Virus record (IMG/VR): IMGVR_UViG_3300021963_008171 | Span: 10,995-74,994 of that record | Direction: 5' to 3' (one strand) | Origin: a virus | Taxonomy: Duplodnaviria > Heunggongvirae > Uroviricota > Caudoviricetes | Length of the DNA: 64,000 bases | Part shown: piece by piece, positions 1 to 64,000 of the stretch | Numbering within the stretch: position 1 is the stretch's first letter | How the letters are laid out: every line of letters starts with the position of its first letter | Made by a program: the position numbers and the translations under genes | The notes under the pieces: generated by a model | Databases searched by the model: none | Told to the model about the DNA's origin: nothing | The model's input: only the letters and a program-made list of their open reading frames with translations

Positions 1-146
1 CAAAGATATACGATAGACTTCCTGTTCATATAAAAAATAGAGTAATCAAGGAAATATCAGAGAGAAAGAAGGATCCAGAGGCATTTGAAAGATCTGTTCA
101 GAATGTTTCGGATCTAATGCAATCTGGCATATTTGATGATATATAA
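1..146 (+). CDS. 3' end of an ORF that starts upstream of the window; function unknown
   Basis: Frame 3 is open from the window edge to TAA 144-146 (...DLMQSGIFDDI*). It is co-oriented with the downstream genes. Confidence 0.4.
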   Translation, partial: KIYDRLPVHIKNRVIKEISERKKDPEAFERSVQNVSDLMQSGIFDDI

Positions 147-148
147 AT
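138..148 (+). promoter_or_regulatory. GATATATAAAT motif (candidate phage-specific promoter core)
   Basis: Exact 11-mer 2 nt before ATG 151. The same or near-identical motif recurs before many genes and before two RNA genes. Confidence 0.4.
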
Positions 149-150
149 CA

Positions 151-777
151 ATGAAATATCTAAAGAATTTTAAATCCTTATTTGAAAGTGATGATCCTGG
201 ACATTCCGCCAGGGATATCTTTGATATCTGGGAGGTCTACAAGGTACGAGGACCCGGAATAGGCCACACCAGCGAAGAATACTTGAAAAAAATAGATTGG
301 GAGATGGGAGATCATCTAGACACTCCCGACCATCATGTTAAGGTGTATTCAGCAGATGGGTTTCATGAAGACGGCACGGAATTTCAAGCAGAGTATATGG
401 TAATAGATGACAACATTACAGAACTGGATTTGGATAATTTAGAAATTGTTAATTCCGAACGTTTCGAGCAAACGATCTATGATAAAATAGAATCTGATGG
501 ACATATTGTTAAACGCGCAAAAAACTTCAACACGTTAGAGACCTCTGCAGAATGGGACGATATTATTGGGATGTTTAAAAAAGCTTCTGATAATGGATCA
601 AGAACAGATGGAAAAATAACCATCGATGATAAAGAATACGAAACGGACCTAATTCTGTCTTGGGGTATTGTTAAATTGAAAGACGATAAAAAGGAATATT
701 GGTGGAACCCTAATACGAAAATATTATACATTAAATCCAAGCAGGGAGAGGAAATTTGGGCAATCTACAATCGTTGA
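151..777 (+). CDS. hypothetical protein with the recurrent N-terminal motif (MKYLKNFKSLFE)
   Basis: ATG 151 is in frame with track ORF 133..777 and lies directly after the motif. 208 codons. Confidence 0.6.
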   Translation: MKYLKNFKSLFESDDPGHSARDIFDIWEVYKVRGPGIGHTSEEYLKKIDWEMGDHLDTPDHHVKVYSADGFHEDGTEFQAEYMVIDDNITELDLDNLEIVNSERFEQTIYDKIESDGHIVKRAKNFNTLETSAEWDDIIGMFKKASDNGSRTDGKITIDDKEYETDLILSWGIVKLKDDKKEYWWNPNTKILYIKSKQGEEIWAIYNR

Positions 778-965
778 TTCTCTATCAAATTACTTATCTC
801 TAACATCTTGGATTCATCCATAACAATTTCCTCGTTATCGTCAAAGGCATCTATCGAAAAATGTCCTGAATAAAAATCCTCGGTTAACATAACGGTGTAT
901 GAATTGCCATCATCAGTGGTAACATTATAGGTTAGATCTGTTTGCATTAATAATACTGTTGCCAT
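765..965 (-). CDS. small acidic hypothetical protein
   Basis: 66-codon ATG ORF immediately downstream of the minus-strand terminator 973-1002. A 13-nt convergent overlap with 151..777 lowers confidence. Confidence 0.35.
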   Translation of the reverse strand: MATVLLMQTDLTYNVTTDDGNSYTVMLTEDFYSGHFSIDAFDDNEEIVMDESKMLEISNLIENQRL

Positions 966-972
966 AGTTCAT

Positions 973-1002
973 AAAAAAAGCGACTGGATATCCAATCGCT
1001 TT
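973..1002 (-). terminator. rho-independent terminator (minus strand)
   Basis: AAAGCGA (977-983) pairs with TCGCTTT (996-1002). Read on the minus strand, the stem is followed by a run of T (A973-A979 on plus). It sits right after the stop of 1025..1312. Confidence 0.65.
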
Positions 1003-1024
1003 ATTTCATTTTAGTAGATTTCCA

Positions 1025-1312
1025 CTACTTTTTAGCTTTTTTAGCTTTAGTTGTTTCAGCCTTCGCCGGTGCCTTTTTAGCAGCTGGTTTTTTTGCTGGT
1101 GCTTTTTTGGTAGCTGGTTTTTTAGCAGCCGGTTTTACCTTTTCGATAACAGCTGGTGCTGCTTCTACTGATACAACGGGTTCTTCTGCCTTTACCTCTA
1201 CAACAGGATCAGCTTTAACTGGCTCAGCCTCTTGGTTTTTTGGTTTTTTGCTAATCTTTGTGTAAGCAAAATAAGCTCCCAAAACTAAAATCGCTAGAAA
1301 TAATACTTGCAT
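1025..1312 (-). CDS. membrane-anchored Lys/Ala/Pro-rich protein (histone-H1/AlgP-like KKPAAKKAPAKK repeats)
   Basis: N-terminal hydrophobic helix MQVLFLAILVLGAYFAY. The C-terminal tail reads AAKKPATKKAPAKKPAAKKAPAKAETTKAKKAKK. Confidence 0.65.
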   Translation of the reverse strand: MQVLFLAILVLGAYFAYTKISKKPKNQEAEPVKADPVVEVKAEEPVVSVEAAPAVIEKVKPAAKKPATKKAPAKKPAAKKAPAKAETTKAKKAKK

Positions 1313-1327
1313 ATTTTTGGTTATTTG

Positions 1328-1338
1328 ATTTATATATC
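1328..1338 (-). promoter_or_regulatory. GATATATAAAT motif on the minus strand
   Basis: Plus-strand ATTTATATATC is the reverse complement of GATATATAAAT, 15 nt upstream of the minus-strand ATG at 1312. Confidence 0.4.
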
Positions 1339-1419
1339 ACTTAATTCTTTCGTTTTTGCATTTTTAATGGGGTCCTGAATCTTTTCAATACATTTGTGAT
1401 AGAATGAAAAAACATTTTT

Positions 1420-2100
1420 ATGAAGATAAAACACCCACTTGTTAAGGGAAAGGTTGAAATGATAAAACCGTTCATTTATTGTGTGGAGGTAAAGGATGAC
1501 TATGATAGAGCAATGCTTTTTTGTAGATACCAAGAATTTTACGAATCTCCTTATAAAAACATCAGGGGTAAGTATTTTAGCTGGGAAACATTTATGAGAA
1601 CATATACAAAAGAAAGGTTATCCGATTTCTTTACGTATCCTTTTGATTGGTCTGGTTATAATATACCATCTAATGTTTTAGAAAAAGGCATAGATACCTT
1701 TTATAAACAGAGCGAGTATGATAAGATAATGAGTGACATTTACTTTTATTGCTCAATAGATTCTCAAAATAAAAACAAAGGGACAAGAACAAAGTGGTAT
1801 TTAATAGGAGCTGATTCTAAAAAATCACAAACTATGAATCACGAAATAGCACATGGACTTTATTATACCAATAAAGAATATAAAAAAAGAATGGATCGGA
1901 TAATATCCGATATGAAGAAATCCAATTTTAAATTTATGAAAAAAGCATTAGTTAAAATGGGATATGCTGATGACGATAAAATTATATTTGATGAGATACA
2001 GGCATTTATGTCAACTGGTTTATATAAAACACTCGATAATGAAGATACAAGATCCTATCAGGACAGCTTCAAGGAGGTCTATAACGAATTTAATATATAA
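1420..2100 (+). CDS. hypothetical protein with an HExxH motif (NHEIAHGLYY); possible metallopeptidase-like fold
   Basis: 226-codon ORF. A single HEIAH motif is the only recognisable feature. Confidence 0.5.
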   Translation: MKIKHPLVKGKVEMIKPFIYCVEVKDDYDRAMLFCRYQEFYESPYKNIRGKYFSWETFMRTYTKERLSDFFTYPFDWSGYNIPSNVLEKGIDTFYKQSEYDKIMSDIYFYCSIDSQNKNKGTRTKWYLIGADSKKSQTMNHEIAHGLYYTNKEYKKRMDRIISDMKKSNFKFMKKALVKMGYADDDKIIFDEIQAFMSTGLYKTLDNEDTRSYQDSFKEVYNEFNI

Positions 2101-2103
2101 GGA

Positions 2104-2322
2104 ATGATCCCAAACAAAGAATATCTAGATCAGATAGCAAAAAAATTAGATTCGTTTAATAAGATAAACGGTGTTGATCCAGGAATGCGCAGGGATTTAT
2201 ACAACGATAACTTTGATTTTATGGATCATGCAGGAAAGGCTGCGATTGAATACATGAACAGGAGAAAAGAAGAACCCCAAAATTTTATAGATCCTCTATT
2301 CACGGATCACAATAAATACTAA
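2104..2322 (+). CDS. hypothetical protein
   Basis: 72 codons. The ATG is 3 nt after the previous stop, and the ORF is co-oriented. Confidence 0.5.
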   Translation: MIPNKEYLDQIAKKLDSFNKINGVDPGMRRDLYNDNFDFMDHAGKAAIEYMNRRKEEPQNFIDPLFTDHNKY

Positions 2323-2324
2323 TT

Positions 2325-2531
2325 ATGGATTTAAAAAAACTAGATCAAAAAACATTAAAAAAAGGCATAGCTGATAAGGGATGGAACATTCATCTACCAA
2401 ATCCATTAAAGCCTCAAGAAACCGTTTGGATTCATCAGGATCAAACCGGAATAGACACAAGGCAATACGTTAGAATAATACACTCAGAACCTAATGTTGT
2501 CTCAGTTTTTAGTAAAAGATATTTTGAATAA
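2325..2531 (+). CDS. hypothetical protein
   Basis: 68 codons. The ATG is 2 nt after the previous stop. Confidence 0.5.
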   Translation: MDLKKLDQKTLKKGIADKGWNIHLPNPLKPQETVWIHQDQTGIDTRQYVRIIHSEPNVVSVFSKRYFE

Positions 2532-2544
2532 AAATATATAGAGC

Positions 2545-2994
2545 ATGGGATATGAAATTAAGTTAATAGCAGGGGAGATAGGGGCAACTAAGACCTTTAT
2601 TGAGATTGCAAGCGTGGATCTATCCAAGATAGGAAACGGTCCATTAGCTAAGCTCGTTGCATATTCTAAAGGTAAGGAAACACCAGATTTTAGTGATTGG
2701 AAATTTTTAAAGGACGTCAAAGGGTCACATCTAGGAATAGATCCATCCGCCTCTGAGATATTTGACATTGGAATGAATTATAACAACGTTGAGATTTGGG
2801 ACGGTGATGAAAAAATAGGCGAAGATCTTTATGGAGATCCGCTCCCGGCAATCCCGGTTAAGCAGGTACTCGCTGCACTTCATGAGGAATTAAAATCTGA
2901 AAGATATAGAAGATTTGAACTTGCAAAACAGCTTCTCGAAGAACTCTCTACATCCAAATGGGATAACATTTTCGTAGTTCCCTACGGTCACTAG
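2545..2994 (+). CDS. hypothetical protein
   Basis: 149 codons. Preceded by AAAAATATATAGAGC; the identical 18-mer AAAAATATATAGAGCATG also precedes the gene at 29196. Confidence 0.55.
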   Translation: MGYEIKLIAGEIGATKTFIEIASVDLSKIGNGPLAKLVAYSKGKETPDFSDWKFLKDVKGSHLGIDPSASEIFDIGMNYNNVEIWDGDEKIGEDLYGDPLPAIPVKQVLAALHEELKSERYRRFELAKQLLEELSTSKWDNIFVVPYGH

Positions 2995-3035
2995 AAATTT
3001 TGCAAACGGGGAATATATAGAAAAAAACCCCGATT

Positions 3036-3164
3036 ATGGCAAAGGCAAAAGGAGCATCAAGCAGCCAAAAAATTACTTTTGGTAAAAGAAGAAACGGCAA
3101 GGCTAAGAAAACCCACAATAAACACGACCGCAAGGAAAGAAACTACAGAGGTCAAGGCAGATAG
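3036..3164 (+). CDS. very basic 42-aa protein (MAKAKGASSSQKITFGKRRNGKAKKTHNKHDRKERNYRGQGR)
   Basis: Not in the track (shorter than 60 aa). ATG 3036 lies 15 nt after GAATATATAG (3011-3020), and the ORF is co-oriented with its neighbours. It competes with the TTG-started antisense track ORF 2948..3133. Confidence 0.4.
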   Translation: MAKAKGASSSQKITFGKRRNGKAKKTHNKHDRKERNYRGQGR

Positions 3165-3218
3165 TCTCATTTTAGTTTTACGTAAAATAGTATTACCTTT
3201 ATATTCAAAAATAAAGGT

Positions 3219-3632
3219 ATGAATAAAACGTTGACTATAGTTAGGGGTTTACCCGGATCTGGTAAATCTACATTTGCAAATTTTATCTGGAATGATTACG
3301 CTATTTGTGAGGCTGATAAGTTCTTCTATGATAGCGAGGGACATTATCTTTTTGATCCATCTAAGCTAAAGGAAGCTCACAAGTGGTGCCAGGAAGAAGT
3401 TGAGAAAAGAATGCAGGAGAATCAAAACAATCCCCAATATTATCCAGAAATAGTTGTTTCTAATACATTCACACAGGAATGGGAAATGCAAGCATATTTC
3501 GATCTAGCAAAGAAGTACGATTACAAAGTATTTTCGATAATAGTTGAGAATAGGCACGGAAACACTAATATACACGGGGTACCTGACGATACACTCAAAA
3601 AAATGAGGGACCGATTTCACATATCATTATAA
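3219..3632 (+). CDS. P-loop kinase (AAA_33 / polynucleotide-kinase-like family)
   Basis: Walker A motif GLPGSGKST at the N-terminus, then VVSNTFTQEWEM and a C-terminal HGVPDDTLKKMRDRF, typical of small phage ATP-binding kinases. Confidence 0.7.
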   Translation: MNKTLTIVRGLPGSGKSTFANFIWNDYAICEADKFFYDSEGHYLFDPSKLKEAHKWCQEEVEKRMQENQNNPQYYPEIVVSNTFTQEWEMQAYFDLAKKYDYKVFSIIVENRHGNTNIHGVPDDTLKKMRDRFHISL

Positions 3633-3679
3633 ATTAATATTTAATATTTTTATCAGGGGGGATTTTTGTCTTTCAGTCG

Positions 3680-3710
3680 GATATATAAACTGAAAAAATC
3701 CTCATTCCGT
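3680..3710 (+). promoter_or_regulatory. leader box copy 1: GATATATAAAC-TGAAAAAATCCTCATTCCGT
   Basis: Near-identical to 11676-11707. It starts a 168-nt untranslated leader ahead of envelope module I. A strong hairpin (3748-3755 pairing with 3783-3790, plus an inner AGGG/CCCT pair) follows. Confidence 0.5.
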
Positions 3711-3791
3711 GAAAAAAGATACGACCTTTTTACACGAAGATAGTTACAGTCTTTCAGGACAGGGAAACACGAAGCCCTATCAGAAAGACTT

Positions 3792-3799
3792 TATATTTG
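3792..3799 (+). promoter_or_regulatory. TATATTTG = Bacteroidetes-type TAnnTTTG -7 box
   Basis: Exact match to the TAnnTTTG consensus, 47 nt upstream of ATG 3847. Confidence 0.4.
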
Positions 3800-3822
3800 T
3801 CCCTCTCCTGGGATAGTGTGGA

Positions 3823-3847
3823 TTTTTTCCAATTTAATTGGAAAAAA
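3823..3847 (+). promoter_or_regulatory. perfect 12-nt inverted repeat abutting the start codon
   Basis: TTTTTTCCAATT (3823-3834), then T, then AATTGGAAAAAA (3836-3847). The last A is the A of ATG 3847. Confidence 0.4.
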
Positions 3848-4353
3848 TGACAAAGACACTTAAAATCCTATTTATAGCAATTTTTGCTATGGCATTTTCC
3901 TTTCAATCTTTCGGACAAGGAAAATCTGTTCTCATAGGGGAAATCACTAACAAAATTCAAATTGGAAATCTAGCAGGATCTAGGCCATTAACTTTTGGCT
4001 TTAGAAATCTATTGGAGGAATACCTTCAAGAAAACGATTTTGACATCGTAGAAGACGAGACTAAATTTGATTACAAGGTCAACATAGATCTTCTTTTCTT
4101 TGATGTTGAGACCACAAAGTCTAGCGTTGCAATATTCCACAAAAACAATGCAGAGACAGTACTAAAAATAAAGGCATATCTTTTAGATAATAAGGGGAAG
4201 AAAATAAAAGAATGTTTAATAACAGAAAAAGCTTCCGAGATTTCAACATCAACTTTAATAGTTGACGAGGGCGGAAAAATGAATCAACAATCGGTTTCTA
4301 CAGTTATTAAAAAGGTGTGCGGAACAGCAATAAAACAATTATTAACACAATGA
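3847..4353 (+). CDS. secreted short CsgG-like protein
   Basis: Signal peptide MTKTLKILFIAIFAMAFSFQSFGQ. The blocks FGFRNLLEEYLQENDFDIVE, DYKVNIDLLFFDVE and VLKIKAYLLDNKGKKIKE align by eye with CsgG-family blocks and with the paralog at 13503. Confidence 0.5.
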   Translation: MTKTLKILFIAIFAMAFSFQSFGQGKSVLIGEITNKIQIGNLAGSRPLTFGFRNLLEEYLQENDFDIVEDETKFDYKVNIDLLFFDVETTKSSVAIFHKNNAETVLKIKAYLLDNKGKKIKECLITEKASEISTSTLIVDEGGKMNQQSVSTVIKKVCGTAIKQLLTQ

Positions 4354-6005
4354 AAAAACTAATTTTATTATCAGTATTTTTTCTCCTGTTTGGATTCTCA
4401 GGATTTGCACAATTGACGATTAGTCAATCCCTAACACCTACCTCGGGTTTAAAGGTTGGTGACACGATTACAGTTAGATATAATTTAACGAAAGGAACAG
4501 TGATTAAGAATCCTCGTTATCTTTGGTTTAGATATCAGTTTAACAACAAAGCTCTGACTTATGTTTCAACTGCTTTCAATCAAGGATCATCTTCTCAAAC
4601 ATTCTATACAGGTTGGAGCAATTATAAGTTTACGCCAAACGGCGGAGCAAGTGACAATGATCTGGATGTCCAGTATGGTTTAACCCCTTGGAACTACGCA
4701 GTTAATTCTGATTGGAATGTTGGTCAATTAGCGGTTCAAAGAGCAGACCAATCTATTAATGGGTTAATCGCAACACAAAAGTACATTTTGAAGGATCAAA
4801 ATACCTACAACAATATCTTTAAAATAGATTTAGCATCAGGTACGGATACAACAGGTGCAAATGTTGGAACTATTTACGGCGGGGGTTGGTCTTCTATATC
4901 CGGTGTAACTGGTAACACTTCACAATTCAAGGTGAAAGTACTATTCCCTCAGGGATATGCAATCTCTGACCATAATGTTCAATTAATGAAATTAAAATCA
5001 GACGGTAGCGGAGATATCGATTGGTCACAACAGCCTATTGCTCAATTACCTCTAGATGCTACTGGAGAGGCTCTTTTCACAACGCAGGTTAAAGTTGGTG
5101 ATAGCGTTGGTGTGTTTGTATCACCAGCATCCCAAAAATCTTGGATGAATAATGTGATCACGGTTTCTGATGCTTATAAGGCATTTTTAGGACACACACA
5201 AACTGATATCGGCGGAACTGCAAACTTTTTCACTTATCCAGTTTTGGAGAAAAAGGTAGGAAATGTTACTAAAAACGATGCAACGTTTAACGAAGCGGAT
5301 TCTTATAATTTATTCGCTTATGTAATGGGACAAGACGTGTCAGCAAACGCATTCATTCCTACAAGCACTGTGACATCTTGGAGATGGTATAGCGGTTTAT
5401 TAAATCAAAGTTGGTTAGACGGAGTTATTAAGAATAGGGTATTAATTGATACACCTATCAAAGAGGTTTATGCTGTATATGCTTGGGGAGGTGATTTAAA
5501 CTGGTCTCACTCATCAGATCCTGCAGTGATTGCAAGTAGAATATCAGCTGGACAGTATACGAATTCTGTAAATTCAATTCAGACAAACTCTGTTAAATCA
5601 ATGAGTAGTGTTTCCATGGCTTACAGAACAGAAGCAGTTGAAACTGCTAAGCTAAGCGTAACATCAACTTTAGAAAATGGCAAGGTTATTTTAACAACAA
5701 CTTTAACTAAAGCAGAACTAGCAGGTTTACAAGTTGTTATGAACTATGACGAAAGCAAATTAACATTGGATAACGTGGTGTTCGATGCAGGTTCTACTAT
5801 AACGAACTTCTCAACCCACGATGGTGGTAGATTAACATTTGGTTCTATAGATCAATTAAAAACAGCAAGAATTAAAACTGGTACACCTTATAAATTAATC
5901 TTCACACCAAAGGTAGCATTATCAAACACTGCGGGATTATTCTACTTTGTACTATCAGACGCAGTTGACGGCAAAGGAAATAAAATCGACCTAATAGTTG
6001 AATAA
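4350..6005 (+). CDS. secreted protein with a C-terminal cohesin-like module
   Basis: ATG 4350 forms an ATGA overlap with the previous stop. Signal peptide MKKLILLSVFFLLFGFSGFAQ. The C-terminus LQVVMNYDESKLTLDNVVFDAGS...YKLIFTPK parallels the C-terminus of the next protein. Confidence 0.65.
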   Translation: MKKLILLSVFFLLFGFSGFAQLTISQSLTPTSGLKVGDTITVRYNLTKGTVIKNPRYLWFRYQFNNKALTYVSTAFNQGSSSQTFYTGWSNYKFTPNGGASDNDLDVQYGLTPWNYAVNSDWNVGQLAVQRADQSINGLIATQKYILKDQNTYNNIFKIDLASGTDTTGANVGTIYGGGWSSISGVTGNTSQFKVKVLFPQGYAISDHNVQLMKLKSDGSGDIDWSQQPIAQLPLDATGEALFTTQVKVGDSVGVFVSPASQKSWMNNVITVSDAYKAFLGHTQTDIGGTANFFTYPVLEKKVGNVTKNDATFNEADSYNLFAYVMGQDVSANAFIPTSTVTSWRWYSGLLNQSWLDGVIKNRVLIDTPIKEVYAVYAWGGDLNWSHSSDPAVIASRISAGQYTNSVNSIQTNSVKSMSSVSMAYRTEAVETAKLSVTSTLENGKVILTTTLTKAELAGLQVVMNYDESKLTLDNVVFDAGSTITNFSTHDGGRLTFGSIDQLKTARIKTGTPYKLIFTPKVALSNTAGLFYFVLSDAVDGKGNKIDLIVE

Positions 6006-6006
6006 T

Positions 6007-8301
6007 ATGAGATTTTTATTATTTATATTATTTTCTCTAATATCATTTTTAGGGTTCGGACAGAGTGTATCTGCTCCGGACTCTAAATCGTTTATACCAT
6101 CCACAACCGGCCAAGATGGGAGTGGATTCCAATTAAGTGGATTTAGTGCAACATCTACTTTATTAGCATCAATCAGTTTAATCAATCCATCAACAAATAC
6201 TACATTTTACCTTAACGATACACGAGGATTAATTGCCGCAAGTGGATTTACTTTAACGGGTAATAAAACTCGTTTAGTGGTATTGGGAACAATGTCAGAT
6301 ATTAATACTGCATTGGTATCTTTAAAAGTTAATACAGGTTCTGTAGTTGGTAATGTTCAATTATCGGTAGCGGCAACTGTAAACCCTGTTGGATTCTTTT
6401 ACAATGGAGTTAATGGACATTTTTACAAACCCATAACCGCAACCAATGAAAGAACTTCATACACACTTGCAAGAAGTAGGTCATTGCTAACTACATTCAA
6501 AGGACAGACAGGCTATTTGGTAACAATAACATCGGCTTCCGAAGATGCATTTATATTCGCAAATGTTCCTGCAACTAATGTATGGTTTGCTGCAACAGAT
6601 GAAATAAAAGATGGAACTTGGGTAATTGATGCTGGTCCTGAAAAAGGTACTGTGATGAAAACCTCAAATGGACAAACTAATGGAAACATTCCTGGCGTAT
6701 ATAACAACTGGGCACAAGGTGAACCAAATGGTAGTAATGGTAGTGAGAACTATGCAGTGGCAAAGTGGAATGGTGCTGCAAATTGGAACGATTTATCAAA
6801 CAATTGGAGTAATCCTTATGTAATTGAATACGGAACTTGGACTAACCCTGATGATGCAACATTTACTGAATTCTATACTAATAGTGTAACTCACTCAAAT
6901 GGGGAAGTATTGAGAGCAGCATTCAATGTTGATTTCGGAACTAATGTAGATGAAACAAAATTTTCAGCAAAAGCAAATACGTATGTAAATAATTTATGGG
7001 GTACAACAACTAACACATCAAGATCAATTAGTGGATTAGGTAAAGTAGATGTTACAAATGATTTGGATACTGTAAAGATTCAAAACGGAGGATACGTGGG
7101 TTCAATAGTAGGAGGGCAGGTAGAATGGTCTTATGTTAATTTTTATAACGGAGCAACCACACTTTACATTGACATGAGAAAGTTTGGTGCGATCGGTGCA
7201 AATTCTGTATCACACATTACACTCTTAGATGTATACAGTGGACCTGTTACCTTTTTAGGAAATGATGCAACCTGGGCAAGATATACGATACCCTCGACCC
7301 TTCCGAAAGTAACAAACGGAACGTCAACAAATTCACAATATATTCGCAACGCTGGATACGGAGATTATGCATTTATGTGTGAGATTTCATTTGAACTTAA
7401 TCGTGAATATAAACAACACGGAATAGAATTATCGTATACTAATCAAACAGATTTGAACACCCTGTATAATAGTATCGTTACTGTATCTGATGTGTTTATA
7501 GCATTTAAAGAATTATCAAATGGCGGGATATTTGGGGATCAAAGCGGATTGGAATTTACCAACGGTATTCAATTTATGAACGCAGATGTGGACGGTAATG
7601 GATTATTCAATGAATCCGACACGTATAAATTATTACAGCACCTAACTGGAGTTCAGCCATTAACACAAAATCCATTATTAACATTCTTGATGAAGCTTTA
7701 TAGCAAATCTGATTATGATGCAATTACAAAATCAAATTGGAACACAAGATTTAATTCTACGAGAAGTCTATTTCCATTTAGTTTAAATACGGGTACCCTT
7801 AATAACACATACAATGTGAACGTAACCTGGATAGGTGACGTAAACCTTTCTCATTCGGCACAACAAACTGCAAGCGGTGTTGCAACCAATTCATATAGAA
7901 GCATGAGCCTAATGACTAATACAACCACTAATGAAATAAATGCATCAATCATGGGTGAAAATGTTGGAGGTAAGGTTATAGTAACGATATCAGTAGACCC
8001 ATTACAGCAAGAATTAGTAGGAACCCAATTCCAGTTGAATTATGATAATACCTCGTTGGAATTTCAAAAAGTAGATTTTATAACAAAAGGTAATCCAACA
8101 AATTTTGGAACAGATAAAGGATCTTATATCACATTGGGATCATTAATCACTGATGGATCAACAATATTAGACAAAACAACAGAATATAAAATAACATTCG
8201 TACCAAAAATTGGATTAACTGGAACATTAGGGTTAACTTCTGTTTCAGCAACAGATGCTGTTAATAAAGCAGGAACTCAATTAAAAGTAAAATTAAACTA
8301 A
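6007..8301 (+). CDS. secreted multidomain protein: C-type lectin, dockerin-like EF-hand repeat and cohesin-like C-terminus
   Basis: Signal peptide MRFLLFILFSLISFLGFGQ. C-type lectin signature GHFY...YLVTITSASEDAFI...WFAATD...WAQGEPNGSNGSENYAV...WNDLS...YVIEYG. Dockerin-like MNADVDGNGLFNESDTYKLLQHLTG. C-terminus FQLNYDNTSLEFQKVDF...YKITFVPK. Confidence 0.75.
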   Translation: MRFLLFILFSLISFLGFGQSVSAPDSKSFIPSTTGQDGSGFQLSGFSATSTLLASISLINPSTNTTFYLNDTRGLIAASGFTLTGNKTRLVVLGTMSDINTALVSLKVNTGSVVGNVQLSVAATVNPVGFFYNGVNGHFYKPITATNERTSYTLARSRSLLTTFKGQTGYLVTITSASEDAFIFANVPATNVWFAATDEIKDGTWVIDAGPEKGTVMKTSNGQTNGNIPGVYNNWAQGEPNGSNGSENYAVAKWNGAANWNDLSNNWSNPYVIEYGTWTNPDDATFTEFYTNSVTHSNGEVLRAAFNVDFGTNVDETKFSAKANTYVNNLWGTTTNTSRSISGLGKVDVTNDLDTVKIQNGGYVGSIVGGQVEWSYVNFYNGATTLYIDMRKFGAIGANSVSHITLLDVYSGPVTFLGNDATWARYTIPSTLPKVTNGTSTNSQYIRNAGYGDYAFMCEISFELNREYKQHGIELSYTNQTDLNTLYNSIVTVSDVFIAFKELSNGGIFGDQSGLEFTNGIQFMNADVDGNGLFNESDTYKLLQHLTGVQPLTQNPLLTFLMKLYSKSDYDAITKSNWNTRFNSTRSLFPFSLNTGTLNNTYNVNVTWIGDVNLSHSAQQTASGVATNSYRSMSLMTNTTTNEINASIMGENVGGKVIVTISVDPLQQELVGTQFQLNYDNTSLEFQKVDFITKGNPTNFGTDKGSYITLGSLITDGSTILDKTTEYKITFVPKIGLTGTLGLTSVSATDAVNKAGTQLKVKLN

Positions 8302-9194
8302 TGAAAAGGATAACAATCATATTAATCTTACTTTTCATAGGGGTTTATTCTAAAGCACAAATTGTAAAACCTGATACGTTACAGCTTTCACCTAAAGAAT
8401 TGTTTGGTGAGAGTGATGATTGGAATGATATAGGTATATTACAATCCTATATTGATTTTTCAAAAGACGTTCTTTCATCCTCAAATCTATCTGTTGGTAT
8501 AATCGGAAAACAGGTGTCAAGTACTTTAAATCTGGGATACAGTAAATGGTCTAATAATGGAGTATGGGGACACTCATTTTCCACATCAATAAATCCGATA
8601 TGGAATTATTATGGTGTTGGTTATGGATTTAGTAGAAATACTGATAAGAGAACAACAACATTACAAACATTCTATTCAACTGATTTTGATTTTCAAAAAG
8701 ATATCAGTATTTCATTTATAGATGTTTTCAGGACAAAAAAGTTTGGGACATTTGGGTATAGCTTAATTGCATCAAAAACATTTTGGGGAACATATGAAGG
8801 AGCATGGGAAGGAAAATACACAGTTGATGCGAATGGTAATTTTTTGGATTTGATTTACCCACAAATGCCGGCATCATCCGAAATGATTTATAAAGGAATG
8901 TTAATGTACACATATACAATCAAAACAAAGAGAGTTAATATATCCCCACAAATATTTGCTATGAGCGACATCTATAAAGATTTTAAGGATGGTACCTCTT
9001 CGGATTTAGCATATCTTGATGATTTCAATTTGGATTTATATTATGGTACATCATTCGATTGGAAAATAACTAAAAGATTTGTTTTAAACACTAATATTAG
9101 ATTCAACAAAACGTGGGATAAATTAAGCGAGTCTGTTGGATATAAAAAAAGTAATCCAATAATGTTTATGATAGGAACAAACTTTCAATTTTAA
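8301..9194 (+). CDS. outer-membrane beta-barrel-like protein (paralogous to the C-terminus of 10224..11669)
   Basis: Signal peptide MKRITIILILLFIGVYSKAQ. Alternating aromatic/Gly-rich strands with a terminal ...MIGTNFQF. Shared blocks: ISPQIFAMS/IAPQVFVTS and GTSFDWKITKRFVLNTNIRFN/GFSYDYKLTGRFGLNLNYRFS. Confidence 0.6.
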   Translation: MKRITIILILLFIGVYSKAQIVKPDTLQLSPKELFGESDDWNDIGILQSYIDFSKDVLSSSNLSVGIIGKQVSSTLNLGYSKWSNNGVWGHSFSTSINPIWNYYGVGYGFSRNTDKRTTTLQTFYSTDFDFQKDISISFIDVFRTKKFGTFGYSLIASKTFWGTYEGAWEGKYTVDANGNFLDLIYPQMPASSEMIYKGMLMYTYTIKTKRVNISPQIFAMSDIYKDFKDGTSSDLAYLDDFNLDLYYGTSFDWKITKRFVLNTNIRFNKTWDKLSESVGYKKSNPIMFMIGTNFQF

Positions 9195-9197
9195 AAG

Positions 9198-9455
9198 ATG
9201 AAAAAAATATTAATTATATCATTTTTATTCTTAACAATATCATCTTGTACTAGTTACAAGATTAGGGTAATACAGTATGATGGAACTGGATATTCGTTGT
9301 ATTTGCCAATGAAAAAACACGGATTGGATAAATGGTACGATGATAACATTGTGTACTATTCTGAAGAGATGGCAAGGTTTAAAATTAAAAAATGGAAGAG
9401 TGAGGAATATCATTCGGATCCGTGGAAAAAACCAAAATACATTAAAATAAATTAA
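9198..9455 (+). CDS. small lipoprotein
   Basis: MKKILIISFLFLTISSC contains a lipobox Cys. 85 codons. Confidence 0.6.
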   Translation: MKKILIISFLFLTISSCTSYKIRVIQYDGTGYSLYLPMKKHGLDKWYDDNIVYYSEEMARFKIKKWKSEEYHSDPWKKPKYIKIN

Positions 9456-9799
9456 TGAAAAAGATATTATTCATATTTCTGATTTTACTGTATGGATGTA
9501 CTAAACCGGAGTTACCAACACCGGCACCGCCAGTCGAAAAAATATTTGATGTTGGGGAGAGTAGTGTTACCAATGGACAATCTTTGTATTTTGATTTACC
9601 ATCACCTGGAGTTTATATTTTATCCTTAATTGATAAAGAGACAAACCAAGTAATAAGCAGAGAAAAATTCGTGGGTCAGATTGGGGAGAATTCAAGAAAG
9701 ATCTATACCAATTCTATAAAATCACAAACGCTATATCTATTGTTGTCAGATTCTTCTAAAAACGAGATGAAAAGAACAACTATATTAATAAGAAAATAA
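9455..9799 (+). CDS. small lipoprotein, beta-sandwich-like (T9SS-CTD-like pattern)
   Basis: MKKILFIFLILLYGC lipobox. The stretch GQSLYFDLPSPGVYILSLIDKETNQVIS...LYLLL resembles the Por-secretion-tail / Ig-like pattern. Confidence 0.55.
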   Translation: MKKILFIFLILLYGCTKPELPTPAPPVEKIFDVGESSVTNGQSLYFDLPSPGVYILSLIDKETNQVISREKFVGQIGENSRKIYTNSIKSQTLYLLLSDSSKNEMKRTTILIRK

Positions 9800-9810
9800 A
9801 ATAAAAAGAA

Positions 9811-10185
9811 ATGAAAAAATCACTAATCTTCTCAATCTGCGTTATTCTATTTGCAGGATGTACAAAAGACGACATGCTAATTCCTATGCAGGAACAAATT
9901 AAACCAGAGCTTGCTATTCAAAACAGCGTGGGTATTAAATTAGAAACCCCATTTGTTTCCAAGGAAGTTTCAATGAACGTAAAATTGGAAAAGGAAGGTA
10001 CTGTAGTTATTAAAATAACTGACATATCAAATAGAGTTGTATCTAAGGAACAGGTTAATGTAAAGGCTGGAGATAATCTATTGAAAGTTTATACCTCTGC
10101 TTTACCATCTTCTTCATATAGAATTGGTATCTACGACTCTAGTAACAATCTTCTAGGAATAACAGACTTTAATAAGATAAACTAA
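9811..10185 (+). CDS. small lipoprotein, beta-sandwich-like (T9SS-CTD-like pattern)
   Basis: MKKSLIFSICVILFAGC lipobox. The stretch VVIKITDISNRVVSKEQVNVKAGDNLLKVYTSALPSSSYRIGIYD matches the xIxIxDxxGRxV...G.N...L..G.Y pattern. Confidence 0.55.
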   Translation: MKKSLIFSICVILFAGCTKDDMLIPMQEQIKPELAIQNSVGIKLETPFVSKEVSMNVKLEKEGTVVIKITDISNRVVSKEQVNVKAGDNLLKVYTSALPSSSYRIGIYDSSNNLLGITDFNKIN

Positions 10186-10223
10186 AAGATTATCTTAAAA
10201 TATTTGAGGCGGAGAAAAATTGA

Positions 10224-11669
10224 ATGAAGAAATTATTATTGTTCCTTTTATTGGTAGTAGCATCCTTTGCTGCTAGTGCACAGACCTTCACCCAGACCTA
10301 TGTGGATAAATGTACTGGGGAGCTCAAAGTTGTGGTGTCTGCTCCTATGCCCAATGGTGGAGTAATGATTTCTTTTTATAATCAAATGAAGATATTCACG
10401 AATGCGCAGGTCAATGACGGAACGGTTCAAAAATGGCTGAATCAAGTTTATACTGATTATAATACAAGACCTTGTCCAGTAAGTACTGTTGCTGTACAAA
10501 CAGTTCAACAAACTGTTGCACAAGCGGCATCAGCTGCTGCATCTGCTGCAGCTTCTTCCGCAGCAAGTAATGCAGCTTCATCTGCAGCTAGTTCTTCGGC
10601 ATCAGCTGCTGCTTCATCGTCTGCAAGTAGCGCTGCAAGTTCTTCTGCATCATCTTCTGCTAGTGCTTCTGCTGGTTCATCCGCGGGTGCTTCTGCTGGT
10701 TCATCAGGAGGTCCTTCTTCTCAAAGCTCAGGCGGATCTTCAGGTTCATCTAGCTCTAACGGGGAAAGTAAAAGTAGTGGATCATCATCAGGAGAATCAA
10801 AATCTGAAAGTAAAGCTGAATCAAAATCTGAAAGTAAATCAGAATCAAAATCCGAAAGTAAAAGTGAGGAGAAGAAAGAGGAAAGCAAATCTGAGAGTAA
10901 AAAAGAGGAGAAGAAAGAGGAGAATAAAAAAGAAGAAGAGAAGAAAAAAGAGGAGGAGAAAAAGAAAGAAGAGGAAAAGAAGAAGAAAGAAGAGGAAAAG
11001 AAGAAGAAACAATCCGTTAGTAATCCCACACTAGTTGCTTCCGATCTTGCAGTAACACAAGGAAATGACGGTAGATATTCTGCTATGATATCAACAGGTA
11101 TAAGCAAATCTTCCATGACGGGAACGGAAAGTTGGGGATTAACATCCATGATATGGACAACATTTGATCAATTTGCTTTGAATGGCGGATACACTAAAAT
11201 GAATTTCGAAAAAGGCAAATTAAAGAACATAGATTCATATTCTATGACATTAGCATACCTTCAGGGAAATATCATGATTATGCAGGGTTATACGCACATT
11301 AAACCGGATCCTAAGATAGGTACTTATGGATTTAACGTAGGAGTTGTTAGCTTATTATTAAAGGATGGAAATAAGTATACCTATTCTGCTTCTTTTTCGT
11401 CCATCGGATTTTGGACAAAGATTTATCAGGTAAATAAAAAAACATCAATAGCTCCTCAGGTTTTCGTAACAAGCTCCCCGATATCATGGAATCCAAACAC
11501 CAATCAAACCTTGGTAAACAGACATTACGGATATATGACAGGGTTTTCGTATGACTACAAATTAACTGGAAGATTCGGGCTTAATCTAAATTATAGATTT
11601 TCTGGATCAACCCAAGCGGGAACACCGATATTGCATAATTTTATGATAGGATCGAGGATTATGCTGTAG
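10224..11669 (+). CDS. secreted protein: N-terminal domain, long Ser/Ala to Ser/Gly to Ser/Glu/Lys to Glu/Lys low-complexity linker, and C-terminal beta-barrel-like domain
   Basis: Signal peptide MKKLLLFLLLVVASFAASAQ. The linker spans roughly 160 residues. The C-terminal ~200 aa are paralogous to 8301..9194 and end ...FMIGSRIML. Confidence 0.65.
   Translation: MKKLLLFLLLVVASFAASAQTFTQTYVDKCTGELKVVVSAPMPNGGVMISFYNQMKIFTNAQVNDGTVQKWLNQVYTDYNTRPCPVSTVAVQTVQQTVAQAASAAASAAASSAASNAASSAASSSASAAASSSASSAASSSASSSASASAGSSAGASAGSSGGPSSQSSGGSSGSSSSNGESKSSGSSSGESKSESKAESKSESKSESKSESKSEEKKEESKSESKKEEKKEENKKEEEKKKEEEKKKEEEKKKKEEEKKKKQSVSNPTLVASDLAVTQGNDGRYSAMISTGISKSSMTGTESWGLTSMIWTTFDQFALNGGYTKMNFEKGKLKNIDSYSMTLAYLQGNIMIMQGYTHIKPDPKIGTYGFNVGVVSLLLKDGNKYTYSASFSSIGFWTKIYQVNKKTSIAPQVFVTSSPISWNPNTNQTLVNRHYGYMTGFSYDYKLTGRFGLNLNYRFSGSTQAGTPILHNFMIGSRIML
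10523..11010 (+). repeat. coding low-complexity tract including a 3 x 24-nt tandem repeat (10794-10865)
   Basis: GAATCAAAATCTGAAAGTAAAGCT, GAATCAAAATCTGAAAGTAAATCA and GAATCAAAATCCGAAAGTAAAAGT encode ESKSESK(A/S). GCN/TCN runs lie upstream and GAA/GAG/AAA/AAG runs downstream. Confidence 0.85.
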
Positions 11670-11675
11670 AAAAAA

Positions 11676-11707
11676 GATATATAAAGTTGAAAAAATCCTC
11701 ATTCCGT
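11676..11707 (+). promoter_or_regulatory. leader box copy 2: GATATATAAAGTTGAAAAAATCCTCATTCCGT
   Basis: Matches 3680-3710 except for one substitution and one inserted T. It begins 7 nt after the stop of 10224..11669 and heads a 168-nt leader before ATG 11844. Confidence 0.5.
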
Positions 11708-11843
11708 TAGCAAGAAATCTACATTTCTTCGTACGTCTTTTCAAAACTAGCTGGCTTATTGCCGGAAACCTGTATGAAAGGCGGGTCTCAACTTTGAGTA
11801 TTTTTTCTAGGTATTAAAAAAAACCGAATATAAAATAAACAAA

Positions 11844-12158
11844 ATGAGCGAAGAAACAGAAAACGACGGAACCTGGTCAGGTTTAAAAAAGACAATCGTA
11901 GGAGTACTTGGTACAGTAGTAACTGCAGGTGGAGTATTTTTAACTACACTATTAGGAGGCGGAGATAAAGACGAAGCCCCAGCACCAGCAGCCCCAGTAA
12001 TTAACATCACAAACTCAAATCAACAGCAACAAGCAGCAGGAAAAACCGTGATTATTCAGGGTGGCAACAATGGCGGAACAGGCAAACCAGCAGCTCCAGC
12101 TCCAGCACCTAAGAAGAAAGAAGGTGATGAGTTTAAAGAGGAAGCACCAAAATGGTAA
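11844..12158 (+). CDS. single-pass membrane protein with Pro/Ala-rich segments
   Basis: TM helix IVGVLGTVVTAGGVFLTTLLGGG, then APAPAAP ... KPAAPAPAPKKK. Confidence 0.55.
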   Translation: MSEETENDGTWSGLKKTIVGVLGTVVTAGGVFLTTLLGGGDKDEAPAPAAPVINITNSNQQQQAAGKTVIIQGGNNGGTGKPAAPAPAPKKKEGDEFKEEAPKW

Positions 12159-12334
12159 ATATGGAACAAGGGCTAAGTTTCATAGCAGTAGTTGCAGTAT
12201 GTTCAATAGCTATGTTTGTATTTAATTCACCAATAATGTTTTTAACATCTTTTATAATTGGATGTAGCTACTTGGTATTAAGAGGGAGAAAAAAGGGGTG
12301 GAGATTACCCAAAGATATAAAAAATACACATTAA
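12152..12334 (+). CDS. small two-helix membrane protein
   Basis: LSFIAVVAVCSIAMFVF and IMFLTSFIIGCSYLVL. The start is either ATG 12152 or ATG 12161. Confidence 0.45.
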   Translation: MVNMEQGLSFIAVVAVCSIAMFVFNSPIMFLTSFIIGCSYLVLRGRKKGWRLPKDIKNTH

Positions 12335-12348
12335 TAGAATAAATTAAA

Positions 12349-12918
12349 ATGGCAGAAAAAAATCAACAACCAAGTGGATTTAAAGACCTATTAAACTCGA
12401 TGATGACCCGCAGATGGTACATCACCGCATTAGTGTTAGGCGGATTTATGCTAATACTAGCAGGAATGTTTGCAGCTATAGGAATAGGAACCAAAATGGC
12501 AGGAGAATGGAAAGAGCTTCTTCTTTTATTATTAGGGGCTTTTATTGGCTCTTATGGTAAGATTATAGACTACTGGTTCTCAGATACCGACAAAGACAAG
12601 ATGCTAGTTCAGAAGATGGACGAAGAAGATGGAACTACTTTATCTCATACTAATGACATGAAGGAAACTAACAAGCCATACGCACCAACTATCCCTGATG
12701 CATTTGTTGCAGGAGCACAAGCTGCTAGAGAATTAGCAGTGGTTGAAAATCAGCAAAATTTTGAATTGGCTAAGGATCAACAAGAGCACGAGCAGGAAAT
12801 GGAAAAGCTTGAATATGAATCTCATAGACAATGCGAGCATGAATGGGGTGATTCCGATAATGATGGAGAACTTGAATGTCAAAAATGCGGATTGTTAAAA
12901 GACAATTTCGAGGGTTAA
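12349..12918 (+). CDS. membrane protein with an acidic/coiled C-terminal domain containing a CxxC pair
   Basis: Two hydrophobic helices (WYITALVLGGFMLILAGMFAAIGIG and LLLLLLGAFIGSYG). The C-terminus reads ...HRQCEHEWGDSDNDGELECQKCG. Confidence 0.55.
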   Translation: MAEKNQQPSGFKDLLNSMMTRRWYITALVLGGFMLILAGMFAAIGIGTKMAGEWKELLLLLLGAFIGSYGKIIDYWFSDTDKDKMLVQKMDEEDGTTLSHTNDMKETNKPYAPTIPDAFVAGAQAARELAVVENQQNFELAKDQQEHEQEMEKLEYESHRQCEHEWGDSDNDGELECQKCGLLKDNFEG

Positions 12919-12942
12919 TCCCAAACAATATAAAATAATAAC

Positions 12943-13197
12943 ATGACTTTTAAAGAATGGATCATAGATCTTTTTAAAGACGAAAGAGGAGCAATTTCAG
13001 TAAAACCTGTGATTGCATTTGTTGGATCATTATTCCTTTGCGGAACGATGTTAGCTAACTCTTTCAGTGAAGAGCATTTTAAACCAGCAGCAGAATTGGT
13101 GAATGCAGTAATGGTAATAACAGCAATCGGTATGGGCGCTGATACATTAGATAAATTCACTAAGAAAGCACCTGCGGACAAGCAAGAAGAAGCTTAA
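12943..13197 (+). CDS. small two-helix membrane protein (holin-like size and topology; unproven)
   Basis: Helices VIAFVGSLFLCGTMLANSF and LVNAVMVITAIGMGA with a charged C-terminus. A hairpin follows at 13204-13225. Confidence 0.5.
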   Translation: MTFKEWIIDLFKDERGAISVKPVIAFVGSLFLCGTMLANSFSEEHFKPAAELVNAVMVITAIGMGADTLDKFTKKAPADKQEEA

Positions 13198-13203
13198 AGT
13201 TGA

Positions 13204-13225
13204 GGAACGGGTTAATCCCCGTTCC
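13204..13225 (+). terminator. terminator-like hairpin
   Basis: GGAACGGG, loop ttaatc, CCCGTTCC: a perfect 8-bp stem 7 nt after the stop. The downstream tract is only weakly T-rich. Confidence 0.4.
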
Positions 13226-13258
13226 CTTCAAATACAAATAAAACACGACTAAACCCCC

Positions 13259-13492
13259 ATGAAAAATCAATTAACAAAAGCAAGTGAATTTCTATTTCAC
13301 GTATACCTAAGACTTTGTCTGTGCTGGGTATTTTTTGCACTAGGAATACAGGTATTCTTTGTGTATTTACAAGTTAGCGATCAACAAGAAAGAATGCGTC
13401 AATATTCAAACGAATTCGAATGGAAATTTGACGGAAGATTTAAAAACAATCCAGAAAACATTATGTACGAAGGACCGACATCTGAAAAATAA
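13259..13492 (+). CDS. small membrane protein
   Basis: Hydrophobic segment FLFHVYLRLCLCWVFFALGIQVFFVYL. 77 codons. Confidence 0.45.
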   Translation: MKNQLTKASEFLFHVYLRLCLCWVFFALGIQVFFVYLQVSDQQERMRQYSNEFEWKFDGRFKNNPENIMYEGPTSEK

Positions 13493-13502
13493 TTAGGAAA
13501 GA

Positions 13503-14240
13503 ATGAAAAAGCAAATATACAACATCTCAATACTGGTCATCGTTTTTATGATTGGTTTTGTTCTGACTACAAAAGCTCAGACTATAGGTAAAACGAAAAC
13601 TGAAGATTTTAAAGCGGACTTCGAAAAGAAGAAGGATATTTCAGCATATCTTGATTACGAGGGTCCAAAGAAAAATATTCAATTGTTAAAGTGCGGAATC
13701 AATGATGAAACGTACGAGGCATATCCAGAATTAAAAGAAAAAAGAGTAGGACTTGGTGTTACTAACATCGTATTAGAATATCTTGATAACCTAAATAGAT
13801 TCGAATTCACTGAGGATAAAACCGAGATTAAAAACAGAATGGTGAAGCAATTCCAAGCATCACAATCTGGAATTTCTGAAAACAAATTAGACGGTAGAGG
13901 AAAGATAAAGCTAGCACACTATTTTGTTGAAATTGAAGTCTATGATTATTCAGTATCTGAAGACGAGTCAATTAGTCTAAAGGATGGCATCAAAGATAAT
14001 CTTGTAACAAGATTGGGTCTTCAGGTTAGATTTACTAATGCAGAGACTGGAGCAATAATAGCAGCATCTGGATTAGGTGAGGCTAAAACAACTAGGGAAT
14101 TAACTCTTGTTGCTGATGCTTCTGTTGACCCTATTAAATTCAATCAATCTACAATTAGTATTTCAACCAAAAAAGCATTGGATATAGCATGTGCAAACAT
14201 TCTAGATAAGATGATTAGAAAGGGAGTATTCCCTCAATAA
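13503..14240 (+). CDS. CsgG-family-like secretion/assembly protein
   Basis: Signal peptide MKKQIYNISILVIVFMIGFVLTTKAQ. The blocks GVTNIVLEYLDNLNRFEFTE, LAHYFVEIEVYDYS and LGLQVRFTNAETGAIIAASGLGEAKT align by eye with E. coli CsgG blocks (ATAMLVTALKDSRWF, ANIMVEGSIIGYES, IAVNLRVVNVSTGEILSSVNTSKT). Confidence 0.65.
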   Translation: MKKQIYNISILVIVFMIGFVLTTKAQTIGKTKTEDFKADFEKKKDISAYLDYEGPKKNIQLLKCGINDETYEAYPELKEKRVGLGVTNIVLEYLDNLNRFEFTEDKTEIKNRMVKQFQASQSGISENKLDGRGKIKLAHYFVEIEVYDYSVSEDESISLKDGIKDNLVTRLGLQVRFTNAETGAIIAASGLGEAKTTRELTLVADASVDPIKFNQSTISISTKKALDIACANILDKMIRKGVFPQ

Positions 14241-14293
14241 ATTTAGGTATAGCTTAAAACACTATGCTTTAGTTACACGACCTAAAGTATAAA

Positions 14294-14941
14294 ATGAACT
14301 TAAAACACGACAATTCCTCACTTAACACCATAGTAGTGGTGTTCTTTCTAGCAATCTCACAACTATTCTACAGCTGTAAGAATAACAGTTCCCCTAGGAA
14401 AGTATCCGATAAAGATAAAGCATCAATAAGTAAAGGATTGTCAGATACAACATTTATTCACGACACCGTGTATGTGGATAATTTAATTCCGTTCGAAGTT
14501 TTAAGGGACACCATAATTTATAGAGATGTCCCGGCTATCGTTGACACTGCTGCGATATTGGGAATGTATAATGTTAAAAAAGTTAAAATCGATACACTCA
14601 AGCTTGATTATGGCTATATCACAGTGGTTGATACTGTTTCTGGAGGTAATATCCTATCTAGAAAATATTTCTCTAAGATTAAGGTACCTGTTAAAGAGAG
14701 GATCGAAAAGATAAAAGAAGAACCTAGGGGTAATCTGTATTTAGGCCTGAATGGGGGTTTAGATAAACCTAACTATGTTTACTCCCTGGGGACTTCTTTT
14801 CTCTATAAAACACCTAAGGATAAAATTTACGAACTTGGTATAGGGGTTTGGAATATGACATCTAATGGAATAGATGGCCAATTCATTCCGTATGTAAAAG
14901 GAGGGGTTTACTGGAAGGTTAACCTCAAAGGGAAGAAATAA
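14294..14941 (+). CDS. lipoprotein with a beta-rich C-terminal domain
   Basis: TIVVVFFLAISQLFYSC lipobox-like signal. The C-terminus is Gly/aromatic-rich (GNLYLGLNGGLDKPNYVYSLGTSFLYK...GGVYWKVNL). Confidence 0.55.
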   Translation: MNLKHDNSSLNTIVVVFFLAISQLFYSCKNNSSPRKVSDKDKASISKGLSDTTFIHDTVYVDNLIPFEVLRDTIIYRDVPAIVDTAAILGMYNVKKVKIDTLKLDYGYITVVDTVSGGNILSRKYFSKIKVPVKERIEKIKEEPRGNLYLGLNGGLDKPNYVYSLGTSFLYKTPKDKIYELGIGVWNMTSNGIDGQFIPYVKGGVYWKVNLKGKK

Positions 14942-15000
14942 TTTGCCATATTTAAATCGAATTATTTCCTGCATAATGATCTATAATCACTAAAAAATGT

Positions 15001-15237
15001 ATGGAAATTAAATCAAGTCCCCTTAATTGCACATTAGTTTTTGATTTTTCCGTGAACGATAAGAGCTTTAATGTTTCTCTTTATCAGGATCTAATCACCA
15101 ACGACAAATCCGTAATAGTCTTAAATCCTGATGGAACAGATGTTGATGATGTTGCATTATGCGATCTTATTGCTAAATATGCTATAGATAAATATAGTAT
15201 CACTTATGATCCGGGTACTGAGGATAACGAGGATTAA
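15001..15237 (+). CDS. hypothetical acidic protein
   Basis: 78-codon ATG ORF, co-oriented. Confidence 0.45.
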   Translation: MEIKSSPLNCTLVFDFSVNDKSFNVSLYQDLITNDKSVIVLNPDGTDVDDVALCDLIAKYAIDKYSITYDPGTEDNED

Positions 15238-15255
15238 TCAATTTAAAAATAGGTT

Positions 15256-15810
15256 ATGATTTTAGAACAAGAAGATTTCTTATCGGAGCAGGATTGCGAT
15301 AAATTAATAGAATTAGCTCGACCCCAACTTTTCAAAACAACAACTTTGGGAAAACCTGTCGATGGATACAGAGTAGCAGAGGGAGCATGGCTTATGTCGA
15401 CAGAAGAAACTGTGTGCAAATTTAGATGCTTAGTATCAGATCTTGTTGGAATTCCAGAGGAGAACATGGAGGGAACACACATAGTTAAATATGAAATAGG
15501 AGGAGAGTATAAGGTTCATCACGATTTTTTCCATCCCAATGAAGGATATTATGATAGGGAAGTAACACAGAGAGGTGGACAGAGAACTAAAACCGCTCTG
15601 GTTTATCTTAATGACGATTTCAAGGGCGGGTCCACTGAATTTCCACAAAAAGAAAGAATTATCACACCAAGGAAAGGAAAATTAGTAGTCTGGTCAAATC
15701 TTAACGAAGATGGAACTTTAGATTTTACAAGTCTTCATGCGGGACTTCCTGTCGAAGAAGGAACAAAATATATTGCAGTAATCTGGATCAGGGAAAATAA
15801 ATTCAGATAA
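15256..15810 (+). CDS. prolyl 4-hydroxylase-like 2OG-Fe(II) oxygenase
   Basis: HxD in YKVHHDFF, the distal His in SLHAGLPV, and the 2OG-binding Lys in TKYIAVIWIRE. TALVYLNDDFKGGSTEFP is typical of the P4Hc family. Confidence 0.8.
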   Translation: MILEQEDFLSEQDCDKLIELARPQLFKTTTLGKPVDGYRVAEGAWLMSTEETVCKFRCLVSDLVGIPEENMEGTHIVKYEIGGEYKVHHDFFHPNEGYYDREVTQRGGQRTKTALVYLNDDFKGGSTEFPQKERIITPRKGKLVVWSNLNEDGTLDFTSLHAGLPVEEGTKYIAVIWIRENKFR

Positions 15811-15837
15811 ACATTTTTTTACTGACTGTACTATTTT

Positions 15838-15845
15838 TACATTTG
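15838..15845 (+). promoter_or_regulatory. TACATTTG = TAnnTTTG -7 box (preceded by CTGTACTAT)
   Basis: 17 nt upstream of the 15863 start. CTGTACTAT (15826-15834) recurs at 16326-16334, upstream of a TATATTTT box before the gene at 16369. Confidence 0.4.
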
Positions 15846-15862
15846 TAGAAAATCATTATACC

Positions 15863-16285
15863 TTGGGGCACGACATAACAGCAACATCGAAAAAATCTGG
15901 AGAAAGACTTTCATATATTAGTATAAGTGCATTCAACCAGTGTAAATCCTGGATCTTATATGAATCCCTAAATTGTAATGAATTCAATTCCGGGGTTTCC
16001 GGTAATGGAGGATCTAAGATTATTCAAGAGAATGATATAAAAATCTCACTATCGAAGTTTAAATATTTGGCAACTGAGCCTATCCAAGAAATGGAATCTG
16101 CCGTTGTTTCTTCCAAGCCATGTAAATCAGCATCTGGGGTTTTAAAAAAAGTTCTGAGTGCCCTTGGATCTAAACCCGATCGGGGAGATATTAAAACTAA
16201 CCTCGACACAGAATCTTTGAAGGACGTCGAGAGATTCCTAACAGAAATACAGGATTCCGGGGAAATAGTCATAGATTTCCTCTAA
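15863..16285 (+). CDS. hypothetical protein
   Basis: 140 codons. Only a TTG start is available near the 5' end. Confidence 0.45.
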   Translation: MGHDITATSKKSGERLSYISISAFNQCKSWILYESLNCNEFNSGVSGNGGSKIIQENDIKISLSKFKYLATEPIQEMESAVVSSKPCKSASGVLKKVLSALGSKPDRGDIKTNLDTESLKDVERFLTEIQDSGEIVIDFL

Positions 16286-16368
16286 ACCCTCATTTTTACC
16301 CCATTTTTGAAACCTTTTTGTTTGCCTGTACTATAATATGTATATTTTAACAAACTAAATTTAAAAAA

Positions 16369-16569
16369 ATGGCAAACACAAAAAAGGCGGTAAAACGCAA
16401 AAACATGGTCCCAGTGGTACAAATGACTCCGGGTGGAAGAAAGTTAAAGAAGTATTCTTCTATTCGTGAGGCAGCAACATCAACAGGCACAGACGCAAGT
16501 AATATCTCAAAAGTTACTAGAGGCGTTTATAAAACTGCTGGTGGATTCCGTTGGCAAACCTCAAAGTAG
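16369..16569 (+). CDS. small DNA-binding protein, NUMOD1/IENR-type HTH-like (as found in homing-endonuclease DNA-binding modules)
   Basis: YSSIREAATSTGTDASNISKVTRGVYKTAGGFRWQ fits the f.Si.eAa..lgi....Is....g..k...Gf.W pattern. The N-terminus is basic. Confidence 0.5.
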   Translation: MANTKKAVKRKNMVPVVQMTPGGRKLKKYSSIREAATSTGTDASNISKVTRGVYKTAGGFRWQTSK

Positions 16570-16580
16570 TTTAAAACTAA

Positions 16581-16616
16581 ATACGGGACTTCATCATTTT
16601 TTTTGGAGTCCCGTAT
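16581..16616 (+). terminator. terminator-like hairpin
   Basis: ATACGGGACT (16581-16590) pairs with AGTCCCGTAT (16607-16616) to form a 10-bp stem with a T-rich loop, 12 nt after the stop of 16369..16569. Confidence 0.5.
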
Positions 16617-16634
16617 TGTTTATCCCTATCCCAG

Positions 16635-17333
16635 ATGATATACGATTTTCATGGAAATTTTTCTGAGATCTATCCGATACCAAAGGATTCTTTAAAAAGA
16701 CCAGACAGGGAAAGATGGGGGTATTATTGGGATTTTGAAGATTATATAATAGAGCATGAGCCCGGCAGGGGATTATCAATACAGGGAATTCTTTTGACCG
16801 ATCCTGATGATTTTAAACTGTTCTCTGGTTTATTTCAAAGAGCATTTAGGATGTCAACGATAAATGCAAAGCTGAAAAATTTTCACATTGTAAATTTCAC
16901 GGATTTTGATGATTCTCCAGAATTTGAATCATCCTATATAAGCAACTCCGTATCTGGTCTGAGCTCTGAGATAGATGAAAAGATAGAAAGAATGGGAAAT
17001 CTCTTTGAAGAGATCAGGAATTCAATTAAAAGAAGGGATGGGGTTTGGATATCCCTTTGTCCATATTGGACTGATTTAATCCACGAGGAGACCCAAAGAT
17101 TCTGGGGGGACGACATAAAGGTTTTTAGACTTCCAGTAGAGTATTCCCCTATGAATTTCAAAGAGCTTTGGGAAGAGCTTGATGTTATGGGAGGTCTTAG
17201 ATTTGAAAAAGATATGATGTGGGAGGATTTCTCATTCATGTACCCACAATTTGTCAAATACTTAGATCCGGAGATTAGACAGAGGATAGACACAGATTTT
17301 CTGGGAACAAGCTCAGAATACGGACTCCTGTAG
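16635..17333 (+). CDS. hypothetical protein
   Basis: 232-codon ATG ORF. The antisense ORF 16934..17395 is judged a shadow. Confidence 0.55.
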   Translation: MIYDFHGNFSEIYPIPKDSLKRPDRERWGYYWDFEDYIIEHEPGRGLSIQGILLTDPDDFKLFSGLFQRAFRMSTINAKLKNFHIVNFTDFDDSPEFESSYISNSVSGLSSEIDEKIERMGNLFEEIRNSIKRRDGVWISLCPYWTDLIHEETQRFWGDDIKVFRLPVEYSPMNFKELWEELDVMGGLRFEKDMMWEDFSFMYPQFVKYLDPEIRQRIDTDFLGTSSEYGLL

Positions 17334-17528
17334 AAGAAAGGATAGATACAGCAAGATGGAAAGGATATAGCATTAATTAAACAGCCATTTAACAATTAGT
17401 TAGGTGATTTTTAATAAATCTTCTATCCCAAAATTCCATCCTCCCCAATTTATCGGCACATAAAACGGCAATCCAGAGAAATCCAGATTGCTACAAATGA
17501 TGACCTTGGGGATCATATAAAACAATAG

Positions 17529-17966
17529 ATGGAAGAGAAAGAATTGAGTGGGAAGGTAGTAACTACCACAGAAACAGACGAAAGTGTGGAATCAACACAC
17601 GAAACTACCTCGAGCAAAGGTAAAATGACAGACTTAGATGTTGCTAAGAAAATGATCAATTTAAAACAAAGCGCAGATGCTAGAAACATTAAATTTGATT
17701 TATCCTTCACAACATTAAAGAAACTGATGGAGCAGAAAAAATGCTTCTATACAGGAAGGGTTTTAGATCCAAGAGGGGATTATGCATTAAGCATAGACAG
17801 AATCGATAACAAATTAGGATATGTGGAAGGTAACGTCGTTTCCTGTACTGTTGAAATAAACAGAAAGAAAACCGACATTACATTGGATGAAATTGAAATG
17901 ATCTATAAGGCTATAAAAAAAGCCAAAAAAGGAATTTTTGAATCTGATGAAAACGGAGATAACTAG
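17529..17966 (+). CDS. HNH endonuclease-like protein
   Basis: ALSIDRIDNKLGYVEGNVVSCTVEINRKK matches the HNH_3-type pattern (sIDRIDn..gY...Nv......N..K). Confidence 0.55.
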   Translation: MEEKELSGKVVTTTETDESVESTHETTSSKGKMTDLDVAKKMINLKQSADARNIKFDLSFTTLKKLMEQKKCFYTGRVLDPRGDYALSIDRIDNKLGYVEGNVVSCTVEINRKKTDITLDEIEMIYKAIKKAKKGIFESDENGDN

Positions 17967-18375
17967 GGAGAACGTTGAAAAATCGTTTTTAAGTATGCTC
18001 GGATTAGAGTCCGGAGAGATTCTTTTTGAATCTCTCTGGAATCATTTTGTTGACCGGGGAGATTTTATTAATGTTGTTCTTTTAGACGGAAGTCCTCTTT
18101 ATAATAGCGAGGGATATCATTTAAAGCCAGTCTATTTGGATCCTGAAACCAGCGATAGCACGTATGATATATTTTATACGCCTTCGGAAATACCTGAGAA
18201 ATTCAGGGGCAAGATTGGTAATTACTACTATATCACAGGGAAAATAAGATTTATGGACGATGGTGGTCCCGCTTCAGATCTTATAGTATACGCAAGGAGA
18301 AAGAATAAAAACGGGGAATGGAAAAAATCCCACAATCAATTAATAGTCTATAAAATAAGACAAAAAGAAGAATAG
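17947..18375 (+). CDS. hypothetical protein
   Basis: ATG 17947 is in frame with track ORF 17938 (which starts at TTG). 142 codons. Confidence 0.5.
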   Translation: MKTEITRENVEKSFLSMLGLESGEILFESLWNHFVDRGDFINVVLLDGSPLYNSEGYHLKPVYLDPETSDSTYDIFYTPSEIPEKFRGKIGNYYYITGKIRFMDDGGPASDLIVYARRKNKNGEWKKSHNQLIVYKIRQKEE

Positions 18376-18394
18376 AAATCTAAAGAAAAAGAAT

Positions 18395-18766
18395 ATGAAT
18401 ATTTCAGACATTAATTTAAAAAATGCCAGGATTATTCTAGATTGGTGCTACCAAAATCTGGGTAGATCAAAGTACAGACCATATTCCAAATTAAAGATTT
18501 CAATGTCAAGAAGCATAAATTGTAAGGGAATGTACGAGGAGGAAGGCGATTCAAGTACCATATACATTAATCCCAAAAGACACAGGAGCTTTAATGAATT
18601 CATAGACACCATGATTCACGAGTATATCCATTTCTTGCAAAGCCTAAGATACTACGATCAAATCATGGAGATAACTGGATACGACAAGCATCCGATGGAG
18701 CATTCCTCAAATCTGGTAGCGGACATTCTTAAGCACAGATGCAGAAAAGAGCTTTTCAGCCGCTAA
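18395..18766 (+). CDS. hypothetical protein with an HExxH motif (MIHEYIHFLQ); SprT-like?
   Basis: One HEYIH motif in a 123-aa protein. Confidence 0.45.
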   Translation: MNISDINLKNARIILDWCYQNLGRSKYRPYSKLKISMSRSINCKGMYEEEGDSSTIYINPKRHRSFNEFIDTMIHEYIHFLQSLRYYDQIMEITGYDKHPMEHSSNLVADILKHRCRKELFSR

Positions 18767-18819
18767 TTTTTTTATACCGGGATATTCCCCTATATTTACA
18801 TTCTAAATGGAAATATTTT

Positions 18820-19230
18820 ATGGATTCAAAAGGTAAACAATGGTCTTCTGAGGAGATCGATTTTCTGAAGAAAAATTACGAAGCGATGAAATTTAAGGAT
18901 CTTTCAGAAAGCCTCGAAAGAAGCATAGAAAGCATCAGATCTAAGTTAAAAAGAATGGGCCTTTCAAAGGAGGCAAAAACACCTGGACCTAAGAATACTA
19001 TTATAGTTAAGGGTCTGATAGGAAAGGCTGCTAAACCAGATCCCAAGAATGGAAGAATCCCGAGAAGTAGAAAACAGTTTGAAACACTAACTAACGATAA
19101 GAAAATGATTCCAGTTTATATAGATTCAAAAACCACGATCTATATAAAAGAAGGGGAGGATCCACAGGCTGCTAGGGAGAAGTACTTTGCTAGAATGGCA
19201 GAAAGAACAGCTCCAATAGTGCATTTTTAA
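18820..19230 (+). CDS. Myb/SANT-like putative DNA-binding protein
   Basis: ATG 18820 is in frame with track ORF 18739. WSSEEIDFLKKNYEAMKFKDLSESLERSIESIRSKLKRMGL resembles a single Myb-like repeat. Confidence 0.4.
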   Translation: MDSKGKQWSSEEIDFLKKNYEAMKFKDLSESLERSIESIRSKLKRMGLSKEAKTPGPKNTIIVKGLIGKAAKPDPKNGRIPRSRKQFETLTNDKKMIPVYIDSKTTIYIKEGEDPQAAREKYFARMAERTAPIVHF

Positions 19231-19247
19231 TTATGAGTATCCTACCT

Positions 19248-19255
19248 TATCTTTG
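19248..19255 (+). promoter_or_regulatory. TATCTTTG = TAnnTTTG -7 box
   Basis: 9 nt upstream of ATG 19265, in a 34-nt intergenic gap. Confidence 0.4.
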
Positions 19256-19264
19256 CATTAACAT

Positions 19265-19606
19265 ATGAAGGTATACCACATTTCGCCTAAAAGATTAAGA
19301 AAAAACATTTTACAAGAGGGATTAAAACCAACACTGGGACCTAGATCTAAAAGATTGGGAGAAAAAGAAGCTAAGCTTTTTTTCACCAAAGAATTAAATC
19401 ACTCTGTGGAATTGAGCAACAATAAAAGATTCAACAGACATCCGGATTTTTCTAACGGAATTGATATTTGGGAGATTAAGCTATCTGACAAAGTTAAAAT
19501 AGAAAATGATATGAAATTTAATGATGGATTCTACACTAGAGAAATAGTAGGTGTTCTTGATATAGAACTTGTGAAATCTTTCGAATGGATGGACAAACAA
19601 AACTAG
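19265..19606 (+). CDS. hypothetical protein
   Basis: 113-codon ATG ORF. Confidence 0.55.
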   Translation: MKVYHISPKRLRKNILQEGLKPTLGPRSKRLGEKEAKLFFTKELNHSVELSNNKRFNRHPDFSNGIDIWEIKLSDKVKIENDMKFNDGFYTREIVGVLDIELVKSFEWMDKQN

Positions 19607-19610
19607 AATT

Positions 19611-19859
19611 ATGAAAAATTGGATAAAACATAAAAACAAAACGATAAATCTCAATAATGTTTTCTCGTACAGTAGTGGTTTATTCGAGAGATTAACAGAT
19701 TTTCAGAGCAATAAATCCGAGACTGTTTATTACATACAATTCGATTCAACTGGGAAAGAAAGTCAGCGATTCGAATTTGAATCTGCACAAGAAAGGGATG
19801 AATTCCTTACCCTCCTAGAAGATAAAATCAATGAAACTTCGGGTGATTCTGTGATATAA
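19611..19859 (+). CDS. hypothetical protein
   Basis: 82-codon ATG ORF, 4 nt after the previous stop. Confidence 0.5.
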   Translation: MKNWIKHKNKTINLNNVFSYSSGLFERLTDFQSNKSETVYYIQFDSTGKESQRFEFESAQERDEFLTLLEDKINETSGDSVI

Positions 19860-19879
19860 TAAGCATATAACATGCTGTA

Positions 19880-20245
19880 TTGAAAAGGTCAGAGCACTAC
19901 GAGGATTATCCTAAACCGGTTTCAGAATTGACAGAAAAGCTATTAGATGGCTTAGAAGAAGAGAATTTTTTCGAAACTGAACACGCAGATTACAACATCA
20001 CTTTTAGAAGATTCGCAGATTCCGCTTTAAAGAAGTGGATCAAGGGCGATGATATGGATGATTTTACAGAGGAGGAATTTTCTCAAATCCTCCGATTCTC
20101 CATGGTAGAAACAGATCTATTAAGAATGAGTGAAAGGGGATTGCTTGACTCTATAGAAGATTCCAATGGCGAAGCTATGTATTTCTTAACCGACAAGGGT
20201 AAGAAAGAGATAGAAACACTAGTGGAAAAGGAAAAATCCAAATAA
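19880..20245 (+). CDS. hypothetical acidic protein
   Basis: 121 codons with a TTG start only. Confidence 0.45.
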   Translation: MKRSEHYEDYPKPVSELTEKLLDGLEEENFFETEHADYNITFRRFADSALKKWIKGDDMDDFTEEEFSQILRFSMVETDLLRMSERGLLDSIEDSNGEAMYFLTDKGKKEIETLVEKEKSK

Positions 20246-20308
20246 ATTAATCTGGGCATTTACTGAAATAAAATTCATTTCTCCTACTAATATAGAGAAA
20301 GGTAAAGA

Positions 20309-20536
20309 ATGAATAATTTATCATGGTCTTCCGAAGATTCTGCTTCAAAAAAAGCTCAGACAAAGAAGGAGGAAGTAAAGAAAAAGAGGATAGATTACAA
20401 GAAGGAAATAGAGGATCTAGAAAAGATCCATAAGAGAATTCTAGATAAGTACGAACTTCATGCACACAACAAGGTGTCCAATGCTATGATTGATATAAAA
20501 GGAGCCATTGAGAATCTGAAAAAATTTGAGCAATAG
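20309..20536 (+). CDS. hypothetical Lys/Glu-rich protein
   Basis: 75-codon ATG ORF. Confidence 0.45.
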   Translation: MNNLSWSSEDSASKKAQTKKEEVKKKRIDYKKEIEDLEKIHKRILDKYELHAHNKVSNAMIDIKGAIENLKKFEQ

Positions 20537-20537
20537 C

Positions 20538-20753
20538 ATGAACCTTCCCGATAAGATAACTCAGAGTGACATCAAGGCAGCCTCCCTGAAATTCGTAAAA
20601 GAGAGGTTTGGTTTTGTGAACTTGAGATCTGCAGAATCTTATGATATAAATCTTAAATCACATAGGGTATCATACGAGGTTGGTATGATACAAACCCTGG
20701 AAAAAATGGGATACAGAAAGAAGGGGAATTCTTACCTGTACGGAGGAGAGTAA
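20538..20753 (+). CDS. hypothetical protein
   Basis: ATG 20538 is in frame with track ORF 20526 (TTG start) and lies 1 nt after the previous stop. Confidence 0.45.
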   Translation: MNLPDKITQSDIKAASLKFVKERFGFVNLRSAESYDINLKSHRVSYEVGMIQTLEKMGYRKKGNSYLYGGE

Positions 20754-20781
20754 AATCCCTCCACAATATAACGTATTTTAA

Positions 20782-21189
20782 ATGAGCGAATCGAAGTTCA
20801 GAGTTCTTTCAAAAGAAAAATTACTTTCCTACAAAGAAAGCCATTATCTAACTGTCGGAAGACTTTTAGAATTTATTAAGGAAAATAACATTCCTGAGGA
20901 TGCATTAGTTGTATCCCAAAGGGTGGAAGATATCTACTACGAAACTCACAATTGGGGCGTATATGTCAAAGAAGGATATCATTCACATTGGATGAAAGAT
21001 ATGAATCGAAAAATAGACGAAGGTGTATTTGATGACAAGGAAGAATTTCCTATGATCACAGAGGAGATGAAAAGGAAATTTACAGAAGATGAAATAGCTG
21101 AAGCACACGAGCAATATCATCCGGTTTGGTGTCCTGTATTATACAAGGACGACAAAGACGATATACTTTTTTTAGATCTACATTATTAG
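20782..21189 (+). CDS. hypothetical protein
   Basis: 135-codon ATG ORF. Confidence 0.55.
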   Translation: MSESKFRVLSKEKLLSYKESHYLTVGRLLEFIKENNIPEDALVVSQRVEDIYYETHNWGVYVKEGYHSHWMKDMNRKIDEGVFDDKEEFPMITEEMKRKFTEDEIAEAHEQYHPVWCPVLYKDDKDDILFLDLHY

Positions 21190-21192
21190 CAT

Positions 21193-21915
21193 ATGTCAAA
21201 AAGAAAAGTCTGTATAATCATTCCATCCAGAATGAATAGTTCTAGATTTCCCAATAAACCACTGGTTGATATTGATGGCAAATCCATGATAAGGAGAGTA
21301 TACGAAAAATGCTCTGCATCCATAGCAGATTCAGTGGCGGTTGCAACCGAGGATAAATCCATATACAATCACGTAACCGAATTTGGAAACTGTCACTTAA
21401 CCGATAAATTTGATAACGGAACATTAAGGGTTTGTCAGGTTGCTCAGATGCTGGAAGACTTCGATTATATTATCAACGTTCAGGGTGACGAGCCTTTCTT
21501 AGATTTGTCCTTTCTGAATAGATTTATTTCAGATTTATCCTGGATCAAAAGCGGAGAAATTTTAACAGGTGCAGAGGATAATTCCCTAATGACAGAAGAA
21601 CAAATGATCAATCCAAATGCAGTTAAATTCATAGCATCCGATGGCCTTGTTTCAGGATTCACAAGAAGCCCGATATTCAAGCCAACCAAGAACATATTTA
21701 AGCACATAGGAATATACGGATTCTGCTCTTCCGATATTAAATTGATAGCATCAATGGAGCCTAGTGATCTTTCAAAAAGAGATTCGCTAGAACAAATAAC
21801 CTGGATGGAAAGGGGCTTTAATTTTAAGTATACGGTGTGTTACAATAAAGCCATATCTATAGATACCCCTGAGGATTTAAGCTTAGCTATGAGCGTCTTT
21901 TTGCCCTCTAAATAG
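21193..21915 (+). CDS. kdsB: 3-deoxy-manno-octulosonate cytidylyltransferase (CMP-Kdo synthetase)-like
   Basis: Aligns by eye along its whole length with E. coli KdsB: IIIPSRMNSSRFPNKPLVDIDGKSMI, VAVATED, NVQGDEPFL, NPNAVKF, HIGIYGF, LEQ, IDTPEDL. Confidence 0.85.
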   Translation: MSKRKVCIIIPSRMNSSRFPNKPLVDIDGKSMIRRVYEKCSASIADSVAVATEDKSIYNHVTEFGNCHLTDKFDNGTLRVCQVAQMLEDFDYIINVQGDEPFLDLSFLNRFISDLSWIKSGEILTGAEDNSLMTEEQMINPNAVKFIASDGLVSGFTRSPIFKPTKNIFKHIGIYGFCSSDIKLIASMEPSDLSKRDSLEQITWMERGFNFKYTVCYNKAISIDTPEDLSLAMSVFLPSK

Positions 21916-21943
21916 AGAAAAATCCATTACATTTAGGATAAAT

Positions 21944-22426
21944 ATGGAAGTGAGAATTTACATAGATCTTGACGGCACAGTGTGCGATCTTAAATCTGCA
22001 GTTAATAAATACAGGGAGCAGAATTCGAACGACATCGAATCGATCAACTACAAATATCCGTGGTCTATACCCGGATTTTTTCTTGATCTGCAACCACTTC
22101 CTCTAGCAATAGAATCCGTTAATTTTCTAAAGAAAAATCACGATGTTTGGTTCTTGAGTAGACCATCTTTTAAAAACACAAACTCTTATACGGAAAAGGC
22201 AGAATGGGTCAAAAAACATTTTGGCTATGAGATGCAGAGAAAATTAATATTATGTGGGGATAAATCTCTACTAAAAGGAAAGATCCTAATCGACGATGCA
22301 GAAAATGCTAAGCAAGATATGTTTGACGGAGTGTGGTTAAAGATAGGATCCGAGCAATATCCTGATTGGGAAAGCATTCTCCCGAGGATCCAAGAAATAT
22401 CAGAATTGGGGATAAATAGCTTATAA
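21944..22426 (+). CDS. HAD-superfamily 5'(3')-deoxyribonucleotidase-like phosphatase
   Basis: Motif I IYIDLDGTVCDL; the distal motif is KGKILIDD. Size and pattern fit the NT5C family. Confidence 0.6.
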   Translation: MEVRIYIDLDGTVCDLKSAVNKYREQNSNDIESINYKYPWSIPGFFLDLQPLPLAIESVNFLKKNHDVWFLSRPSFKNTNSYTEKAEWVKKHFGYEMQRKLILCGDKSLLKGKILIDDAENAKQDMFDGVWLKIGSEQYPDWESILPRIQEISELGINSL

Positions 22427-22435
22427 GATTTTCTT

Positions 22436-22741
22436 ATGGCTAGAATGATTAGAAGATTCAGTTTCGACTCTGGTGATGTTACACTAGACACCCTAGTTGG
22501 CACTAACGACAGAGAAATAGTATATGAGATACTGAGAGGAATATTTTATGGGATTGCATCGGGGCATGAATCAGTAGAACTCTTTGAAATCAAAACAGTT
22601 TGCGGTAATCAGGTTTTTGCAATAAACAGAAAGCAATGGGGTAAAGCTCTGGAGAGATGTTTGGAATCCATGATAGAGGAGGAGGATTATGAGACGTGCT
22701 CTGAAATACAAAAAGCTTTAGATATAGTTAAGAATATATAA
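22436..22741 (+). CDS. hypothetical protein
   Basis: 101-codon ATG ORF. Confidence 0.5.
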   Translation: MARMIRRFSFDSGDVTLDTLVGTNDREIVYEILRGIFYGIASGHESVELFEIKTVCGNQVFAINRKQWGKALERCLESMIEEEDYETCSEIQKALDIVKNI

Positions 22742-22745
22742 GGTA

Positions 22746-22988
22746 ATGAAGCATATTAGAATTTTTGAAGAGTACGATCCTAATTACAATCCTTATCCTT
22801 ATAAGGTTCTTAATCCTGGGCAGATCCAGCACTATCGTCAAGTTTTTAGACTTAGACCTGCCAAAGATGTAGACTATGCCTGGAAAATACTTGATACGGT
22901 CGAGAAAAACGAAGGTAAGGTTTCACTTAAGCAGTGGAATGTAATCCAAAGAACATATCACGGAGGAAATTATCCGGTTAATTATTAA
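22746..22988 (+). CDS. hypothetical protein with the recurrent N-terminal motif (MKHIRIFEEY)
   Basis: 80-codon ATG ORF. Confidence 0.5.
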   Translation: MKHIRIFEEYDPNYNPYPYKVLNPGQIQHYRQVFRLRPAKDVDYAWKILDTVEKNEGKVSLKQWNVIQRTYHGGNYPVNY

Positions 22989-23629
22989 TGAAGCACCTAT
23001 TAGAATATCTTGATTTCAGTGAGCTTTCCCCGGAAGCAGCAAACAATGCCATAGAAAAGGTCAGACAGGAAAGATACGAAGATTATGATATTTGTGATTG
23101 GGTAGTTGATGATTCTGAATTATTCGAGCCGCCACATAAAGAAATGTCACAGCTTTTTGGGGAGGATTATTATGAATCCAATGGAGATCGATTCATGATC
23201 GAGAATGAATCACCCAAAAAAATCAGCTTTGTTGGAAAACAGGATCAGAACCACTACCTCCACTGCTCAAAGGCGATGGAAGTAAGTAATGACAATCTTT
23301 TTTTAAGATGGCTAGGTATACCCCCAAAATTTTTTAAATATATTTATTATTCATTTATAGACGGGGGACTTGGATATTCTGGCTCAAATACTGCAATAGC
23401 TTTTGAAATCGAAGACCATCAAGAGTTTGAAGAAAGATTCGGGTCACAAGGAGAAACAATCCTCGCAGAGTATTTTGAAAAAGCAGAAAAGAAATTTGAT
23501 TCACACATGGATTATGTTCTGACCAAGATCTCATCTTGCATAGATTCCCAATACGAAGACGATGCAATAATAGACCACATAGAATCCAATGAGATTACCT
23601 TTGACGAAGAAGGCAATCCAATAAGATAG
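22988..23629 (+). CDS. hypothetical acidic protein with the recurrent N-terminal motif (MKHLLEYLDF)
   Basis: TAATG overlap with the previous gene. 213 codons. Confidence 0.55.
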   Translation: MKHLLEYLDFSELSPEAANNAIEKVRQERYEDYDICDWVVDDSELFEPPHKEMSQLFGEDYYESNGDRFMIENESPKKISFVGKQDQNHYLHCSKAMEVSNDNLFLRWLGIPPKFFKYIYYSFIDGGLGYSGSNTAIAFEIEDHQEFEERFGSQGETILAEYFEKAEKKFDSHMDYVLTKISSCIDSQYEDDAIIDHIESNEITFDEEGNPIR

Positions 23630-23658
23630 TTACATTTTAAAGTTCGGGGAAATTATTT

Positions 23659-23666
23659 TATATTTG
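23659..23666 (+). promoter_or_regulatory. TATATTTG = TAnnTTTG -7 box
   Basis: 27 nt upstream of the TTG start at 23694. Confidence 0.4.
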
Positions 23667-23693
23667 TAGATATAATATGTTAAACCCGAAGAA

Positions 23694-24431
23694 TTGAGCC
23701 AGAAAGATATAAATTTTGATAGATTAAAATTAGATCCGTCTGATGGAATTCTAAAGATAACAAAATCCAAACAATTTAAGGAAATACCATATATTGATGT
23801 TAATCAACACATCGAGGAATCTGTCATTTGGGCTGTTAAGAACGAATTTCAAAGAAACGGAAGGGTTCTTGATAAAGTGATAAAAAATTCAATCATCGGA
23901 AAACTTGGTGAATTTGCAGTCTATCATTTTTTAGATAGAATGGGATATCTTCCTGGATATCCAGATCTTAGAATAATAGAAAAAGGCGAAAGCAAGAATG
24001 ACGGTGGATACGATCTAAAAATTCTTAATAAGTATTACATCAACGTAAAAACATCAACAGGAGGATCCAATACACTTCTCTTAAAAAAAAGTCATTTCGA
24101 TTCCTTGGGAAATTGTGTATATAGAAAATCACCAGAAGATCCTCCGTGCCAATATTTTTTTCTATGCAGGATAAATCCAGATCTAAAAAAAATTAATCTG
24201 GATGATTGGACTGATATCGATTCCGTTGCTAGAGAACTATCACAATTAAGATTTAGGTGTGACATACCTGGATTTTTGACAATAGATGATTTTAGAAAAA
24301 TCATCTTAGAGAAGGTCACAATAAATACTGGACAAATGTTAGCAGTGAAGGATTTTAAATTCGACGAGGATAACTATTATTGTCAGACTGGAAATCTTAG
24401 AGATATAGAACAAATTAAAAAATATGGTTGA
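23694..24431 (+). CDS. hypothetical protein, possible PD-(D/E)xK nuclease fold
   Basis: GEFAVYHFL...DGGYDLKILNKYYINVKTS loosely fits a D...(D/E)xK arrangement. A TTG start is the only option near the 5' end. Confidence 0.4.
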   Translation: MSQKDINFDRLKLDPSDGILKITKSKQFKEIPYIDVNQHIEESVIWAVKNEFQRNGRVLDKVIKNSIIGKLGEFAVYHFLDRMGYLPGYPDLRIIEKGESKNDGGYDLKILNKYYINVKTSTGGSNTLLLKKSHFDSLGNCVYRKSPEDPPCQYFFLCRINPDLKKINLDDWTDIDSVARELSQLRFRCDIPGFLTIDDFRKIILEKVTINTGQMLAVKDFKFDEDNYYCQTGNLRDIEQIKKYG

Positions 24432-25134
24432 TATAGTAATACTTAGTTGCTCTGCAAATGATGAATTAAAAAAGCAAACTACCGATTGCCTCGATTCCCT
24501 ATTTTTATCAGAGAACGATTCGGAAAATTTATTCAACGTCATAGTATTGGAATCCGAAGATTCCGTTAATTGGAATTCTTATCCAAACACCAAAACATAT
24601 AAATCTCCAGAGCCATATGGATACCACAAGTACATGAACTATGGCAGAAAACTTGGAATCAATGAATATGTCTGCTTATGTAATAATGATCTCATATTTT
24701 ATAAGGGATGGGCTTCTCATATTCTAGAATTATCTAAGGCACACCCAGGTATACTTTCATTTTCCCCAATATGTCCGAGAACCCAGCCTCTGTACGGAAT
24801 ACAACCAAATTCTGAAAATTATCTTGGATATGAAATAAGAAAGCATATTTCTGGTTGGTGCATATTTCAGAAAAGAGAAATTTATGAAATTATTGGGGAT
24901 CTTGACGAGAGCTTTACCCACTGGTTCTCTGATAATGATTATGCTTTAACCCTGTACACAAAAGGCATTCAGCACTGTTTAGTTACGCATTCCATAGTGG
25001 AACATCACGACAAAAATGTCGGAAAAACTGGACCTGCAGTATTATCAGACTCCGAGATGTATAATATGACAAGCGGAAGCCAAGATTTATTCACTAGGAA
25101 ATGGGATTCCTATTTCTCACAAATCGGTAAATAA
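24424..25134 (+). CDS. glycosyltransferase family 2-like
   Basis: N-terminus VDIVILSCSANDELKKQTTDCLDSL...VIVLESEDS fits the usual GT2 start. Acidic motifs NNDLIF and SDNDYAL lie downstream. Confidence 0.5.
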   Translation: MVDIVILSCSANDELKKQTTDCLDSLFLSENDSENLFNVIVLESEDSVNWNSYPNTKTYKSPEPYGYHKYMNYGRKLGINEYVCLCNNDLIFYKGWASHILELSKAHPGILSFSPICPRTQPLYGIQPNSENYLGYEIRKHISGWCIFQKREIYEIIGDLDESFTHWFSDNDYALTLYTKGIQHCLVTHSIVEHHDKNVGKTGPAVLSDSEMYNMTSGSQDLFTRKWDSYFSQIGK

Positions 25135-25193
25135 TTCAGATTTATTTGAAAATCCAAACAGGTTTTGATCTATAGTAATGAATATGGATTTTA

Positions 25194-25682
25194 ATGTTTA
25201 GGATATCCTTTAGAATTTCACCATTCCAAGAATTTAACGTTGGATCCCTGGTTGCTTACCGGGACGAAAATCTAGTGGATTACATAAGGGAAACCCTTTA
25301 TTCTAGATCCAATTTTTTCTACATTGAATCAGTTGATTGGCAAAAATATGAATGCAAAATATCTAATGGTATAGACTCTATCATGTCAACCCCAGACCAA
25401 CTCATAGAGGTGGTTTCTTATATAGAAAAGATCGAGATGAACGGAATAAGATCTATGAAATTTTCAGAGAATACCGTTGAAAATGTTGCTAGATGGCAAG
25501 ATGATTTTGACAATAGAGAATCCTATATTTTGGAGGATCAAAAAATGGGAGTATTTCTCGAAAATGTTGAAATACCGAGGGATTATTTTTCCTTAGCGAA
25601 TAAAATAATTAATGTCAATTCCAAGATTAAAAATTATATAGTTGCCCGGTTTGACGACGAGGTAATTCATAGTCTCCTTTGA
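25194..25682 (+). CDS. hypothetical protein
   Basis: 162-codon ATG ORF. Confidence 0.5.
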   Translation: MFRISFRISPFQEFNVGSLVAYRDENLVDYIRETLYSRSNFFYIESVDWQKYECKISNGIDSIMSTPDQLIEVVSYIEKIEMNGIRSMKFSENTVENVARWQDDFDNRESYILEDQKMGVFLENVEIPRDYFSLANKIINVNSKIKNYIVARFDDEVIHSLL

Positions 25683-25725
25683 GATAGATACAAGAATCAA
25701 TCAGATAAAATATAAATTTAGAAAA

Positions 25726-26025
25726 ATGACAGAATTGCAAGGTGACAATTTCGAAAGTGCTGTTTCTTCAGCCAAAAAATGTTTAGTAGATTTTTATGCA
25801 ACTTGGTGTGGGCCGTGCAGAGCTATGAATCCGGTTTTAGAAAGTGTAGAGAGTGAATTGGGTGCAGATATTATTTTTAAAATTGACGTTGATAAAAATA
25901 GAGAATTGGTTGAAAAATACGGAATTAGATCCGTTCCAACTTTTATATTTTTTGAAGATGGGGAAGAAAAGGAAAGAAAAAGCGGAGCGATCCCTAAAGG
26001 ATATTTAATAGAATCTTTATCATAA
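25726..26025 (+). CDS. trxA: thioredoxin
   Basis: WCGPC active site in VDFYATWCGPCRAM, followed by VPTFIFF. 99 aa. Confidence 0.9.
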   Translation: MTELQGDNFESAVSSAKKCLVDFYATWCGPCRAMNPVLESVESELGADIIFKIDVDKNRELVEKYGIRSVPTFIFFEDGEEKERKSGAIPKGYLIESLS

Positions 26026-26315
26026 TGGAAAAAATTAAATCATTTAATTCATTTCTTAGCGAGGGAAATAAATCAGGAGAGATGACACCTGATGAGGTAT
26101 ACCAAAGAGCCTCTTCACACAAAAAGTGGTATCATCTTGAAGATTTTGAAAAAGAATTAAAGGCAGGAATAGCAGTGGAAATGGAACACACCAATGACCA
26201 AGAAACCGCTAGAAGAATTGCATTGGATCATCTTTATGAAGATCCCGAATACTATGAAAAATTAGCTAAAGCTGGTTTAATCGATGAACCAGACGCATTG
26301 AAAAATTTGGAATAA
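26025..26315 (+). CDS. conserved small protein (VEMEHT...DHLYEDPEYY motif) with the recurrent N-terminal motif (MEKIKSFNSFLSE)
   Basis: TAATG overlap with the thioredoxin gene. 96 codons. Confidence 0.55.
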   Translation: MEKIKSFNSFLSEGNKSGEMTPDEVYQRASSHKKWYHLEDFEKELKAGIAVEMEHTNDQETARRIALDHLYEDPEYYEKLAKAGLIDEPDALKNLE

Positions 26316-26351
26316 TTTTTCAAAACATTTTTATTTCTCAGGAAACTATCA

Positions 26352-26370
26352 TAGATTTGCATATATAAAC
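26352..26370 (+). promoter_or_regulatory. TAGATTTG (-7 box) immediately followed by CATATATAAAC
   Basis: Both promoter-like motifs are juxtaposed at the 5' edge of the ORF-free region. Confidence 0.5.
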
Positions 26371-26822
26371 ATCTAAAGAAAAAGTTCTTTAAAATATTGG
26401 TTGTTAAAGTTGAAGCGGCAGAATTGGATACATCAAAATCAATTATGCAAGGAACGAATTTGATCTCGTATCAAATTTATCCAAACACCATCTTATCCGG
26501 TCTAATAGGATGAGATACGTCAGACACTAGCTGGATGACGGTAAATTTAGATATTTCTGAATAGAAATTCGGGGCGGCTAACAGGCCTTAGGGGTTAGAG
26601 AATCGTTCACTTAATGGACAACCTCCAGATCTGGAGATTCTCATCTTTACAATAACCAATTAATAAAATACTATCCGACGCGGGATAGGGAGTTACTTCA
26701 CTGCAAACGAAACAACACTCCCTTTCAATATTCTCGGTAAGTTATTCTTATTAAATACATTAAATTGTGTTTGCTTAAATATAGGAAGGCTTATCGACTC
26801 ACGTTGGTAAGCTTTTTTTTTT
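26371..26822 (+). ncRNA. candidate structured non-coding RNA locus (possible Y-RNA/YrlA-like partner of the adjacent Ro60 homolog); one long RNA or two shorter ones
   Basis: No ORF of 60 aa or more. Hairpins at 26427-26472, 26490-26516, 26518-26540, 26553-26568, 26623-26636, 26671-26688 and 26688-26722. Possible long-range helix between 26399-26409 and 26645-26657 with bulges. Ends in a terminator. Confidence 0.55.
26789..26822 (+). terminator. rho-independent terminator
   Basis: GCTTATCGAC, loop tcac, GTTGGTAAGC: 10 bp including 2 G:U pairs, followed by T10 (26813-26822). Confidence 0.8.
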
Positions 26823-26844
26823 GCCAAAAATTTAAAACAAACAT

Positions 26845-28470
26845 ATGAGCAAGTTATCAGAGTACGCGGTTAAGTCCAAAACAGAAATTAGAAAATACGA
26901 GGATCTAGTTGTTGAGAATTTTATGGGGGGTAATTCCTATAAATTGTCACCGCTACAAACACTTAAAATAGTAGCTGCTAGCTCGATCTTCGGGGAGCCA
27001 CAGTACTATAGAGATGGGATAAAGAAGCAGGCTTCGATAAAGAACCATGATACCCTATTGAAATACTCAATATTTGCTGGCCTTATAGAAGGCTGTACCT
27101 CCGCAGCGGACGTTTTTACGAACGCTATTGATGCAGCCTTAGATTATGACTTCAAGGGAACTTTAGACTTAGCTACGGAGCTAAGAATGGTGTTTTTTAT
27201 GAGATTAAACCCAGCCGTCATATTTATACGTGCTTCTATCCATCCAAAAAGAGCAGAATTCAATGGATCCAACCCAGGATACATGAAAACTGTGGGCAAA
27301 TCCATAGCACTTAGACCCGATGATTTAACAAATCAGCTTGAATATTTCATGTACGTGAACAAGACAAAAAGCAAATTAAGCTCCATTGTTAAAAGAACCT
27401 GGGCAGAAAGACTTGGAGAGTATTCAAGATATCAACTAAACAAATACAAAGGCAAAAGTCTAATTGATCTTGTTAGAATTTCACACGCTTGGAATAATGA
27501 TATAGATGAGCTAATGAAGACCGGATCTATCAAGGTTGAAGAATCTGAAAGAACATGGGAAAATTTAAGGTCGGAGGGCAAGACATGGAAGGAGATTCTA
27601 GAAGCAATCGAAATCCCTCACATGGCTCTTTTGAGAAATCTGAGGGGAATCTTCAAAGAAATAGAGGATTTGGAGATTGCTAAATCCGTCATGACAAAAT
27701 TATCGGCTGGTGTTACTAAGGGAAATCAATTTCCATTTAGATATTGGTCTGCATATAAAGCGGTAGAGAAAGAAGAAATAAATCATAAAGGAGTCATTCT
27801 TGATGGATTAGAGGAGTGCATGGACATTTCAGTACTGAATATGCCAAAGCTTGATGGAAAAACTATATGTCTTTCCGATAATTCAGGATCTGCCTGGGGT
27901 CAGTTATCATCAGAATATGGAACGGTTTATGCAGCAGAGATAGCAAATCTTTCTTCACTGATTACTGGAAAACAATCCGACGAAGGCGAAATAGGTTTAT
28001 TCGGAGATCGCCTTATTGTAGAGTCAGTTTCTAAAAGAAATGGACTTCTATCTCAGTTAAAAGCTATCAATGAGGTGGAGAGAGATCATGGTAAATTGGG
28101 GGGAGGCACAGAGAATGGGATTTGGTTGTTCTTCGATGATGCAATCAAGAGTAAAAAACATTACGATAACATTTTTATCTATTCTGATATGCAAGCTGGA
28201 CATGGTGGGTTATATGGAACAGATTCTTCAGAATATAAAGATTTCTTACATGGAGATTGGAGGCATATAGATGTTCTAGCTCTTGTTTCTAAATATAGGA
28301 AAGACGTGAATCCCAAGGTGAATCTATTTTCCGTTCAAGTTGCTGGATATGACAATACAGTATTGCCGGAGAATCTTTATAGGGGAGCTATTTTAGCAGG
28401 ATGGACGGGTAAAGAGCCAGTTTTTGCTAAGGCGTTAATCGACACCTGGAACGAAATAGAAAATCGATAA
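26845..28470 (+). CDS. rsr: Ro60-like TROVE-domain protein with a C-terminal vWA domain
   Basis: By-eye matches to human Ro60: NKYKGKSLIDLVRISHAWN vs YKQRNGWSHKDLLRLSH; IPHMALLRNLRGI vs MPLTALLRNLGKM; NQFPFRY vs RIHPFHI. The vWA MIDAS-like motif is ICLSDNSGSAWG. Confidence 0.85.
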   Translation: MSKLSEYAVKSKTEIRKYEDLVVENFMGGNSYKLSPLQTLKIVAASSIFGEPQYYRDGIKKQASIKNHDTLLKYSIFAGLIEGCTSAADVFTNAIDAALDYDFKGTLDLATELRMVFFMRLNPAVIFIRASIHPKRAEFNGSNPGYMKTVGKSIALRPDDLTNQLEYFMYVNKTKSKLSSIVKRTWAERLGEYSRYQLNKYKGKSLIDLVRISHAWNNDIDELMKTGSIKVEESERTWENLRSEGKTWKEILEAIEIPHMALLRNLRGIFKEIEDLEIAKSVMTKLSAGVTKGNQFPFRYWSAYKAVEKEEINHKGVILDGLEECMDISVLNMPKLDGKTICLSDNSGSAWGQLSSEYGTVYAAEIANLSSLITGKQSDEGEIGLFGDRLIVESVSKRNGLLSQLKAINEVERDHGKLGGGTENGIWLFFDDAIKSKKHYDNIFIYSDMQAGHGGLYGTDSSEYKDFLHGDWRHIDVLALVSKYRKDVNPKVNLFSVQVAGYDNTVLPENLYRGAILAGWTGKEPVFAKALIDTWNEIENR

Positions 28471-28475
28471 TTAGT

Positions 28476-28497
28476 GGGATCTTACGATCCCATTTTT
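28476..28497 (+). terminator. rho-independent terminator
   Basis: GGGATC, loop ttac, GATCCC, then ATTTTT. It starts 6 nt after the stop of the Ro60-like gene and is immediately followed by GATATATAAAT. Confidence 0.7.
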
Positions 28498-28499
28498 CT

Positions 28500-28510
28500 G
28501 ATATATAAAT
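28500..28510 (+). promoter_or_regulatory. GATATATAAAT motif
   Basis: Exact 11-mer between the terminator (28476-28497) and ATG 28512. Confidence 0.45.
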
Positions 28511-28511
28511 C

Positions 28512-29192
28512 ATGAAGCACCTGAATACGTTCAATGAATCAATGAGATCCAACAACATTATTGTGGGTGGATCAAGTTTCAAAGATCCAAGAGACGGAAG
28601 AGAATATCAAACTGTTATACTTGATAACGGAAAAGAGAAAGTAGAATGGTTTGCGGAAAACTTAGATTATGATGACACTGATGACTTTGGTGGAAAATCT
28701 GCATTAGACATATTCTTTACTAATAATGATCTGCCATCGATCAAGGAGGATACAAACAGAAACACCTGCGGTAGATATTATAGATTCAATTCGTTGGTGA
28801 ACGCATGTCCAGAAGGATGGGAGATACCAGAAAGAAGTGAATTTATAGATCTTTTTAAAAAAATCACGGGAAAAGATCCACATTTATGGAGGGATCACGA
28901 TAGAACTGAAATATTTAAATCAGTTTGCGGGTTTAGATCCTCATTAGAATTGACAATGTGCGGAAGCTATGAAAAACCAAGATATATGGGAACATCTTCT
29001 TTTGCAGGACAAAGACCGGATTCTAACGGATTTAATTTTAGCGGTAATAGGGATGGATATTATTGGTCAAGTACACCAGGTTCTATGAATAATGGAGGCG
29101 CAGTCTTTATATTCAGGGAGGATGAAAAAAAGTACCTAGAGGATGTTGGCTATGGTTATTACGCGGTTAGACCGATAAGAAAAAATATATAG
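28512..29192 (+). CDS. FISUMP (Fibrobacter succinogenes major paralogous) domain protein with the recurrent N-terminal motif (MKHLNTFNES)
   Basis: FKDPRDGREYQTVILDNGKEKVEWFAENLDY, CPEGWEIPERSEFIDLF and GYYWSST match the FISUMP pattern. Confidence 0.7.
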   Translation: MKHLNTFNESMRSNNIIVGGSSFKDPRDGREYQTVILDNGKEKVEWFAENLDYDDTDDFGGKSALDIFFTNNDLPSIKEDTNRNTCGRYYRFNSLVNACPEGWEIPERSEFIDLFKKITGKDPHLWRDHDRTEIFKSVCGFRSSLELTMCGSYEKPRYMGTSSFAGQRPDSNGFNFSGNRDGYYWSSTPGSMNNGGAVFIFREDEKKYLEDVGYGYYAVRPIRKNI

Positions 29193-29195
29193 AGC

Positions 29196-29438
29196 ATGGA
29201 AATTAAAAGATTTGGCACATTTCTTAACGAAATGAAAAAAGAATACGGACAGGATTTCTCTCTTAGAGATATTAAACCTGGTGATAAAGTGACCTACATG
29301 GGGACTAAATACCACGTGATAGATTCTAATGAGGTTGTTTTAGAGCTTTCTAAAAATGACAAAGCAAAGCAGGGTGACAAGGGAAACTTCTTTGTGAACA
29401 GAAATATGTTCAAACAAAACGGGGCTATTCCTGACTAA
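29196..29438 (+). CDS. hypothetical protein (N-terminus MEIKRFGTFLNEM)
   Basis: 80 codons. Preceded by the same AAAAATATATAGAGC string as the gene at 2545. Confidence 0.5.
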   Translation: MEIKRFGTFLNEMKKEYGQDFSLRDIKPGDKVTYMGTKYHVIDSNEVVLELSKNDKAKQGDKGNFFVNRNMFKQNGAIPD

Positions 29439-29441
29439 TCC

Positions 29442-29452
29442 GATATATAAAT
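29442..29452 (+). promoter_or_regulatory. GATATATAAAT motif
   Basis: Exact 11-mer 10 nt before ATG 29463. Confidence 0.4.
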
Positions 29453-29462
29453 AAACAAAAAT

Positions 29463-29849
29463 ATGAAGCACTTAAAAGACTTTGATTCTATAGTAGAAAA
29501 TTTGGAAGAATCTGATGTTATGGATACATCTGGCGATTCCCCAGTGATGGAACCGGTTGAAAATAAATCATTAATCAACGCAGATTCTTGGATACCATCC
29601 CAACACGAAGAGGGTGATTACGATGTCACATGGACAGATGAAAATGGTGAAAAAGTGACCGCGGCATTTAAAGACGCTGGAGGTCCAATTCAATCTATGG
29701 AAAATGGAACCGGGTTTTCAGATCTAGAATCCATTGAAGGAACGGCAACCGACGGTAAAGAATATGTTGGAGAGATCAGATATAAAGAAGGAAAGGGCAA
29801 TTCTGAGGATGTTTTCTTAGTTACCAATATATCAATTAGCCATAAATAG
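29463..29849 (+). CDS. hypothetical acidic protein (N-terminus MKHLKDFDSIVEN)
   Basis: 128-codon ATG ORF. Confidence 0.55.
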   Translation: MKHLKDFDSIVENLEESDVMDTSGDSPVMEPVENKSLINADSWIPSQHEEGDYDVTWTDENGEKVTAAFKDAGGPIQSMENGTGFSDLESIEGTATDGKEYVGEIRYKEGKGNSEDVFLVTNISISHK

Positions 29850-29893
29850 CTGAAACATTTTTTCGAAACAAATATTTTTAATACATTTGAAGG

Positions 29894-30403
29894 ATGAAAC
29901 ACATCCTTCTTTTTTTGCTCCTGATTTCAGGTATTTCGGGATATTCGCAAACATCGGTTCCGTTCGGATCTGATGGTGATAAGGTTAATAGAGCATGCTC
30001 ACTTGTTAAAGAATATGCCCCGGATGTATATAATCACATAACATCCAGATCCAGGATCCAATCCTTCCTTGATTCCAATGGTGATAAATTTTCAAGCACA
30101 AATAGAATAGAAGGAGGAAATGAAAAAACTTATTGGATATTGGCGGGATTTGGATCAATCAGAGAAAGAAGCCAATATCACCTTGCAGGACTTATATTCC
30201 ACGAATCCATGCACATGTTGATAGCTGAGCAAAGAATGGCAAACGGAAGATCTGGGTATTTTTCTCATTTATCTCCGAAACAACAGAAACAAGAAGAATT
30301 TTTGATCTATAAAATGCAGATAGATCTTCTCGTAAGAATGAATGCACCACGTAGGGAAATTCAAGAAATGAGGGAGTGGATGCAACCCTACGTATCTAGA
30401 TAA
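29894..30403 (+). CDS. secreted protein with an HExxH motif (IFHESMHMLI); possible metallopeptidase
   Basis: Signal peptide MKHILLFLLLISGISGYSQ and a single HESMH motif. Confidence 0.45.
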   Translation: MKHILLFLLLISGISGYSQTSVPFGSDGDKVNRACSLVKEYAPDVYNHITSRSRIQSFLDSNGDKFSSTNRIEGGNEKTYWILAGFGSIRERSQYHLAGLIFHESMHMLIAEQRMANGRSGYFSHLSPKQQKQEEFLIYKMQIDLLVRMNAPRREIQEMREWMQPYVSR

Positions 30404-30453
30404 AAAACATCTTTTTTTACTGAGATAGATAGCGGCAATATAAGTAATTAGAA

Positions 30454-30780
30454 ATGGCTCTAGTTGTCTACAGTAAGTTAAAGGAATTACAAATCCAAGA
30501 AAAAGAAATATACGAATTTGGTAATTGGCTAAGAAGCTTTGCCAATGAATCAGCGTGGGACGGTGACGATGAGTATGAGGATTCATATGAGGAAGAAACC
30601 GAGGTACCTACCAATCATGACGGTGATGTCATGGAATACCCATGGGATGATTTCAGCTATATAGTGGTACCGGATTCAGCGGACGAGGTTAATGATGCAT
30701 TAGACGTTTCAAGAATGCTTGGTGTGTCATCAAGATTTGACGTTTATGACATGGGTAGGGTATTTTTTGTCGTTAAGTAG
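30454..30780 (+). CDS. hypothetical acidic protein
   Basis: 108-codon ATG ORF. A weak hairpin (30781-30796) follows it. Confidence 0.5.
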   Translation: MALVVYSKLKELQIQEKEIYEFGNWLRSFANESAWDGDDEYEDSYEEETEVPTNHDGDVMEYPWDDFSYIVVPDSADEVNDALDVSRMLGVSSRFDVYDMGRVFFVVK

Positions 30781-30799
30781 AGGACCCGGCGGTCTTTTA

Positions 30800-30810
30800 G
30801 ATATATAAAA
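30800..30810 (+). promoter_or_regulatory. GATATATAAAA motif
   Basis: Follows the weak hairpin AGGACC-cggc-GGTCTT. Lies 13 nt before ATG 30824. Confidence 0.4.
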
Positions 30811-30823
30811 AAAAGAGATTAAA

Positions 30824-31375
30824 ATGGCTTTACAAATTAATCAAGAAATTGAGACAATTAATAAGGGAATAGTGACTAATCCGTATTTAAGGATAGAATC
30901 ATACAGAATAGATAAGGTTTTAGGATATTTTATAGTTGCAACTGCTATGTTCAGGGACAAAGCAGACGCAGACTCTAATAAATTTGTCTATCACGAGGAT
31001 TATACACAGCCTATAGATAGAGCACCACAAACTGGGCCGATAGCAACAATGATCACATACGAGGATAACTCTTTCGAATATCCAGTAATTGTTGAATTCC
31101 CATTAACTGTTTCAGAAGAAGTTACCGAAGACATTTACGAGGATCAGGAGGTAACTAGAACCATAACATACAATGACTTTGACGAAAACGGAGATATCGT
31201 AGAGAAAACAAGAACAGAAACCACGATAGAAAAAGTTAAGACAGGGACACACGAAGTAACCAAATCAAGAATAGATCTTTCCGTAGTAGGAGCAGATCCT
31301 TATGGATGGGCTTACTCAAGATTAAAGACGCACTACGAAGGAATCTTCGGGGCTGGAAATGTAACTGATTGTTAA
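30824..31375 (+). CDS. hypothetical protein
   Basis: 183-codon ATG ORF. Confidence 0.55.
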   Translation: MALQINQEIETINKGIVTNPYLRIESYRIDKVLGYFIVATAMFRDKADADSNKFVYHEDYTQPIDRAPQTGPIATMITYEDNSFEYPVIVEFPLTVSEEVTEDIYEDQEVTRTITYNDFDENGDIVEKTRTETTIEKVKTGTHEVTKSRIDLSVVGADPYGWAYSRLKTHYEGIFGAGNVTDC

Positions 31376-31378
31376 GAT

Positions 31379-31858
31379 ATGAGTGTAGTTGCGTTTACTT
31401 CTAGTAATATTAGATTTGGTAATCAGGGTACCTTCGGAGGAACTACCCAATTATCCAATCTATGGATGGGAACAACCAACGTTTCCTTGCAAACAATATA
31501 CACGTCAAAAATATACCCAAGGGGTCCTGCATTAGGAGCGAATCTTGCAACTTTCAGATCCTCGAAATGGAGAGTTATTAGACTCGTGAGCAATGATTAC
31601 ACAAAGGGTAACGTTGCATTTTCTTATCCGGTATTAACATTGGGTGCAGGTGGCCCGGTTGGAGATGGATATGCCTGGAGTTATCTTGATTATAGTTACA
31701 TTACTATAGCAGCAACCGCCGTATATCCATACACATTCCAAAGATGGGAAACTTTAAATCCTGCGCCGGCAGGAACGACACTTAGCACATCATCAGCAGT
31801 ATCTCTTTACAACACAGATTGGACTGGATACTATGAGGTTAGAGCAGTATTTGCATAA
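31379..31858 (+). CDS. hypothetical protein
   Basis: 159-codon ATG ORF, 3 nt after the previous stop. Confidence 0.55.
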   Translation: MSVVAFTSSNIRFGNQGTFGGTTQLSNLWMGTTNVSLQTIYTSKIYPRGPALGANLATFRSSKWRVIRLVSNDYTKGNVAFSYPVLTLGAGGPVGDGYAWSYLDYSYITIAATAVYPYTFQRWETLNPAPAGTTLSTSSAVSLYNTDWTGYYEVRAVFA

Positions 31859-31861
31859 TTT

Positions 31862-32764
31862 ATGAAAGTAATTTGGGTCCTAGAAAATATCAGGAAAGAC
31901 CATAAATTTTTTTTACCAGAAATAGAACTTCTTGGATTGATCGCTTCTATTTCTAATTGGAAATTACTGTATCCAGAAACAAACACGCATCTTTATTGTG
32001 ATTCCACAGTACTCGAATATCTAACCAAGATAGAAATATTAGATCTCTGGGATAACGTACACACAGAAGAACTTTGCACAGAGGACAAAATAAACAGAAG
32101 GGCTTTCTGGGCAGCTTCAAAAATTAAAATTCTAAGAAATATAGAGGCTCCTTTTATAATAATGGACTGTGATCTTTATTTTAAAAAAAGATCTCTAGAT
32201 CTTGATTCTTTTCAAAAATTTGACATAGTAACAAATCAGATAGAAGATGGATTGGGATACTATCCAACAAAGAGAGATCCTATTATAAAAGAAATGAATG
32301 ATCCTTTTAAATACAGATCCTCACACGCATTCAATGTTGCCTTTCTTTATATAGGCTGTGAAAAAATTAGAAGGGAATACACAAATTTAGCATATTCATG
32401 GATGGAAGATTTATCTTCAAAAAATCCAGACATTGGGATTTTAACCGGAAAGCATATGATTTTCTGTGAACAAAAGATGCTAAAGGAATTTTCAGATCTT
32501 TATGATTCTAAGGTAATATCCCTAGCAGATCATATGATAAAAGGAGCGGAAGAAAGAATACCTATGATGGATGGATATGAATCTTTAAATCTTAGAGATT
32601 CAGATTATGTGCATCTGCACAGATTAAAAAGCAGAGTTAAATTCAATTCCGGGCTGTTTATTGATACCAGAAGTGATATCATTAAATCTATATACAATCT
32701 AAGTCCAGAGAGATCTAAGAAAGCATTCTCAGCATTAAAGCTCTCTAATCAGGATCTATTCTAA
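31862..32764 (+). CDS. hypothetical protein (contains IIMDCDLYF, a possible DxD motif)
   Basis: 300-codon ATG ORF. No confident family assignment. Confidence 0.55.
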   Translation: MKVIWVLENIRKDHKFFLPEIELLGLIASISNWKLLYPETNTHLYCDSTVLEYLTKIEILDLWDNVHTEELCTEDKINRRAFWAASKIKILRNIEAPFIIMDCDLYFKKRSLDLDSFQKFDIVTNQIEDGLGYYPTKRDPIIKEMNDPFKYRSSHAFNVAFLYIGCEKIRREYTNLAYSWMEDLSSKNPDIGILTGKHMIFCEQKMLKEFSDLYDSKVISLADHMIKGAEERIPMMDGYESLNLRDSDYVHLHRLKSRVKFNSGLFIDTRSDIIKSIYNLSPERSKKAFSALKLSNQDLF

Positions 32765-33380
32765 CCTTTCTTTTATCCGAAATGATGTAATCGTAAATTA
32801 CATCATTTTCTATTTCTACTCCAATATATTCTAGCATCCTTGCAATTTCTGAAATGTTATGGCCGACAAAAAGATCTTCATAATAAAATATAGGCCACGA
32901 ATTTTGTTCTGCTATTGAGGTCATTTTATAGGAAAAATATTTGAAAGATTCGATTTCATTCTTTAGTCTTTCCCGATCTATTTTATTTACATCATATATC
33001 TTAGGAATATCCCACCCAATCTTAGAATCTAGATTTATTAAAAGACTTTCTGCCTGTAATCCTTTATCTCTTCTATCCAAAACTATAACCTTATCAAAGA
33101 ATTCTTTCATCCAATCAGTAAATCTTCTTTCATCGTTTCCTGTCGATTTTTTGGGATGCTGGCTACATCCAAAAAGGGTTTTAGTTAATACCTGATCGTA
33201 TTTAAAAAAAGGATCTATATAATCAAAATCAAAACCTTCTTTATAATATGTAACGTAATTTTTTGGATTATATGGTTCATAGAAACATTGAAATCCCTTT
33301 GGATGTAAATGCGATTCCAACATTCTATATAAGGAGGTTGAACCTGTTCTTGGCCTAGCTAATATTGCTATTTTACTCAT
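32745..33380 (-). CDS. Stf0-type sulfotransferase-like protein
   Basis: 5'-PSB-like loop ILARPRTGSTSL and 3'-PB-like VIVLDRRDKGLQAESLL. Paralogous to the two upstream genes. Confidence 0.7.
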   Translation of the reverse strand: MSKIAILARPRTGSTSLYRMLESHLHPKGFQCFYEPYNPKNYVTYYKEGFDFDYIDPFFKYDQVLTKTLFGCSQHPKKSTGNDERRFTDWMKEFFDKVIVLDRRDKGLQAESLLINLDSKIGWDIPKIYDVNKIDRERLKNEIESFKYFSYKMTSIAEQNSWPIFYYEDLFVGHNISEIARMLEYIGVEIENDVIYDYIISDKRKVRIDPD

Positions 33381-33407
33381 TACATATCTATCCTAATGGT
33401 TTGGATA

Positions 33408-33989
33408 TCAAATTAATCTCTTTCCTGATTTCCCTCCTCTTAATTTATTCTGAGGATTTACTATGTTAATTTTAGGGGTAAACCCTAGATAAGATGCTAT
33501 TTTTTCACCTCCCGTGTTATTGAAATATAGATCTTCGTATGTTACCTGTATACAGTCCTTTAGTGATTTAAAATATTTATTTCTTATTACTATTGATTCG
33601 TGAACGGATCTTATCCTTTCCTCGTTATCCAATAGAAATTCGTTATTTATTTCATAATATGAAACGTCCCACTTATCATTAACTAAATTATTATGCCACC
33701 TATTATGAACGTTTGCCCAAACTACGCTTTCTGCTTGAGCCATAGAATCATTCCTTGTTAAAACTATTCTTTTATCAAAGAAATCCTTACCATTATCATA
33801 ACTCCATCTATTATCAGTTGATATCTTAACTATACACTCATTCATCTTTTCCAATTTAATTCCTTTAAAAAATTCCTCATGTTTAGGATTTAGCAACTCG
33901 TGATAATACGTTATACCGGTCTCAAGTTCTAACCATTCCCCCAGAGATCTTGATCCAGTCCTGTAGTCGGTGTATATTAATATTCTCAT
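33408..33989 (-). CDS. Stf0-type sulfotransferase-like protein
   Basis: ILIYTDYRTGSRSL and IVLTRNDSMAQAESVVWA. Confidence 0.7.
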   Translation of the reverse strand: MRILIYTDYRTGSRSLGEWLELETGITYYHELLNPKHEEFFKGIKLEKMNECIVKISTDNRWSYDNGKDFFDKRIVLTRNDSMAQAESVVWANVHNRWHNNLVNDKWDVSYYEINNEFLLDNEERIRSVHESIVIRNKYFKSLKDCIQVTYEDLYFNNTGGEKIASYLGFTPKINIVNPQNKLRGGKSGKRLI

Positions 33990-33992
33990 CTG

Positions 33993-34523
33993 CTATATCA
34001 ATTGTTTTTTCATATTTCTATATCTTTTAGATCCTATTTCGAATTTTGATTCAAATTCTAAATAATCCTCAATTTTCTTAAGACCCTCTTTTGAATAAAA
34101 TAATTCCTCATATGTTAAATGAAGACATTCTATTAATTTTTTAAATTCCACATTTTCAGAAATTATTTTATTTTCTATTTCTTTAATTTCTTGCTTGTTT
34201 GAATTTAAAAAATCATCCGATATAGAATATGCTGAAAATTTCTTTTCTTCTATTTCAGAATATAATCTACTTTCAGCTTGTTCCCTAGTATTTTCCCTTA
34301 CGAGAACTATTTTTTTATCGAACATATGTTTGATTCTATCATAAGAATCTTCGTCCGGGCAAACCTTGTATATTCCGAATGTGTGCGAATTCACAGCTTG
34401 GTCAAACTCATCGTTTGTTTTATAATGAAATCTTCTATAATAATCACAGCTATATTCTATCATCAAAAAGTTAGCTAATGATGTGGATCCTGTTCTATGG
34501 CTTGTGTATATTAATATTTTCAT
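33993..34523 (-). CDS. Stf0-type sulfotransferase-like protein
   Basis: ILIYTSHRTGSTSL and IVLVRENTREQAESRLYS. Confidence 0.7.
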   Translation of the reverse strand: MKILIYTSHRTGSTSLANFLMIEYSCDYYRRFHYKTNDEFDQAVNSHTFGIYKVCPDEDSYDRIKHMFDKKIVLVRENTREQAESRLYSEIEEKKFSAYSISDDFLNSNKQEIKEIENKIISENVEFKKLIECLHLTYEELFYSKEGLKKIEDYLEFESKFEIGSKRYRNMKKQLI

Positions 34524-35346
34524 TGATGTGCTTTAATATATTATTTGCAATCTCCTCATGCCCACTATAGCTTGGATGATAATCAACAATTTTACCATTT
34601 GTATCGTGCATAATAGTGTGCTTATCTTTGCGTATTTTATATGATATTCCATTATCGCCATCGGAAATTAAATTTTTTGGCTTCTCGCAACATTTAGGCC
34701 AGTAGTCTTCGTGTAGGATAAAAACATTAAATCCTATATTTAAGAGAATTTCATTTATTTGTATAAATCTCCAAACCTCCCTCTCGTAATATTTTTTGGT
34801 TGATATGAATTCTAAAAAAAAGTCTTGCATTAAATCATACTTTTTTTTAGATAATTTTAAATTTTCATTACGTAAATATTGCCCGGTGTTTGTATAGAGT
34901 AAGGTGTCTTCTCCCCCGTCCTCATAACTCTTGATTATATTATTAATAAAGACGGTTTTTAAGAAATATGGAGATTGATTATCGGGATCATATAAAAAAT
35001 CTCTAGGCTCAATGCACCACCCACCCAGGAGCTTTTGCTGTTTAACTAAGGGGAAGTCATATCTAGCGCTAGTCGATATTTGAATTATGATAATATCGTC
35101 TTTTTTAAAATTATTAAACTCCTTTAATATTCTATCTAAAATAGAATCGTTTGTTGACCCATTTACGCCATAGTTTAAAATATCAAATCCGATTTTTTCT
35201 GCTACATGTTCCGCCCATATTTTTTTTGTTGGATCGATATAATCAAGATATTTTGAATTGTAAAATGATTTAGGATCGCCCGACTTATCCTCTTTGCATC
35301 CGTGTCCCCACGTAAAACTGTCACCAAAAGCCCAGAGTTTACTCAT
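34495..35346 (-). CDS. SGNH/GDSL hydrolase-like protein
   Basis: Block I LWAFGDSFTWGHG and block V-like IVDYHPSYSGHEEIA. Confidence 0.65.
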   Translation of the reverse strand: MSKLWAFGDSFTWGHGCKEDKSGDPKSFYNSKYLDYIDPTKKIWAEHVAEKIGFDILNYGVNGSTNDSILDRILKEFNNFKKDDIIIIQISTSARYDFPLVKQQKLLGGWCIEPRDFLYDPDNQSPYFLKTVFINNIIKSYEDGGEDTLLYTNTGQYLRNENLKLSKKKYDLMQDFFLEFISTKKYYEREVWRFIQINEILLNIGFNVFILHEDYWPKCCEKPKNLISDGDNGISYKIRKDKHTIMHDTNGKIVDYHPSYSGHEEIANNILKHINENINIHKP

Positions 35347-35930
35347 ATTAATTTTTTTTCAAAATTTAAAAAAGAAAACATATTATAATATTTTCTATCC
35401 TCTTTAATCATATTCATCATAATACCATATTGGTCGGGATAAGTACTTTTAATATAATTTTTAATATAATTAGGGCTCCTCCATATATTAAATTCTTTAA
35501 AATTATATCTATCTTTATCGTATGGTTTCATTTTTCCCTCGAGAGATAAAAACAAAGTTAGATCTTTCAGTCTTAAAGCAATCGGCTTTTTATCCTTGGA
35601 TAAATAGGCCTCAAAAATAGTTCTATTCAGAATCCCACACCAGTGTGTTGACCCTAATTCAGAAACAAACAGGTTAATTAATTCTTCCTCCGTAATTCCT
35701 TCCCAGTTACTATGATTGTTCCACAAGCTTAAAATCTCTGTGTGTAGAGCACTATTTAGATGATCCTCAGGGTCTCTTAATATTATAACCCCCCAATTCA
35801 AATTCTTAAATTCGTCCCATCCGGCATCGAGCATAATTACTCCTTTTGTTTCTCCCCCGAAGGATCTTAAATATCTCGTTCCACACTTTAACGGTGTTAT
35901 AAATCTATTATCGATTTGTATTATCGTCAT
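35343..35930 (-). CDS. sulfotransferase-like protein (fourth, divergent)
   Basis: ITPLKCGTRYL resembles the PK.GTT 5'-PSB loop. ILRDPEDHLNSAL resembles the RDP..R..S 3'-PB motif. Confidence 0.45.
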   Translation of the reverse strand: MTIIQIDNRFITPLKCGTRYLRSFGGETKGVIMLDAGWDEFKNLNWGVIILRDPEDHLNSALHTEILSLWNNHSNWEGITEEELINLFVSELGSTHWCGILNRTIFEAYLSKDKKPIALRLKDLTLFLSLEGKMKPYDKDRYNFKEFNIWRSPNYIKNYIKSTYPDQYGIMMNMIKEDRKYYNMFSFLNFEKKLI

Positions 35931-36596
35931 TTAAATACTTTAAAAAATATTCACATTGAACTAATTGGCCTATCTCACCGAATTGATCGTCATTTAGCTC
36001 GTTTTTTGTTTCTTCCTTAATAGTCTGAGCACCAATTTTTTTAAGATGATTGTACAGATCTGTTACATCCCCTCCTATGTAATATGGCTTGTGTATTTTT
36101 TTATCAAACGTCCAATAATAAACTTTAAACCCTATAGATCTAGATAATAGATTAATTAGATTTTCCCAGCTAAATATTTCATCGAGCCACGACTCGTTGA
36201 TCCTATTATCGTGCAATTCCTTTATTGTTGTTAAATTAATACCGCTCAAAAACTCTGGGGTATTCACATGTTTTAATACATACGGTCTAGATGTAACAAC
36301 TCCCCATTATATTGATTAACTATTCTAAAATTTTGAATATCGGACCAACCAATAATGACAATATCTTCTTTCTTAATCGATGCAGAGAGTTTACAGAACC
36401 ACTCAAATATATCATAGTTAGATTGTCCTCCTATAGCATAATTTTTTAAACCAAGATTTAATTTTTCAGAAAGAAGCTCTGACCACGACTTAGGAAATTT
36501 TCCGGACCTGTATTGATTGTAATAATGATATCGACGCTCTTTCGTCTTTCCGAATATAGCGGAAGAATTATCTCCGAATATCCATAAATCGCTCAT
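35908..36596 (-). pseudogene. split SGNH hydrolase paralog (two ORFs, 36273..36596 and 35908..36267, in different frames)
   Basis: The N-terminal piece (LWIFGDNSS...YAIGGQSNYDIFEWF...DIVIIGWSD) parallels the N-terminus of 36593..37291. The C-terminal piece (..DDQFGEIGQLVQCEYFLKYL) parallels DMHFSENGNRQMSEYLYDLI, with the catalytic His position read as Gln. Confidence 0.5.
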
Positions 36597-37291
36597 AGTA
36601 ATTTTACTTTTTTGGTATTATCATAGGATTTAATTAGATCATAAAGATATTCAGACATTTGTCTATTTCCATTTTCACTGAAATGCATATCATAGATTTC
36701 GCCGTTTGTTTCTTCGAATATGGTTTCTATTTTTTGCTTTATCGGCGTAACAAACAATCCTCCTTCTTCCTGTTTAAATGGAGACCAATTAATTATAATA
36801 TTATCCGGATATATGTGATTGATTAATTTAATATATCTATTAATCTCGTCAACATATGGAAGTTCGCACCTATTAACAATTATTTCATTTAATGCGTCCA
36901 CACTAATGTCAGTTAAATAACTTGTATCAGATATTGTGGATATCAACTGCGAATCTTTGTCTTTGTTATTTAAATTATCTGGCCTAATTGTTAAAAAACT
37001 GCCATTCCTTGAAGCTACTCTAAATCTAATCGTAGACGACCATCCGATAATTATGATGTCTTCCCTATCGATTTTATTTAAACTATCAATTATAGAATCC
37101 ATGATGGTATAATTGTCTGCTCCGCCTATTCCCAGGTTTCTAGAAGGCATTCCCAGTTTTGCAGACAAAAAATCAGAAAATACCTTCGGAACATATTTTT
37201 TCCAATTGATATAATCCCTCCTCCATTTTACTAAAAATCGTCCTTCGTTTGTTTCTGAGAACGAATCACCAAAGATCCATAGTTTTGGCAT
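36593..37291 (-). CDS. SGNH/GDSL hydrolase-like protein
   Basis: LWIFGDSFSE, LGIGGADNY and DMHFSENGNRQM (the D-x-H block). Confidence 0.65.
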   Translation of the reverse strand: MPKLWIFGDSFSETNEGRFLVKWRRDYINWKKYVPKVFSDFLSAKLGMPSRNLGIGGADNYTIMDSIIDSLNKIDREDIIIIGWSSTIRFRVASRNGSFLTIRPDNLNNKDKDSQLISTISDTSYLTDISVDALNEIIVNRCELPYVDEINRYIKLINHIYPDNIIINWSPFKQEEGGLFVTPIKQKIETIFEETNGEIYDMHFSENGNRQMSEYLYDLIKSYDNTKKVKLL

Positions 37292-37302
37292 AAAATTACC
37301 AG

Positions 37303-37416
37303 TTAGGAATGCTTATTTCTTATTGCTGTAAATATTGTGCTTAGTATAGCTAAGCAGACAGTTTTGTCTGAAGCCTGTACTTGAGTTGGTGTGGATTTGT
37401 CTAATAATTTTGCCAT
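37303..37416 (-). CDS. possible 37-aa protein with a short hydrophobic segment
   Basis: Not in the track. MAKLLDKSTPTQVQASDKTVCLAILSTIFTAIRNKHS fills the only gap in the minus-strand operon. Confidence 0.3.
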   Translation of the reverse strand: MAKLLDKSTPTQVQASDKTVCLAILSTIFTAIRNKHS

Positions 37417-37424
37417 TTTTTTTA

Positions 37425-38825
37425 TTATTTTTCTGGGACGAAGTTGTGTGTTATTACGCTACCTAGTAGATTAACCCCGGTAATTCCGTTTAAATCTGTA
37501 CCTGCTACAAATACGTCATCAGGCTCTATGTTTATTGTTGTGATATTACCGTTGTACCATTCTAAATTTATTGAATTTATGTCAGCAACAATTTCATCTG
37601 AGATTACAATTGAATCTGTGTCCTCTATATCACTTGCTATTTTGAATTTAACGATGCCTGTGTTTTTTTCCCTAATTAATAGTTTTTCGTTTGGAGTTAC
37701 CAGTGTACTTCCGTTTAATGATCCATTGGAATATTCTATTCTTGGAAGCCAACCCTGAAATGTTGAGGTTAATTTATTAATAACAGATGCTGAAGAATAC
37801 GTGATTAACTCAGATATTGATAAAGATGATGACCAATTTAAACTCTCTGTTGAAAGTTCGTCTTTATTTAAACCTGATATAGAAATAGATTTAATTACAT
37901 CTCCTATATCAATGGAGTTTAAATCAATGGAAATTTCCTGATCTTCTACAATTTTAATAACCTCGTATTCGCTGGGTGTTCCCGTAGAATTCATGGGATT
38001 TGAGAAATACATAGACCTCCATTTATTGTCTAATTTATTATCTGTATATGTTATTTCAGTTTCCGCTAGTGGTACTGTGTTAGAATAAACACATCCCCCC
38101 ATATCAATAATGGTTTCAGCATCCTCTAATAATAGCGTCCATGTTCTGATCACGTTTGAAATTTTCCCATTTTCTAACGTATTTTCGTCAAATCTATATT
38201 CCTGCAGCATACTTGTACCATCTAGTGTAGATTTTAAATTTGACAGATTCGTTTCATTGTCTATTTTATAAAATGCGGGATATTCATTTTTTTCAAAATC
38301 TGGCAGTATTTTTTTAGCTATAACGTTAGGATTTAAACCGTTATCTATTAATTCGTTTAGATTATCAAATGTAACATTATCATCTGGGTGTAAAAGACAC
38401 GTTTTGGGTAAAATTCCCTCATTGTTTGATTCAAATAGCAATTTTACCATTTCAGACTTATCCCTGCAATAAAGATCGTCTATGATGGCAGTTAAATCAT
38501 ATGCGCATCTCAGATAAAATGTACTTTCGTCTACAACTATAGAAGGTGTAGTCAAGCTATTATTTGGAACTACAATTAACTCCAGTATTATGCTGTTATT
38601 GTCACAAAAATCTTGAAACTTAGAAATAGCAGACTGTGAAATGTGCTTTTTTTTGTAAACTAGTATTAGCTTAGTATACGAATTAGACGTCAAATATGTC
38701 ATTAAATTATCCAATTCTAGAAATTCGATAGTTGTGTGAAAAAGATCAACATCTGTGTTTGTTTCTAAGAATTTTATGTCGTTTTCCAATTTTAAAAAAT
38801 CGGATCCTATTAATACTGCTTTCAT
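37425..38825 (-). CDS. hypothetical protein (466 aa)
   Basis: Long ATG ORF inside the minus-strand operon. No recognisable motif. Confidence 0.6.
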   Translation of the reverse strand: MKAVLIGSDFLKLENDIKFLETNTDVDLFHTTIEFLELDNLMTYLTSNSYTKLILVYKKKHISQSAISKFQDFCDNNSIILELIVVPNNSLTTPSIVVDESTFYLRCAYDLTAIIDDLYCRDKSEMVKLLFESNNEGILPKTCLLHPDDNVTFDNLNELIDNGLNPNVIAKKILPDFEKNEYPAFYKIDNETNLSNLKSTLDGTSMLQEYRFDENTLENGKISNVIRTWTLLLEDAETIIDMGGCVYSNTVPLAETEITYTDNKLDNKWRSMYFSNPMNSTGTPSEYEVIKIVEDQEISIDLNSIDIGDVIKSISISGLNKDELSTESLNWSSSLSISELITYSSASVINKLTSTFQGWLPRIEYSNGSLNGSTLVTPNEKLLIREKNTGIVKFKIASDIEDTDSIVISDEIVADINSINLEWYNGNITTINIEPDDVFVAGTDLNGITGVNLLGSVITHNFVPEK

Positions 38826-38835
38826 ATATTGTTTT

Positions 38836-39417
38836 TTATAAATATTTATTTTTTCTCTCCATTATTTTTTCTTTCAATAAAAATGGAATCTTTTCTTCGA
38901 TACTAAAGGTTTCGTCGTTATATAATAGATGAAAATCGTCTAAAAACTCAGTTTTAAAATTGGTAATATTTCCGTACGATAAATACCAGCTATCAATTGT
39001 AACAGATTCATCGTATGTTCTATCCCTATTTTTAACCCTATTAATACACACGTCCAGCGGCGCATATAGCATAAACATTATGGTTTTGTATCCATTAATA
39101 TTCAACTTTTTGCGCTGTTTCCTTATAGAATCTATATATCTACCAACTGTATCGATGACTATATTATCCCCATGGGCTATAGCTTCTAAAAATGTATTAT
39201 AACTAATATCCTTTGCACTCTCGAAAAACTTAGAAGCCTGTCCTGCCTGATCCTCGCTGAAATCTGTTATTTTAACCCCCATCCCCGAGCCTTTTAATAG
39301 TTTTTCGTATGGGATGTCAACATTAATCTTCTTAAAAGAACTAAAATATCTATCGGAAAATGTAGTTTTACCACTTCCCCCAGAGCCACAAACAAAGACT
39401 GCTATCTTATCTTTCAT
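38836..39417 (-). CDS. P-loop NTPase/kinase
   Basis: Walker A motif VFVCGSGGSGKTTFS at the N-terminus. 193 aa, kinase-sized. Confidence 0.6.
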   Translation of the reverse strand: MKDKIAVFVCGSGGSGKTTFSDRYFSSFKKINVDIPYEKLLKGSGMGVKITDFSEDQAGQASKFFESAKDISYNTFLEAIAHGDNIVIDTVGRYIDSIRKQRKKLNINGYKTIMFMLYAPLDVCINRVKNRDRTYDESVTIDSWYLSYGNITNFKTEFLDDFHLLYNDETFSIEEKIPFLLKEKIMERKNKYL

Positions 39418-39874
39418 TTACCCATTTTTTTATTGATTCAATATCCTCATTGTGTTTAATTAGTTCTGGCTCTGTTTCTAGTATCCATAATTTATCCTTT
39501 AGAATAAATTCAGGCTTTAAAACCCTTATTGAGTAACCCCCGGATGATATCGTGTTAAAAATGTTTTCTACGTAATTAACAAACAAGTGAAATTCCCCGC
39601 ATTTGTTTTTATTAAATCCGGTGTATACCTCAAAATTAAATCCAAGATCCTGGTTGACTATTAAATCACCCCGATACAATCTAAATTTCCTTTGTAAAAT
39701 ATTTTCGTAAATGTCCCAATCTTTTTTTAAAATATTAAGATCTATATCAGAAATATCTCTACTTATTACCCCTTGTAGATTTAAGCTTAAAGATCCTCCG
39801 ACAATTATATTACCCTCTGTGATACTGTAAATTTCTTTGAATATCTCCTCGTAGGGTCCGTGTAGTTTAATCAT
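39407..39874 (-). CDS. minimal nucleotidyltransferase (pol-beta-type fold)
   Basis: IVGGSLSLNLQGVISRDISDIDLNI fits hG[GS]x9-13Dh[DE]h. Confidence 0.55.
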   Translation of the reverse strand: MIKLHGPYEEIFKEIYSITEGNIIVGGSLSLNLQGVISRDISDIDLNILKKDWDIYENILQRKFRLYRGDLIVNQDLGFNFEVYTGFNKNKCGEFHLFVNYVENIFNTISSGGYSIRVLKPEFILKDKLWILETEPELIKHNEDIESIKKWVNER

Positions 39875-40422
39875 ATTAATGTCTTTTTAAATCCACCAGA
39901 TCCTTTAAGAGAAACCCAATTGACCAAAGAATATCTGATCCCGCTAATAACAGGGGTTACCCTGTGTGGTGTGTCGGAATAAAAGATCAATAAGGTTCCT
40001 GTGTTAACATTTGGAGTTGTTAAATTACCATTATCGTCTTTGAATTGTAGATATCCCCCGTCATAATCATTATTGAGTACGATTACAACCGAACAATATC
40101 TTTCTCTGTAGACATCGTCTGAAGAATCTGTATGCCAATTATAATATTCATCGGGTTTGTATTCAGTAAATTGATATCTACCTAGATTTGTTAATTCGTG
40201 TCCCTTAACATTCATGGTTTTTCTTAGAATTTCCTTTAATCTATCATCTAAACCATCAATCTTATCTATAAATCCCACTGATGATTTTCTAGCGTTAGAA
40301 ATACCAGAATTTGCCACTTTTGCTGCGGTTAGATTCAATTCAGTTTTATACTTTATTATACATTCGAAACATTCATCCTCTGTTAAAAATCCACAAAAAA
40401 CTTGAACGTTCCTATTCATCAT
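39871..40422 (-). CDS. 2OG-Fe(II) oxygenase (P4H-like)
   Basis: HxD in NWHTDSSDD, the distal His in DTPHRVTPV, Arg in IRYSLVNWV, and VVIVLNNDYDGGYLQF. Confidence 0.75.
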   Translation of the reverse strand: MMNRNVQVFCGFLTEDECFECIIKYKTELNLTAAKVANSGISNARKSSVGFIDKIDGLDDRLKEILRKTMNVKGHELTNLGRYQFTEYKPDEYYNWHTDSSDDVYRERYCSVVIVLNNDYDGGYLQFKDDNGNLTTPNVNTGTLLIFYSDTPHRVTPVISGIRYSLVNWVSLKGSGGFKKTLI

Positions 40423-40633
40423 TCATCTTTTTTAGTCCGTATTTAATACATTTGTACCATATTCTTTCGTGCAAATAGTATTGAATGGGTTTCCACAGGA
40501 GCTCTGCAACACCAAAGGCTGCCCCAATCTTTATTGATCCGGTTACTATCCACATTGTTAAAAATCCAATCGTAGTACTAAGCACCCTATAGCTAATTGT
40601 TTTTGCTATGTGTCTCTTTTTCTCTACTATCAT
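40412..40633 (-). CDS. DUF2061-type small membrane protein
   Basis: RHIAKTISYRVLSTTIGFLTMWIVTGS...ELLWKPIQYYLHERIW matches the R..KT.sYR...Yy.HER.W pattern as remembered. Confidence 0.6.
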   Translation of the reverse strand: MIVEKKRHIAKTISYRVLSTTIGFLTMWIVTGSIKIGAAFGVAELLWKPIQYYLHERIWYKCIKYGLKKMNDE

Positions 40634-40653
40634 ATATTATATGTGTATAAAAA

Positions 40654-41031
40654 CTATCCTTTGCTTACGTCATATTTTATAGACCCATCAGCTGACATAT
40701 GACCAGTTCTTATAGCAGTACCGCTTATTGCTCCTACCTCTGCTGGCGGTTCATGGTAAATCACATCATATCCTACTCCCCTTCCATAATTAACACTTTC
40801 TATATCAGGTATAACGGAGATAAAAAGTCTCCCGGTTTGTAAATAATCGTTCAGTTCGATTTTTAATTCATCAAAAACTTGCAATGCAGATTTTGGATTG
40901 TTTTCGTCTTGCGGTACGTCTCTAATTGCGACCCAGACATTCTTCCCCTGACTAAATTGCTGATCTATTAACCACTGGTGTCCTTTGTGCCAGTTTTGCC
41001 ATCTTCCGATGTATAACGCGTATTTTTTCAT
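40654..41031 (-). CDS. minimal HxGH-type nucleotidyltransferase (cytidylyltransferase-like superfamily)
   Basis: YIGRWQNWHKGHQWLI carries the (H/T)xGH motif, and ISGTAIR matches the ISxTxxR motif. 125 aa. 4-nt overlap with the APS-kinase gene. Confidence 0.65.
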   Translation of the reverse strand: MKKYALYIGRWQNWHKGHQWLIDQQFSQGKNVWVAIRDVPQDENNPKSALQVFDELKIELNDYLQTGRLFISVIPDIESVNYGRGVGYDVIYHEPPAEVGAISGTAIRTGHMSADGSIKYDVSKG

Positions 41032-41465
41032 ATAGATTCTAGACCCAAAATACTGATAAGTTCCTCGAACGATTCATTCAGATCATCACCATTTACAAAT
41101 GCCTTATAATTATCAACGGGCAGCTCAAATGCTTGTACATGGAGTTTATCCTTTCCTGAGAAATGCGGCCTATTAAACAGTATCTCAGTGACCTCGTTAT
41201 TCGCTTTTAAATCCTCCCTAATTGCACGATAAGGACAAACCATACTTATCACTACATCATATCCTTTTTGGCTCATAAAACGAGCTATTGTAAAGGATCT
41301 TTCTATGTTTCTAATTCTCCCCGAATATGAATAATCAGTATTTGGAAATATCTCTCTTAAATCGTCGCCGTCTATCCAAATTGTTTTTTCGCCCAATCTT
41401 TCTACGAGCATACTAGACATTTGGGTTTTTCCTGTGCCAGGCTGCCCGATAAACAAATAAATCAT
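41028..41465 (-). CDS. cysC: adenylyl-sulfate (APS) kinase-like
   Basis: IYLFIGQPGTGKTQMSS...IWIDGDDLREIFPNTDYSYSGRIRNIERSFTIARFMSQKGYDVVISMVCPYRAIRE aligns with E. coli CysC LWFTGLSGSGKSTVAG...[53 protein letters not shown]. The lid region appears shortened. Confidence 0.7.
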   Translation of the reverse strand: MIYLFIGQPGTGKTQMSSMLVERLGEKTIWIDGDDLREIFPNTDYSYSGRIRNIERSFTIARFMSQKGYDVVISMVCPYRAIREDLKANNEVTEILFNRPHFSGKDKLHVQAFELPVDNYKAFVNGDDLNESFEELISILGLESI

Positions 41466-41476
41466 ATATTTTTAAA

Positions 41477-41593
41477 TTAATGGTTATATGTGAACGGATC
41501 TCTTTTTCTGATCTCCTCTATTTTCTTCATGAACTCCTTCTTTTTCCTTCTTTTTTCGAAGTAATCCTTGATCCAGTTTAGTATCTTTTTCAT
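41477..41593 (-). CDS. possible 38-aa very basic protein at the head of the minus-strand operon
   Basis: Not in the track. MKKILNWIKDYFEKRRKKKEFMKKIEEIRKRDPFTYNH, with ATG 41593 and TAA 41477-41479. Confidence 0.3.
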   Translation of the reverse strand: MKKILNWIKDYFEKRRKKKEFMKKIEEIRKRDPFTYNH

Positions 41594-41694
41594 CTTAATA
41601 GTTATATTGATTATATATTTTAAGTTTCCCCCTTCCTGGCGGTAACTATTTCGGAATTTTATCCAATTTTACTCTAAAATATTAAAATAGAAAT

Positions 41695-42918
41695 ATGGTT
41701 TGGAATTACCAAGATACAGTGCTAGTTCATGTGGAACTTTCCAATCTTTGCAATGCTGCTTGTCCCCTTTGCCCAAGATATGTAAACAATTCGTTAAGGG
41801 TCAATCCAGAATTGGACTTGGGCAGCGTTTCTTTTGAGGATTTTAAAAAATGGTTCCCTCTAGAATTTGTACAAAAAAGTAAAGGATGGATATTCTGCGG
41901 TACTAATGGCGACCCCATGATGGCTAGAGACGTGTATGAGATATTAGAATATGTTCTCAGAAATTCGACTGCTAAGGTCCAGGTCAACACTAACGGTTCC
42001 ATAAGAGACGGGGAATTTTGGGAAAAAATAGGATCTTTATTTGCCGAGCCCTGTGAAAATAGCAGATATGTTGTTTTCTCTGTTGATGGACTGGAGGACA
42101 CGAACCACATCTACAGAAGAAACGTGAAATGGGAGAGGGTGATGGAAAATATGAGAGCCTATGCAAAATCAGGATCTACTGGTATTTGGGACTTTCTAAT
42201 ATTCAAGCACAATGAGCATCAGCTAGAGGAGGCTGAGCTTCTCTGCAAAGAAATAGGTCTAGCATTTTCTCCAAAAAGACCCTTTGGGTTTGAAACGGGA
42301 AATCCTGATGAATACCAGGACTTAATGGTTTATGACATGGAAGGAAATTTTTTATACAAGATAGAGCCGGCCAGCGAGGAGTGGAGATTAAATAGATCCA
42401 TGAATAAATTTGAGAGAGGAGAGGAAAAAATATGGATTCCGGGAAAGGGGAAAAGAACAGATGATGAAATCAAAGAAAAGTGGAATGGACTGATCGAGAG
42501 GGATCTTCCTAAATATAAATTCCCGGAAAGATTCAAAGAAAAATCAGTTAGTTGCAAATCTTGCCATCCTATCGGGAAGGAAATTTATGTTGATTGTAAG
42601 GGAAATGTTATGCCTTGCTGCTTTGTTGGAACAATGTACAACAGTGACTTTCAACACCACGAGGCATTACAGATAAAAAAACATTTATGGGACTGGGGAT
42701 TGGATAAAATAAATCTGAATAATCATTCTCTCAAAGATATACTAGATAGCAAATATCTAGATGAGGTTTTTGCCAACCGCTGGGAAGGAGCTAAGGATGA
42801 GGATAAAATGGGATATTGCTTTAACACATGCTCGGTTGATCACATGAAAGATCTTTTTGTCAGAAAGGAAAATCTACCAATTTCTTCAGAAAAATCAGGC
42901 AAAAAAAGTCTTATCTAG
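41695..42918 (+). CDS. radical SAM enzyme with a Cys-rich (SPASM/twitch-like) C-terminal region
   Basis: CxxxCxxC in LSNLCNAACPLCPRY. The C-terminal region has CKSCHP...CKGNVMPCCF...CFNTC. Confidence 0.75.
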   Translation: MVWNYQDTVLVHVELSNLCNAACPLCPRYVNNSLRVNPELDLGSVSFEDFKKWFPLEFVQKSKGWIFCGTNGDPMMARDVYEILEYVLRNSTAKVQVNTNGSIRDGEFWEKIGSLFAEPCENSRYVVFSVDGLEDTNHIYRRNVKWERVMENMRAYAKSGSTGIWDFLIFKHNEHQLEEAELLCKEIGLAFSPKRPFGFETGNPDEYQDLMVYDMEGNFLYKIEPASEEWRLNRSMNKFERGEEKIWIPGKGKRTDDEIKEKWNGLIERDLPKYKFPERFKEKSVSCKSCHPIGKEIYVDCKGNVMPCCFVGTMYNSDFQHHEALQIKKHLWDWGLDKINLNNHSLKDILDSKYLDEVFANRWEGAKDEDKMGYCFNTCSVDHMKDLFVRKENLPISSEKSGKKSLI

Positions 42919-42933
42919 GGACATTTTTTGGGC

Positions 42934-42944
42934 GATATATAAAA
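42934..42944 (+). promoter_or_regulatory. GATATATAAAA motif
   Basis: Ends 1 nt before ATG 42946. Confidence 0.35.
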
Positions 42945-42945
42945 T

Positions 42946-45441
42946 ATGAACGATAAGATAAATTTAGTCTATGACGATTGGCCTCTTGATCAGGAAAGGC
43001 CGAATCCCAATGGAGATAAATATTTTCCAGAAGCAAATGCCTGGATGACTGGTGATGGTCCGATGGAGACTCTTCGATACTGCAATTACGTCAACCGAAG
43101 AATGGAAGATGTCGACAAGTACCAGGAGGAAAATTTCTTTTATGTTGTTTGGCATCGACATTCTCTCTATGACAGATTTTTGTATTTTGACAGACTTCCA
43201 ATAGGTGATGATATGATAGGGGCTTTCCAAAGAAAGCCAAATCTTTATCTTCTTTTAATAAACGATCAAGAGATAGAGCCTATAGAAACTATAAGCAAAC
43301 TTGATCTCGCTCTAGAAAGAAATAATATAGATCCAAGAAAGGTTTTTGTAGTTAACAACAATTCTAGAAATTGGGAATATAAAAAAGAATTGGGGAGTAA
43401 TATTAATGTTCATAGTACGAGGGCAATGCCTCTAGCATTGGCTAAAATTCCCAGAAGTAATTTCGTAGAGAATAAAGAAGGGCATTTTTTCATGTCACAC
43501 AACCATTCTTTAAGAGAAAGCAGATCCGCGTTTGTGTGTCTCTTAAAAAAATATGGACTGATCGATGATTTTGATTGGTCTTATTTGAAGCTCTGGAGAC
43601 TACCTGGTGAGGATTGGATAACTATCTATAGAAGAATATTCAACGATTCCGATATGGAATTCATGATGCCAGAAATAGAATATTTTAATTCTTATGGTAT
43701 TAAGAAAAGCAATTACGAGTCACATTTTCCGTGGCTTGATGAAATGACAACTAATAGTCCTTCTTGGTGGGAAACATTTAATTCACAGCAGTACGAGAAT
43801 ACCTATTTTAATGTAACTGTGGAAACACAATATTTTGGAAGGGACCTTCACATAACAGAAAAGTCATTTAAACCCTTTATCCATCTGCAGTTTCCTATGA
43901 TTCTTGCCTCCAGACATCATATAAAACATATGCGGGAGTATTACGGGTATGATTTTTTCGATGATGTGATTAACCACGATTATGATAACGTCGTAAGTGA
44001 TAGAGATAGAATCTTTAGGTTCATAGAAGAACTAAAAAGAATTCAGGAGAATAAAGAATTCTTTATCGATTTTTATAAAAATAACAAGGAAAGATTTCGG
44101 AGGAATCAAGAAATGGTTTATCAATTCACCAATGAATATGATGCTAGCTATTTCAGGGCATTGACAAAATTTGATCACCCAAAGAAAACCCTTAATCTTG
44201 TTTATGATAATTGGGATACCCAAACTAATCGCCCATTAAGAGGCAATTCTGAAGATCTTTACCTAAGTACATTCCACATGAATGTTGACAGTGTAGTTGG
44301 ATCCTTACAATTTGATAGAAGATTAATCAGAAGATATAGATTGGAAGATGTTCCTAAGATAAAAAATGAGACATTCTTTTATTTTGTCACCTTAATTCCT
44401 GGCATCCTAGCGGAGAATTTAAGATCTGGAAAACTACCAATAAATAGAGATGCTATCAACATGCTCAAGAATTATTCAAACTTTAATGTGATAATAATGA
44501 ATGAGCAGGAAGCAGAAAGAAAAGAAACACTGGTTCTTCTTGATAAATGGTCCAAAGAATCCGGCTTAAATCAGCAACAAATTTGGTTTTCTAATAACAA
44601 CCCAAGACTACAAGAATTCAAAGAGGAAATAGGAACTGATATAAATGTTCATTCGACAGTTAGACTTGCTAATTTCACAGCAAATTCTGTTATACATTCA
44701 GTGGGAAGGGTGGAGTTCAAGTCTGAGAAAGACGGGGAATTTTTCATGTGTCACAATAGAAGGCCAAGACCGCATAGATATGGTTTACTATGCTTGCTTA
44801 AAAAGAGCGGGGTTTTAGATGATGTTGATTGGTCTTTAGTTCAAGGGTTTCAGTTCAAGGGAAATAAGCACCCTGAATCCTTCTTTAGAACAATATTTAA
44901 CGATGAAGATATAGAAAACATGAGAGAAGAAATTGAGTACTTCTCTAACATAGAACAAAAGAAAAGTAGATACGAGGAAGAAAGAACATGGTTCGATGAT
45001 AGGGAAAATGAAAATAATGTTCCTTGGAATGAAACCTATGATAAAAATCAGTTGGAAAATTCATATTTCAATATCACAACAGAAACTGAATTTTCATCAG
45101 ATCTGACACACATATCAGAAAAATCTTTCAAAGCTTTCTGTGCAATGCAGTTTCCCATGATTCTTGCATCTGCTCACCACATCAGAGAAATTAAAAAGAA
45201 ATATGATTTTGATTTTTTTGATGATGTGATCAATCACGATTATGACGACGAAGAGAATCACAGAGACAGACTTTTTAAATTTGTAAAAGAGATAAAAAGA
45301 ATAAACGACAACAAGGAGTTCTTCATAGAATTTTATAAGAACAACAAATTTAGATTCGAGGAAAATCTTAGAAAAATAGAGGAGAAAGTAAAGGATCAAT
45401 CAGATTCTGACTTTTTAAAAAGAATATCTGGTATAATATGA
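42946..45441 (+). CDS. tandem-duplicated two-module enzyme, fucosyltransferase (GT10/GT11)-like C-terminal motif in each half
   Basis: The halves (aa 1-~411 and ~412-831) are colinear. Shared blocks: INLVYDDW/LNLVYDNW, NVHST, FFMSHN/FFMCHN, LCLLKK.G..DD.DWS, and HITEKSFKPFIHLQFPMILASRHH/HISEKSFKAFCAMQFPMILASAHH followed by FFDDVINHDYD. Confidence 0.45.
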   Translation: MNDKINLVYDDWPLDQERPNPNGDKYFPEANAWMTGDGPMETLRYCNYVNRRMEDVDKYQEENFFYVVWHRHSLYDRFLYFDRLPIGDDMIGAFQRKPNLYLLLINDQEIEPIETISKLDLALERNNIDPRKVFVVNNNSRNWEYKKELGSNINVHSTRAMPLALAKIPRSNFVENKEGHFFMSHNHSLRESRSAFVCLLKKYGLIDDFDWSYLKLWRLPGEDWITIYRRIFNDSDMEFMMPEIEYFNSYGIKKSNYESHFPWLDEMTTNSPSWWETFNSQQYENTYFNVTVETQYFGRDLHITEKSFKPFIHLQFPMILASRHHIKHMREYYGYDFFDDVINHDYDNVVSDRDRIFRFIEELKRIQENKEFFIDFYKNNKERFRRNQEMVYQFTNEYDASYFRALTKFDHPKKTLNLVYDNWDTQTNRPLRGNSEDLYLSTFHMNVDSVVGSLQFDRRLIRRYRLEDVPKIKNETFFYFVTLIPGILAENLRSGKLPINRDAINMLKNYSNFNVIIMNEQEAERKETLVLLDKWSKESGLNQQQIWFSNNNPRLQEFKEEIGTDINVHSTVRLANFTANSVIHSVGRVEFKSEKDGEFFMCHNRRPRPHRYGLLCLLKKSGVLDDVDWSLVQGFQFKGNKHPESFFRTIFNDEDIENMREEIEYFSNIEQKKSRYEEERTWFDDRENENNVPWNETYDKNQLENSYFNITTETEFSSDLTHISEKSFKAFCAMQFPMILASAHHIREIKKKYDFDFFDDVINHDYDDEENHRDRLFKFVKEIKRINDNKEFFIEFYKNNKFRFEENLRKIEEKVKDQSDSDFLKRISGII

Positions 45442-47105
45442 AAAAGGTACTAATTACAGGATGCAATGGTTTAGTTGGAAGCTATCTAAGAGATCTTTGT
45501 TTAGATAATGGATGGAAAGTTACTGGTGTAGATAGAAACGCAACAAAGAGAATTACCAGAGATTTTAATTACAAATTTAAAAAACTAGACTTATTAATAG
45601 AACAAAATATAATAGATCTTTTTAAAGATGAAAAATATGATGTAGTATTTAATTGTTTTGGAATTAAAGGATCTCCAGTAAGGGCAAAAAATAATCCTGT
45701 TGATTTTCTGTACCCGTCTTTTAAAATAAACACTGAGATAATAAATCAATGTTATTTAAACGACACGTGGTTGGTTTTTGTTAGCTCTGTTGGTGTTTAT
45801 AGCCCAGCAGAAAAATTCTCAGAAGATGATGTTTGGAAAACACTACCATCAGAATCCGATTGGTTTCCGTCTTGGTCTAAAAGAATGGGAGAATTGCTAT
45901 TGGAATCATATCGGGTTCAATATGGATACAACAAATGGACGATAGTAAGACCAGCAAATATATTTGGTGAATACGACGACTTTAGTGGTAGTGGAACATT
46001 GATATCAACCATGGTAAAAAAGGTCTACGAATCTTCTGGAGAGATTGAAGCATGGGGAGACGGCACACCTATCAGGGATTTTGTTTACGGAAAAGACGTT
46101 GCTTTGTCTTTAATAAAACTTTATGAAGAAGAAATAAACGATATAGTTAATTGCGGGTCAGGAATAGAGGTATCAATAAAAGATGTTGTTGAAGAAATTA
46201 TAAAAGCAAGCGGGAAGGAAATCTCAGTAAAATGGGATTCTTCTAAACCTAATGGAGATCTTAGAAGACTAATGGATACCACAAGACAGGAAATTCACGG
46301 GATAATGCCAAAAACCAATTTTTCCGATGCTATACTTAATGTTTATAAATATTACTCAGGTCTTTTCGAAGAGGAGTTACCAGTAATATCTAAAGACGAT
46401 TTGCTCGTCGAAGGTGCATATGTTGGAAAAATATCTGATTTCCTAGAGGAGGATGAATTAGAGCTTTTCAAAGAAATGATAGAGGATGTTAAAGAGTACT
46501 CCTCCGAAGATATTGAAAATAGACTTTCGTGCAAATATAATTATGACGATATAGTAAATGAATATGACCATAATATTCCACCCAGTAAAGTTGCGGAGAG
46601 AGATGCATTTATTCGAAAGAATAAATATCACGTTTGGCAAAAATGGTGGGATTTTAGGTATCCTAAAGAGTCATATTTCAGCGAGATAGCCACAAAAATA
46701 TTAAAGGATCTTTACCCACAGGCTGCCGCTGCTTTGAATGAGGCTAAGATATCAGGATCTATGGCACTTTTTGAAGATGGACATTTCATAGACATTCACA
46801 ACGATGGAGCTAATGTAGGAAGACTTTGTGTAATTATATTCTATCTCTCCGACCCTTCTGCTCATAATAACGGGGGAGGGGAATTAAGAATAATTACCAG
46901 CACAGGAAAAGAATTTATAATAGATCCAGTTTTTGATAATTTCTGCGTGATGGATTTTGCAAAGAATAACATAAAACATGAAGTAAAGATGGTTAATAAC
47001 GGATTTAAAAGATATACCTATATAAATTTTATATCACTCAAAGATGGGATTTTAGAATCAATTTTCCCGAACGAAATAAAAATAGAAAAGAAAAAAATAA
47101 TATGA
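45438..47105 (+). CDS. fusion protein: NAD(P)-dependent epimerase/reductase (extended SDR) plus C-terminal 2OG-Fe(II) oxygenase-like domain
   Basis: N-terminus VLITGCNGLVGSYL, RPANIFG and WGDGTPIRDFVY. C-terminus IDIHNDGANVGRLCVIIFYLSD...GGGELRI...IKHEV...RYTYINF, giving HxD, a distal His and an Arg. Confidence 0.65.
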   Translation: MKKVLITGCNGLVGSYLRDLCLDNGWKVTGVDRNATKRITRDFNYKFKKLDLLIEQNIIDLFKDEKYDVVFNCFGIKGSPVRAKNNPVDFLYPSFKINTEIINQCYLNDTWLVFVSSVGVYSPAEKFSEDDVWKTLPSESDWFPSWSKRMGELLLESYRVQYGYNKWTIVRPANIFGEYDDFSGSGTLISTMVKKVYESSGEIEAWGDGTPIRDFVYGKDVALSLIKLYEEEINDIVNCGSGIEVSIKDVVEEIIKASGKEISVKWDSSKPNGDLRRLMDTTRQEIHGIMPKTNFSDAILNVYKYYSGLFEEELPVISKDDLLVEGAYVGKISDFLEEDELELFKEMIEDVKEYSSEDIENRLSCKYNYDDIVNEYDHNIPPSKVAERDAFIRKNKYHVWQKWWDFRYPKESYFSEIATKILKDLYPQAAAALNEAKISGSMALFEDGHFIDIHNDGANVGRLCVIIFYLSDPSAHNNGGGELRIITSTGKEFIIDPVFDNFCVMDFAKNNIKHEVKMVNNGFKRYTYINFISLKDGILESIFPNEIKIEKKKII

Positions 47106-48076
47106 TAAACAAGAATTCAAGAATTTTAATTACCGGTGGATCTGGATTGGTTGGACAAAATTTAACTGAAAGACTAGTCAGAGAGGGATATACAGATTTA
47201 AGAGTAAATCTTCATAGAAGAGGAGTTAGAAAGGTTCATGACGGTGTTAATTACACATATCATGATCTACAAACATACGAAGGGTGTAAAATCGCAACAG
47301 TGGACGTTGATGTTGTTTTTCATGCCGCTGCTTCAACCTCAAATGCAGTTGATACTGTAGTAGATCCTTTAGCACACGTTACACCAAATGTTGCTATGAA
47401 TAATTTTCTTATAGATGCAGCTTGGAGGAATAATGTACAGCACTATATTTTCATTTCTTCCAATACCGTTTATCCACCAAAGGGTGATGAGCCTGTGGTA
47501 GAAACAGATTTTCTATTTGATGAACCTTATCCAGTATATTTTCCAGTTGGCTGGATGAAAAGATACGCAGAGGTTCAGTGCGAACTTTACGGAAAATATC
47601 TCCCAAGAAAGATGAAATCAACTGTGATAAGACCAGCCAATTTGTTTGGTCCTCATGATAAGTACGATTTCAATAAATGTCACGTTACCCCAGCAACAAT
47701 AAGAAAGGTAGCAGACAAAATGAACCCGATTCCTGTTTGGGGTGACGGATCGGAATTAAGGGATCTCCTTTTCGTAGAAGATTTTGTAGAAGCTCTACAG
47801 ACGGTAATGGAAAAAGAAACTGAAATGTTCGAGGTGTATAATGTTGGATCTAATAAAGTATATTCAGTTCTTGATGTTCTTGAGAAGATGAAAAAGATTG
47901 CAGACTATGATGCACCGACAGAGTTCATTAGTGGAAAGCCTTCTATGATACCAACTAGAAAAATAGATTCTAATAAAATCAAAGAAAAATTAGGATGGGA
48001 GGCAAAAACCCCCCTAGAAGATGGATTGGCTATAGCTTATAATTGGTATCTTGAGAATAATAAAGAATTCAAATAA
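47102..48076 (+). CDS. GDP-L-fucose synthase (Fcl/GMER)-like NAD(P)-dependent epimerase/reductase
   Basis: [14 protein letters not shown]. By-eye matches to E. coli Fcl: [26 protein letters not shown] vs [64 protein letters not shown] vs GWYHEISLEAGLASTYQWFLEN. Confidence 0.75.
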   Translation: [324 protein letters not shown]

Positions 48077-48077
48077 T

Positions 48078-48983
48078 ATGAAGGGATTGATTTTTGCTGG
48101 TTGTTCTTTTACCTGGGGTCAGGGATTATATTACTATTCGGGATTGAATACTTTAGTCGAGCCTGAACCAGATTGTTATGATGCTAGTCTTATCACAGAT
48201 GCCCATAAAAGATATATGGAAACACTGAGATATCCCAGGATAGTTGCAAATCATTTCAACACGTTTGAGTTGGTGTCTAAGCAAAATGGAGGATCTGAAG
48301 AAAGTTCGATTGATTTTATTAATTCAGCATTTGGAATTGGGGAAAAATTTGGATTTTTAACAGATCAGGAATTTTCTTTTAGCGAAATAGAATATGTTAT
48401 AATACAAACATCCCAACCGAATAGAAATGGATTTTACTTCCAATACGAGGGAGAGGAACATAAATTCTTGATTCACGAAAAATCATCAAAAGGTAAATTT
48501 TACGAATGGCTTATAGAAGAAAGAAAATTAACTATCGATGAGTGGTTTGAAGAGCACAAGGAAACATACATTGAGAAAATAAAAAGATTGATGAAGTTCC
48601 TTGAATCCAATGGAATTAAAACGAAAATACTCTGCTGGGAGAACGATTATTTAAATCTAATCAGATCTGATATTTTTATGTACAACAGATTTATCCCGTT
48701 GGAATACAGAGGGGATCAATTTTCGTCCATAAGAGATTTAATGTCCAAACACTCGCATCTTACCATAAATTCAGATTATGATAACTTTCAGGATCCTCCG
48801 AAGGATCACCATCCATCTAAAGAATGTCACCAGGTTCTAGCAGAATCTGTTATAAAATCTATAGAAAGTGATCTGAAGAATTTAAGCGAAACCCATATTT
48901 TTGATGATCACAGGGAGTTTATGAAAACTCTTCCTTGTCCAGCAAAAGAGCCAATTATAAAAAAGGCTAAAACCCTTATATAG
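48078..48983 (+). CDS. divergent SGNH-like hydrolase
   Basis: ATG 48078 is in frame with track ORF 48051. The N-terminus LIFAGCSFTWGQG has GCS in place of GDS. The C-terminus is PKDHHPSKECHQVLAESV. Confidence 0.45.
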   Translation: MKGLIFAGCSFTWGQGLYYYSGLNTLVEPEPDCYDASLITDAHKRYMETLRYPRIVANHFNTFELVSKQNGGSEESSIDFINSAFGIGEKFGFLTDQEFSFSEIEYVIIQTSQPNRNGFYFQYEGEEHKFLIHEKSSKGKFYEWLIEERKLTIDEWFEEHKETYIEKIKRLMKFLESNGIKTKILCWENDYLNLIRSDIFMYNRFIPLEYRGDQFSSIRDLMSKHSHLTINSDYDNFQDPPKDHHPSKECHQVLAESVIKSIESDLKNLSETHIFDDHREFMKTLPCPAKEPIIKKAKTLI

Positions 48984-50421
48984 GTTTTTCTGGTGGATAT
49001 GGATAAGTACCTGTTTCGAAGTGCGTTATTCTTCCATCGTTAAGATTAACTACTGGAATGGATTGATCAACTTTTATAGCCCCATACCATTCAGCTAATT
49101 CTGGAAAAGTCTCTTTGAAGTTCTTACCCCTTCTACTATCATATTGTACATAGAAGCTTTTGAAATCATGGTGTAGTATCGATTTATCGTCTTCTGTTGT
49201 ATTGTGCCCTTTCTCTACAACCTGTATGTAATCCAATAATCTTTGAACCTGAGCAAATTCTCCAACACTGAATAAATTGGGTGTCATTTTTTCGTTGAAC
49301 CATTTACTCAATTTTGCATGAAGCTCAGCTTTGATTTCATCAGGAAGAACTAATGGTGACATAAATGCCGGCCATCTTAGAATATTAAGATCAACGTTTG
49401 GTTTATTTGCACCATATTTCTTTTTTAGTTCTATCATATCATCCAAGAAATCAGTGATGCTAAATAGACATAAACTGTTGATTGTCATCATTATGGTTAA
49501 AGATCTTAATTTAGCTCTTTCGATTAAGCTAACAAGATTGCTTCTCCATGTTTCGTAAACTAATCCGTCTCTAATATATTCTGCATGTCTTCCATAGGAT
49601 TCGTTGCTAGTATAGATGTCCATTTCTTTAATGTCCATCGTGTGTGACATTGCTATCATCTTCTCTAATGTTTGTTCTGTCATTCCGAGATTTGAATTAA
49701 CAGCAAGTCTTAGATTAGGAGAAGGGTTGGATTTTAATATGTCTATGAAATCCCAAAAATTGTGGCTCAAAGAAGGCTCTCCCCCTGTAATTCTGATCTC
49801 CTCTAATGTTTGAGATAACTCTGGCCACCATTCGAAAAAAGCCTGTACGAATGGATTCCTTTCGTTATACTTTCCAAATATTTCTGACCAAGAACCGTCA
49901 CTTCGGTATGCACCCGCTGAATCTGTTCTCATCTTTTGATATGGACCAAATTGCTGAATTTCCTTTCCCCACGTGGTACTGTATCCTGCATTACAATAGC
50001 TACACGCAAAATTACAAGTTCTATCAAAGCTTATTTCTAATGTCTTTAAAAGAATATCATCTCTGTAATCGGTCTCTTCTATTTTAGCTATGTCTTCCTC
50101 GTTATAGATGATGCTTTTGTAAACCCTGTCAGATACATTGTTTCTCCCTATGTCCTCTATTTTCCAGCAATAAGAGCATTCTGCAGGTCTAATGCCACTA
50201 AGCATCATTTTTCGCATTTGCTTTTTATGCCTTGTGTTGTGAATTGCAGAAGGATTTGTTTTTATTTCTTCCAAGTCTATAGGATGCGGAAGGGGTAAAT
50301 GGCAGGATCCGGTGTATCCATGTCCAAGATGTATACTTGCATTGTACCATTTCGCTGCACAAAAGCTTTTGCTTATCTTATTAAGGTTTTTTTCTCTCCA
50401 GTCTATCAGTTCTTTTGACAT
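48976..50421 (-). CDS. radical SAM enzyme (paralog of 50989..52383)
   Basis: CxxxCxxC in DRTCNFACSYCNAGYS. The N-terminal Cys/His cluster is CAAKWYNASIHLGHGYTGSCHLPLPH...ECSYCWKIED. Confidence 0.75.
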   Translation of the reverse strand: MSKELIDWREKNLNKISKSFCAAKWYNASIHLGHGYTGSCHLPLPHPIDLEEIKTNPSAIHNTRHKKQMRKMMLSGIRPAECSYCWKIEDIGRNNVSDRVYKSIIYNEEDIAKIEETDYRDDILLKTLEISFDRTCNFACSYCNAGYSTTWGKEIQQFGPYQKMRTDSAGAYRSDGSWSEIFGKYNERNPFVQAFFEWWPELSQTLEEIRITGGEPSLSHNFWDFIDILKSNPSPNLRLAVNSNLGMTEQTLEKMIAMSHTMDIKEMDIYTSNESYGRHAEYIRDGLVYETWRSNLVSLIERAKLRSLTIMMTINSLCLFSITDFLDDMIELKKKYGANKPNVDLNILRWPAFMSPLVLPDEIKAELHAKLSKWFNEKMTPNLFSVGEFAQVQRLLDYIQVVEKGHNTTEDDKSILHHDFKSFYVQYDSRRGKNFKETFPELAEWYGAIKVDQSIPVVNLNDGRITHFETGTYPYPPEKPI

Positions 50422-50429
50422 AGTCTAAA

Positions 50430-51011
50430 TTATATTTGGTGTAGAAAATTGCAGTTATCTGTTAGATCGTAGCTTTTTCCGTGGATGAATTCTTCGAATA
50501 CATGCTTACTTATAGTTTCTTCGTCTCTTATTATTTCCAGTTCATGAAGAATTACCTCAAGATAATTGAGATTAAATTCATTTTTCGGGAAATTCCCAGC
50601 TCCAAATATTATATGTGAATTTGTGTCTGCTGCTAATTTGTCGTTTATAAAATAAAGGGTTAATGCATTTCCGTCTATATAAACAGTTATTACACCATTT
50701 CCTTTTGTTACCAACAATTCATATTTTCTGTTTGGCTCCCATTCAAAGTTACAAGAAAGATATTCAGTTTTTCCTTTACCGTCAGTAACAATTAATAGCA
50801 TGCCATATTCCTCCAGATCTATTCCAAGGTAGCTGGGAAGTTTAGCAAATAGAGTTGATTTTCTAGTTATTTCTTTCTCTAGTTCAAAGACTAGCTTAAA
50901 ACTAAAATCCCCTTCATAATCAAATATGTGATTTGCTGGATCTTTTATGAATTTTTGTCCTAATATATTAGGCCACATTATCCAGGGTTCACCCTCTTTT
51001 ATTTTTAACAT
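50430..51011 (-). CDS. LamG/concanavalin-like jelly-roll protein
   Basis: FSFKLVF...RKYELLVTKGNGVITVYIDGNAL...NSHIIFGAGNF...LEVILHELEII fits the Laminin_G_3 pattern. Confidence 0.5.
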   Translation of the reverse strand: MLKIKEGEPWIMWPNILGQKFIKDPANHIFDYEGDFSFKLVFELEKEITRKSTLFAKLPSYLGIDLEEYGMLLIVTDGKGKTEYLSCNFEWEPNRKYELLVTKGNGVITVYIDGNALTLYFINDKLAADTNSHIIFGAGNFPKNEFNLNYLEVILHELEIIRDEETISKHVFEEFIHGKSYDLTDNCNFLHQI

Positions 51012-52383
51012 CTTCGTAGAATTTTTTTAGTTCAGGAAAGGTTTTTATAAAATCTGTACCTCTTCTTTTATCGTGTTCATCAACAAACAATACAAAATCT
51101 TTTCTATTTTTTTCAACGTCGAATCCATCCTCTGATATAGCATAGTCATAGATTCTTTTTATCTTTTGAATCTCAACATCGGAAAATCCATAATTATCGT
51201 GTGTGAATTCAGGTGTTGCGTAATAGAATGCTTTTTGAGCAGCTTTGAATATGAGCTCTTTGTGTTCGTCGTTAAGTATTTTAACCGACTGATGCTCTGG
51301 CCATCTTAGATAGGATGTATCTAGCTGTATGGCAGATATCCAATACCTTTCTTTGTTTTGGTATTTCTTTTTTAGCTGGAATATCTTTTCTATTAACTTA
51401 GAATACCCAAACACCGACATTGCGTTAAACGTTGCCATAACGTTCACTGTGACCTTCGGAAGTTCGGTTAGGATAGTTTCTACATTTTCGAAGAAGTGGT
51501 CAAAATTGAGCCCGAAACGGATGTATTCGGCTTGTTCTTTCCATGCTTCACACGAGGTAAATACTATTAGCTCGTTTACCCTGTTTTCCTCAATTATTTT
51601 TTTACACAATTTCACAAATTTTTCTACCAGATTTTTAGGAACACCAAGATTGGTATTGATTGAAAGATTTAATTTTCTATTAGGTTCCTCGGTTTCTGCT
51701 ATGAATTCTAATAACTTCCACGTGTCTTTTGAAAGAAGTGGTTCACCACCAGTTATTCTAAATGTGTGTAAGTCGTTGTAAAGATCTGGCCACCATTCCC
51801 AAAATGCTTCAACGTATGGATTTTCTTCTGAATGCTTGTATGGTATTTGTCCGGTTTCCCTGGGCCATTTAAGATCATTAAAATTTGTTGATGTTGGATA
51901 TCCCCCATGATTTTCTATTTCTTCCATCCATTTGGAAGAAAACATAGGGCTACAATAGGAGCATTTGAAATTACACGTGTTTGAAAAATTAACCTCAACA
52001 TATTTTGGATTGTAATCTGAGCTCCATCTTAGATTTTTAATTTCGTCCATGTGTGGAAATGACCATGGCTCTGAGCTTTTGAAAACCCTATCAGAAAAAG
52101 ATTCTGAACTATCTTCCACCTTCCAACAATAATTACATTCCTCGGGTCTTTGCCCATTTAACATTTCCCTTCTCACCTTCTTTTTGTGCTTGGTGTTGTG
52201 AAGAGCCGATGGATTATTTTCCAGTTCGCTCAAAGGAATTTTATGTGGAATCGGGTGATGACATGAATGCGTCATTCCATTATGAAGATGCATAGTAACT
52301 TGTGTCCACTTAGCGAGACACATCCCACATCCAGTTGAATTTAATTCTTTTCTTGTTTCCTCAAAAATTCTTTGATCGCTCAT
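50989..52383 (-). CDS. radical SAM enzyme (paralog of 48976..50421)
   Basis: SNTCNFKCSYCSPMFS. The N-terminal cluster is CGMCLAKWTQVTMHLHNGMTHSCHHPIPH...ECNYCWKVED. Confidence 0.75.
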   Translation of the reverse strand: MSDQRIFEETRKELNSTGCGMCLAKWTQVTMHLHNGMTHSCHHPIPHKIPLSELENNPSALHNTKHKKKVRREMLNGQRPEECNYCWKVEDSSESFSDRVFKSSEPWSFPHMDEIKNLRWSSDYNPKYVEVNFSNTCNFKCSYCSPMFSSKWMEEIENHGGYPTSTNFNDLKWPRETGQIPYKHSEENPYVEAFWEWWPDLYNDLHTFRITGGEPLLSKDTWKLLEFIAETEEPNRKLNLSINTNLGVPKNLVEKFVKLCKKIIEENRVNELIVFTSCEAWKEQAEYIRFGLNFDHFFENVETILTELPKVTVNVMATFNAMSVFGYSKLIEKIFQLKKKYQNKERYWISAIQLDTSYLRWPEHQSVKILNDEHKELIFKAAQKAFYYATPEFTHDNYGFSDVEIQKIKRIYDYAISEDGFDVEKNRKDFVLFVDEHDKRRGTDFIKTFPELKKFYEDVKNKRG

Positions 52384-53825
52384 TATGCTTTACAATTTAT
52401 TAAAAGTACGTTATTGCCAAGATCCTTCGCCGTGATTAATTCATATTGCATATTATTAATCCCGTCGCTCTTGTAATCTATGGATCTTCTTTGCATTTCT
52501 GTAACAAATCTTCTTTCGTTTCTGGCTGTTGTTTCTCCCTTAGCCCATTTATTGTTTACTAATCCTTCGTCAACATGTGGCATGCATTCAAAATCTCCTT
52601 CTCTTCTAAATGGTATTGGCATATCAGTAACCGAAAAATCCTTCTTCTCAAATTCCACATTTTTATGATCTGCTCTTACTCCTTTTATTAAATCTGGTAT
52701 TTTTTCTGCTGATATATTTTCAAAATCATAATGCAAGACAGGATCTATTTTCTTTGAATGAAAATCCGATATTTGACTAGCATTATCTACGAATTTATCA
52801 AATATAAGTAATTCTGCTATCTCTCCCCTGAAATTTATAGGATTTCCTTTATCTGCATTGGTTCCTAAATACATCGGACTTTTATCTTCGTAATTGAACA
52901 TACCTCCAAATATGTAAGTGGATTTTTCCTCCTTGATGCCCTTTTCGTTAGATTTTCCAAGCTCGTCATTAAGAAAAAAGTTAAATCTGGACTCAGATTC
53001 TTTATACGAAGTTGTCACCCATGTCCATTCTTCGTCACTTCTTTTGAGCCAATTGTAAAACATAGTTTTGTCCTGGTTGTAAACCATGCTTGTTACTGCT
53101 CTTGAATTATTGAAAGAGATTGAATATGGACAATAGCTTTGCTTTCTAAAAACTGGAAATTCTATAAATTGTTTATCTTCCTCCCCTATTAACCATTCGT
53201 TATACTTTTCATTCTGTTGCTGAGCCCGGAATAAAACCGCTATGGTGTGATCTTTGGTTAACAGGTGATTCATTTCTTTTTTGTGAGGAATCTTTATCCA
53301 TGAATCCTCCCCATTAAAAATTGCAACATTCTTCTGATCGTACTTTTTATACACCCTGCAGTTAGAGTATCCCTCGAAATGAGCACGGAAAAAAAGATCA
53401 TCGTCTTCCATTCCCCAATCCCAATAGTTATTAGAATATCCATTTGTTCTCTCCACCTGCTCCTTGGTAAAAAGAACCACCCCGCCAAAGTATTGTTCGT
53501 AATTTAATTTGTAATCATACTTTGATAGTTTGGTTGCTATATGAACAGGATTTTCTCCTGGGTAGGAATAATCACAGTCTTCTGACACTGGTATCATATC
53601 AATATCGTGCCATGCTATGTAATCACATCCGTCATCAAAAGCAAACTTGGCTGCAATGTTCTTCATTAAACCCCGGTTAAAGAGTTTATCGTCCATTTGA
53701 TTTGCAACATAGAATTTATGTTCTATTCCTCTCTTGTTCAGAAATTCTGTCAAGTGCGGAACTAGTTTTTGTAAATGTTCGTATCTATTTCTGTATGGGA
53801 TACAGATTCCAAGTTTATGTTTCAT
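52383..53825 (-). CDS. GT7 (beta-1,4-galactosyltransferase-like) glycosyltransferase with an inserted LamG-like domain
   Basis: Start ATG 53825, forming an ATGA overlap. IPYRNRYEHL..., FNRGLMKN, HDIDMIPV and YFGGVVLFTKEQVERTNGYSNNYWDWGMEDDDLFFR compare with mammalian B4GalT1 [36 protein letters not shown]. The C-terminal tail SDGINNMQYELI... resumes the GT7 fold after a ~230-aa insert. Confidence 0.8.
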   Translation of the reverse strand: MKHKLGICIPYRNRYEHLQKLVPHLTEFLNKRGIEHKFYVANQMDDKLFNRGLMKNIAAKFAFDDGCDYIAWHDIDMIPVSEDCDYSYPGENPVHIATKLSKYDYKLNYEQYFGGVVLFTKEQVERTNGYSNNYWDWGMEDDDLFFRAHFEGYSNCRVYKKYDQKNVAIFNGEDSWIKIPHKKEMNHLLTKDHTIAVLFRAQQQNEKYNEWLIGEEDKQFIEFPVFRKQSYCPYSISFNNSRAVTSMVYNQDKTMFYNWLKRSDEEWTWVTTSYKESESRFNFFLNDELGKSNEKGIKEEKSTYIFGGMFNYEDKSPMYLGTNADKGNPINFRGEIAELLIFDKFVDNASQISDFHSKKIDPVLHYDFENISAEKIPDLIKGVRADHKNVEFEKKDFSVTDMPIPFRREGDFECMPHVDEGLVNNKWAKGETTARNERRFVTEMQRRSIDYKSDGINNMQYELITAKDLGNNVLLINCKA

Positions 53826-55234
53826 ATGCCTACGTCTACCCAAGTTATATTCTTGTCTTTTTTTATTCCGTGTTCTGTGAATTTGATTCTGAATACACCA
53901 TCATCTTCATCTGATGATGACATACTATAATTTTTAGAAACCTCGTTGATGAACCTCAATTGATTCCATCTAGTTGCCTGATCCTTCCATTTATTTTCAA
54001 AGAATCCATTCTCACTGTGACCAAGTGCTTTGAATAATCCCTTCCTCCTTCTGGGAATTTCTAATTTTTTGTGTGATGGAATTTCCATTTCCCTGATATC
54101 ACAATTGAATATTCTAGCATGATTCCTATTTCCGGATTGATCTACCAATCGATAATTTCTGATACTTTTTGCATTGTAAAGAAGATGTAGCTCGTTAGAA
54201 ATTTTATATTTTCTAAATTTTTGATTTTTAGTTAATTCCTCTACCTCTTCTTTGGATAAACATTTCTTGACAACTGCAAATGAGTCTATCAGTCCTTTAA
54301 ACATATTAGGATCTCCTATTCTGTGTGGATTTCCTGCTCCTAGATAAAACAAATCAACATCATCATATGACCTTAAAGATTCGAATCCCTCAGATTCTCC
54401 TATTAATTCACCATCCTGATAGAATTTGATTTTCTTTTCTCCTAATGATATTGTCACACAAACTGTAGTTTGATAGTTTGTTTTAATATCGGAATTCACG
54501 TAAAAAGCTTTTTCTTCCTTATCGAATGTTACAAAATTGTATCTCTGAAAAGAATTATAAGAAACTGCAGTGTCATATCCAGGTAAGCTAAATGCTGTAA
54601 AAACGTCCGAATCCTTTGTGTGATCACACTCGATATCTTCTGGATAAAAAGAAACAAAAAATGTTAGATCCGTATCAAGATCAAAATTGTTTTTAATCTC
54701 GACGTAAGAATTAATTCCATTAAAATATAATGCTGTGAATTTCTTTTTTGAATTCTTAACAAATCCAAAATCAGTCTCACATCCGTTTCTAACGCATCTT
54801 AATAATAGATCATCGTCTTCGAATCCCCATCCCCAATATCTGTTTGAGTAACCATTTATTCTTCTAAATTCATCTGCTGGAAAAATAGTAACACCACCAA
54901 AATATTGATCGAAAGTCTTTTTTGTATTTCCAGATTCTACCTCCACTATATTTTTAGCCAAGTGAACTGGGAATGGTGAATAACTATAATCAACATCAAC
55001 AGGAAGAAGATCTATGTCATGAAATACCACATAATTACATCCAAGTCTTTTTGCGTATTTGAATCCAATATTTAAGAGCATCCCACGGTTAAATTGCTTA
55101 GCATCATCTTGGTTGATAATGATAAGCTCGAATGAGATCCTTTTCTCGTCAAGATAATTTATTAGATGTCTCTTGAATGCTAGAAGATGCTCCCATCTGT
55201 GCCGATGAGGTACTATTACTCCTAGTTTATTCAT
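53822..55234 (-). CDS. GT7 (beta-1,4-galactosyltransferase-like) glycosyltransferase with an inserted LamG-like domain (paralog)
   Basis: VPHRHRWEHL, FNRGMLLN, HDIDLLPV and YFGGVTIFPADEFRRINGYSNRYWGWGFEDDDLLLR. The insert contains FKGLIDSFAVVKKCLSKEEVEEL. The tail ...NITWVDVGI compares with B4GalT1 ...TQITVDIG. Confidence 0.8.
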   Translation of the reverse strand: MNKLGVIVPHRHRWEHLLAFKRHLINYLDEKRISFELIIINQDDAKQFNRGMLLNIGFKYAKRLGCNYVVFHDIDLLPVDVDYSYSPFPVHLAKNIVEVESGNTKKTFDQYFGGVTIFPADEFRRINGYSNRYWGWGFEDDDLLLRCVRNGCETDFGFVKNSKKKFTALYFNGINSYVEIKNNFDLDTDLTFFVSFYPEDIECDHTKDSDVFTAFSLPGYDTAVSYNSFQRYNFVTFDKEEKAFYVNSDIKTNYQTTVCVTISLGEKKIKFYQDGELIGESEGFESLRSYDDVDLFYLGAGNPHRIGDPNMFKGLIDSFAVVKKCLSKEEVEELTKNQKFRKYKISNELHLLYNAKSIRNYRLVDQSGNRNHARIFNCDIREMEIPSHKKLEIPRRRKGLFKALGHSENGFFENKWKDQATRWNQLRFINEVSKNYSMSSSDEDDGVFRIKFTEHGIKKDKNITWVDVGI

Positions 55235-55430
55235 TCAAATTATCGTTTTCTTCTACGAATTTAGTGTGGAATTCAGACAGATAGAATTGGATTCGGTTGC
55301 TCCATTCGTTTTTGTCTATCTCCTCTACCCAAGCTGTTAGGTCTTCCATACAGTTTGCAATCTTTTCTAATGCTTTAACCTTTCTGATTTCCAGGTCTTG
55401 TGGATTTTCTGTTTTTTTAGATACTGACAT
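55227..55430 (-). CDS. hypothetical small acidic protein
   Basis: 67-codon ATG ORF with an 8-nt overlap onto the downstream gene. Confidence 0.45.
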   Translation of the reverse strand: MSVSKKTENPQDLEIRKVKALEKIANCMEDLTAWVEEIDKNEWSNRIQFYLSEFHTKFVEENDNLNE

Positions 55431-55441
55431 GATTTCTGTTT

Positions 55442-56287
55442 TTATATGGATGTGATAATTTTTATTAATTTTTTCCAGGAAGTGTATCCATCATAGCTGT
55501 TTACATTCTGCTCGAACATAAATGAAGGATCGCTTACGTCTAGTTTATTCTCTATTATAGCATCATACATCTTTTTATATTCGGATGAAAATGCATATTG
55601 TGAATTTACGTCCGCCACAGCCTTGATCCTTTCTAGACACGTTGAATCCCATTTGAAGTGATGAACTTGGACCGAGTATTTTTCAACTGGAGCAATTAAT
55701 GGATGATTCCACCCCTGCCATTTCCATGTTGTATAGCCATCTATCTTTGCATAGTGCTGGCCAGAAGTTATTTGAACGTGCCCCTTTACCAAACAAACTT
55801 TATTTGGGCAGGCATTACTTAGTGGATATCTAAAAAACCCAGCAAGTGGAAATTGAGAAAATATGTCTTTTCCTGATCTTATTCTGGGGAATTCACCATC
55901 TTCTCCTAATCTATCAACAAATCCACCTCTAACCAAATCCCACCCATTTTTTTCGCAGTCGTCTGCTATTCTTCTTGGATGATCGTTGTAAAGATGAAAT
56001 TCATCAATATCAGCAACCATCCACCAATCGTTAGGATGCTCATATTTACAAGAATTATAAATTGTGGTTACCTCTTCCCAGTCAAAACCCCTACTTTTTC
56101 TGGATCCGCAGATTTTTACATTCTTGTGATCCTTTATCTTTTCCTCTACCTGTTTTTTTAAATCTGGATAAAGATCCGATTCATAGACGTAAAACAAAAT
56201 TTCATCCACATTAAATTTACTATAATGTTGAATGAAGTGGGGTATAAGATTAACCCCGTGTCCTATTACTGATACGACTCTAAGCAT
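55442..56287 (-). CDS. glycosyltransferase-like protein (GT2_4/GT92-like, DxDEF motif)
   Basis: DWWMVADIDEFHLY resembles the dW....D.DEf motif of the Glyco_tranf_2_4 and GT92 families. Confidence 0.45.
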   Translation of the reverse strand: MLRVVSVIGHGVNLIPHFIQHYSKFNVDEILFYVYESDLYPDLKKQVEEKIKDHKNVKICGSRKSRGFDWEEVTTIYNSCKYEHPNDWWMVADIDEFHLYNDHPRRIADDCEKNGWDLVRGGFVDRLGEDGEFPRIRSGKDIFSQFPLAGFFRYPLSNACPNKVCLVKGHVQITSGQHYAKIDGYTTWKWQGWNHPLIAPVEKYSVQVHHFKWDSTCLERIKAVADVNSQYAFSSEYKKMYDAIIENKLDVSDPSFMFEQNVNSYDGYTSWKKLIKIITSI

Positions 56288-57011
56288 TTTTTCTTTTTAA
56301 TATAGTTATACCGCTCGAAGCTGGTTTTTCTTTTAATCTTCCATAATTGAATAAATTAAAAATTTCCCATTCATCGTTATTAAAATCCTTTACGAATTGG
56401 GAAGGACCTGAGAAATCATGGAAATCCTTTTTCTGGTCCTCTGTTACTATATAATTTTCTGAAAAGCTTGGATCTGTGTCGTGTATAGCGATTATCCCAT
56501 TCTTTTCCATTATCGTGCTGTACATATTAAAATCCTTGGAAACCCCTTCATATGAATGATCGCCGTCTATAAATAAGAAATCTATTTTGATGTCTTGCAT
56601 TATAAAGAAATCATAGAATGCTTTCTCTGATGTTTCTTTTATAAATCTTGGGTGGAAATTAGATCTATAGAATCCAGATTCGTCCATCATATTGGATTGT
56701 CCCCCGATTCCATTGCAAGGATCTACCACGTAGGTAGCTCCGATATCTCCCCAATTGTAATCGGGATTTCCTTCGAATATTCCCGAACCGTGTAAATCTA
56801 TTCTTGCCTGTGTCATTATCCTAGGAATAAAACCTCCCCCGCTCCCAATACACACGCAATTTTTAGATCTTGTAAACTGGATAAGCGAGTATATTAATAG
56901 TCCATCGCCTAGATCAGAATCCGTTGCACCATGTGACCAGCGGAAAGGTACAGGAATTTCCCCGTCGTTTGTTATCTTTTCCCTGATATAATCTAAATTC
57001 AATACCATCAT
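56280..57011 (-). CDS. class I SAM-dependent methyltransferase (Methyltransf_24/CmcI-like)
   Basis: Motif I CVCIGSGGGFIP, then FLFIDGDHSYEGVSKDFNMY...GIIAIHD. Confidence 0.6.
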   Translation of the reverse strand: MMVLNLDYIREKITNDGEIPVPFRWSHGATDSDLGDGLLIYSLIQFTRSKNCVCIGSGGGFIPRIMTQARIDLHGSGIFEGNPDYNWGDIGATYVVDPCNGIGGQSNMMDESGFYRSNFHPRFIKETSEKAFYDFFIMQDIKIDFLFIDGDHSYEGVSKDFNMYSTIMEKNGIIAIHDTDPSFSENYIVTEDQKKDFHDFSGPSQFVKDFNNDEWEIFNLFNYGRLKEKPASSGITILKRKNA

Positions 57012-57116
57012 TTTATTTTATCAATTAAGGATGAAAGATTTCACCAAAACGAAACTTAATAGTAAACAAATAGTATTACATTTTATATTCGGAAGGATTT
57101 ATATTATATTTACACC

Positions 57117-57899
57117 ATGGGACAAAAAATAATGACAATAGGGGACGTTCACGGGAGGGATACCTGGAAGTTTCTGACCCATGGGAGTAGTTATGAATTC
57201 GAGCAATGGTCTATTATGGTCGAAAATGGTGCGGATCCCAGTGATGAAATGTTCAAGGATGATTATCCATATTTCGGGGTAGATAAGATTGTTTTTATCG
57301 GTGACTATGTTGATAGCTTCACGGTATCAAATGTTGAGATTAAGAGAAATCTGGAAGACATTATTATGTTTAAAAAGAAAATGCCGGATAAAGTGATTCT
57401 TCTTTGGGGAAATCATGATGTTCAGTATTTTATCCCAAATCAAATTTGCAGCGGGTTTAGACCAGAGGCTAAATGGGACTTACAAATTCTATTTGATCAC
57501 AACAAAGAGCTTTTTCAAATGGCGTATCAGGAGGGAGAATATCTTTGGACCCATGCTGGTTTATTGAAACCGGTTCTTTCGGATATGCTAAAAATGTACC
57601 CAGATTTGAAAGAATTTAAAACTGAGATGGATATTTTGAATCATGCTTTTGAAATGGAAATTCCACAGATATTTCAGGTCGATGGAGCAAGTGGGGGATG
57701 GAGTATGTATGGAGGACCTTTATGGGTAAGACCTAAACAGCTCGAGCAGTACGGATGTAGATTGAATCAAATAGTAGGTCACACCCCGCAGAAAAAATTA
57801 GTTGAAATTGAAACAGGTCATGGTTATAAAATCTGGCTAACGGATTACATCGAATATAATGAAGAATCGGAGATCATTCCATTTATACTAGAGATATGA
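57117..57899 (+). CDS. calcineurin-like metallophosphoesterase
   Basis: MTIGDVHGR, VFIGDYVDS, LWGNHD and WTHAG. Confidence 0.85.
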   Translation: MGQKIMTIGDVHGRDTWKFLTHGSSYEFEQWSIMVENGADPSDEMFKDDYPYFGVDKIVFIGDYVDSFTVSNVEIKRNLEDIIMFKKKMPDKVILLWGNHDVQYFIPNQICSGFRPEAKWDLQILFDHNKELFQMAYQEGEYLWTHAGLLKPVLSDMLKMYPDLKEFKTEMDILNHAFEMEIPQIFQVDGASGGWSMYGGPLWVRPKQLEQYGCRLNQIVGHTPQKKLVEIETGHGYKIWLTDYIEYNEESEIIPFILEI

Positions 57900-58180
57900 T
57901 ATCAAAAAAGACAAAAGAAAGAGCGAAACAAATTATGAATGGAACATATACTCCGCCGGAGCCTGAAAAAATTGCTGTTAAATTCGAGGTCACAGAAAAA
58001 CAGTATAAAAAATATAAGAGATGGAGAAATGCTAAAACTAAAAAAGACGGGGAGCTTTATGTCGGAACAATCGGAGGAGCATATACTTTTTGCTTTACTG
58101 CAACCGGAATAGGAGAAATAGTAACGGTGAGAGCAGCAGACGGAGACGAGTTAGATTTAACAGATTATAATACTTGGTAA
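57896..58180 (+). CDS. hypothetical protein
   Basis: 94 codons with an ATGA overlap onto the phosphoesterase gene. Confidence 0.5.
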   Translation: MISKKTKERAKQIMNGTYTPPEPEKIAVKFEVTEKQYKKYKRWRNAKTKKDGELYVGTIGGAYTFCFTATGIGEIVTVRAADGDELDLTDYNTW

Positions 58181-58782
58181 TGAAGGTAATATTTTTAGAT
58201 CACGATGGAGTGATATGTCTTTCTAATAATTGGGGAGGTAGAATGAAGAAGCAGAAAGAGTATGGCAGAAAGATGAGCCAATCTGTTAATGAACTTCCTG
58301 TGGAGGTTAGATTCGATAATTTTGACAAAAAAGCAATTGACACATTAAATGAAATACTGGAAGAAACTGGTGCTGAAATTGTTGTCTCATCTGATTGGAA
58401 AAGATGGGCCACTGTTGAGGAGATGGGTGAATATTACGAGTCACAGGGGATCAAAAAGAAACCCATAGATTGTACTCCATATTTCAGAGATCTCATGAAA
58501 GACGGAAAGGCTCCTAAAATAGGAGAATTTCACTATCAAAGATTTGAAGATCTTGAACAGGAGAGGCATTTTGAAATCCTGGATTATTTAAGAGATCATC
58601 CAGAGATAACACATTGGGTTGCTATTGATGATTTAAATATGGGTATCGACATTGTTTATACCGACGGACAGGAGGATCAAAGATATTGGGGACTTACAAA
58701 TTTTGTTTGGACGCCAAGAGAAGATGAAGGAATTAAACAATCAGGTATCAAAGAAAAGATTTTAAAATTTTTAAAACAATAA
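58180..58782 (+). CDS. HAD-like phosphatase-fold protein
   Basis: ATG 58180 forms a TAATG overlap. Motifs VIFLDHDGVI, VVSSDWK and VAIDDLN. Confidence 0.55.
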   Translation: MKVIFLDHDGVICLSNNWGGRMKKQKEYGRKMSQSVNELPVEVRFDNFDKKAIDTLNEILEETGAEIVVSSDWKRWATVEEMGEYYESQGIKKKPIDCTPYFRDLMKDGKAPKIGEFHYQRFEDLEQERHFEILDYLRDHPEITHWVAIDDLNMGIDIVYTDGQEDQRYWGLTNFVWTPREDEGIKQSGIKEKILKFLKQ

Positions 58783-58787
58783 TAATT

Positions 58788-58973
58788 ATGGAATACGCAC
58801 CGGTTTTTGGATTAATGTTTATAGTAGTTGCTTTCATATCGTGGCAATGGGTTAGAGGTATTGACAACATGAAAAAGAATCATCCTGATTACAAAGGTGA
58901 GGATTTTTTAAACTGGGGAGATGAAGATATCGATGACGAATTTAGCAGGCAAAATAAAAATAATAACAAATGA
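58788..58973 (+). CDS. small single-pass membrane protein
   Basis: TM segment YAPVFGLMFIVVAFISWQWV. Confidence 0.45.
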   Translation: MEYAPVFGLMFIVVAFISWQWVRGIDNMKKNHPDYKGEDFLNWGDEDIDDEFSRQNKNNNK

Positions 58974-59329
58974 AAAGAGTATTAAAAAAGATTTTTATCA
59001 ACAAATTCTCGGAGATCCTACTGATTATTTTCGTAGCAGGATTCTCTCTTGATCTTTTAGCGTTCCCACTAATGAGCGCACCGAGTTCAATAAAGAATAT
59101 AATAGGAGGTGCAATTCTGGTTTTCTTTGTCATGTTCATCGTTATGTATGCAAGTGAAATGCTATCAGACGGAAAAAAAGAAGCCGAAGATTCTGAGGAT
59201 CCGGGAGAAACTGAATTGGATTATATCCCGAAGGATAAGCTACCAAAAAAGAAGAAAAATTCCAAGCAATTTCCCGAAATTAAGAGCGATGAACCCTTTG
59301 TAAAAACAAGAAAGAAAGCAAAAAAATAG
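58970..59329 (+). CDS. two-helix membrane protein with a charged tail
   Basis: Helices EILLIIFVAGFSLDLLAFPLM and IIGGAILVFFVMFIVMYA. It sits directly upstream of the SPFH gene. Confidence 0.5.
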   Translation: MKRVLKKIFINKFSEILLIIFVAGFSLDLLAFPLMSAPSSIKNIIGGAILVFFVMFIVMYASEMLSDGKKEAEDSEDPGETELDYIPKDKLPKKKKNSKQFPEIKSDEPFVKTRKKAKK

Positions 59330-59333
59330 TAAT

Positions 59334-60251
59334 ATGAATTTCGAAGAAAGATATGCTCAACAAATCAAAGAGAGGGAAGAGCAAGCACAACAAGAAAAAT
59401 TAAAAAAACAAATAAAACAAAAACAGATGATGAGAAACATTTTAATTGGGGTTGGGTTATTTTTTACACTAACCTTTTTATTCTTCTCTTGTGAGAGGAT
59501 CGATGCAGGACACGTTGGCGTCAAGGTGAATCAGTACGGGGATAATAAAGGCGTGGATGATGTTGTTGCAGTTACCGGTATGGTATTCTTTAATCCATTC
59601 ACAACTGCAATCTATGAATTTCCAACTTTTATTCAACACAAAGAATATAAAGGAGAGAATTCATTTGTGGTAAATAGCAAAGATGGTTCTGAATTTAGTG
59701 TTTCTCCTATTATGAACTACTCCGTACAGAGAGATAAAGTACCAGCAATCTTTAGTAAGTATCGTAGACCATTAGAAGATATTGAAGAAGGCTTTTTAAA
59801 AACTGCTGTGTATGATGCTTTTAGATTGGCAACTAATAAATATACTGCGGATGAATTAATTTCAAACAGAGCAGTATTTGAAATTGAGGTTCGCAGATTA
59901 CTAGACGGACAACTATTAAAAGAGGGTTTTATCATTAATCAATTCACGTCTAACCTGATCTACCCAGAAACATTTAAGAAATCTATTGAAGCTAAAAATA
60001 ATGCGGTACAAGCAGCTTTAAGAGCTGAGAACGAAGTTAAAACTGCAGAAGCACAAGCTAAGATTAAGGTAGCAACTGCTGAAGGTAATGCACAGGCTAT
60101 GCTAACGTCTGCAAAGGCAGAAGCTGAATCAAATAGAATGAAACAGCAGACATTAACACCACTGTTATTGCAATTGGAGTACATTAATAAATGGGACGGA
60201 AAACTTCCTGTTTATGGAACTGCACCTATGTTATATAAACCGGTTAACTAG
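59334..60251 (+). CDS. SPFH/band-7 (prohibitin-like) membrane protein
   Basis: N-terminal TM helix, IDAGHVGVKVNQYG, and a C-terminal Ala/Glu/Lys coiled region ...ALRAENEVKTAEAQAKIKVATAEGNAQA.... Confidence 0.8.
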   Translation: MNFEERYAQQIKEREEQAQQEKLKKQIKQKQMMRNILIGVGLFFTLTFLFFSCERIDAGHVGVKVNQYGDNKGVDDVVAVTGMVFFNPFTTAIYEFPTFIQHKEYKGENSFVVNSKDGSEFSVSPIMNYSVQRDKVPAIFSKYRRPLEDIEEGFLKTAVYDAFRLATNKYTADELISNRAVFEIEVRRLLDGQLLKEGFIINQFTSNLIYPETFKKSIEAKNNAVQAALRAENEVKTAEAQAKIKVATAEGNAQAMLTSAKAEAESNRMKQQTLTPLLLQLEYINKWDGKLPVYGTAPMLYKPVN

Positions 60252-60278
60252 GATTTACAAGAAACTAAATCTTCCTCC

Positions 60279-60297
60279 GAATATATAATCCTCAATT
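60279..60297 (+). promoter_or_regulatory. GAATATATAATCCTCAATT: promoter-like motif upstream of the tmRNA
   Basis: Combines the ATATATAA core with AATCCTCA(A)TT, which also follows the core in the two leader boxes. It ends 16 nt before the tmRNA 5' end. Confidence 0.45.
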
Positions 60298-60313
60298 AGT
60301 TCTTTTAAATATT

Positions 60314-60725
60314 GGGGATGACATGGCATTTGATCCGGATGTGGATTTTAATACTACACGCAGAGGTATGGTACTCATCCTCTTTAATCTCGGTACAAAC
60401 AAGTAAACGACGTAGAATTATCTACCATGACTTTCGAAGACGCAATGTCTTTCGTAGGTGCTGATTACGCACTAGCTGCCTAATCACTCCCGCACACATC
60501 GTGGGACTTAAAATAGAATGTGTACCAAGGTGTGATTTCTACCCAAAAAGGAATAAGGTCACGTTCAGAGGACTACCTTAATACAAGTGAACTCGACACA
60601 GTTATTGGTAACGATGTCAAAATAGGAACCATTTATTTTGTTAGGCAAGAAAAACTAGCTAAGCGTGTGAGACGTTAGTATTATTATTTCTTTCGGAGAC
60701 CGGGGTTCGAATCCCCGCATCTCCA
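60314..60725 (+). ncRNA. ssrA: tmRNA (transfer-messenger RNA)
   Basis: 5' GGGGATG pairs with CATCTCC (60718-60724), including a G3:U pair. T-arm CGGGG-TTCGAAT-CCCCG. Discriminator A at 60725. The internal tag frame ends ...GGT GCT GAT TAC GCA CTA GCT GCC TAA (GADYALAA*, stop 60481-60483). Confidence 0.9.
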
Positions 60726-60737
60726 CAAATTTTATAT

Positions 60738-60812
<75 letters not shown>

Positions 60813-60823
60813 AATTTAAAATC

Positions 60824-61207
60824 ATGTCTACCAATTGTAATATCTGCAGCGAAAAATGTTTTGGAAAGGATGGATATGATGGAAGTTGCTGTACAATAGA
60901 AGCACGTGACTATATCATAGGTCCACATAAGGACGCTAAGCAATTCATTCAATCATTATCATTAAAGCTCGGAAGAGAGATCAGCTACGAGTCAATATTC
61001 ATTGATTACGAAGAAGGAAAAAGACTTTTTCCCGACAAATCCGCATGGCAAAGCCCAACTTCATATCCTGCATTCAGAGTTGATCTAAATAATCCAAGAA
61101 ACCCCTGCATCTTTTACAATACAGTAGTTAAATCATGTATGGTATATGATATCAGACCAGAAACATGCGAGACATATCAATGCGATTATCTTAAAAGTAA
61201 TCTCTGA
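60824..61207 (+). CDS. YkgJ-family (CxxCxxCC) Cys-cluster protein
   Basis: ATG 60824 is in frame with track ORF 60752, whose 5' part overlaps the tRNA. CNICSEKCFGKDGYDGSCC...CIFYN...CMVYDIRPETCETYQC. Confidence 0.6.
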   Translation: MSTNCNICSEKCFGKDGYDGSCCTIEARDYIIGPHKDAKQFIQSLSLKLGREISYESIFIDYEEGKRLFPDKSAWQSPTSYPAFRVDLNNPRNPCIFYNTVVKSCMVYDIRPETCETYQCDYLKSNL

Positions 61208-61214
61208 TATATAG
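61206..61214 (+). promoter_or_regulatory. GATATATAG motif variant
   Basis: Overlaps the stop of the previous gene. Lies 19 nt before ATG 61234. Confidence 0.3.
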
Positions 61215-61233
61215 ATGCAAAACACGTGCATCA

Positions 61234-62046
61234 ATGATTAAGAAGTATCTAGATTTTATTAATGAATCCATAAAATATCTTTCAACCCAAGAGTTTTTCA
61301 ATTGGCTAGAGGAAAGAAAGGACCATGTATTCATTGCTCTTGACACAGAAACTACTGGGCTAAAAGGTCCAAGGATAGATCAATTGACTCAAATTGCTGC
61401 TATTGCTTTTTCTTTTGATTATGATTCTCTATCATTCTTGGAAATTAGCAGATACAATAAGAAGATCTCTTTAACTCCAGAAATTAAAGCATTAAAACAA
61501 TTACCGGATTCTGAAATTCAGGGAGCACTTAAATATAACAGATACGGCGTAAGCGGAGGAAAATTCCAAGACGAGCAGGTAGTTATAAACGAATTGGTAG
61601 ATTTTGTTGCACAATTTGATAAAAGCATTTTATTAATTCAAAATTCACCATTTGATATGCCAATGATTAATGTCAGGGCTAAATTTCAAAGACTGAATTC
61701 AGAGGTATTTGATACAAAAGATTTCTTTGCATATTTCTTAATACCAACTCTTCAAAGATTAGCAGATACTGATCCAGAAGCCCAAAGTATATTGGATACT
61801 TTCGGTAAATCATCAAGTGGGAAGCTTTACACATCATCGCTTCCTAAGGTAGCTGCAGGACTTGGTGTTGACCCGAGTGGAGCGCATGATGCATTATACG
61901 ATTGCTCATATATGGTTGAAACCCTGGAAAAAGCGTTTCAAATAGTTAGAAATAATTCAGATTTTGACAGAAAAGATTTAATCAGACAAAGAATACTAAC
62001 AGATCGCTATATGAAAGCGAAGAATAAGGCAGAAGGAAGACTATGA
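61234..62046 (+). CDS. DEDD-family (DnaQ-like) 3'-5' exonuclease
   Basis: ExoI VFIALDTETTGL, ExoII LLIQNSPFDMPMI and ExoIII GAHDALYDCSYM. The N-terminus is MIKKYLDFINESI. Confidence 0.85.
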   Translation: MIKKYLDFINESIKYLSTQEFFNWLEERKDHVFIALDTETTGLKGPRIDQLTQIAAIAFSFDYDSLSFLEISRYNKKISLTPEIKALKQLPDSEIQGALKYNRYGVSGGKFQDEQVVINELVDFVAQFDKSILLIQNSPFDMPMINVRAKFQRLNSEVFDTKDFFAYFLIPTLQRLADTDPEAQSILDTFGKSSSGKLYTSSLPKVAAGLGVDPSGAHDALYDCSYMVETLEKAFQIVRNNSDFDRKDLIRQRILTDRYMKAKNKAEGRL

Positions 62047-62735
62047 TAAAGAACTTTTCATCATACATTAATGAGCAGTATTCCAATCCAAAAGATGTGG
62101 TTAATCTGAAATATGGCACCCCTCAGATGGATCACAAAGAAAAAATGGATCAAGGATCATCCCTATATTCCTCCGTGAAAGACACAGATCTTTGGAAAAA
62201 GTGGACTTCCACCTTTCCTCCGGCGCAGAGTTCAGAAGATGCTATAAAATCCCTAGAAGAATTAATTCTAATTGGATCTTCACAAACCCCAGAGGATAAA
62301 GAATTTGTTAAAGATGCTGAACATGATATGAAAGGCATTTTCGTTAAATTTTTAAAACTCAACGGAGTAGATAATATAACTGTAGAAGATCTTAAAGAGA
62401 TATCCAAAGAATTAGATCCTATAACATTTCATCTGAAATACATTTTTAATTATCCAAGACCTCACCAATTAGCAGGCGAATTGGAAATCCCGTTATACCC
62501 TTCTCAAACAACAGATGCATGCAGTCCTGCATATCCGTCGGGTCATTCTATAGATTCATTCGTTATGGGAGGATTAATAGGTAAAAAAATACCTCAACTC
62601 CGAAACGATGTTCTAAAACTGTCTGAAAAAATTTCCAGATCTAGACTTCAAGGAGGTATACATTTTTCTTTCGATCAGGAGTTTGGGAGACAAATTGCAG
62701 AGGATATTTTAAACCTTGATTTTTTGTCTCTCTAG
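62043..62735 (+). CDS. PAP2-superfamily phosphatase
   Basis: NYPRPHQ (the RP of motif 1), YPSGHS, and SRSRLQGGIHFSFD (SRx5Hx3D). The N-terminus is MIKNFSSYINEQ. Confidence 0.75.
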   Translation: MIKNFSSYINEQYSNPKDVVNLKYGTPQMDHKEKMDQGSSLYSSVKDTDLWKKWTSTFPPAQSSEDAIKSLEELILIGSSQTPEDKEFVKDAEHDMKGIFVKFLKLNGVDNITVEDLKEISKELDPITFHLKYIFNYPRPHQLAGELEIPLYPSQTTDACSPAYPSGHSIDSFVMGGLIGKKIPQLRNDVLKLSEKISRSRLQGGIHFSFDQEFGRQIAEDILNLDFLSL

Positions 62736-62794
62736 AGCCATTTTTTCCCTTTCTAAAATAAAATCACCTTCTTTCCTGTTTAATCATATTTCTT

Positions 62795-62806
62795 GAATAT
62801 ATAAAT
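62795..62806 (+). promoter_or_regulatory. GAATATATAAAT motif
   Basis: 32 nt upstream of ATG 62839 of the collagen-like gene. Confidence 0.4.
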
Positions 62807-62838
62807 GAACTCGATAGAGTCAAAATTCAAAGAAATAG

Positions 62839-64000
62839 ATGCCATTAATTTTAAGAAACGTCAAAGGTTCGGCTTTAACCATCAATGAGATGGATGATAA
62901 CCTTGAGTATTTATACAATAGGACATCGGTTGGAACATCAGGTACTGCTGGTACATCAGGTATTCAAGGATCCCAAGGATTTCAAGGTGCTCAGGGTCTA
63001 ACAGGACCTCAAGGTCTTAAAGGTGATACCGGGTCAACCGGAGCACAGGGTAGCACAGGATCAACCGGGGCTCAAGGAGCTCAGGGATTAACTGGTTCAG
63101 GAGCACAGGGAGCAGAAGGTCCAACCGGAGCACAGGGTAGCACAGGATCAACCGGAGCTCAAGGAGCTCAGGGATTAACTGGTTCAGGAGCACAGGGAGC
63201 AGAAGGTCCAACAGGGGCTCAGGGAGACATTGGATCTACAGGATCACAGGGAGCGCCGGGAACAGGAGCACAGGGAGCGCCAGGTCCAACAGGAGCACAG
63301 GGTGATACAGGTTTAACCGGAGCTCAAGGAATTAGCGGAACATCTGGCCAGTCAGGAGCACAAGGTCCAGCAGGTTCAGGAGCGCAAGGGGATCCAGGTC
63401 CAACGGGAGCTCAGGGAGACCCTGGATTAACAGGAGCACAAGGTCCAGCAGGGGCGGGAGCTCAGGGAGAGGCTGGTCCAACGGGAGCTCAGGGAGACAC
63501 TGGATTAACGGGAGCACAAGGAGCACAAGGTCCAGCAGGTTCTGGGGCACAGGGTGATTCAGGTCCAACCGGAGCTCAGGGGGACATCGGATTAACAGGA
63601 GCGCAAGGACCAGCAGGTTCTGGAGCCCAGGGTGCAGAGGGTGCTCAGGGAGCAACAGGAGCAGATGGATCCTCAATTACCTGGATGGGTGGATGGGTTA
63701 ATAATATACCATACGGAGAAAACGATGTAGTACAATATAATGGCAATTCCTACATAGGAACTGTAAATTCGATAACAGTAGGGGTAGCACCTGAAAATAA
63801 TCTAGCGGAATGGGACATATTTGTTCTTTCTGGGGAAGGAGCTCAAGGAGCAGAAGGAGCACAGGGTGCTAACGGAGCAGCTGGAGCACAGGGAGCAGCA
63901 GGTGAAGGAGCTCAGGGAGATGCCGGATCTGCAGGAGCGCAGGGAGCTAAAGGAGATGATGGGTCCGCAGGGGCACAAGGAGCAAAAGGAGACACAGGAG
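62839..64000 (+). CDS. collagen-like (Gly-X-Y) fibre protein with an embedded CBM5/12-like module; 3' end lies beyond the window
   Basis: Hand translation is open from ATG 62839 to the window edge. N-terminus MPLILRNVKGSALTINEMDDNLEYLYNRT. About 250 residues of GXY follow (GTSGTAGTSGIQGSQG...). A non-collagen block ITWMGGWVNNIPYGENDVVQYNGNSYIG...AEWDIFV lies at 63676-63828, after which GXY resumes. Confidence 0.85.
   Translation, partial: MPLILRNVKGSALTINEMDDNLEYLYNRTSVGTSGTAGTSGIQGSQGFQGAQGLTGPQGLKGDTGSTGAQGSTGSTGAQGAQGLTGSGAQGAEGPTGAQGSTGSTGAQGAQGLTGSGAQGAEGPTGAQGDIGSTGSQGAPGTGAQGAPGPTGAQGDTGLTGAQGISGTSGQSGAQGPAGSGAQGDPGPTGAQGDPGLTGAQGPAGAGAQGEAGPTGAQGDTGLTGAQGAQGPAGSGAQGDSGPTGAQGDIGLTGAQGPAGSGAQGAEGAQGATGADGSSITWMGGWVNNIPYGENDVVQYNGNSYIGTVNSITVGVAPENNLAEWDIFVLSGEGAQGAEGAQGANGAAGAQGAAGEGAQGDAGSAGAQGAKGDDGSAGAQGAKGDTG
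63034..63207 (+). repeat. 2 x 87-bp tandem duplication inside the collagen-like gene
   Basis: 63034-63120 and 63121-63207 differ at 2 positions. Each encodes 29 aa ((S/P)TGAQGSTGSTGAQGAQGLTGSGAQGAEG). Confidence 0.9.

Follow-up and report, generated by a model that had tools for sequence, protein, structure and literature searches.

A phage gene trio for sulfate activation with a 125-residue nucleotidyltransferase as candidate ATP sulfurylase

To our knowledge, only two kinds of ATP sulfurylase exist, Sat and CysDN, and both are large enzymes. Here, we ask how a large phage that encodes a CysC-like APS kinase directly beside a small HxGH nucleotidyltransferase (NT) and a DUF2061 membrane protein obtains its APS, and whether the small transferase could itself adenylylate sulfate. 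The window, i.e. the whole stretch of DNA that was analysed, comprises 64,000 nucleotides of a Caudoviricetes genome (IMG/VR record IMGVR_UViG_3300021963_008171). It contains the following genes at the locus in question:

41028..41465, minus strand, APS-kinase-like gene (short-lid, CysC-like), 145 aa
40654..41031, minus strand, HxGH nucleotidyltransferase (NT), 125 aa
40412..40633, minus strand, DUF2061 membrane protein, 73 aa, two predicted hydrophobic helices
39871..40422, minus strand, 2OG-Fe(II) oxygenase, 183 aa (Pfam 2OG-FeII_Oxy_3, E = 3e-15; phrog_61, E = 2e-30)

The ORF coordinates agree with the compact layout reported in the preliminary description of this locus. The kinase and NT genes overlap by 4 nt, with the kinase stop and the NT start sharing ATGA, and 20 nt separate the NT stop from the DUF2061 start, while the motifs WHKGH and ISGTAIR occupy NT residues 14-18 and 102-108. 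The DUF2061 gene further overlaps the oxygenase gene by 11 nt. The neighbourhood of the trio is conserved in other genomes, with the same gene order in dozens of independent contigs, so the arrangement is not due to chance. Promoter and terminator scans around the trio gave nothing above chance, and PDB searches with two conserved neighbours of 466 and 155 aa returned nothing. A DNA similarity search of the locus against cultured phages gave no match, and distant fused kinase-NT homologues among cultured phages were restricted to phages of Xanthomonas, Xylella and Stenotrophomonas. The host is probably, if tentatively, a member of the Bacteroidota.

Homology supports well a predicted APS kinase activity (APS + ATP -> PAPS + ADP) for the 145-aa product. 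The Pfam APS_kinase profile (PF01583) matches at E = 5.4e-10, with 39.9 bits against a cut-off of 21.1 and over residues 4-93 only, and APS kinases make up 18 of the 19 PDB sequence matches (best 7yq0 at 1.5e-7), the last and weakest being a zeta toxin. Relatives of the kinase in viral loci are matched by genuine flavobacterial CysC with E-values down to 1e-15, and the score of the window protein is below the NCBIfam equivalog and subfamily cut-offs (e.g. 40.9 against 138.7 for TIGR00455). The Walker A P-loop (GxxGxGK[ST]) is present as GQPGTGKT at residues 7-14. In an alignment with genuine CysCs and phage-type kinases (A7), the P-loop residues G7, G12 and K13 are invariant, as are D32-G-D34, R37, R50, P78 and R83, and N53 is kept in the window sequence. 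In APS kinase structures, DGDxxR and the downstream (F/Y)S...R..N block contact APS; residues D32-G-D34, R37, Y45, R50 and N53 align with archaeal and flavobacterial APS kinases, and the predicted APS-contacting residues are retained. The ISPxxxxR block takes the form V-C77-P78-Y-R-A-I-R83, with Cys for Ser. The lid, part of which had been suspected to be missing, carries an 18-residue deletion (KKARAGEIxxFTGI) relative to genuine CysCs in A7, and the N-terminal extension of about 25 aa found in the latter is not present. The full mobile lid (RDxKGLYxKAxxGEIxxFTG) is equally 18 residues short in seven other unfused short phage-type kinases of the alignment, and the fused kinases of Sano and DLP_6 are gapped differently in this region.

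The NT appears, judging from its sequence, to belong to a distinct NadM/NMNAT-derived family and is a candidate sulfate adenylyltransferase (ATP + sulfate -> APS + PPi). Pfam gave no match for the window protein, a single-sequence search against the PDB nothing meaningful, and the NT profile a best PDB E-value of 0.0055. By sequence and fold, the nearest solved relatives are NMN adenylyltransferases (NadM/archaeal NMNAT, NadR), not sulfurylases. The NadM-type motif GRxQPxHxGH reads GRWQNWHKGH, with N where 83% of the family has P, and the NadM-type SxTxxR motif is found within ISGTAIR. The NCBIfam NMNAT models PRK01153 and TIGR01527 score 20.2 and 16.7 against cut-offs of 127 and 181, respectively. 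Many homologues are named phosphopantetheine adenylyltransferase (PPAT) by JGI; PRK00777 scores 18.7 against 104, and PPAT is one of several equally distant fold matches. At 125 aa, the NT is about 40-55 residues shorter than archaeal NMNATs (164-181 aa), and its profile alignment with them does not extend beyond about residue 79-83. In NMNAT structures, NMN is bound by the segment after strand 4; this segment is missing from the NT family, which has an invariant loop, N81-Y-G-R-G-V-G-Y88, in its place. Family-specific invariant residues are R37 and G83-R84-x-V-G-Y, and so short a protein carrying them may be compatible with a small anionic co-substrate. Since the whole family keeps HxGH, SxTxxR and further arginines invariant, the NT is predicted to be an active transferase. 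In its predicted structure, the C-terminal third, including ISGTAIR, is of low confidence.

The NT shares the HxxH Rossmann-like nucleotidylyltransferase fold of the Sat type. It has no Sat match (PF01747; no Pfam hit), QxRNPxHxxH motif, GRD loop or extra domains, its GRWQNWHKGH differs in register from QxRNPxHxxH, and the multi-domain architecture of Sat (PUA-like N-domain and a catalytic domain of about 200 aa) is not found in this protein, which is 125 aa in all. The preliminary description had regarded clustering with NMN nucleotidyltransferases as evidence against a sulfurylase, and this is half borne out: the nearest relatives are NMNATs, but the family, without their post-strand-4 segment, is a clade of its own with its own invariant motifs.

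DUF2061 is a conserved partner of the NT. The window protein matches PF09834 at E = 5.4e-16 (59.2 bits against a gathering score of 23.1) over profile positions 1-51 of 52. Of 80 viral loci, 79 have DUF2061 downstream of the NT, and the two are fused in P0399/L121 and L122. Because the pair has no adjacent kinase in 12 of 65 viral loci, it seems to be a functional unit of its own; host enzymes would need to be able to use what such a kinase-less pair makes, a requirement that APS satisfies. DUF2061 also adjoins CysC in 14 Flavobacteriia-type loci, with operons of the order cysQ-DUF2061-cysC-cysD-cysN, and Fluviicola has it fused to a full CysC (L100). All 14 of the Flavobacteriia-type DUF2061-CysC loci that have adequate flanks encode CysD and CysN, and none encodes the NT. 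A literature search on DUF2061 function found nothing relevant.

Across IMG/VR, the NT was found on 312 contigs. In a diverse protein set, 52 representatives of the NT family reach 170 aa or more; 36 of them are fused to an APS kinase, in both orders, and many of the fused partners are full-length canonical CysCs with an intact lid (E = 1e-44 to 2e-61); Sano-type phages carry a kinase-NT fusion as well. Sulfotransferases, CysQ, and sulfite reductase with Fe-S-type APS reductase are further neighbours of NT genes. One locus (L184) has the order sulfite reductase, Fe-S-type APS reductase (CC...CAPC...ECGLH), NT, with no kinase between, and its pathway lacks only the sulfurylase; an apparent CysD at this locus turned out to be a CysH-type reductase. 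Another (L130) has CysQ followed by an NT+CysC fusion, and on this account we rejected the idea that the NT takes over PAP disposal from CysQ. A CysC-NT arrangement also occurs in a cellular genome (L153) beside EF-G (Pfam), which had at first passed for CysN. The flanking ORFs of that locus look, by eye, like ribosomal-protein genes.

Canonical sulfurylases are rarely seen in this company. Their absence from the window, as initially reported, was upheld by Pfam searches of its 66 ORFs (0 ATP-sulfurylase, PAPS_reduct or GTP_EFTU matches), by CysD/CysN probes against all of its stop-to-stop ORFs, which found nothing, and by a motif scan that detected no RNPxHxxH in the window or in loci L001-L089. 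The window and 1.3 Mb of related viral loci yielded no match to CysD (PAPS_reduct fold) or to the CysN GTPase, and the RNPxHRxH Sat motif was found in none of 84 metagenomic loci. CysD patterns and the FQTRNPxHRAH motif occur on 3 contigs each across all IMG/VR, none of which is among the 80 listed NT-bearing contigs. CysD/CysN lies near the NT in 1 of about 177 NT-bearing loci. In an acidobacterial locus (L118, Acidobacteriota), an NT+CysC fusion and canonical CysD and CysN lie side by side in divergent orientation, and there the NT is at best redundant because these genes adjoin it.

A reason for making PAPS is supplied by four probable sulfotransferase genes that lie 5-8 kb downstream of the trio on the same strand and were not mentioned in the preliminary description:

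35343..35930, minus strand, probable sulfotransferase of a divergent type, 195 aa, by motifs only ('PLKCGTRYL' and 'RDPEDHLNS', by eye)
33993..34523, minus strand, probable PAPS-dependent sulfotransferase, 176 aa, paralogue of 32745-33380, in alignments A2/A4
33408..33989, minus strand, probable PAPS-dependent sulfotransferase, 193 aa, paralogue of the same family, in A2/A4
32745..33380, minus strand, probable PAPS-dependent sulfotransferase, 211 aa, by fold and motifs

Sulfotransferases are marked by a 5'-phosphosulfate-binding loop, P-[KR]-x-G-[ST]-[ST], and a 3'-phosphate motif, R...S. In the three paralogues, the loop reads PRTGSTSL, YRTGSRSL and HRTGSTSL, and the 3'-phosphate motif R103...E111-S112 is invariant in A2/A4, where the invariant residues are R11, G13, S14, R103, E111 and S112 (numbering of the 211-aa paralogue). 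The latter protein carries 'PRTGSTSL' and 'RRDKGLQAES' and no Walker A. Its AlphaFold model (pLDDT 92) has SULT1B1 as the top Foldseek match (1.2e-4) and Stf0 as the match of highest TM (0.55), with further sulfotransferases among the matches and NMP kinases, which have the same fold, interleaved. In Pfam, Sulfotransfer_3 matches it below threshold and at the N-terminus only (1.7e-4, 22.4 against 27), and hhalign of its family against bona fide sulfotransferases is weak (E = 0.013, probability 3%). The profile search against the PDB and the member-wise Pfam searches gave weak signals as well, and for these reasons the genes are called 'probable'. Some homologues of this protein carry PF13469, one is named NodH by JGI, and in L006/L007 homologues stand between the NT and DUF2061. 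The divergent ORF at 35343..35930 has no family match and recurs in the same place, at 69-73% identity, in L006/L007. Bona fide sulfotransferases occur in tight sulfotransferase-kinase-NT-DUF2061 cassettes (L209-L211; L091, L093 and L121), and sulfotransferase-like genes are found in 30 of 35 long viral loci. The 2OG-Fe(II) oxygenase, with a homologue in 28 of the 35, is probably a hydroxylase that creates the acceptor hydroxyl group; a hydroxylate-then-sulfate logic has been proposed for bacterial operons (PMC2938197).

The DUF2061-CysC links, the NT-APS kinase fusions and the accompanying sulfotransferases give strong support to the trio as a sulfate-activation unit, and comparative genomics shows this module to be real and widespread. 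Within it, the best-supported reading of the NT is that of a sulfate adenylyltransferase, as suggested by its place in the sulfurylase slot, its near mutual exclusion with CysDN and its APS reductase neighbour in L184. On sequence and genomic context, we consider it probable that the phage produces PAPS to supply the probable sulfotransferases it encodes, with the NT performing sulfate adenylylation. The earlier proposal of a minimal ATP sulfurylase thus holds as far as the unit is concerned and in part only for the enzyme, whose adenylylation of sulfate we infer and for which the kinship with NMNATs and the situation in L118 count on the other side. In the proposed mechanism, the NT, a presumed trimmed descendant of NadM-type NMN adenylyltransferases, would use its HxGH / ISxTxxR site to move AMP from ATP to sulfate, yielding APS and PPi. 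The translationally coupled short-lid kinase would then phosphorylate the 3'-OH of APS to give PAPS, pulling the unfavourable adenylylation forward, and PAPS would supply the four probable sulfotransferases encoded on the same strand. The acceptor may be a glycan, protein or metabolite that is built or hydroxylated by the neighbouring 2OG oxygenases, glycosyltransferases and radical-SAM enzymes. DUF2061 would act as a two-helix membrane partner of sulfate activation, in Flavobacteriia too, where it is fused to CysC; our guess at its likeliest role is that it tethers the NT and the kinase at the membrane, e.g. near the site of sulfate entry or of sulfation.

It is unlikely, in our view, that the module makes PAPS from APS provided by CysDN or Sat of the host, leaving the NT an accessory nucleotide-handling role tied to the APS kinase, such as regulation, binding of APS, PAPS or PAP, or a side reaction. 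A canonical sulfurylase may be present elsewhere in the phage genome or be contributed by the host; flavobacterial hosts generally have CysDN, the likely hosts among the Bacteroidota carry their own cysDN operons, and both L118 and the lack of any Sat-specific motif in the NT fit such a role. However, the invariant catalytic residues predict an active transferase, the coexistence with CysQ in L130 leaves the NT no place as a stand-in for PAP removal, and the kinase-less pairs with DUF2061, the kinase-less L184 and the near mutual exclusion with CysDN all speak for sulfate adenylylation by the NT itself.

Quite improbable is the activation of a substrate other than sulfate, whether by a NadR- or CoA-like route in which the NT would form AMP-X and the kinase add a 3'-phosphate, or with the kinase acting before the NT to supply the glycan cluster with an NDP-sugar, NDP-polyol or comparable product. 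Glycan genes are plentiful in the window, the short-lid kinase falls under the CysC cut-offs of NCBIfam, and in L093 the NT that overlaps such a kinase is of another kind, an HxGH protein resembling TagD/RfaE-II. Sano-type phages, which carry the fused kinase-NT with no detectable sulfotransferase, CysH or DUF2061, also weigh against sulfation; in Sano itself, whose genome measures 56 kb, the first 50 kb gave no sign of a sulfotransferase or of CysH, and the genes downstream of the Sano and DLP_6 fusions, considered as DUF2061 candidates, are not DUF2061. Such a substrate is nevertheless difficult to reconcile with the many full-length CysC partners of orthologue-level similarity and intact lid, with the APS-contacting residues predicted in the kinase, and with neighbours as sulfur-specific as the DUF2061-CysC fusion, CysQ, APS reductase, sulfite reductase and sulfotransferases. 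The NadM-like GRxQxxHxGH and SGTxxR motifs and the best matches to NadM/archaeal NMNAT and NadR would suit an NMN/NaMN adenylyltransferase for NAD+ salvage or reconstitution during infection, the adjacency of sulfur genes being coincidental. We give this very little credence, as every NCBIfam NMNAT score is far under its cut-off, a short family-specific loop replaces the region after strand 4, no NAD-salvage gene (NadV, Nudix, RNK) is found among the 66 window ORFs, and APS kinase and DUF2061 accompany the NT systematically.

Beyond this locus, the evidence tips us modestly towards a broader view of the NT family (110-125 aa) as a third, independently evolved class of minimal ATP sulfurylase, derived from NMN adenylyltransferases, which is fused to or paired with APS kinase in large phages and some bacteria and has DUF2061 as its dedicated membrane subunit. 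Phage 'cysC' genes would then be parts of self-contained PAPS factories for viral sulfotransferases and not boosters of host assimilation. If confirmed, the NT would add a third type of ATP sulfurylase to the two known, far smaller than either; our literature search on non-canonical ATP sulfurylases gave nothing relevant and no description of the NT as a sulfurylase. A sulfurylase of about 125 residues would change how sulfate-assimilation and sulfation capacity is inferred from genomes and metagenomes, since a sulfurylase may be present in organisms and viruses that have been counted as devoid of one. Functions would be provided for DUF2061 and for a large family that is unannotated or mis-annotated (often as PPAT or NMNAT), and PAPS could be regenerated in vitro with a very small enzyme.

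The window phage shares APS-kinase genes with the large freshwater phage genomes of the COBRA study, where 'cysC' is reported to be abundant and highly transcribed and is read as boosting host assimilatory sulfate reduction, in passages that mention neither a sulfurylase nor cysD (PMC10914622). If our reading is correct, these abundant and highly transcribed genes would belong to a virus-run sulfation pathway. Compared with NadM-type NMNATs (M. jannaschii 1f9a, M. thermautotrophicus 1m8k, Synechocystis NadM 2qjo) and the NMNAT domain of NadR, at 164-181 aa, the 125-aa NT has the invariant GRxVGY loop after strand 4 and the extra invariant R37, scores far under the family cut-offs, and keeps company with sulfur-activation and not NAD genes. 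The closest functional parallels are PAPS synthases, in which Sat is fused to APS kinase (Aquifex aeolicus 2gks, human PAPSS1/2), and the CysDN-CysC / NodPQ systems: the predicted chemistry from sulfate via APS to PAPS is the same, the kinase step is coupled to adenylyl transfer by translational coupling or fusion, and both serve sulfotransferases, with both fusion orders seen in PAPS synthases as in the NT family. In contrast to these systems, the phage partner is an NMNAT-derived domain of about 110-125 aa, without PUA-like domain, QxRNP or GRD loop and unrelated to CysD/CysN, the kinase has the 18-residue lid deletion, and the unit includes a small DUF2061 membrane protein. The Flavobacteriia operons cysQ-DUF2061-cysC-cysD-cysN (e.g. 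Salinimicrobium) and the Fluviicola DUF2061-CysC fusion resemble the phage module in that DUF2061 adjoins or is fused with APS kinase. Their DUF2061 is present as two repeats, CysC is full-length and the sulfurylase is the GTPase-coupled CysDN, with no NT; in the phage, DUF2061 is a single repeat, the kinase is of the short-lid type and the NT occurs without CysDN. With identities to the phage DUF2061 of 46-51% in Salinimicrobium loci and up to 58% in Fluviicola, these operons are probably its source.

The candidate sulfate-activation module consists of three consecutive genes:

40412-40633, minus strand: DUF2061 protein, 73 aa, a clear family member (Pfam E = 5e-16)
40654-41031, minus strand: nucleotidyltransferase (NT), 125 aa, with WHKGH and ISGTAIR motifs
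41028-41465, minus strand: CysC-like APS kinase, 145 aa, matching Pfam APS_kinase above threshold over residues 4-93 only

The kinase and NT genes overlap by 4 nt (ATGA), and the DUF2061 gene follows the NT after a 20-nt spacer and itself overlaps by 11 nt the next gene, which encodes a 2OG-Fe(II) oxygenase. APS kinases made up 18 of the 19 PDB sequence matches of the kinase, the last and weakest being a zeta toxin. In an alignment with genuine flavobacterial CysCs, the phage kinase retains the P-loop, DGD, R37, R50, P78 and R83 and lacks the N-terminal extension and 18 lid residues. The NT had no match in Pfam and only sub-threshold NCBIfam matches, to cytidylyl- and adenylyltransferase models. 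None of the 66 window ORFs matched ATP-sulfurylase, PAPS_reduct or CysN GTPase, and direct probes and a motif scan of the window for a canonical sulfurylase were also negative. The preliminary description had reported the coupled kinase and NT with these motifs, the DUF2061-type neighbour, the incomplete lid and the missing sulfurylase, and gene layout, family matches, lid alignment and sulfurylase searches bear it out in every element. Just upstream of the kinase, the divergent intergenic region holds a 39-aa lysine-rich ORF (MKKILNWIKDYFEKRRKKKEF...; 41477-41593, minus strand), and 39-aa genes are called at the equivalent position in two related loci, L006 and L007.

The NT family comprises 3,232 clusters at 90% identity (979 representatives at 50%) and occurs on 312 IMG/VR contigs. 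Conservation of the trio's neighbourhood, which had been proposed as a check, was found: DUF2061 follows the NT in 79 of 80 viral loci, mostly overlapping or abutting, and a kinase lies at most 1.5 kb upstream in 53 of the 65 viral loci with enough sequence, while 12 loci of one sub-lineage carry the NT-DUF2061 pair without a kinase. Viral loci of at least 18 kb (n = 35) include the kinase in 33 cases, DUF2061 in 34, sulfotransferase-like genes in 30 and 2OG oxygenases in 28. In three loci (L209-L211) four genes form a tight cassette: a sulfotransferase that is bona fide by Pfam (Sulfotransfer_1/3), then an APS kinase of 150 aa, the NT and finally DUF2061. A census of 84 further loci showed DUF2061, kinase and NT in every permutation, often with a sulfotransferase. 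Further, 36 of the 52 NT-family representatives of at least 170 aa are APS-kinase fusions, in both domain orders; many carry a canonical CysC with intact lid (E as low as 2e-61 with the CysC of Salinimicrobium), and NT-DUF2061 fusions also occur. The NT is thus a partner of APS kinase.

Among the caveats, Sano-type phages show no PAPS consumer, and in one locus, L093, the kinase is followed by a different HxGH nucleotidyltransferase. The Sano-type fusion of a short kinase to the NT corresponds to phrog_10255, annotated 'kinase'. Its cultured carriers include Xylella phage Sano (L001/L117) and Stenotrophomonas phage DLP_6 (L002), where it is annotated 'kinase' or 'hypothetical' and is accompanied by neither DUF2061 nor a detectable sulfotransferase; in Sano, genes close to it carry the annotations cysteine dioxygenase and MazG-like pyrophosphatase. 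In L093 (6995-7901), the gene that overlaps a short-lid APS-kinase homologue encodes, in place of the NT family, a non-orthologous 167-aa enzyme ('FDLLHIGH...RSTTRTI', TagD/RfaE-II-like in appearance), with a bona fide sulfotransferase and DUF2061 just upstream.

All the enzymes by which sulfate is activated and used, CysQ among them (in locus L130), turned up beside or fused to the NT, with the sole exception of a sulfurylase. CysD/CysN lies near the NT in one of ~177 loci, and the Sat motif is absent from the 173 of these that were scanned; a caveat is L118, a locus of Acidobacteriota where CysDN accompanies a fusion of NT and CysC. When all of IMG/VR was scanned, within the limits of the patterns used, only three contigs matched CysD patterns and only three had the FQTRNPxHRAH motif; the 80 listed NT-bearing contigs include none of these. 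Additionally, a 4.2-kb metagenome contig of 48% G+C (L184, 193-3975) has an operon in which a sulfite reductase carrying a TusA domain at its C-terminus precedes an Fe-S-type APS reductase, and the NT comes directly after; next is a gene that is TrpD-like by eye from its N-terminal sequence. The CysH-type reductase has the cysteines CC...CxxC...ECGLH, a mark of Fe-S APS reductases. The operon needs APS and has no kinase.

From its gene neighbourhoods, DUF2061 would likewise belong to sulfate activation. A two-repeat DUF2061 immediately precedes full-length CysC, itself followed by CysD and CysN, at 14 chromosomal loci of Flavobacteriia type, and CysQ is usually close by. In Fluviicola, DUF2061 and CysC form one fused 345-aa protein; the NT is missing from all of these loci. 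DUF2061 is not always linked to CysC, since Pelagibacteraceae single-cell assemblies (L096-L099) carry lone single-repeat genes that share 49% identity with the phage protein; no gene of sulfate activation was detected in the stretches of these loci covered, and the neighbours are ABC-transporter-like by eye.

The preliminary description observed the trio correctly but missed four ORFs with sulfotransferase-like motifs, 5-8 kb downstream on the same strand:

32745-33380, minus strand: sulfotransferase-like, 211 aa
33408-33989, minus strand: sulfotransferase-like
33993-34523, minus strand: sulfotransferase-like
35343-35930, minus strand: sulfotransferase-like

The predicted model of the 211-aa protein (pLDDT 92) has PAPS sulfotransferases as its best fold matches (SULT1B1, E = 1e-4; Stf0, TM 0.55; also retinol dehydratase, estrogen sulfotransferase and Cpz8). 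NMP kinases, a group with the same fold, are interspersed among these. The protein has no Walker A motif and carries PRxGST and RRDxxxQAES, invariant across its family. Because sequence-profile support is weak, we regard the four ORFs as probable sulfotransferases. In L006 and L007, two homologues sit between NT and DUF2061.

Other genes on this strand are as follows:

35908-36267 and 36273-36596, minus strand: 119 and 107 aa, jointly equivalent to one 228-230-aa GDSL-like gene of L006/L007
37425-38825, minus strand: 466 aa, no match in Pfam, PHROG or PDB
38836-39417, minus strand: P-loop kinase, 193 aa, Zeta_toxin/AAA_33
39407-39874, minus strand: 155 aa, pol-beta-NT-like 'GGSLSL...DISDID' motif by eye, no match in Pfam or PDB

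The last two overlap and make up a second pair of a kinase and a nucleotidyltransferase-like gene (38836-39874), kept in L006 and L007. The 466-aa ORF is the commonest extra neighbour of the module, directly after DUF2061 in many viral loci, and could be a sulfation target or an unknown enzyme. The split of the GDSL-like gene reflects either a frameshift or pseudogene, or else a sequencing error.

The source of the window (~35% G+C) is a large T4-like phage, with PHROG matches to Srd anti-sigma factor, sigma-70 decoy, endonuclease VII and DNA polymerase exonuclease subunit; viral contigs bearing relatives of the locus reach 316 kb. A host in Bacteroidota is plausible, because, tRNA matches aside, Flavobacterium phage vB_FspM_immuto is the only cultured phage that the DNA matches and short module-bearing contigs were binned with MAGs of Chitinophagaceae, Bacteroides and Lutibacter. 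Genes modifying glycans or peptides are numerous (epimerases, GT7-type glycosyltransferases, radical SAM/SPASM enzymes, 2OG oxygenases). These include an NAD-dependent epimerase with a fused C-terminal 2OG-Fe(II) oxygenase domain (45438-47105, plus strand) and, at 52383-55234 (minus strand), two GT7-type (beta-1,4-galactosyltransferase-like) enzymes, of which one also carries a Laminin_G_3 lectin-like domain as a fusion. Behind a radical SAM/SPASM gene, and transcribed divergently to the module, lies the gene of an 831-aa protein without family match (42946-45441, plus strand), an internal duplication of two ~415-aa halves ~40% identical to each other. Within 1-32 kb, a TROVE/Ro60-like protein (26845-28470, plus strand) and two matches from a pooled scan of 37 other window ORFs, one to the RNA-repair domain HAD_SAK_2 ('Swiss army knife') and one to an RNA-ligase PHROG, jointly suggest a phage RNA-repair set.

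In the proposed pathway, the NT would, as its context suggests, adenylylate sulfate, and the APS kinase would make PAPS, a step well supported by homology. The phage sulfotransferases, to which fold and motifs point, would then use up PAPS, probably once the adjacent 2OG oxygenase has hydroxylated the acceptor; such hydroxylation-then-sulfation logic has been proposed for bacterial dioxygenase-sulfotransferase-PAPS synthetase operons (PMC2938197). DUF2061 might, as a guess, tether the unit to the membrane. Phage cysC genes are already known, and one study reports them as highly transcribed and reads them as an aid to host assimilation (PMC10914622). Our literature search turned up no account of a sulfurylase role for the NT or of what DUF2061 does, nor any description of the kinase-NT-DUF2061 cassette. 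Compared with archaeal NMNAT chains, the NT is ~40-55 residues shorter, and the alignment of the two ends after strand 4, where the NT family has an invariant G83-R84-x-V-G-Y loop; R37 is a further invariant arginine of the NT family. By those families' own criteria, it falls outside Sat, CysD, NMNAT and PPAT. The system is PAPS synthesis, known in kind, and its first-step enzyme is a candidate new class.

Follow-up and report, generated by a model that had tools for sequence, protein, structure and literature searches.

What do radical-SAM enzymes contribute to a viral gene island that otherwise appears to build a glycan? The question is raised by an uncultured T4-like phage, of which a stretch of 64,000 nucleotides coding for 98 called proteins (hereafter the window) was analysed. 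Megablast detected no DNA similarity to known phages, either for the island or for the window's first 25 kb, and scans for the T4 late promoter TATAAATA and for sigma-70 promoters and terminators gave counts at or below chance.

Identification of the radical-SAM proteins

Three open reading frames with a CxxxCxxC motif had been reported in the initial annotation, and they were recovered with exactly the same boundaries:

41695-42918, + strand: radical-SAM protein of 407 aa with a C-terminal SPASM/twitch-like domain, first gene of a convergent operon (Radical_SAM E=2.8e-10, SPASM E=8.8e-4)
48976-50421, - strand: TwiA, predicted N_Twi radical-SAM enzyme of 481 aa, paralog of TwiB (Cys21, Cys40, Cys82, Cys85; Cys136/Cys140/Cys143)
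50989-52383, - strand: TwiB, predicted N_Twi radical-SAM enzyme of 464 aa (Cys22, Cys41, Cys83, Cys86; Cys137/Cys141/Cys144; GGEP 212-215)

The motif is CNAACPLC in the 41695 protein (from residue 19), CNFACSYC in TwiA (from residue 136) and CNFKCSYC in TwiB (from residue 137). From the Cys frequency of the window (1.13%), 0.029 occurrences of CX3CX2C are expected among the 98 proteins versus four observed, three of which lie within the radical-SAM genes. Each of these proteins contains exactly one copy, which is invariant in the alignments of homologues. All three exceed the gathering score of the Pfam family Radical_SAM (PF04055), with E-values of 2.8e-10, 3.2e-07 and 8.3e-07, and the AF2 models (pLDDT of 93.9 for the 41695 protein and of 95.4) both resemble solved radical-SAM cores. 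Family assignment, predicted folds and gene context agree in identifying the three as radical-SAM proteins inside a glycan-building island, with SAM cleavage as their predicted activity. The housekeeping families QueE and NrdG had been named as identities that would undo this assignment. The proteins reach only 20-30 bits against NCBIfam cut-offs of 131-260 (QueE, 20-24 bits for a cut-off of 260; NrdG, 29-30 bits for a cut-off of 131), and both identities were rejected.

TwiA and TwiB belong to the N-terminal twitch family

TwiA and TwiB align from end to end with 35% identity (E=4e-96). Both match essentially the full model NF033640 of NCBIfam, "twitch domain-containing radical SAM protein" (N_Twi_rSAM), with 308.4 bits for TwiA (E=8e-92, profile positions 1-398) and 349.7 bits for TwiB (positions 4-398) for a cut-off of 170 bits, and are by sequence full-length members of this family. 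NF033640 is a sequence model with a name only, which already defines the N-terminal twitch architecture. The "extra" N-terminal Cys/His cluster noticed earlier in the two paralogs is thus a real shared module, visible along the end-to-end alignment, but not a novel one.

In an alignment of 98 sequences with identities down to 36%, the residues Cys22, Cys41, Cys83 and Cys86, the triad Cys137, Cys141 and Cys144 and the GGEP motif are invariant (TwiB numbering). The first four cysteines precede the CX3CX2C motif with the spacing C-x18-C-x41-C-x2-C. The residues Lys67, Lys68, Arg71, Arg99, Arg209, Arg289, Arg360, Arg410, Arg440 and Arg441 are also invariant; so many Arg and Lys would also suit a nucleotide-sugar substrate, a point that was counted against a GT7-made glycan as substrate. 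Divergent paralogs match Pfam SPASM above threshold at residues 4-81 (down to E=6.8e-16), and their N-termini are related to the N-terminal domain of TwiB by hhalign (98.4%, E=9.8e-15), so that the module of TwiA and TwiB is of SPASM type. By these profile matches it is a SPASM/twitch domain moved to the N-terminus, with a predicted Fe-S content. No similarity was found by hhalign between this domain of TwiB and the C-terminal domain of the SPASM-like enzyme at 41695. The alignment contains no conserved non-ligand Cys suited as H-donor, a point against the known epimerase mechanism that depends on Cys.

The closest solved structures to the AF2 models are SPASM/twitch enzymes, among them the sugar-acting BlsE, and MoaA is also found among the top neighbours. 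About 216 of the 464 residues of TwiB align with the solved SPASM/twitch structures, at 17-19% identity; the PDB sequence search, with single proteins and with profiles, gave no informative relative. As the substrates of BlsE, SkfB and anSME differ (a sugar nucleoside, a peptide and a protein, respectively), matches to these enzymes assign a subgroup and not a reaction. BtrN, the twitch-domain radical-SAM dehydrogenase of butirosin biosynthesis, has the ligand spacing C-x18-C-x43-C-x2-C, which resembles that of TwiA and TwiB. Its radical-SAM core is accompanied by one auxiliary [4Fe-4S] cluster with four Cys, and it catalyses the two-electron oxidation of a carbohydrate-like substrate (PMC9012708). 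The N_Twi enzymes likewise have four invariant Cys available for an auxiliary cluster; no homology to BtrN, whose twitch domain is C-terminal, was detectable.

Metagenomes yielded more than 7,000 close homologues in 487 clusters at 50% identity (E<=1e-30), at least 269 viral contigs carry the family, and nine of ten further radical-SAM proteins from related phage arrays also match NF033640. Proteins of Bdellovibrionota bearing the NF033640 name are 40-50% identical. With TwiB as tblastn query, one close cultured relative was found, the Ralstonia phage RsoM2USA, which encodes a 43% homologue with neighbouring genes that are all annotated "hypothetical". In the literature on the name, the accession and N-terminal twitch domains, no member was found that is biochemically characterised, has a known substrate or is treated in a paper. 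N_Twi is a large and wholly uncharacterised family, and one of few SPASM/twitch lineages with the auxiliary-cluster domain at the N-terminus.

The glycosyltransferase/LamG module

Besides TwiA and TwiB, the minus strand of the island codes for the following module genes, assigned by similarity:

56280-57011, - strand: Methyltransf_24-type SAM methyltransferase, 243 aa, first minus-strand gene of the module (Pfam on homologues; 67 loci)
55442-56287, - strand: GT2-like protein (Glyco_tranf_2_4), 281 aa (Pfam E=4.8e-08; 70 loci)
55227-55430, - strand: conserved ORF of 67 aa, s66 (tblastn matches in 73 of 82 loci; family in 62 loci)
53822-55234, - strand: GT7-type glycosyltransferase fused to LamG, 470 aa (Glyco_transf_7N E=9.6e-20, 7C E=2e-18, Laminin_G_3 E=1.5e-11)
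52383-53843, - strand: GT7-type glycosyltransferase with a LamG-like C-terminal domain, 486 aa (Glyco_transf_7C E=4.6e-22, 7N E=1.4e-18)
50430-51011, - strand: small LamG/ConA-like protein, 193 aa, between TwiA and TwiB (Laminin_G_3/TS_C weak; family in 71 of 83 loci)

The methyltransferase is assigned from PF13578 on the homologue of locus L001; among the ORFs of the window there is one Methyltransf_24 match (E=3.5e-11). The two GT7 enzymes are 30% identical to each other, and the C-terminal domain of the second matches the LamG domain of the first with 99.8% in the hhalign profile comparison. The small protein had been described as a LamG-like gene flanked by the paralogs. Its Pfam match is below threshold (E=7.6e-3) and BLASTP against the fusion domains and the GT7-LamG enzyme is uninformative, but the profile comparison with the GT7 LamG domain (95.5% probability, E=1.6e-8) upholds the description. 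We propose that it is a substrate-recognition partner of the radical-SAM enzymes. LamG domains can bind proteins as well as sugars. This was counted against a GT7-made glycan as substrate, as were the RiPP-like loci of Bacteriovoracaceae described below. No TM-like segment was found in the 27 island proteins.

The gene order methyltransferase, GT2-like, 67-aa ORF, GT7-LamG, GT7, radical-SAM, LamG, radical-SAM is kept in about 70 of 82 related IMG/VR loci, where the second GT7 gene mostly lies directly upstream of TwiB and the number of radical-SAM copies at the end of the module varies from one to nine. Natural fusions join the same partners: a GT7C/GT2-like transferase with N_Twi (P0400), LamG with N_Twi (P0363) and two LamG domains with N_Twi (L076-L081). 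The earlier, hedged suggestion of unusual glycan or glycopeptide chemistry is strengthened by this synteny and by these fusions. Because the family follows the same sugar-transferring enzymes in related phages, the N_Twi enzymes probably edit a phage-made glycan. In relatives, the module also adjoins genes for sugar-nucleotide enzymes, namely RmlC, UDP-glucose dehydrogenase, TPP enzymes and SDRs. In the loci L009, L013, L019 and L025, tail-fibre genes are found a short way upstream of it; in the window itself no fibre gene was detected adjoining the module. The bacterial homologues adjoin GT4 transferases and an ABC-2 exporter. Unlike the phage members, they were found without the GT7/LamG module in the loci examined, and the families F1 and F5 that neighbour them lack homologues among the phage loci.

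This gene context also bears on the idea that the enzymes modify nucleotides or nucleic acids, in the manner of phage DNA hypermodification or of viperin or QueE, and are merely located beside glycan genes. It could draw on the weak NCBIfam matches to viperin, QueE, NrdG and MoaA and on the Vibrio phage KVP40, in which a structurally related radical-SAM protein adjoins a QueC-like gene. The matches are all far under the family cut-offs, however, the KVP40 protein shares only about 22% identity and has another context, and both synteny and fusions involve glycosyltransferases and LamG rather than nucleotide-metabolism genes, so that we regard this explanation as very improbable.

A polypeptide substrate has to be weighed more seriously. 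The N_Twi enzymes could cross-link, epimerise or oxidise residues, like RiPP maturases or anSME, in a structural protein, the LamG protein or the 67-aa protein, with the glycosyltransferases decorating the same polypeptide. Most characterised SPASM/twitch enzymes act on peptides (PMC9012708), and the best structural matches include SkfB, anSME and SuiB. Loci of Bacteriovoracaceae also contain an M16 peptidase and a SPASM radical-SAM enzyme, a RiPP-like combination accompanied in bacterial loci by an ABC transporter, and the island proteins are all soluble, with tail-fibre genes adjoining in relatives. Within the module, the 67-aa ORF, the stop of which overlaps the start of GT7-LamG, is conserved with variable tails around a core, LE.RK.KALEKIA.....L..WFE..DK..W..R.Q.YL.E, that looks helical from its sequence. 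Yet this protein, the only small conserved ORF, differs from typical precursor peptides in lacking both Cys and a repeat-like core and in the strong conservation of its body, and from the alignment it was judged an unlikely RiPP precursor. No RiPP recognition element (RRE) was detected in the Pfam and NCBIfam searches, the fusion partners are glycosyltransferase and lectin-like domains, and sugar-nucleotide enzymes fill the variable part of the module. Polypeptide modification appears to us doubtful on balance.

The third enzyme and the plus-strand operon

The 41695 enzyme is the first of five genes running towards the module:

42946-45441, + strand: two-halved protein of 831 aa, halves 41% identical (no Pfam match, no PDB relative)
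45438-47105, + strand: SDR (NAD-dependent epimerase/dehydratase) fused to a 2OG-Fe(II) oxygenase (Epimerase E=2.4e-38, 2OG-FeII_Oxy_3 E=1e-06)
47102-48076, + strand: NAD-dependent sugar epimerase/dehydratase, SDR (Epimerase E=4.5e-41, GDP_Man_Dehyd E=6.2e-24)
48051-48983, + strand: protein of 310 aa without Pfam match (homologues in 19 loci; its 3' end and that of TwiA overlap by 8 bases)

In 43 loci, the variable part of the module includes half-size homologues of the two-halved protein, and the 310-aa protein is possibly SGNH-like, to judge by eye from its N-terminal GCSFTWG motif only.

The Cys-rich SPASM/twitch-like C-terminus ascribed earlier to the 41695 enzyme was found again. Its score for Pfam SPASM (PF13186) is 20.0 bits, just below the gathering score of 21.5, and an alignment of 100 homologues reveals, in addition to Cys19, Cys23 and Cys26, the invariant C-terminal residues Cys287, Cys308, Cys309, Cys375 and Cys379. 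The SPASM C-terminus, which carries two auxiliary clusters, is characterised by the seven-Cys motif CX9-15GX4C, gap, CX2CX5CX3C, gap, C. The pattern of five Cys would be compatible with one cluster (twitch-like) or with a divergent SPASM domain. In Foldseek, the AF2 model has BlsE, SkfB, SuiB and anSME as top matches, with TM-scores of 0.43-0.45 on the query. With 49.5 bits, on the core only, the enzyme is below the NF033640 cut-off and is not a member; on sequence grounds it is a lineage distinct from TwiA and TwiB. It is linked to the GT7/radical-SAM module in only a few relatives. The grouping of three radical-SAM enzymes in one glycan region holds for their location in the island, but the third belongs to another lineage. 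At the head of the neighbouring sugar operon, it would probably catalyse a radical reaction of its own, with a sugar or a sugar nucleotide as substrate.

The presence of this enzyme at the head of an operon with two SDR genes speaks for another alternative for the whole island, in which soluble nucleotide sugars are the substrates of the radical-SAM enzymes ahead of glycosyl transfer (as nucleotide-linked compounds are for DesII, BlsE and MoaA) and become unusual donors for GT7. The invariant basic residues of N_Twi could hold a diphosphate; the top structural neighbours include MoaA and BlsE, which decarboxylates a sugar nucleoside; and the radical-SAM arrays are interspersed with SDR, RmlC and dehydrogenase genes. 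The free and fused LamG domains and the transferase fusion nevertheless fit a macromolecular substrate better, up to nine consecutive paralogs exceed any known nucleotide-sugar pathway, and with four Cys ligands no iron site stays free for substrate binding of the MoaA type. We consider action on nucleotide sugars unlikely.

Proposed function of the N_Twi enzymes

The explanation that we tentatively prefer, as a possible one, is a LamG-guided radical tailoring, probably by two-electron oxidation, of a cytoplasmic glycan built by the GT7 enzymes. In the conserved module with which T4-like aquatic phages would build this glycan, TwiA and TwiB would be responsible for the tailoring. Beside what was observed directly (family membership, invariant cluster ligands, predicted folds, synteny, fusions, no membrane segments), we infer for the N_Twi enzymes the Fe-S content, SAM cleavage, chemistry and substrate that follow. 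The SDRs, joined in relatives by RmlC, UDP-sugar dehydrogenase and TPP enzymes, would provide activated sugars, which the GT2-like and the two GT7 transferases, the latter with lectin-like LamG domains, would put on an acceptor, with methylation by the methyltransferase. The LamG module, a separate protein here and part of a fusion in some relatives, would then recruit the N_Twi enzymes to the same glycoconjugate. There, the [4Fe-4S] cluster of CX3CX2C would cleave SAM, with abstraction of a H atom from a sugar C-H, and the electron of the substrate radical would pass to an auxiliary [4Fe-4S] cluster fully ligated by the four Cys of the N-terminal twitch. The outcome would be a net two-electron oxidation (alcohol to ketone, as with BtrN) or another radical rearrangement. 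From the ketone, nearby reductases could produce an epimer or a deoxy sugar, and the number of radical-SAM paralogs (1-9) would set the final chemistry of the glycan. As the machinery is soluble and often lies beside tail-fibre genes, the leading acceptors are a phage structural protein or a lipid-linked host glycan facing the cytoplasm.

A more far-reaching version of this preferred reading seems improbable to us. According to it, the N_Twi enzymes are a new class of polymer-level glycan editors that LamG docks on the GT7-made glycan of a virion protein, perhaps the tail fibre, where one to nine paralogs oxidise, epimerise or cross-link sugars and produce a hypervariable coat that tunes host recognition or evasion.

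Comparison with known viral systems

In the capsid of chlorovirus PBCV-1, the fibrils of mimivirus and the capsids of mycobacteriophages, virion proteins are glycosylated in the cytoplasm by virus-encoded enzymes. The likeness lies in soluble viral transferases, sugar-nucleotide enzymes and sugar methyltransferases working independently of host membrane machinery, as predicted here from the genes. To our knowledge, none of these systems is reported to use radical-SAM enzymes, and polymer-level editing of a virion glycan, if true, would bring radical-SAM chemistry to the glycosylation of viral proteins for the first time. Should the N_Twi enzymes be glycan editors, radical chemistry would join viral glycobiology and offer new catalysts for carbohydrate modification. 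In aquatic T4-like phages, which are abundant, N_Twi is firmly tied genetically to glycosyltransferases and lectin-like domains, and the conserved seven-gene module with its natural fusions provides a defined and clonable test system.

Glycan editing would also help to explain the hypervariable host-recognition islands of pelagimyophage-like phages. In the host recognition cluster of pelagimyophages and cyanomyophages, radical-SAM cassettes receive a single sentence, which gives neither their family nor their architecture or function (Zaragoza-Solas et al. 2020, PMC7029224). As in that cluster, the module studied here follows tail-fibre genes in relatives, though none was detected next to it in the window, and it is carried by MAG contigs labelled Pelagibacter or Pelagibacterales.

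Identification of the radical-SAM proteins

The initial annotation had reported three radical-SAM (rSAM) ORFs; their coordinates are exactly those given there, all three proteins match the Pfam family Radical_SAM above threshold, and the observation is confirmed:

41695-42918 (+), the 41695 protein, a third rSAM of separate lineage
48976-50421 (-), TwiA, rSAM paralogous to TwiB
50430-51011 (-), LamG-like gene between TwiA and TwiB
50989-52383 (-), TwiB, rSAM paralogous to TwiA

As had been claimed, each protein contains one CX3CX2C motif, at residue 19 in the 41695 protein, 136 in TwiA and 137 in TwiB. In the called proteins of the window (1.13% Cys) the motif is seen four times against 0.029 expected, three of the four being in these rSAM genes. 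TwiA and TwiB align end to end (35% identity, E=4e-96), and the alignment covers the N-terminal module C..KW...SCH.P.PH...EC.YCW already described as common to both. The gene that they flank is only a weak LamG match by Pfam; its LamG character is upheld when profiles are compared, with a probability of 95.5% (E=1.6e-8) against the LamG domain of the nearby GT7 glycosyltransferase. The Cys-rich C-terminus of the 41695 protein, proposed to be SPASM/twitch-like, displays a near-threshold SPASM match and five invariant Cys. TwiA and TwiB score far under the cut-offs of QueE and NrdG, the housekeeping families named as alternatives, and nucleotide or nucleic-acid chemistry by these enzymes is considered highly improbable. 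MoaA and viperin were also rejected as identities, with scores far under the family cut-offs.

A permuted twitch domain in TwiA and TwiB

Family membership and a predicted fold are established for TwiA and TwiB, which are new, full-length members of the named NCBIfam family NF033640 ("twitch domain-containing radical SAM protein", here N_Twi), with 308 and 350 bits for a cut-off of 170. An alignment of 98 TwiB-related sequences, with identity down to 36%, reveals invariant ligands for two clusters: C22, C41, C83 and C86 in the N-terminal domain (spacing C-x18-C-x41-C-x2-C), and the triad C137/C141/C144, accompanied by GGEP at positions 212-215. Many Arg and Lys residues are also invariant, and no conserved Cys was found across the 98 sequences beyond these seven ligands.

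From sequence comparison, the N-terminal domain is assigned as a SPASM/twitch domain in permuted position; such domains are described as C-terminal extensions (PMC9012708). Divergent paralogs from related phage arrays have above-threshold matches to Pfam SPASM (E down to 6.8e-16) at residues 4-81, and the TwiB-type N-terminus matches theirs with the Cys in register (98.4%, E=9.8e-15). Auxiliary clusters held by four Cys, such as that of BtrN, are associated with two-electron oxidation; a cluster with an open iron site, such as that of MoaA, binds substrate (PMC9012708).

The glycan island

The window is from an uncultured T4-like phage; its PHROG matches include Srd (the sigma-70 decoy), endonuclease VII and DenV, and no nucleotide similarity was detected to any of 50,697 phage records. 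The glycan island (32.7-57 kb) contains SDR epimerase/dehydratases, 2OG oxygenases, GDSL-like proteins, a sulfotransferase-like protein, a GT2-like protein (GT2_4), two GT7 transferases and a Methyltransf_24 enzyme (MT24). Pfam, in a scan that gave no positions, also matches an APS kinase and a cytidylyltransferase among the window ORFs. The minus-strand operon has the order MT24, GT2_4, 67-aa ORF, GT7-LamG, GT7, TwiB, LamG, TwiA, with the rSAM pair at its end, and the convergent plus-strand operon the order 41695-rSAM, g831, SDR-2OG, SDR, g310. The machinery is soluble: a TM-like hydrophobic segment is absent from all 27 island proteins (32745-57899), and domain scans on most of these 27 ORFs detected no flippase, polymerase or polyprenyl-phosphate transferase. 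Glycan assembly is therefore placed on the cytoplasmic side.

The protein g831 (42946-45441, +; 831 aa) is composed of two homologous halves, 41% identical, and has no match in Pfam or PDB; by eye, its "...TE...SEK..KP" motif is reminiscent of fucosyltransferase-like enzymes. Half-size homologues are interleaved with rSAM and SDR genes in 43 related loci. The 67-aa ORF (55227-55430, -) is shorter than the customary size cut-off. It separates the GT2-like and GT7-LamG genes, and its stop overlaps the next start codon; its conserved core looks helical from the sequence, with charged variable tails, and it is kept in 62-73 of 82 related loci. An APS-kinase match (Pfam) was assigned by eye to 41028-41465 (-) by the P-loop GQPGTGKT, and the product of 32745-33380 (-) is weakly sulfotransferase-like; this possible sulfation set hints that the glycan may be sulfated.

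Conservation of the module

Metagenome proteins include more than 7,381 homologues of TwiB at E<=1e-10; the family forms 487 clusters at 50% identity (E<=1e-30) and is present in at least 269 IMG/VR contigs. Gene order is identical throughout the compared loci, and the coupling to GT7 and LamG is tight.

Gene families in 83 loci (the window and 82 related loci: 80 IMG/VR contigs and 2 metagenome contigs)
N_Twi rSAM, 83/83
GT7, 75/83
LamG small protein, 71/83
GT2_4, 70/83
MT24, 67/83
67-aa ORF, 62/83 (family count)

Loci differ at the distal end of the module, which holds either extra rSAMs (as many as nine consecutive genes; 9 of the 10 tested also belong to NF033640) or sugar-nucleotide genes (RmlC, UDP-Glc dehydrogenase, split TPP enzymes, SDRs, g831-like proteins). 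An action of the N_Twi enzymes on nucleotide sugars is judged unlikely. Only a few loci combine the module with the 41695-type rSAM. In other phage-like contigs (L166-L168, ENA, 4413-8254) homologues of this rSAM occur as separate tandem arrays of three genes, with large unannotated proteins on either side.

Four loci (L009, L013, L019, L025) have a long-tail-fibre gene immediately upstream of the module and on its strand, an arrangement that corresponds to the pelagimyophage "host recognition cluster" (PMC7029224). The presence of rSAMs in pelagimyophage-like islands was already noted, radical-SAM cassettes being mentioned there in one sentence (PMC7029224). The module is also found at 55-57% identity in MAG contigs labelled Pelagibacter or Pelagibacterales.

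Relatives have the genes f9, f10, DUF6734 and MT24 side by side on a single strand. In the window, f9 (30824-31375) and DUF6734 (31862-32764) lie on the plus strand (within 30824-32764), and the MT24-to-rSAM module (48976-57011, -) is inverted and separated from them by about 24 kb that include additional glycan genes. Such a layout points to an inversion or an insertion in the present phage.

Fusions and proposed role

Three kinds of natural fusion join the N_Twi rSAM to its neighbours: two LamG-like domains with TwiB (L076-L081, 8615-11416; 931-933 aa), one LamG domain with N_Twi (P0363, 698 aa) and a GT7C/GT2-like transferase with N_Twi (P0400, 885 aa). The domain of the first kind matches the GT7 LamG domain (97.8%, E=6.8e-13); the two GT7 enzymes have LamG domains of the same type, which match each other at 99.8%. 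In P0361 the N_Twi rSAM is fused to itself in three copies (1203 aa).

We tentatively propose that the LamG modules dock the N_Twi enzymes onto a glycoconjugate made by GT7, for radical tailoring. The enzymes would take hydrogen from a sugar, with the N-terminal cluster receiving the electron, and so produce a keto-sugar or other radical product; the number of rSAM paralogs may diversify the glycan. The solubility of the enzymes and the fibre genes next to the module in relatives make two candidate acceptors the more likely, namely a structural protein of the phage and a lipid-linked host glycan that faces the cytoplasm.

In cellular genomes, the N_Twi family is found mostly in Bdellovibrionota (40-46% identity), often as tandem arrays; arrays of about 5-8 genes occur in MAG contigs of these predatory bacteria (L142, L160, L115). 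In Bacteriovoracaceae the N_Twi gene adjoins another rSAM, an M16 peptidase, a SPASM rSAM, GT4 transferases and an ABC-2 exporter. Modification of a protein or peptide by the N_Twi enzymes is considered rather unlikely, and LamG-docked glycan tailoring is the reading tentatively preferred here. Some bacterial copies display, by eye, an N-terminal extension with a GGEP motif and without CX3CX2C.

The occurrence of rSAMs in a glycan cluster is no surprise. The literature searched contained neither the permuted twitch architecture in a phage glycan-module context, nor the conserved seven-gene module, the LamG-rSAM partnership or the fusions of N_Twi with transferases. N_Twi is a large, abundant and wholly uncharacterised enzyme family, for which a clear and testable hypothesis is now available.

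Other features of the window

A full-length tmRNA gene (60314-60728, +; Rfam RF00023, 80.4 bits, E=1.4e-29) lies directly upstream of tRNA-Met (60738-60812); ARAGORN reported only the tRNA at this site. A TROVE/Ro60-like RNA-binding protein (26845-28470, +) is 50.5% identical to gp540 of Bacillus phage G, and no Y-RNA-like gene was detected in the whole window with Rfam at gathering thresholds. The region 62001-64000 reaches a G+C content of 0.458, against about 0.35 elsewhere in the window. A PAP2 phosphatase-like gene is located at 62043-62735, and a 58-aa ORF (63802-63978, -) likewise carries a CxxxCxxC string.

Follow-up and report, generated by a model that had tools for sequence, protein, structure and literature searches.

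The 64,000-nucleotide stretch of viral DNA analyzed here, referred to as the window, encodes a start/stop-overlapping module in the order U415x2, SDR1-OXY, SDR2, and U310. Its features are as follows.

42946..45441, plus strand: U415x2, 831 aa, a tandem duplicate of a domain of ~415 aa, abutting SDR1-OXY with a 4-nt overlap
45438..47105, plus strand: SDR1-OXY fusion ORF, 555 aa, with PF01370 and PF13640
45438..46367, plus strand: SDR1 domain (aa 1-310), a GMER/Fcl-like extended SDR with 1bws as its best PDB match
46371..47102, plus strand: OXY domain (aa 312-555), a PHD/P4H-like 2OG/Fe(II) oxygenase
47102..48076, plus strand: SDR2 ORF, 324 aa, a second GMER-like SDR with S120-V149-K153 instead of S-Y-K
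48078..48983, plus strand: U310, a conserved protein with N-terminal GCSFTWGQG, directly downstream of SDR2

The SDR1-OXY ORF overlaps both of its neighbors by 4 nt (ATGA; 45438-45441 and 47102-47105). In the 555-aa protein, the PF01370 Epimerase profile covers aa 4-240 (E = 2.4e-38, 132 bits, cutoff 20.9) and PF13640 (2OG-FeII_Oxy_3) covers aa 444-532 (30.0 bits, cutoff 27), while SDR2 matches PF01370 with 141 bits (E = 4.5e-41, cutoff 20.9). Both SDRs thus belong to the extended SDR superfamily by Pfam score, fold, and GxxGxxG motif. The N-terminal Rossmann motif GCNGLVGSYL described in an earlier note on this DNA lies at aa 8-17 of SDR1-OXY, and both ORFs run as that note had placed them. 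The AF2 models of SDR1-OXY and of OXY alone are confident except for the loop at aa 118-150 and the linker between the domains (aa 312-315, pLDDT below 50); the full-length model (pLDDT 84, pTM 0.55) has no fixed interdomain interface. U415x2 gave no match in Pfam or the PDB, and U310 gave none in Pfam or NCBIfam.

A database search showed that the fusion recurs, with over 100 clusters of metagenomic proteins and 183 IMG/VR stretches containing it. It is real and conserved: PF01370 and PF13640 are found together in about 112 of the top 120 clusters (45-99% identity). A motif scan of 185,579 species genomes did not find it in any, and none was present among GenBank phages above 30% identity; the family, which JGI labels "GDP-L-fucose synthase," was seen only in viral contigs. 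The gene order U415, SDR1, OXY, SDR2, and U310 is conserved across 83 loci, with U415 present in 77 and U310 in 48. As OXY is encoded in 37 of these loci and missing from the other 46, it is accessory and not integral to the role of SDR1 and SDR2. Other viruses carry the two-gene fusions U415-SDR1, SDR1-OXY, SDR1-SDR2 (634 aa), and U310-U415 as well as the three-gene fusions U415-SDR1-OXY (969 aa) and SDR1-OXY-SDR2 (870 aa); U415 is joined to SDR1 in L020, L021, and L045 and to SDR1-OXY in P0087. In many related viruses, the two enzymes of the 555-aa protein are adjacent, separate genes, and the protein is a natural fusion. The shared gene order and the varied fusions speak for a functional link among these genes. 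Fusion of start/stop-overlapping neighbors arises easily, however, and proves co-expression only.

The closest known enzyme to both SDRs is the GDP-L-fucose synthase GMER, a GDP-4-keto-6-deoxy-D-mannose 3,5-epimerase-4-reductase (E. coli WcaG/Fcl, 1bws; human GFUS). E. coli GMER is the top PDB match of SDR1 (E = 8.5e-27), and the predicted SDR1 fold superimposes on it with a Foldseek TM score of 0.84-0.85, normalized to the target; SDR2 matches the E. coli enzyme with E = 1e-33 and no gaps in the catalytic region. Both share with GMER the extended-SDR fold, GxxGxxG, and equivalents of Ser107 and Lys140, although identity is only 27-28%. The two are not close paralogs, which qualifies their earlier description: they score 125 and 140 bits against E. 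coli GMER and 103 bits against one another. The residues that bear on their chemistry are listed below.

45459..45488, plus strand: SDR1 GxxGxxG dinucleotide-binding motif (G8, G11, G14), invariant in 29 homologues
45531-45533, plus strand: SDR1 Asp32 at the end of strand beta2, invariant in 29 homologues
45783..45794, plus strand: SDR1 S116-S117-V118-G119, invariant residues, with Ser117 equivalent to GMER Ser107
45861..45881, plus strand: SDR1 W142-F143-P144-S145-W146-S147-K148, the YxxxK site, with Lys148 equivalent to GMER Lys140
47537..47560, plus strand: SDR2 Y146-F-P-V149-G-W-M-K153, with Val149 at the catalytic Tyr site and Tyr146 invariant
47675..47686, plus strand: SDR2 K192-C193-H194-V195, with His194 equivalent to GMER His179 and neighboring Cys193 invariant

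The motifs WFPSWSK (aa 142-148 of SDR1-OXY) and YFPVGWMK (aa 146-153 of SDR2), in which no Tyr-x3-Lys had been placed by eye, are both present as quoted, and a profile alignment did not bring out a normal YxxxK in either protein. By phmmer, hmmsearch, MAFFT, and hhalign, both SDRs keep the Ser and Lys of the Ser/Thr-Tyr-Lys triad but lack its Tyr, and the missing YxxxK is not an alignment slip. In SDR2, the alignment to E. coli GMER is gapless and the same by phmmer, MAFFT, and hhalign, pairing Y136 with V149 and K140 with K153, and Val149 is invariant in 62 distinct members of 45-98% identity. In SDR1, the register at Y136 is uncertain by a single residue. When GMER is aligned by phmmer, hmmsearch, or hhalign, Y136 pairs with F143 by means of a 1-aa insertion, whereas MAFFT pairs it with P144; when hhalign compares the two SDR families with each other, the Tyr position falls on a deletion in SDR1. 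Judging from these alignments, the conserved Tyr is absent from SDR1 in every register. The surrounding motif is strict, DW[FY]P[SA]WSK being found in 83 of 83 loci and 120 of 120 clusters, with D141, W142, P144, W146, S147, and K148 invariant in 29 homologues.

GMER Cys109 and His179 (E. coli numbering) are the acid/base pair of epimerization. Cys109 is replaced by an invariant Gly119 in SDR1 and by Thr122 in SDR2, and His179 aligns to a gap in SDR1, so that SDR1 has lost both residues and SDR2 keeps only the His. The "reductase/epimerase-hydroxylase fusion" of the earlier note stands as to the fusion and the oxygenase, whereas "reductase/epimerase" is too specific, and the hydroxylated deoxyhexose nucleotide proposed there is at most a candidate product. 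Neither SDR resembles a 4,6-dehydratase (GMD/RmlB) at the acid/base positions, where SDR1 reads SSVG and SDR2 reads SSNT, with no acidic residue and no Tyr.

It is conceivable, but highly improbable, that both proteins are GDP-L-fucose synthases of the ordinary kind (3,5-epimerase/4-reductase) in which the Tyr is merely displaced, to F/Y143 in SDR1 and Tyr146 in SDR2. GMER is the top match of both, HMMER and hhalign set F/Y143 opposite Y136, and the JGI family name agrees. However, SDR1-OXY and SDR2 score only 124.1 and 147.2 bits against the Fcl/GMER equivalog NF047922, far under its cutoff of 500, and the substitutions of the epimerase residues speak against this activity. Moreover, position 143 of SDR1 is Phe in 86 of 120 cluster representatives (72%) and Tyr in 34, having switched at least seven times on an NJ tree. 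GMER, which turns GDP-4-keto-6-deoxymannose into GDP-L-fucose, is usually partnered with GDP-mannose 4,6-dehydratase, which is absent from the window, as had been noticed earlier: an SDR-profile hmmsearch of all six-frame segments matched only the SDR1 and SDR2 ORFs and thus no third SDR. Two such enzymes side by side would also be of little use to one virus.

A second possibility, which we consider unlikely though less so than ordinary fucose synthesis, is that one or both SDRs are non-redox, serving as nucleotide-sugar- or dinucleotide-binding modules that offer OXY or U415 its substrate, or as a scaffold for a complex. SDRs dimerize via the helix that usually bears YxxxK. The general-acid Tyr is gone in both proteins, SDR1 has lost the epimerase residues as well and acts as a hub fused to U415, OXY, or SDR2, and its catalytic loop (aa 118-150) was modeled with low confidence. 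On the other hand, both families keep the Ser, the Lys, and GxxGxxG without variation, and the surroundings of the lost Tyr (DW.P.WSK; Y..VG.MKRY) are also invariant, unlike a relaxed pseudo-active site. SDR2 is the slowest-evolving gene of the module: more than 120 clusters are 82-93% identical, the median identity to the protein in the window is 81%, and 79 residues are invariant among sequences down to 45% identity; a purely noncatalytic role, which the earlier note had raised, is therefore unlikely for it. This conservation indicates that SDR1 and SDR2 are under selection and are not decaying. Furthermore, some SDR folds work with Lys alone (PCBER/IFR/NmrA-like) or with a relocated Tyr/Lys (PRISE/VEP1 progesterone 5-beta-reductases). 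These belong to other subfamilies, none of which to our knowledge acts on nucleotide sugars, and they may serve as precedent for SDR1 and SDR2 at the superfamily level only.

Downstream of the module, the opposite strand carries the following genes.

48976-50421 and 50989-52383, minus strand: two twitch-domain radical SAM genes (NF033640, 308 bits, cutoff 170)
52383..55234, minus strand: two GT7 (beta-1,4-galactosyltransferase-like) genes (PF13733, PF02709)

A 193-aa ORF lies between the two radical SAM genes (region 48976..52383), and the second GT7 gene also carries a LamG domain. Relatives of the radical SAM genes accompany the module in 62-64 of 83 loci, and GT7 relatives are found in 21-26 loci. 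With two GT7 and three radical SAM genes as its glycan context, the module sits in a viral glycan-synthesis island. Most relatives also have a canonical SDR, an RmlC-like gene, and a split PDH-E1-like pair, none of which is present in the 64-kb window; a nucleotidyltransferase or 4,6-dehydratase for sugar activation is likewise absent from it. In addition, the window encodes a second stand-alone PF13640 oxygenase (39871-40422), which is more typically P4H-like, and a collagen-like G-X-Y protein starting near 62.84 kb with G-x-P, G-P-x, and G-x-K triplets.

The C-terminal domain of the fusion is a member of the 2OG-Fe(II) oxygenases by its PF13640 score, its predicted DSBH fold, and an HxD...H motif with a basic residue. 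Its putative active site is formed by two segments.

46794..46805, plus strand: OXY I453-H454-N455-D456, the HxD iron ligands, with H454 and D456 invariant and aligned to the HxD of TaPHD
46974..47030, plus strand: OXY His514 (KHEV, aa 513-516) and Arg525 (RYTYINF, aa 525-531), both invariant

H454, D456, H514, and R525 are invariant in sets of 29 and 16 homologues, His514 falls opposite the distal His of TaPHD, and Y469 is kept. The HxD, distal His, and Arg pointed out earlier are thus intact, and the facial triad is accompanied by a predicted DSBH (pLDDT 89, pTM 0.87) whose beta-sandwich spans aa 437-533. In PHD and P4H enzymes, an Arg is the ligand of the 2OG C5 carboxylate, and by analogy, Arg525 presumably has this role; the "YL" strand also holds a Tyr that seems equivalent to the one with which PHD2 binds 2OG. 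The top Foldseek matches are the prolyl hydroxylases PPHD (4j25/4iw3), DdPhyA (6t8m), and PHD2, with probability 1.0 to PHDs. The profile match to TaPHD (6ey1) is marginal (E = 0.0014). The OXY family is small, accounting for 328 clusters (50% identity) out of 1.84 billion representatives, and consists mostly of stand-alone proteins of ~230 aa. In structure, OXY comes closest to enzymes that hydroxylate proteins and not sugars, which we count against a sugar-remodeling role.

OXY could accordingly hydroxylate a virion or fiber protein at Pro, Lys, or some other residue, and the nearby glycosyltransferases would use the new hydroxyls as acceptors for a sugar that SDR1 and SDR2 produce; we regard this as the strongest of the alternatives but still doubtful. 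The fusion would then tie acceptor preparation to donor synthesis, comparable to Mimivirus L230 and PLOD. In keeping with it, the best OXY folds are all prolyl hydroxylases, including PPHD bound to EF-Tu (4iw3) and the Dictyostelium PhyA, the sole sequence-level PDB match is a HIF prolyl hydroxylase, and the collagen-like protein, both GT7 genes, and the second PF13640 oxygenase are encoded in the same window. However, the TM scores to PHDs are only 0.5-0.56 with 15-18% identity, and in the loci examined OXY adjoins SDR1 or SDR2, including as a free-standing gene (e.g., OXY-OXY-SDR2-SDR3 in L084), and its fusions, on either side, are to these and not to a glycosyltransferase. No G-X-Y repeat was found within about 8 kb of SDR1 in 85 other loci, and the P4H-like gene at 39871-40422 could itself serve the collagen-like protein. 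Although OXY has the DSBH, HxD...H, distal Arg, and PF13640 match of PHD-type prolyl 4-hydroxylases, it differs from them in being fused to or encoded beside nucleotide-sugar SDRs. The viral precedent, L230, holds a glycosyltransferase and a lysyl hydroxylase in one chain (PMC9614988). As in L230 and PLOD/LH3, a viral 2OG oxygenase is fused to a glycosylation-pathway enzyme, and the genome also codes for a collagen-like protein; unlike these, the partner of OXY is an SDR, and OXY is PHD-like and not LH-like.

Taken together, the module most likely tailors a nucleotide sugar. The full account, in which SDR1-OXY and SDR2 would remodel a host-derived nucleotide-activated hexose through all of the following steps, is offered tentatively, as plausible but falling a little short of probable. 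SDR1 would bind the sugar nucleotide and perhaps oxidize or reduce it. Its cofactor is probably NAD and not NADP, given that beta2, unlike in GMER, ends in an invariant Asp32. OXY, where present, would add an optional oxidation or hydroxylation of the sugar. SDR2 would provide a conserved hydride-transfer step and is probably of the NADP type because basic residues, which are not invariant, and no acidic one follow its beta2; both cofactor assignments follow a rule of thumb. Hydride transfer without the Tyr may proceed via the Ser/Lys pair and a relocated acid, for which the candidates by sequence are invariant and stand seven positions ahead of the Lys, namely Asp141 of SDR1 (in the gapless register) and Tyr146 of SDR2. 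Transfer or decoration of the product would fall to U310 and to U415, which is possibly a glycosyltransferase. An uncultured large virus encodes two fucose-synthase-like enzymes without the catalytic Tyr of the family, one of them fused to an oxygenase, in what looks like an undescribed, virus-only route to an unusual sugar.

Two SDR domains acting in tandem on one nucleotide sugar are also found in plant RHM and in Mimivirus R141 and L780, the latter a UGER paired with R141 (PMC9614988), and the 634-aa SDR1-SDR2 fusions mimic the RHM layout. However, RHM and R141/L780 have the catalytic Tyr in both domains, the first of which is a 4,6-dehydratase that carries the corresponding acid/base residues, whereas SDR1 and SDR2 have neither the Tyr nor the dehydratase residues. 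The best viral fold match of SDR1-OXY is A0A5B8IHX4 ("GDP-mannose 4,6 dehydratase," Mimiviridae sp. ChoanoV1, 616 aa, BFVD), which aligns over 609 columns across both domains with E = 4.4e-27, compared with 5e-19 for SDR-only matches. The predicted structures differ in relative domain orientation (RMSD 21 A) and share 17% identity, and the match suggests an analogous SDR plus DSBH architecture in A0A5B8IHX4.

Two overlapping reading frames encode the proteins considered here. Both were confirmed at the positions proposed in the earlier note, and all of the motifs cited there were found, each at its expected residue. Each frame shares 4 nt (ATGA) with its neighbour, and together with the genes directly upstream (U415x2) and downstream (U310), they form the module U415x2 > SDR1-OXY > SDR2 > U310.

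42946-45441 (+): U415x2, 831 aa, two repeats of ~415 aa with 41% mutual identity
45438-47105 (+): SDR1-OXY, 555 aa, a fusion of an SDR (SDR1, aa 1-310) and an oxygenase domain (OXY, aa 312-555)
47102-48076 (+): SDR2, 324 aa, a second SDR resembling E. coli GDP-fucose synthase (GMER)

In the 555-aa protein, Pfam places PF01370 at aa 4-240 (E 2.4e-38) and PF13640 (2OG-FeII_Oxy_3) at aa 444-532, the latter with 30 bits against a cutoff of 27, and SDR2 matches PF01370 with E 4.5e-41. Of the NCBIfam models, GDP-L-fucose synthase scores highest with both proteins, giving 124 bits for SDR1-OXY and 147 bits for SDR2 (equivalog cutoff, 500). Proteins of both SDR families presently carry the name GDP-L-fucose synthase in databases, and this label is almost certainly wrong. 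The GC content across the module is flat (about 0.30-0.38 in a 2-kb profile of the window), which does not point to a local assembly artefact, and the many independent homologues of SDR1-OXY and SDR2 rule out a frameshift artefact. SDR1-OXY is a real and conserved fusion of a GMER-like SDR that has lost its catalytic tyrosine with an intact PHD-like oxygenase, and a second GMER-like SDR lacking the tyrosine lies alongside it.

In catalytic terms, nucleotide-sugar SDRs are taken to be defined by their Ser-Tyr-Lys triad. The absence of a canonical YxxxK from SDR1 and SDR2, at first judged by eye, was borne out by alignments to GMER with several methods. SDR2 aligns with E. coli GMER without gaps through the catalytic region, and every method agrees.

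Residues of E. coli GMER and their counterparts in SDR2
Ser107: Ser120
Cys109: Thr122
Tyr136: Val149
Lys140: Lys153
His179: His194

Ser120, Val149, Lys153, and His194 are invariant among 62 distinct SDR2 sequences (45-98% identity), as are Cys193 and Tyr146, which lies seven residues before the lysine. In SDR1, Ser117 and Lys148 are the unambiguous counterparts of Ser107 and Lys140, an invariant Gly119 takes the place of Cys109, and a gap falls at His179. The counterpart of Tyr136 varies with the alignment method: phmmer, profile hmmsearch, and hhalign against GMER assign it to F143 with a one-residue insertion, MAFFT assigns it without gaps to Pro144, and family-family hhalign, which pairs the FP dipeptides of SDR1 and SDR2, treats it as a deleted position. 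None of these three registers yields a conserved tyrosine. Among the 120 cluster representatives, 86 have Phe and 34 have Tyr at position 143, with at least seven switches on a neighbor-joining tree; a hydroxyl that toggles in this way is not a catalytic acid. The motif around the site, DW[FY]P[SA]WSK, is present in 83 of 83 related viral loci and in 120 of 120 metagenomic clusters. It is possible that SDR1 and SDR2 are pseudoenzymes or scaffolds, SDR1 more probably than SDR2; however, the invariant surroundings of the altered site do not sit well with such a role. That either protein is an ordinary GDP-fucose synthase is very unlikely.

Two invariant residues located seven residues before the lysine are candidates for a relocated general acid, since positions i and i+7 lie on one face of a helix. 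They are Tyr146 of SDR2 and, when SDR1 is aligned without a gap, its Asp141, which falls in a low-confidence stretch of the model. As to the cofactor, a rule of thumb suggests NAD for SDR1, in which beta2 ends with the invariant Asp32, and NADP(H) for SDR2, in which basic residues that are not invariant stand at this place.

The proteins of the module have diverged at very different rates. Relatives share with the window proteins a median identity of 81% (SDR2), 61% (SDR1-OXY), 44% (U310), and 29% (U415), and within individual homologues of the fusion, identity is 59-61% over SDR1 and 31-41% over OXY. SDR2 is under extreme constraint: it retains 82-93% identity over > 120 clusters (homologues P0144-P0263), with neighbouring genes down to 30-60%, and it does so even on contigs where the fusion protein is < 50% identical. 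It stays above 80% identity between viruses in which the remaining genes of the module are down to 30-50%. SDR1 and SDR2 are each nearer to E. coli GMER than to one another, implying that they are not recent duplicates. Given this and the conservation of both SDRs, the loss of the tyrosine is an old, fixed, and selected state, and the anomaly is solid and widespread.

A database search for the same fusion, as proposed in the earlier note, showed that it recurs in a metagenome protein collection, with both Pfam domains in ~112 of the best 120 clusters. These clusters have 45-99% identity and 520-590 aa and come from contigs of up to 267 kb; 183 relatives were detected in IMG/VR, on contigs of up to 335 kb. 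Overall, the SDR1 and SDR2 families are conserved over hundreds of viral contigs. No relative was detected in bacteria and archaea (one genome per species, 185,579 species) by pattern scans with six peptides of the window protein and the family motifs DW[FY]PSWSK and FG[IV]KGSPx[RK]A, which divergent relatives could escape. Among GenBank phages, neither SDR1-OXY nor SDR2 was found at > 30% identity, and all tblastn matches of SDR1-OXY, SDR2, and a 767-aa ORF to phages were < 33% identical. When the region and 56-64 kb were compared with 50,697 phage records by megablast and blastn, only a tRNA matched; this tRNA-Met (CAT) at 60738-60812 (+) is the only DNA similarity of 56-64 kb to known phages. 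The window consists of long co-directional blocks with pervasive 1/4/8-nt start-stop overlaps, and the Mimivirus-type early promoter AAAATTGA is not enriched (8 seen versus 16 expected). The overlaps and the unenriched promoter argue that the genes are organised as in a phage, not as in a giant virus.

To examine the gene neighbourhood, ORFs were called in 83 related loci and classed by window-derived probes. The recurrent order is SDR3 > RmlC-like > E1-alpha-like > U415 > SDR1 (with or without OXY) > SDR2 > U310 > E1-beta-like. The SDR named SDR3 has the canonical Y-G-Q-T-K, the RmlC-like gene matches TIGR01221 at 108 bits (under the cutoff), and the E1-like pair resembles truncated pyruvate-dehydrogenase E1 alpha and beta chains (210 and 181 aa, respectively). 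These additional genes flank SDR1 and SDR2 in 63-76 of the 83 loci (e.g., L002 6610-8757 and 13476-14024). This set of genes hints at thiamine-dependent sugar chemistry, such as the addition of a two-carbon branch. By tblastn and hmmsearch, the window contains none of SDR3, RmlC-like, E1-alpha-like, and E1-beta-like genes; it belongs to a reduced clade with U415x2, SDR1-OXY, SDR2, and U310 only. SDR1 is present in 83 of 83 loci, SDR2 in 81, and U415 in 77, whereas OXY is present in only 37. Of the ORFs with OXY, 18 also contain SDR1, as SDR1-OXY (17) or SDR1-OXY-SDR2 (one), and 35 encode OXY on its own, in some cases as tandem paralogues. Every complete locus of the reduced type has OXY, which is not independent evidence because these loci form one clade. 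Fusions between adjacent genes also include U415-SDR1, U415-SDR1-OXY (P0087, 969 aa), SDR1-SDR2 (634 aa), and U310-U415, and the SDR1-OXY-SDR2 protein (L063) has 870 aa. The genes thus constitute a conserved module with overlapping starts and stops and multiple fusions, found here on viral and metagenomic contigs only and located within a glycan island whose further genes in the window are as follows.

41695-42918 (+): SPASM-type radical SAM gene, the third radical SAM gene
48976-50421 (-): twitch-domain radical SAM gene, NF033640 at 308 bits, downstream of the module
50989-52383 (-): second twitch-domain radical SAM gene, downstream of the module
52383-53843 (-): GT7 (beta-1,4-galactosyltransferase-like) gene, downstream of the module
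53822-55234 (-): second GT7 gene, downstream of the module

The twitch-domain pair, which encloses a 193-aa LamG-like ORF, occurs in 62-64 of the 83 loci. The GT7 genes, members of a mainly eukaryotic family, have long C-terminal extensions, one with a LamG domain, and recur in relatives. U415 may be a new glycosyltransferase family; it has a conserved motif, TET...HITEKSFKPF, with invariant Glu and Lys residues, and had no Pfam match at E<=1 (22 members) and no PDB match at E<=10. The reading of U415 as a GT10-like fucosyltransferase, prompted by its HITEKSFKPF stretch, is in view of these empty searches only a lead. U310 had no detectable homologues among the searched families, and its assignment as an SGNH hydrolase from the motif GCSFTWGQG was dropped with no match in Pfam or NCBIfam.

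The full-length AF2 model of SDR1-OXY has a mean pLDDT of 84 and a pTM of 0.55, with low confidence in the substrate/catalytic loop (aa 118-150) and the linker (aa 312-315); the pTM and the linker imply that no fixed interface between the two domains is predicted. The best PDB fold matches of the whole protein are E. coli GMER (TM 0.84-0.85, target-normalised) and then other nucleotide-sugar SDRs. OXY modelled alone (pLDDT 89, pTM 0.87) matches Pseudomonas PPHD, Dictyostelium PhyA, and human PHD2 with probability 1.0, TM 0.5-0.56, and 15-18% identity. The sole solved structure reached by the OXY family profile at E < 0.01 is the Trichoplax HIF prolyl hydroxylase, whose iron ligands stand opposite H454-x-D456 and His514 of OXY in the profile alignment. 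With these paired ligands and the family invariants H454, D456, Y469, H514, and R525, OXY looks catalytically complete at the sequence level. Only 328 of 1.84 billion cluster representatives matched a profile of the OXY family (E<=1e-3), and most of them are stand-alone proteins of 210-260 aa. One of these lies in the arrangement OXY-OXY-SDR2-SDR3, and a more distant one adjoins a peptide deformylase on a 1.8-kb contig without an SDR. A Cj1427-type SDR reportedly uses 2-oxoglutarate itself; this parallel was set aside, as the 2OG site here is in a separate DSBH domain.

We infer that the module remodels a nucleotide-activated hexose, because OXY lies strictly between or beside SDR genes, is fused on both sides, and behaves as an optional, paralogous tailoring step, and because sugar-pathway genes (RmlC-like, canonical SDR, E1-like pair) neighbour it in relatives. 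The strongest rival is that OXY is a protein hydroxylase. All of its fold neighbours are prolyl hydroxylases, and the window holds, besides the two GT7 enzymes, two genes that agree with this reading.

39871-40422 (-): second, P4H-like PF13640 2OG-Fe(II) oxygenase, 183 aa, 57 bits, stand-alone, unrelated to the OXY family at BLAST level
62839-64000 (+): collagen-like protein running past the window end, with G-X-Y runs of 8-19 triplets from 62932

The triplets of the latter include G-x-P, G-P-x, and G-x-K, its GC content is about 0.46 versus about 0.35 elsewhere, and it is a possible substrate of the P4H-like oxygenases of the window. A viral precedent exists in Mimivirus L230, which couples a hydroxylase and glycosylation (PMC9614988). 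However, no G-X-Y gene lies within about 8 kb of the module in 85 other loci, and the fusion partners of OXY are SDRs rather than a glycosyltransferase.

Hexose remodelling could take a specific form, which we consider rather improbable, in which SDR1 and SDR2 represent a virus-specific class of nucleotide-sugar SDRs with a relocated acid and an intermediate supplied by OXY. Both proteins would have given up the Ser-Tyr-Lys mechanism, and the general acid would have shifted by one helical turn to Asp141 or Tyr146, at Lys minus seven, so that hydride would be transferred at a different carbon. In clusters without a dehydratase or canonical SDR, such as that of the window, the fused OXY would oxidise a C-H bond of a nucleotide sugar and in this way generate the keto or hydroxy intermediate. 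This would be a 2OG-oxygenase entry to deoxy- or keto-sugar biosynthesis, for which we found no described precedent.

Both superfamilies are well known, and automated pipelines already tag both domains of the fusion. Our literature search, which was not exhaustive, returned no specific account of an SDR-2OG oxygenase fusion, of 2OG oxygenases acting on GDP-sugars, or of extended SDRs lacking the tyrosine. The combination of strongly conserved Fcl-like SDRs without this residue (SDR1 also without the epimerase pair) and a PHD-like oxygenase repeatedly fused to them is thus apparently undescribed. A BFVD fold search aligned the giant virus ChoanoV1 protein A0A5B8IHX4 (616 aa) over 609 columns at 17% identity, and the predicted fold suggests an analogous SDR and DSBH protein; the architecture may therefore not be unique. 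Two families have dispensed with the tyrosine while everything else is under strong selection. If active, SDR1 and SDR2 would reveal an alternative route for SDR chemistry or a new reaction, and would hint at an unknown sugar that abundant uncultured viruses display on their surface. The OXY fusion would add either an uncommon instance of a 2OG oxygenase acting on a nucleotide sugar or a new viral coupling of protein hydroxylation with glycosylation.

Several other genes were observed. An APS-kinase-like gene at 41028-41465 (-), a small HxGH nucleotidyltransferase-like gene at 40654-41031 (-), and a weak sulfotransferase match at 32745-33380 (-) make a viral sulfation pathway for the glycan possible. 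A TROVE/Ro60-like RNA-binding protein is encoded at 26845-28470 (+) (phrog_850, E 5e-42). In 40 loci, a family of ~1000-aa proteins ("big6") occurs near the module; inspected by eye, one example (L073 14835-17864) has an HxGH nucleotidyltransferase-like FHKGH near the N terminus, followed by acetyltransferase-, HD-phosphohydrolase-, and ligase-like stretches.
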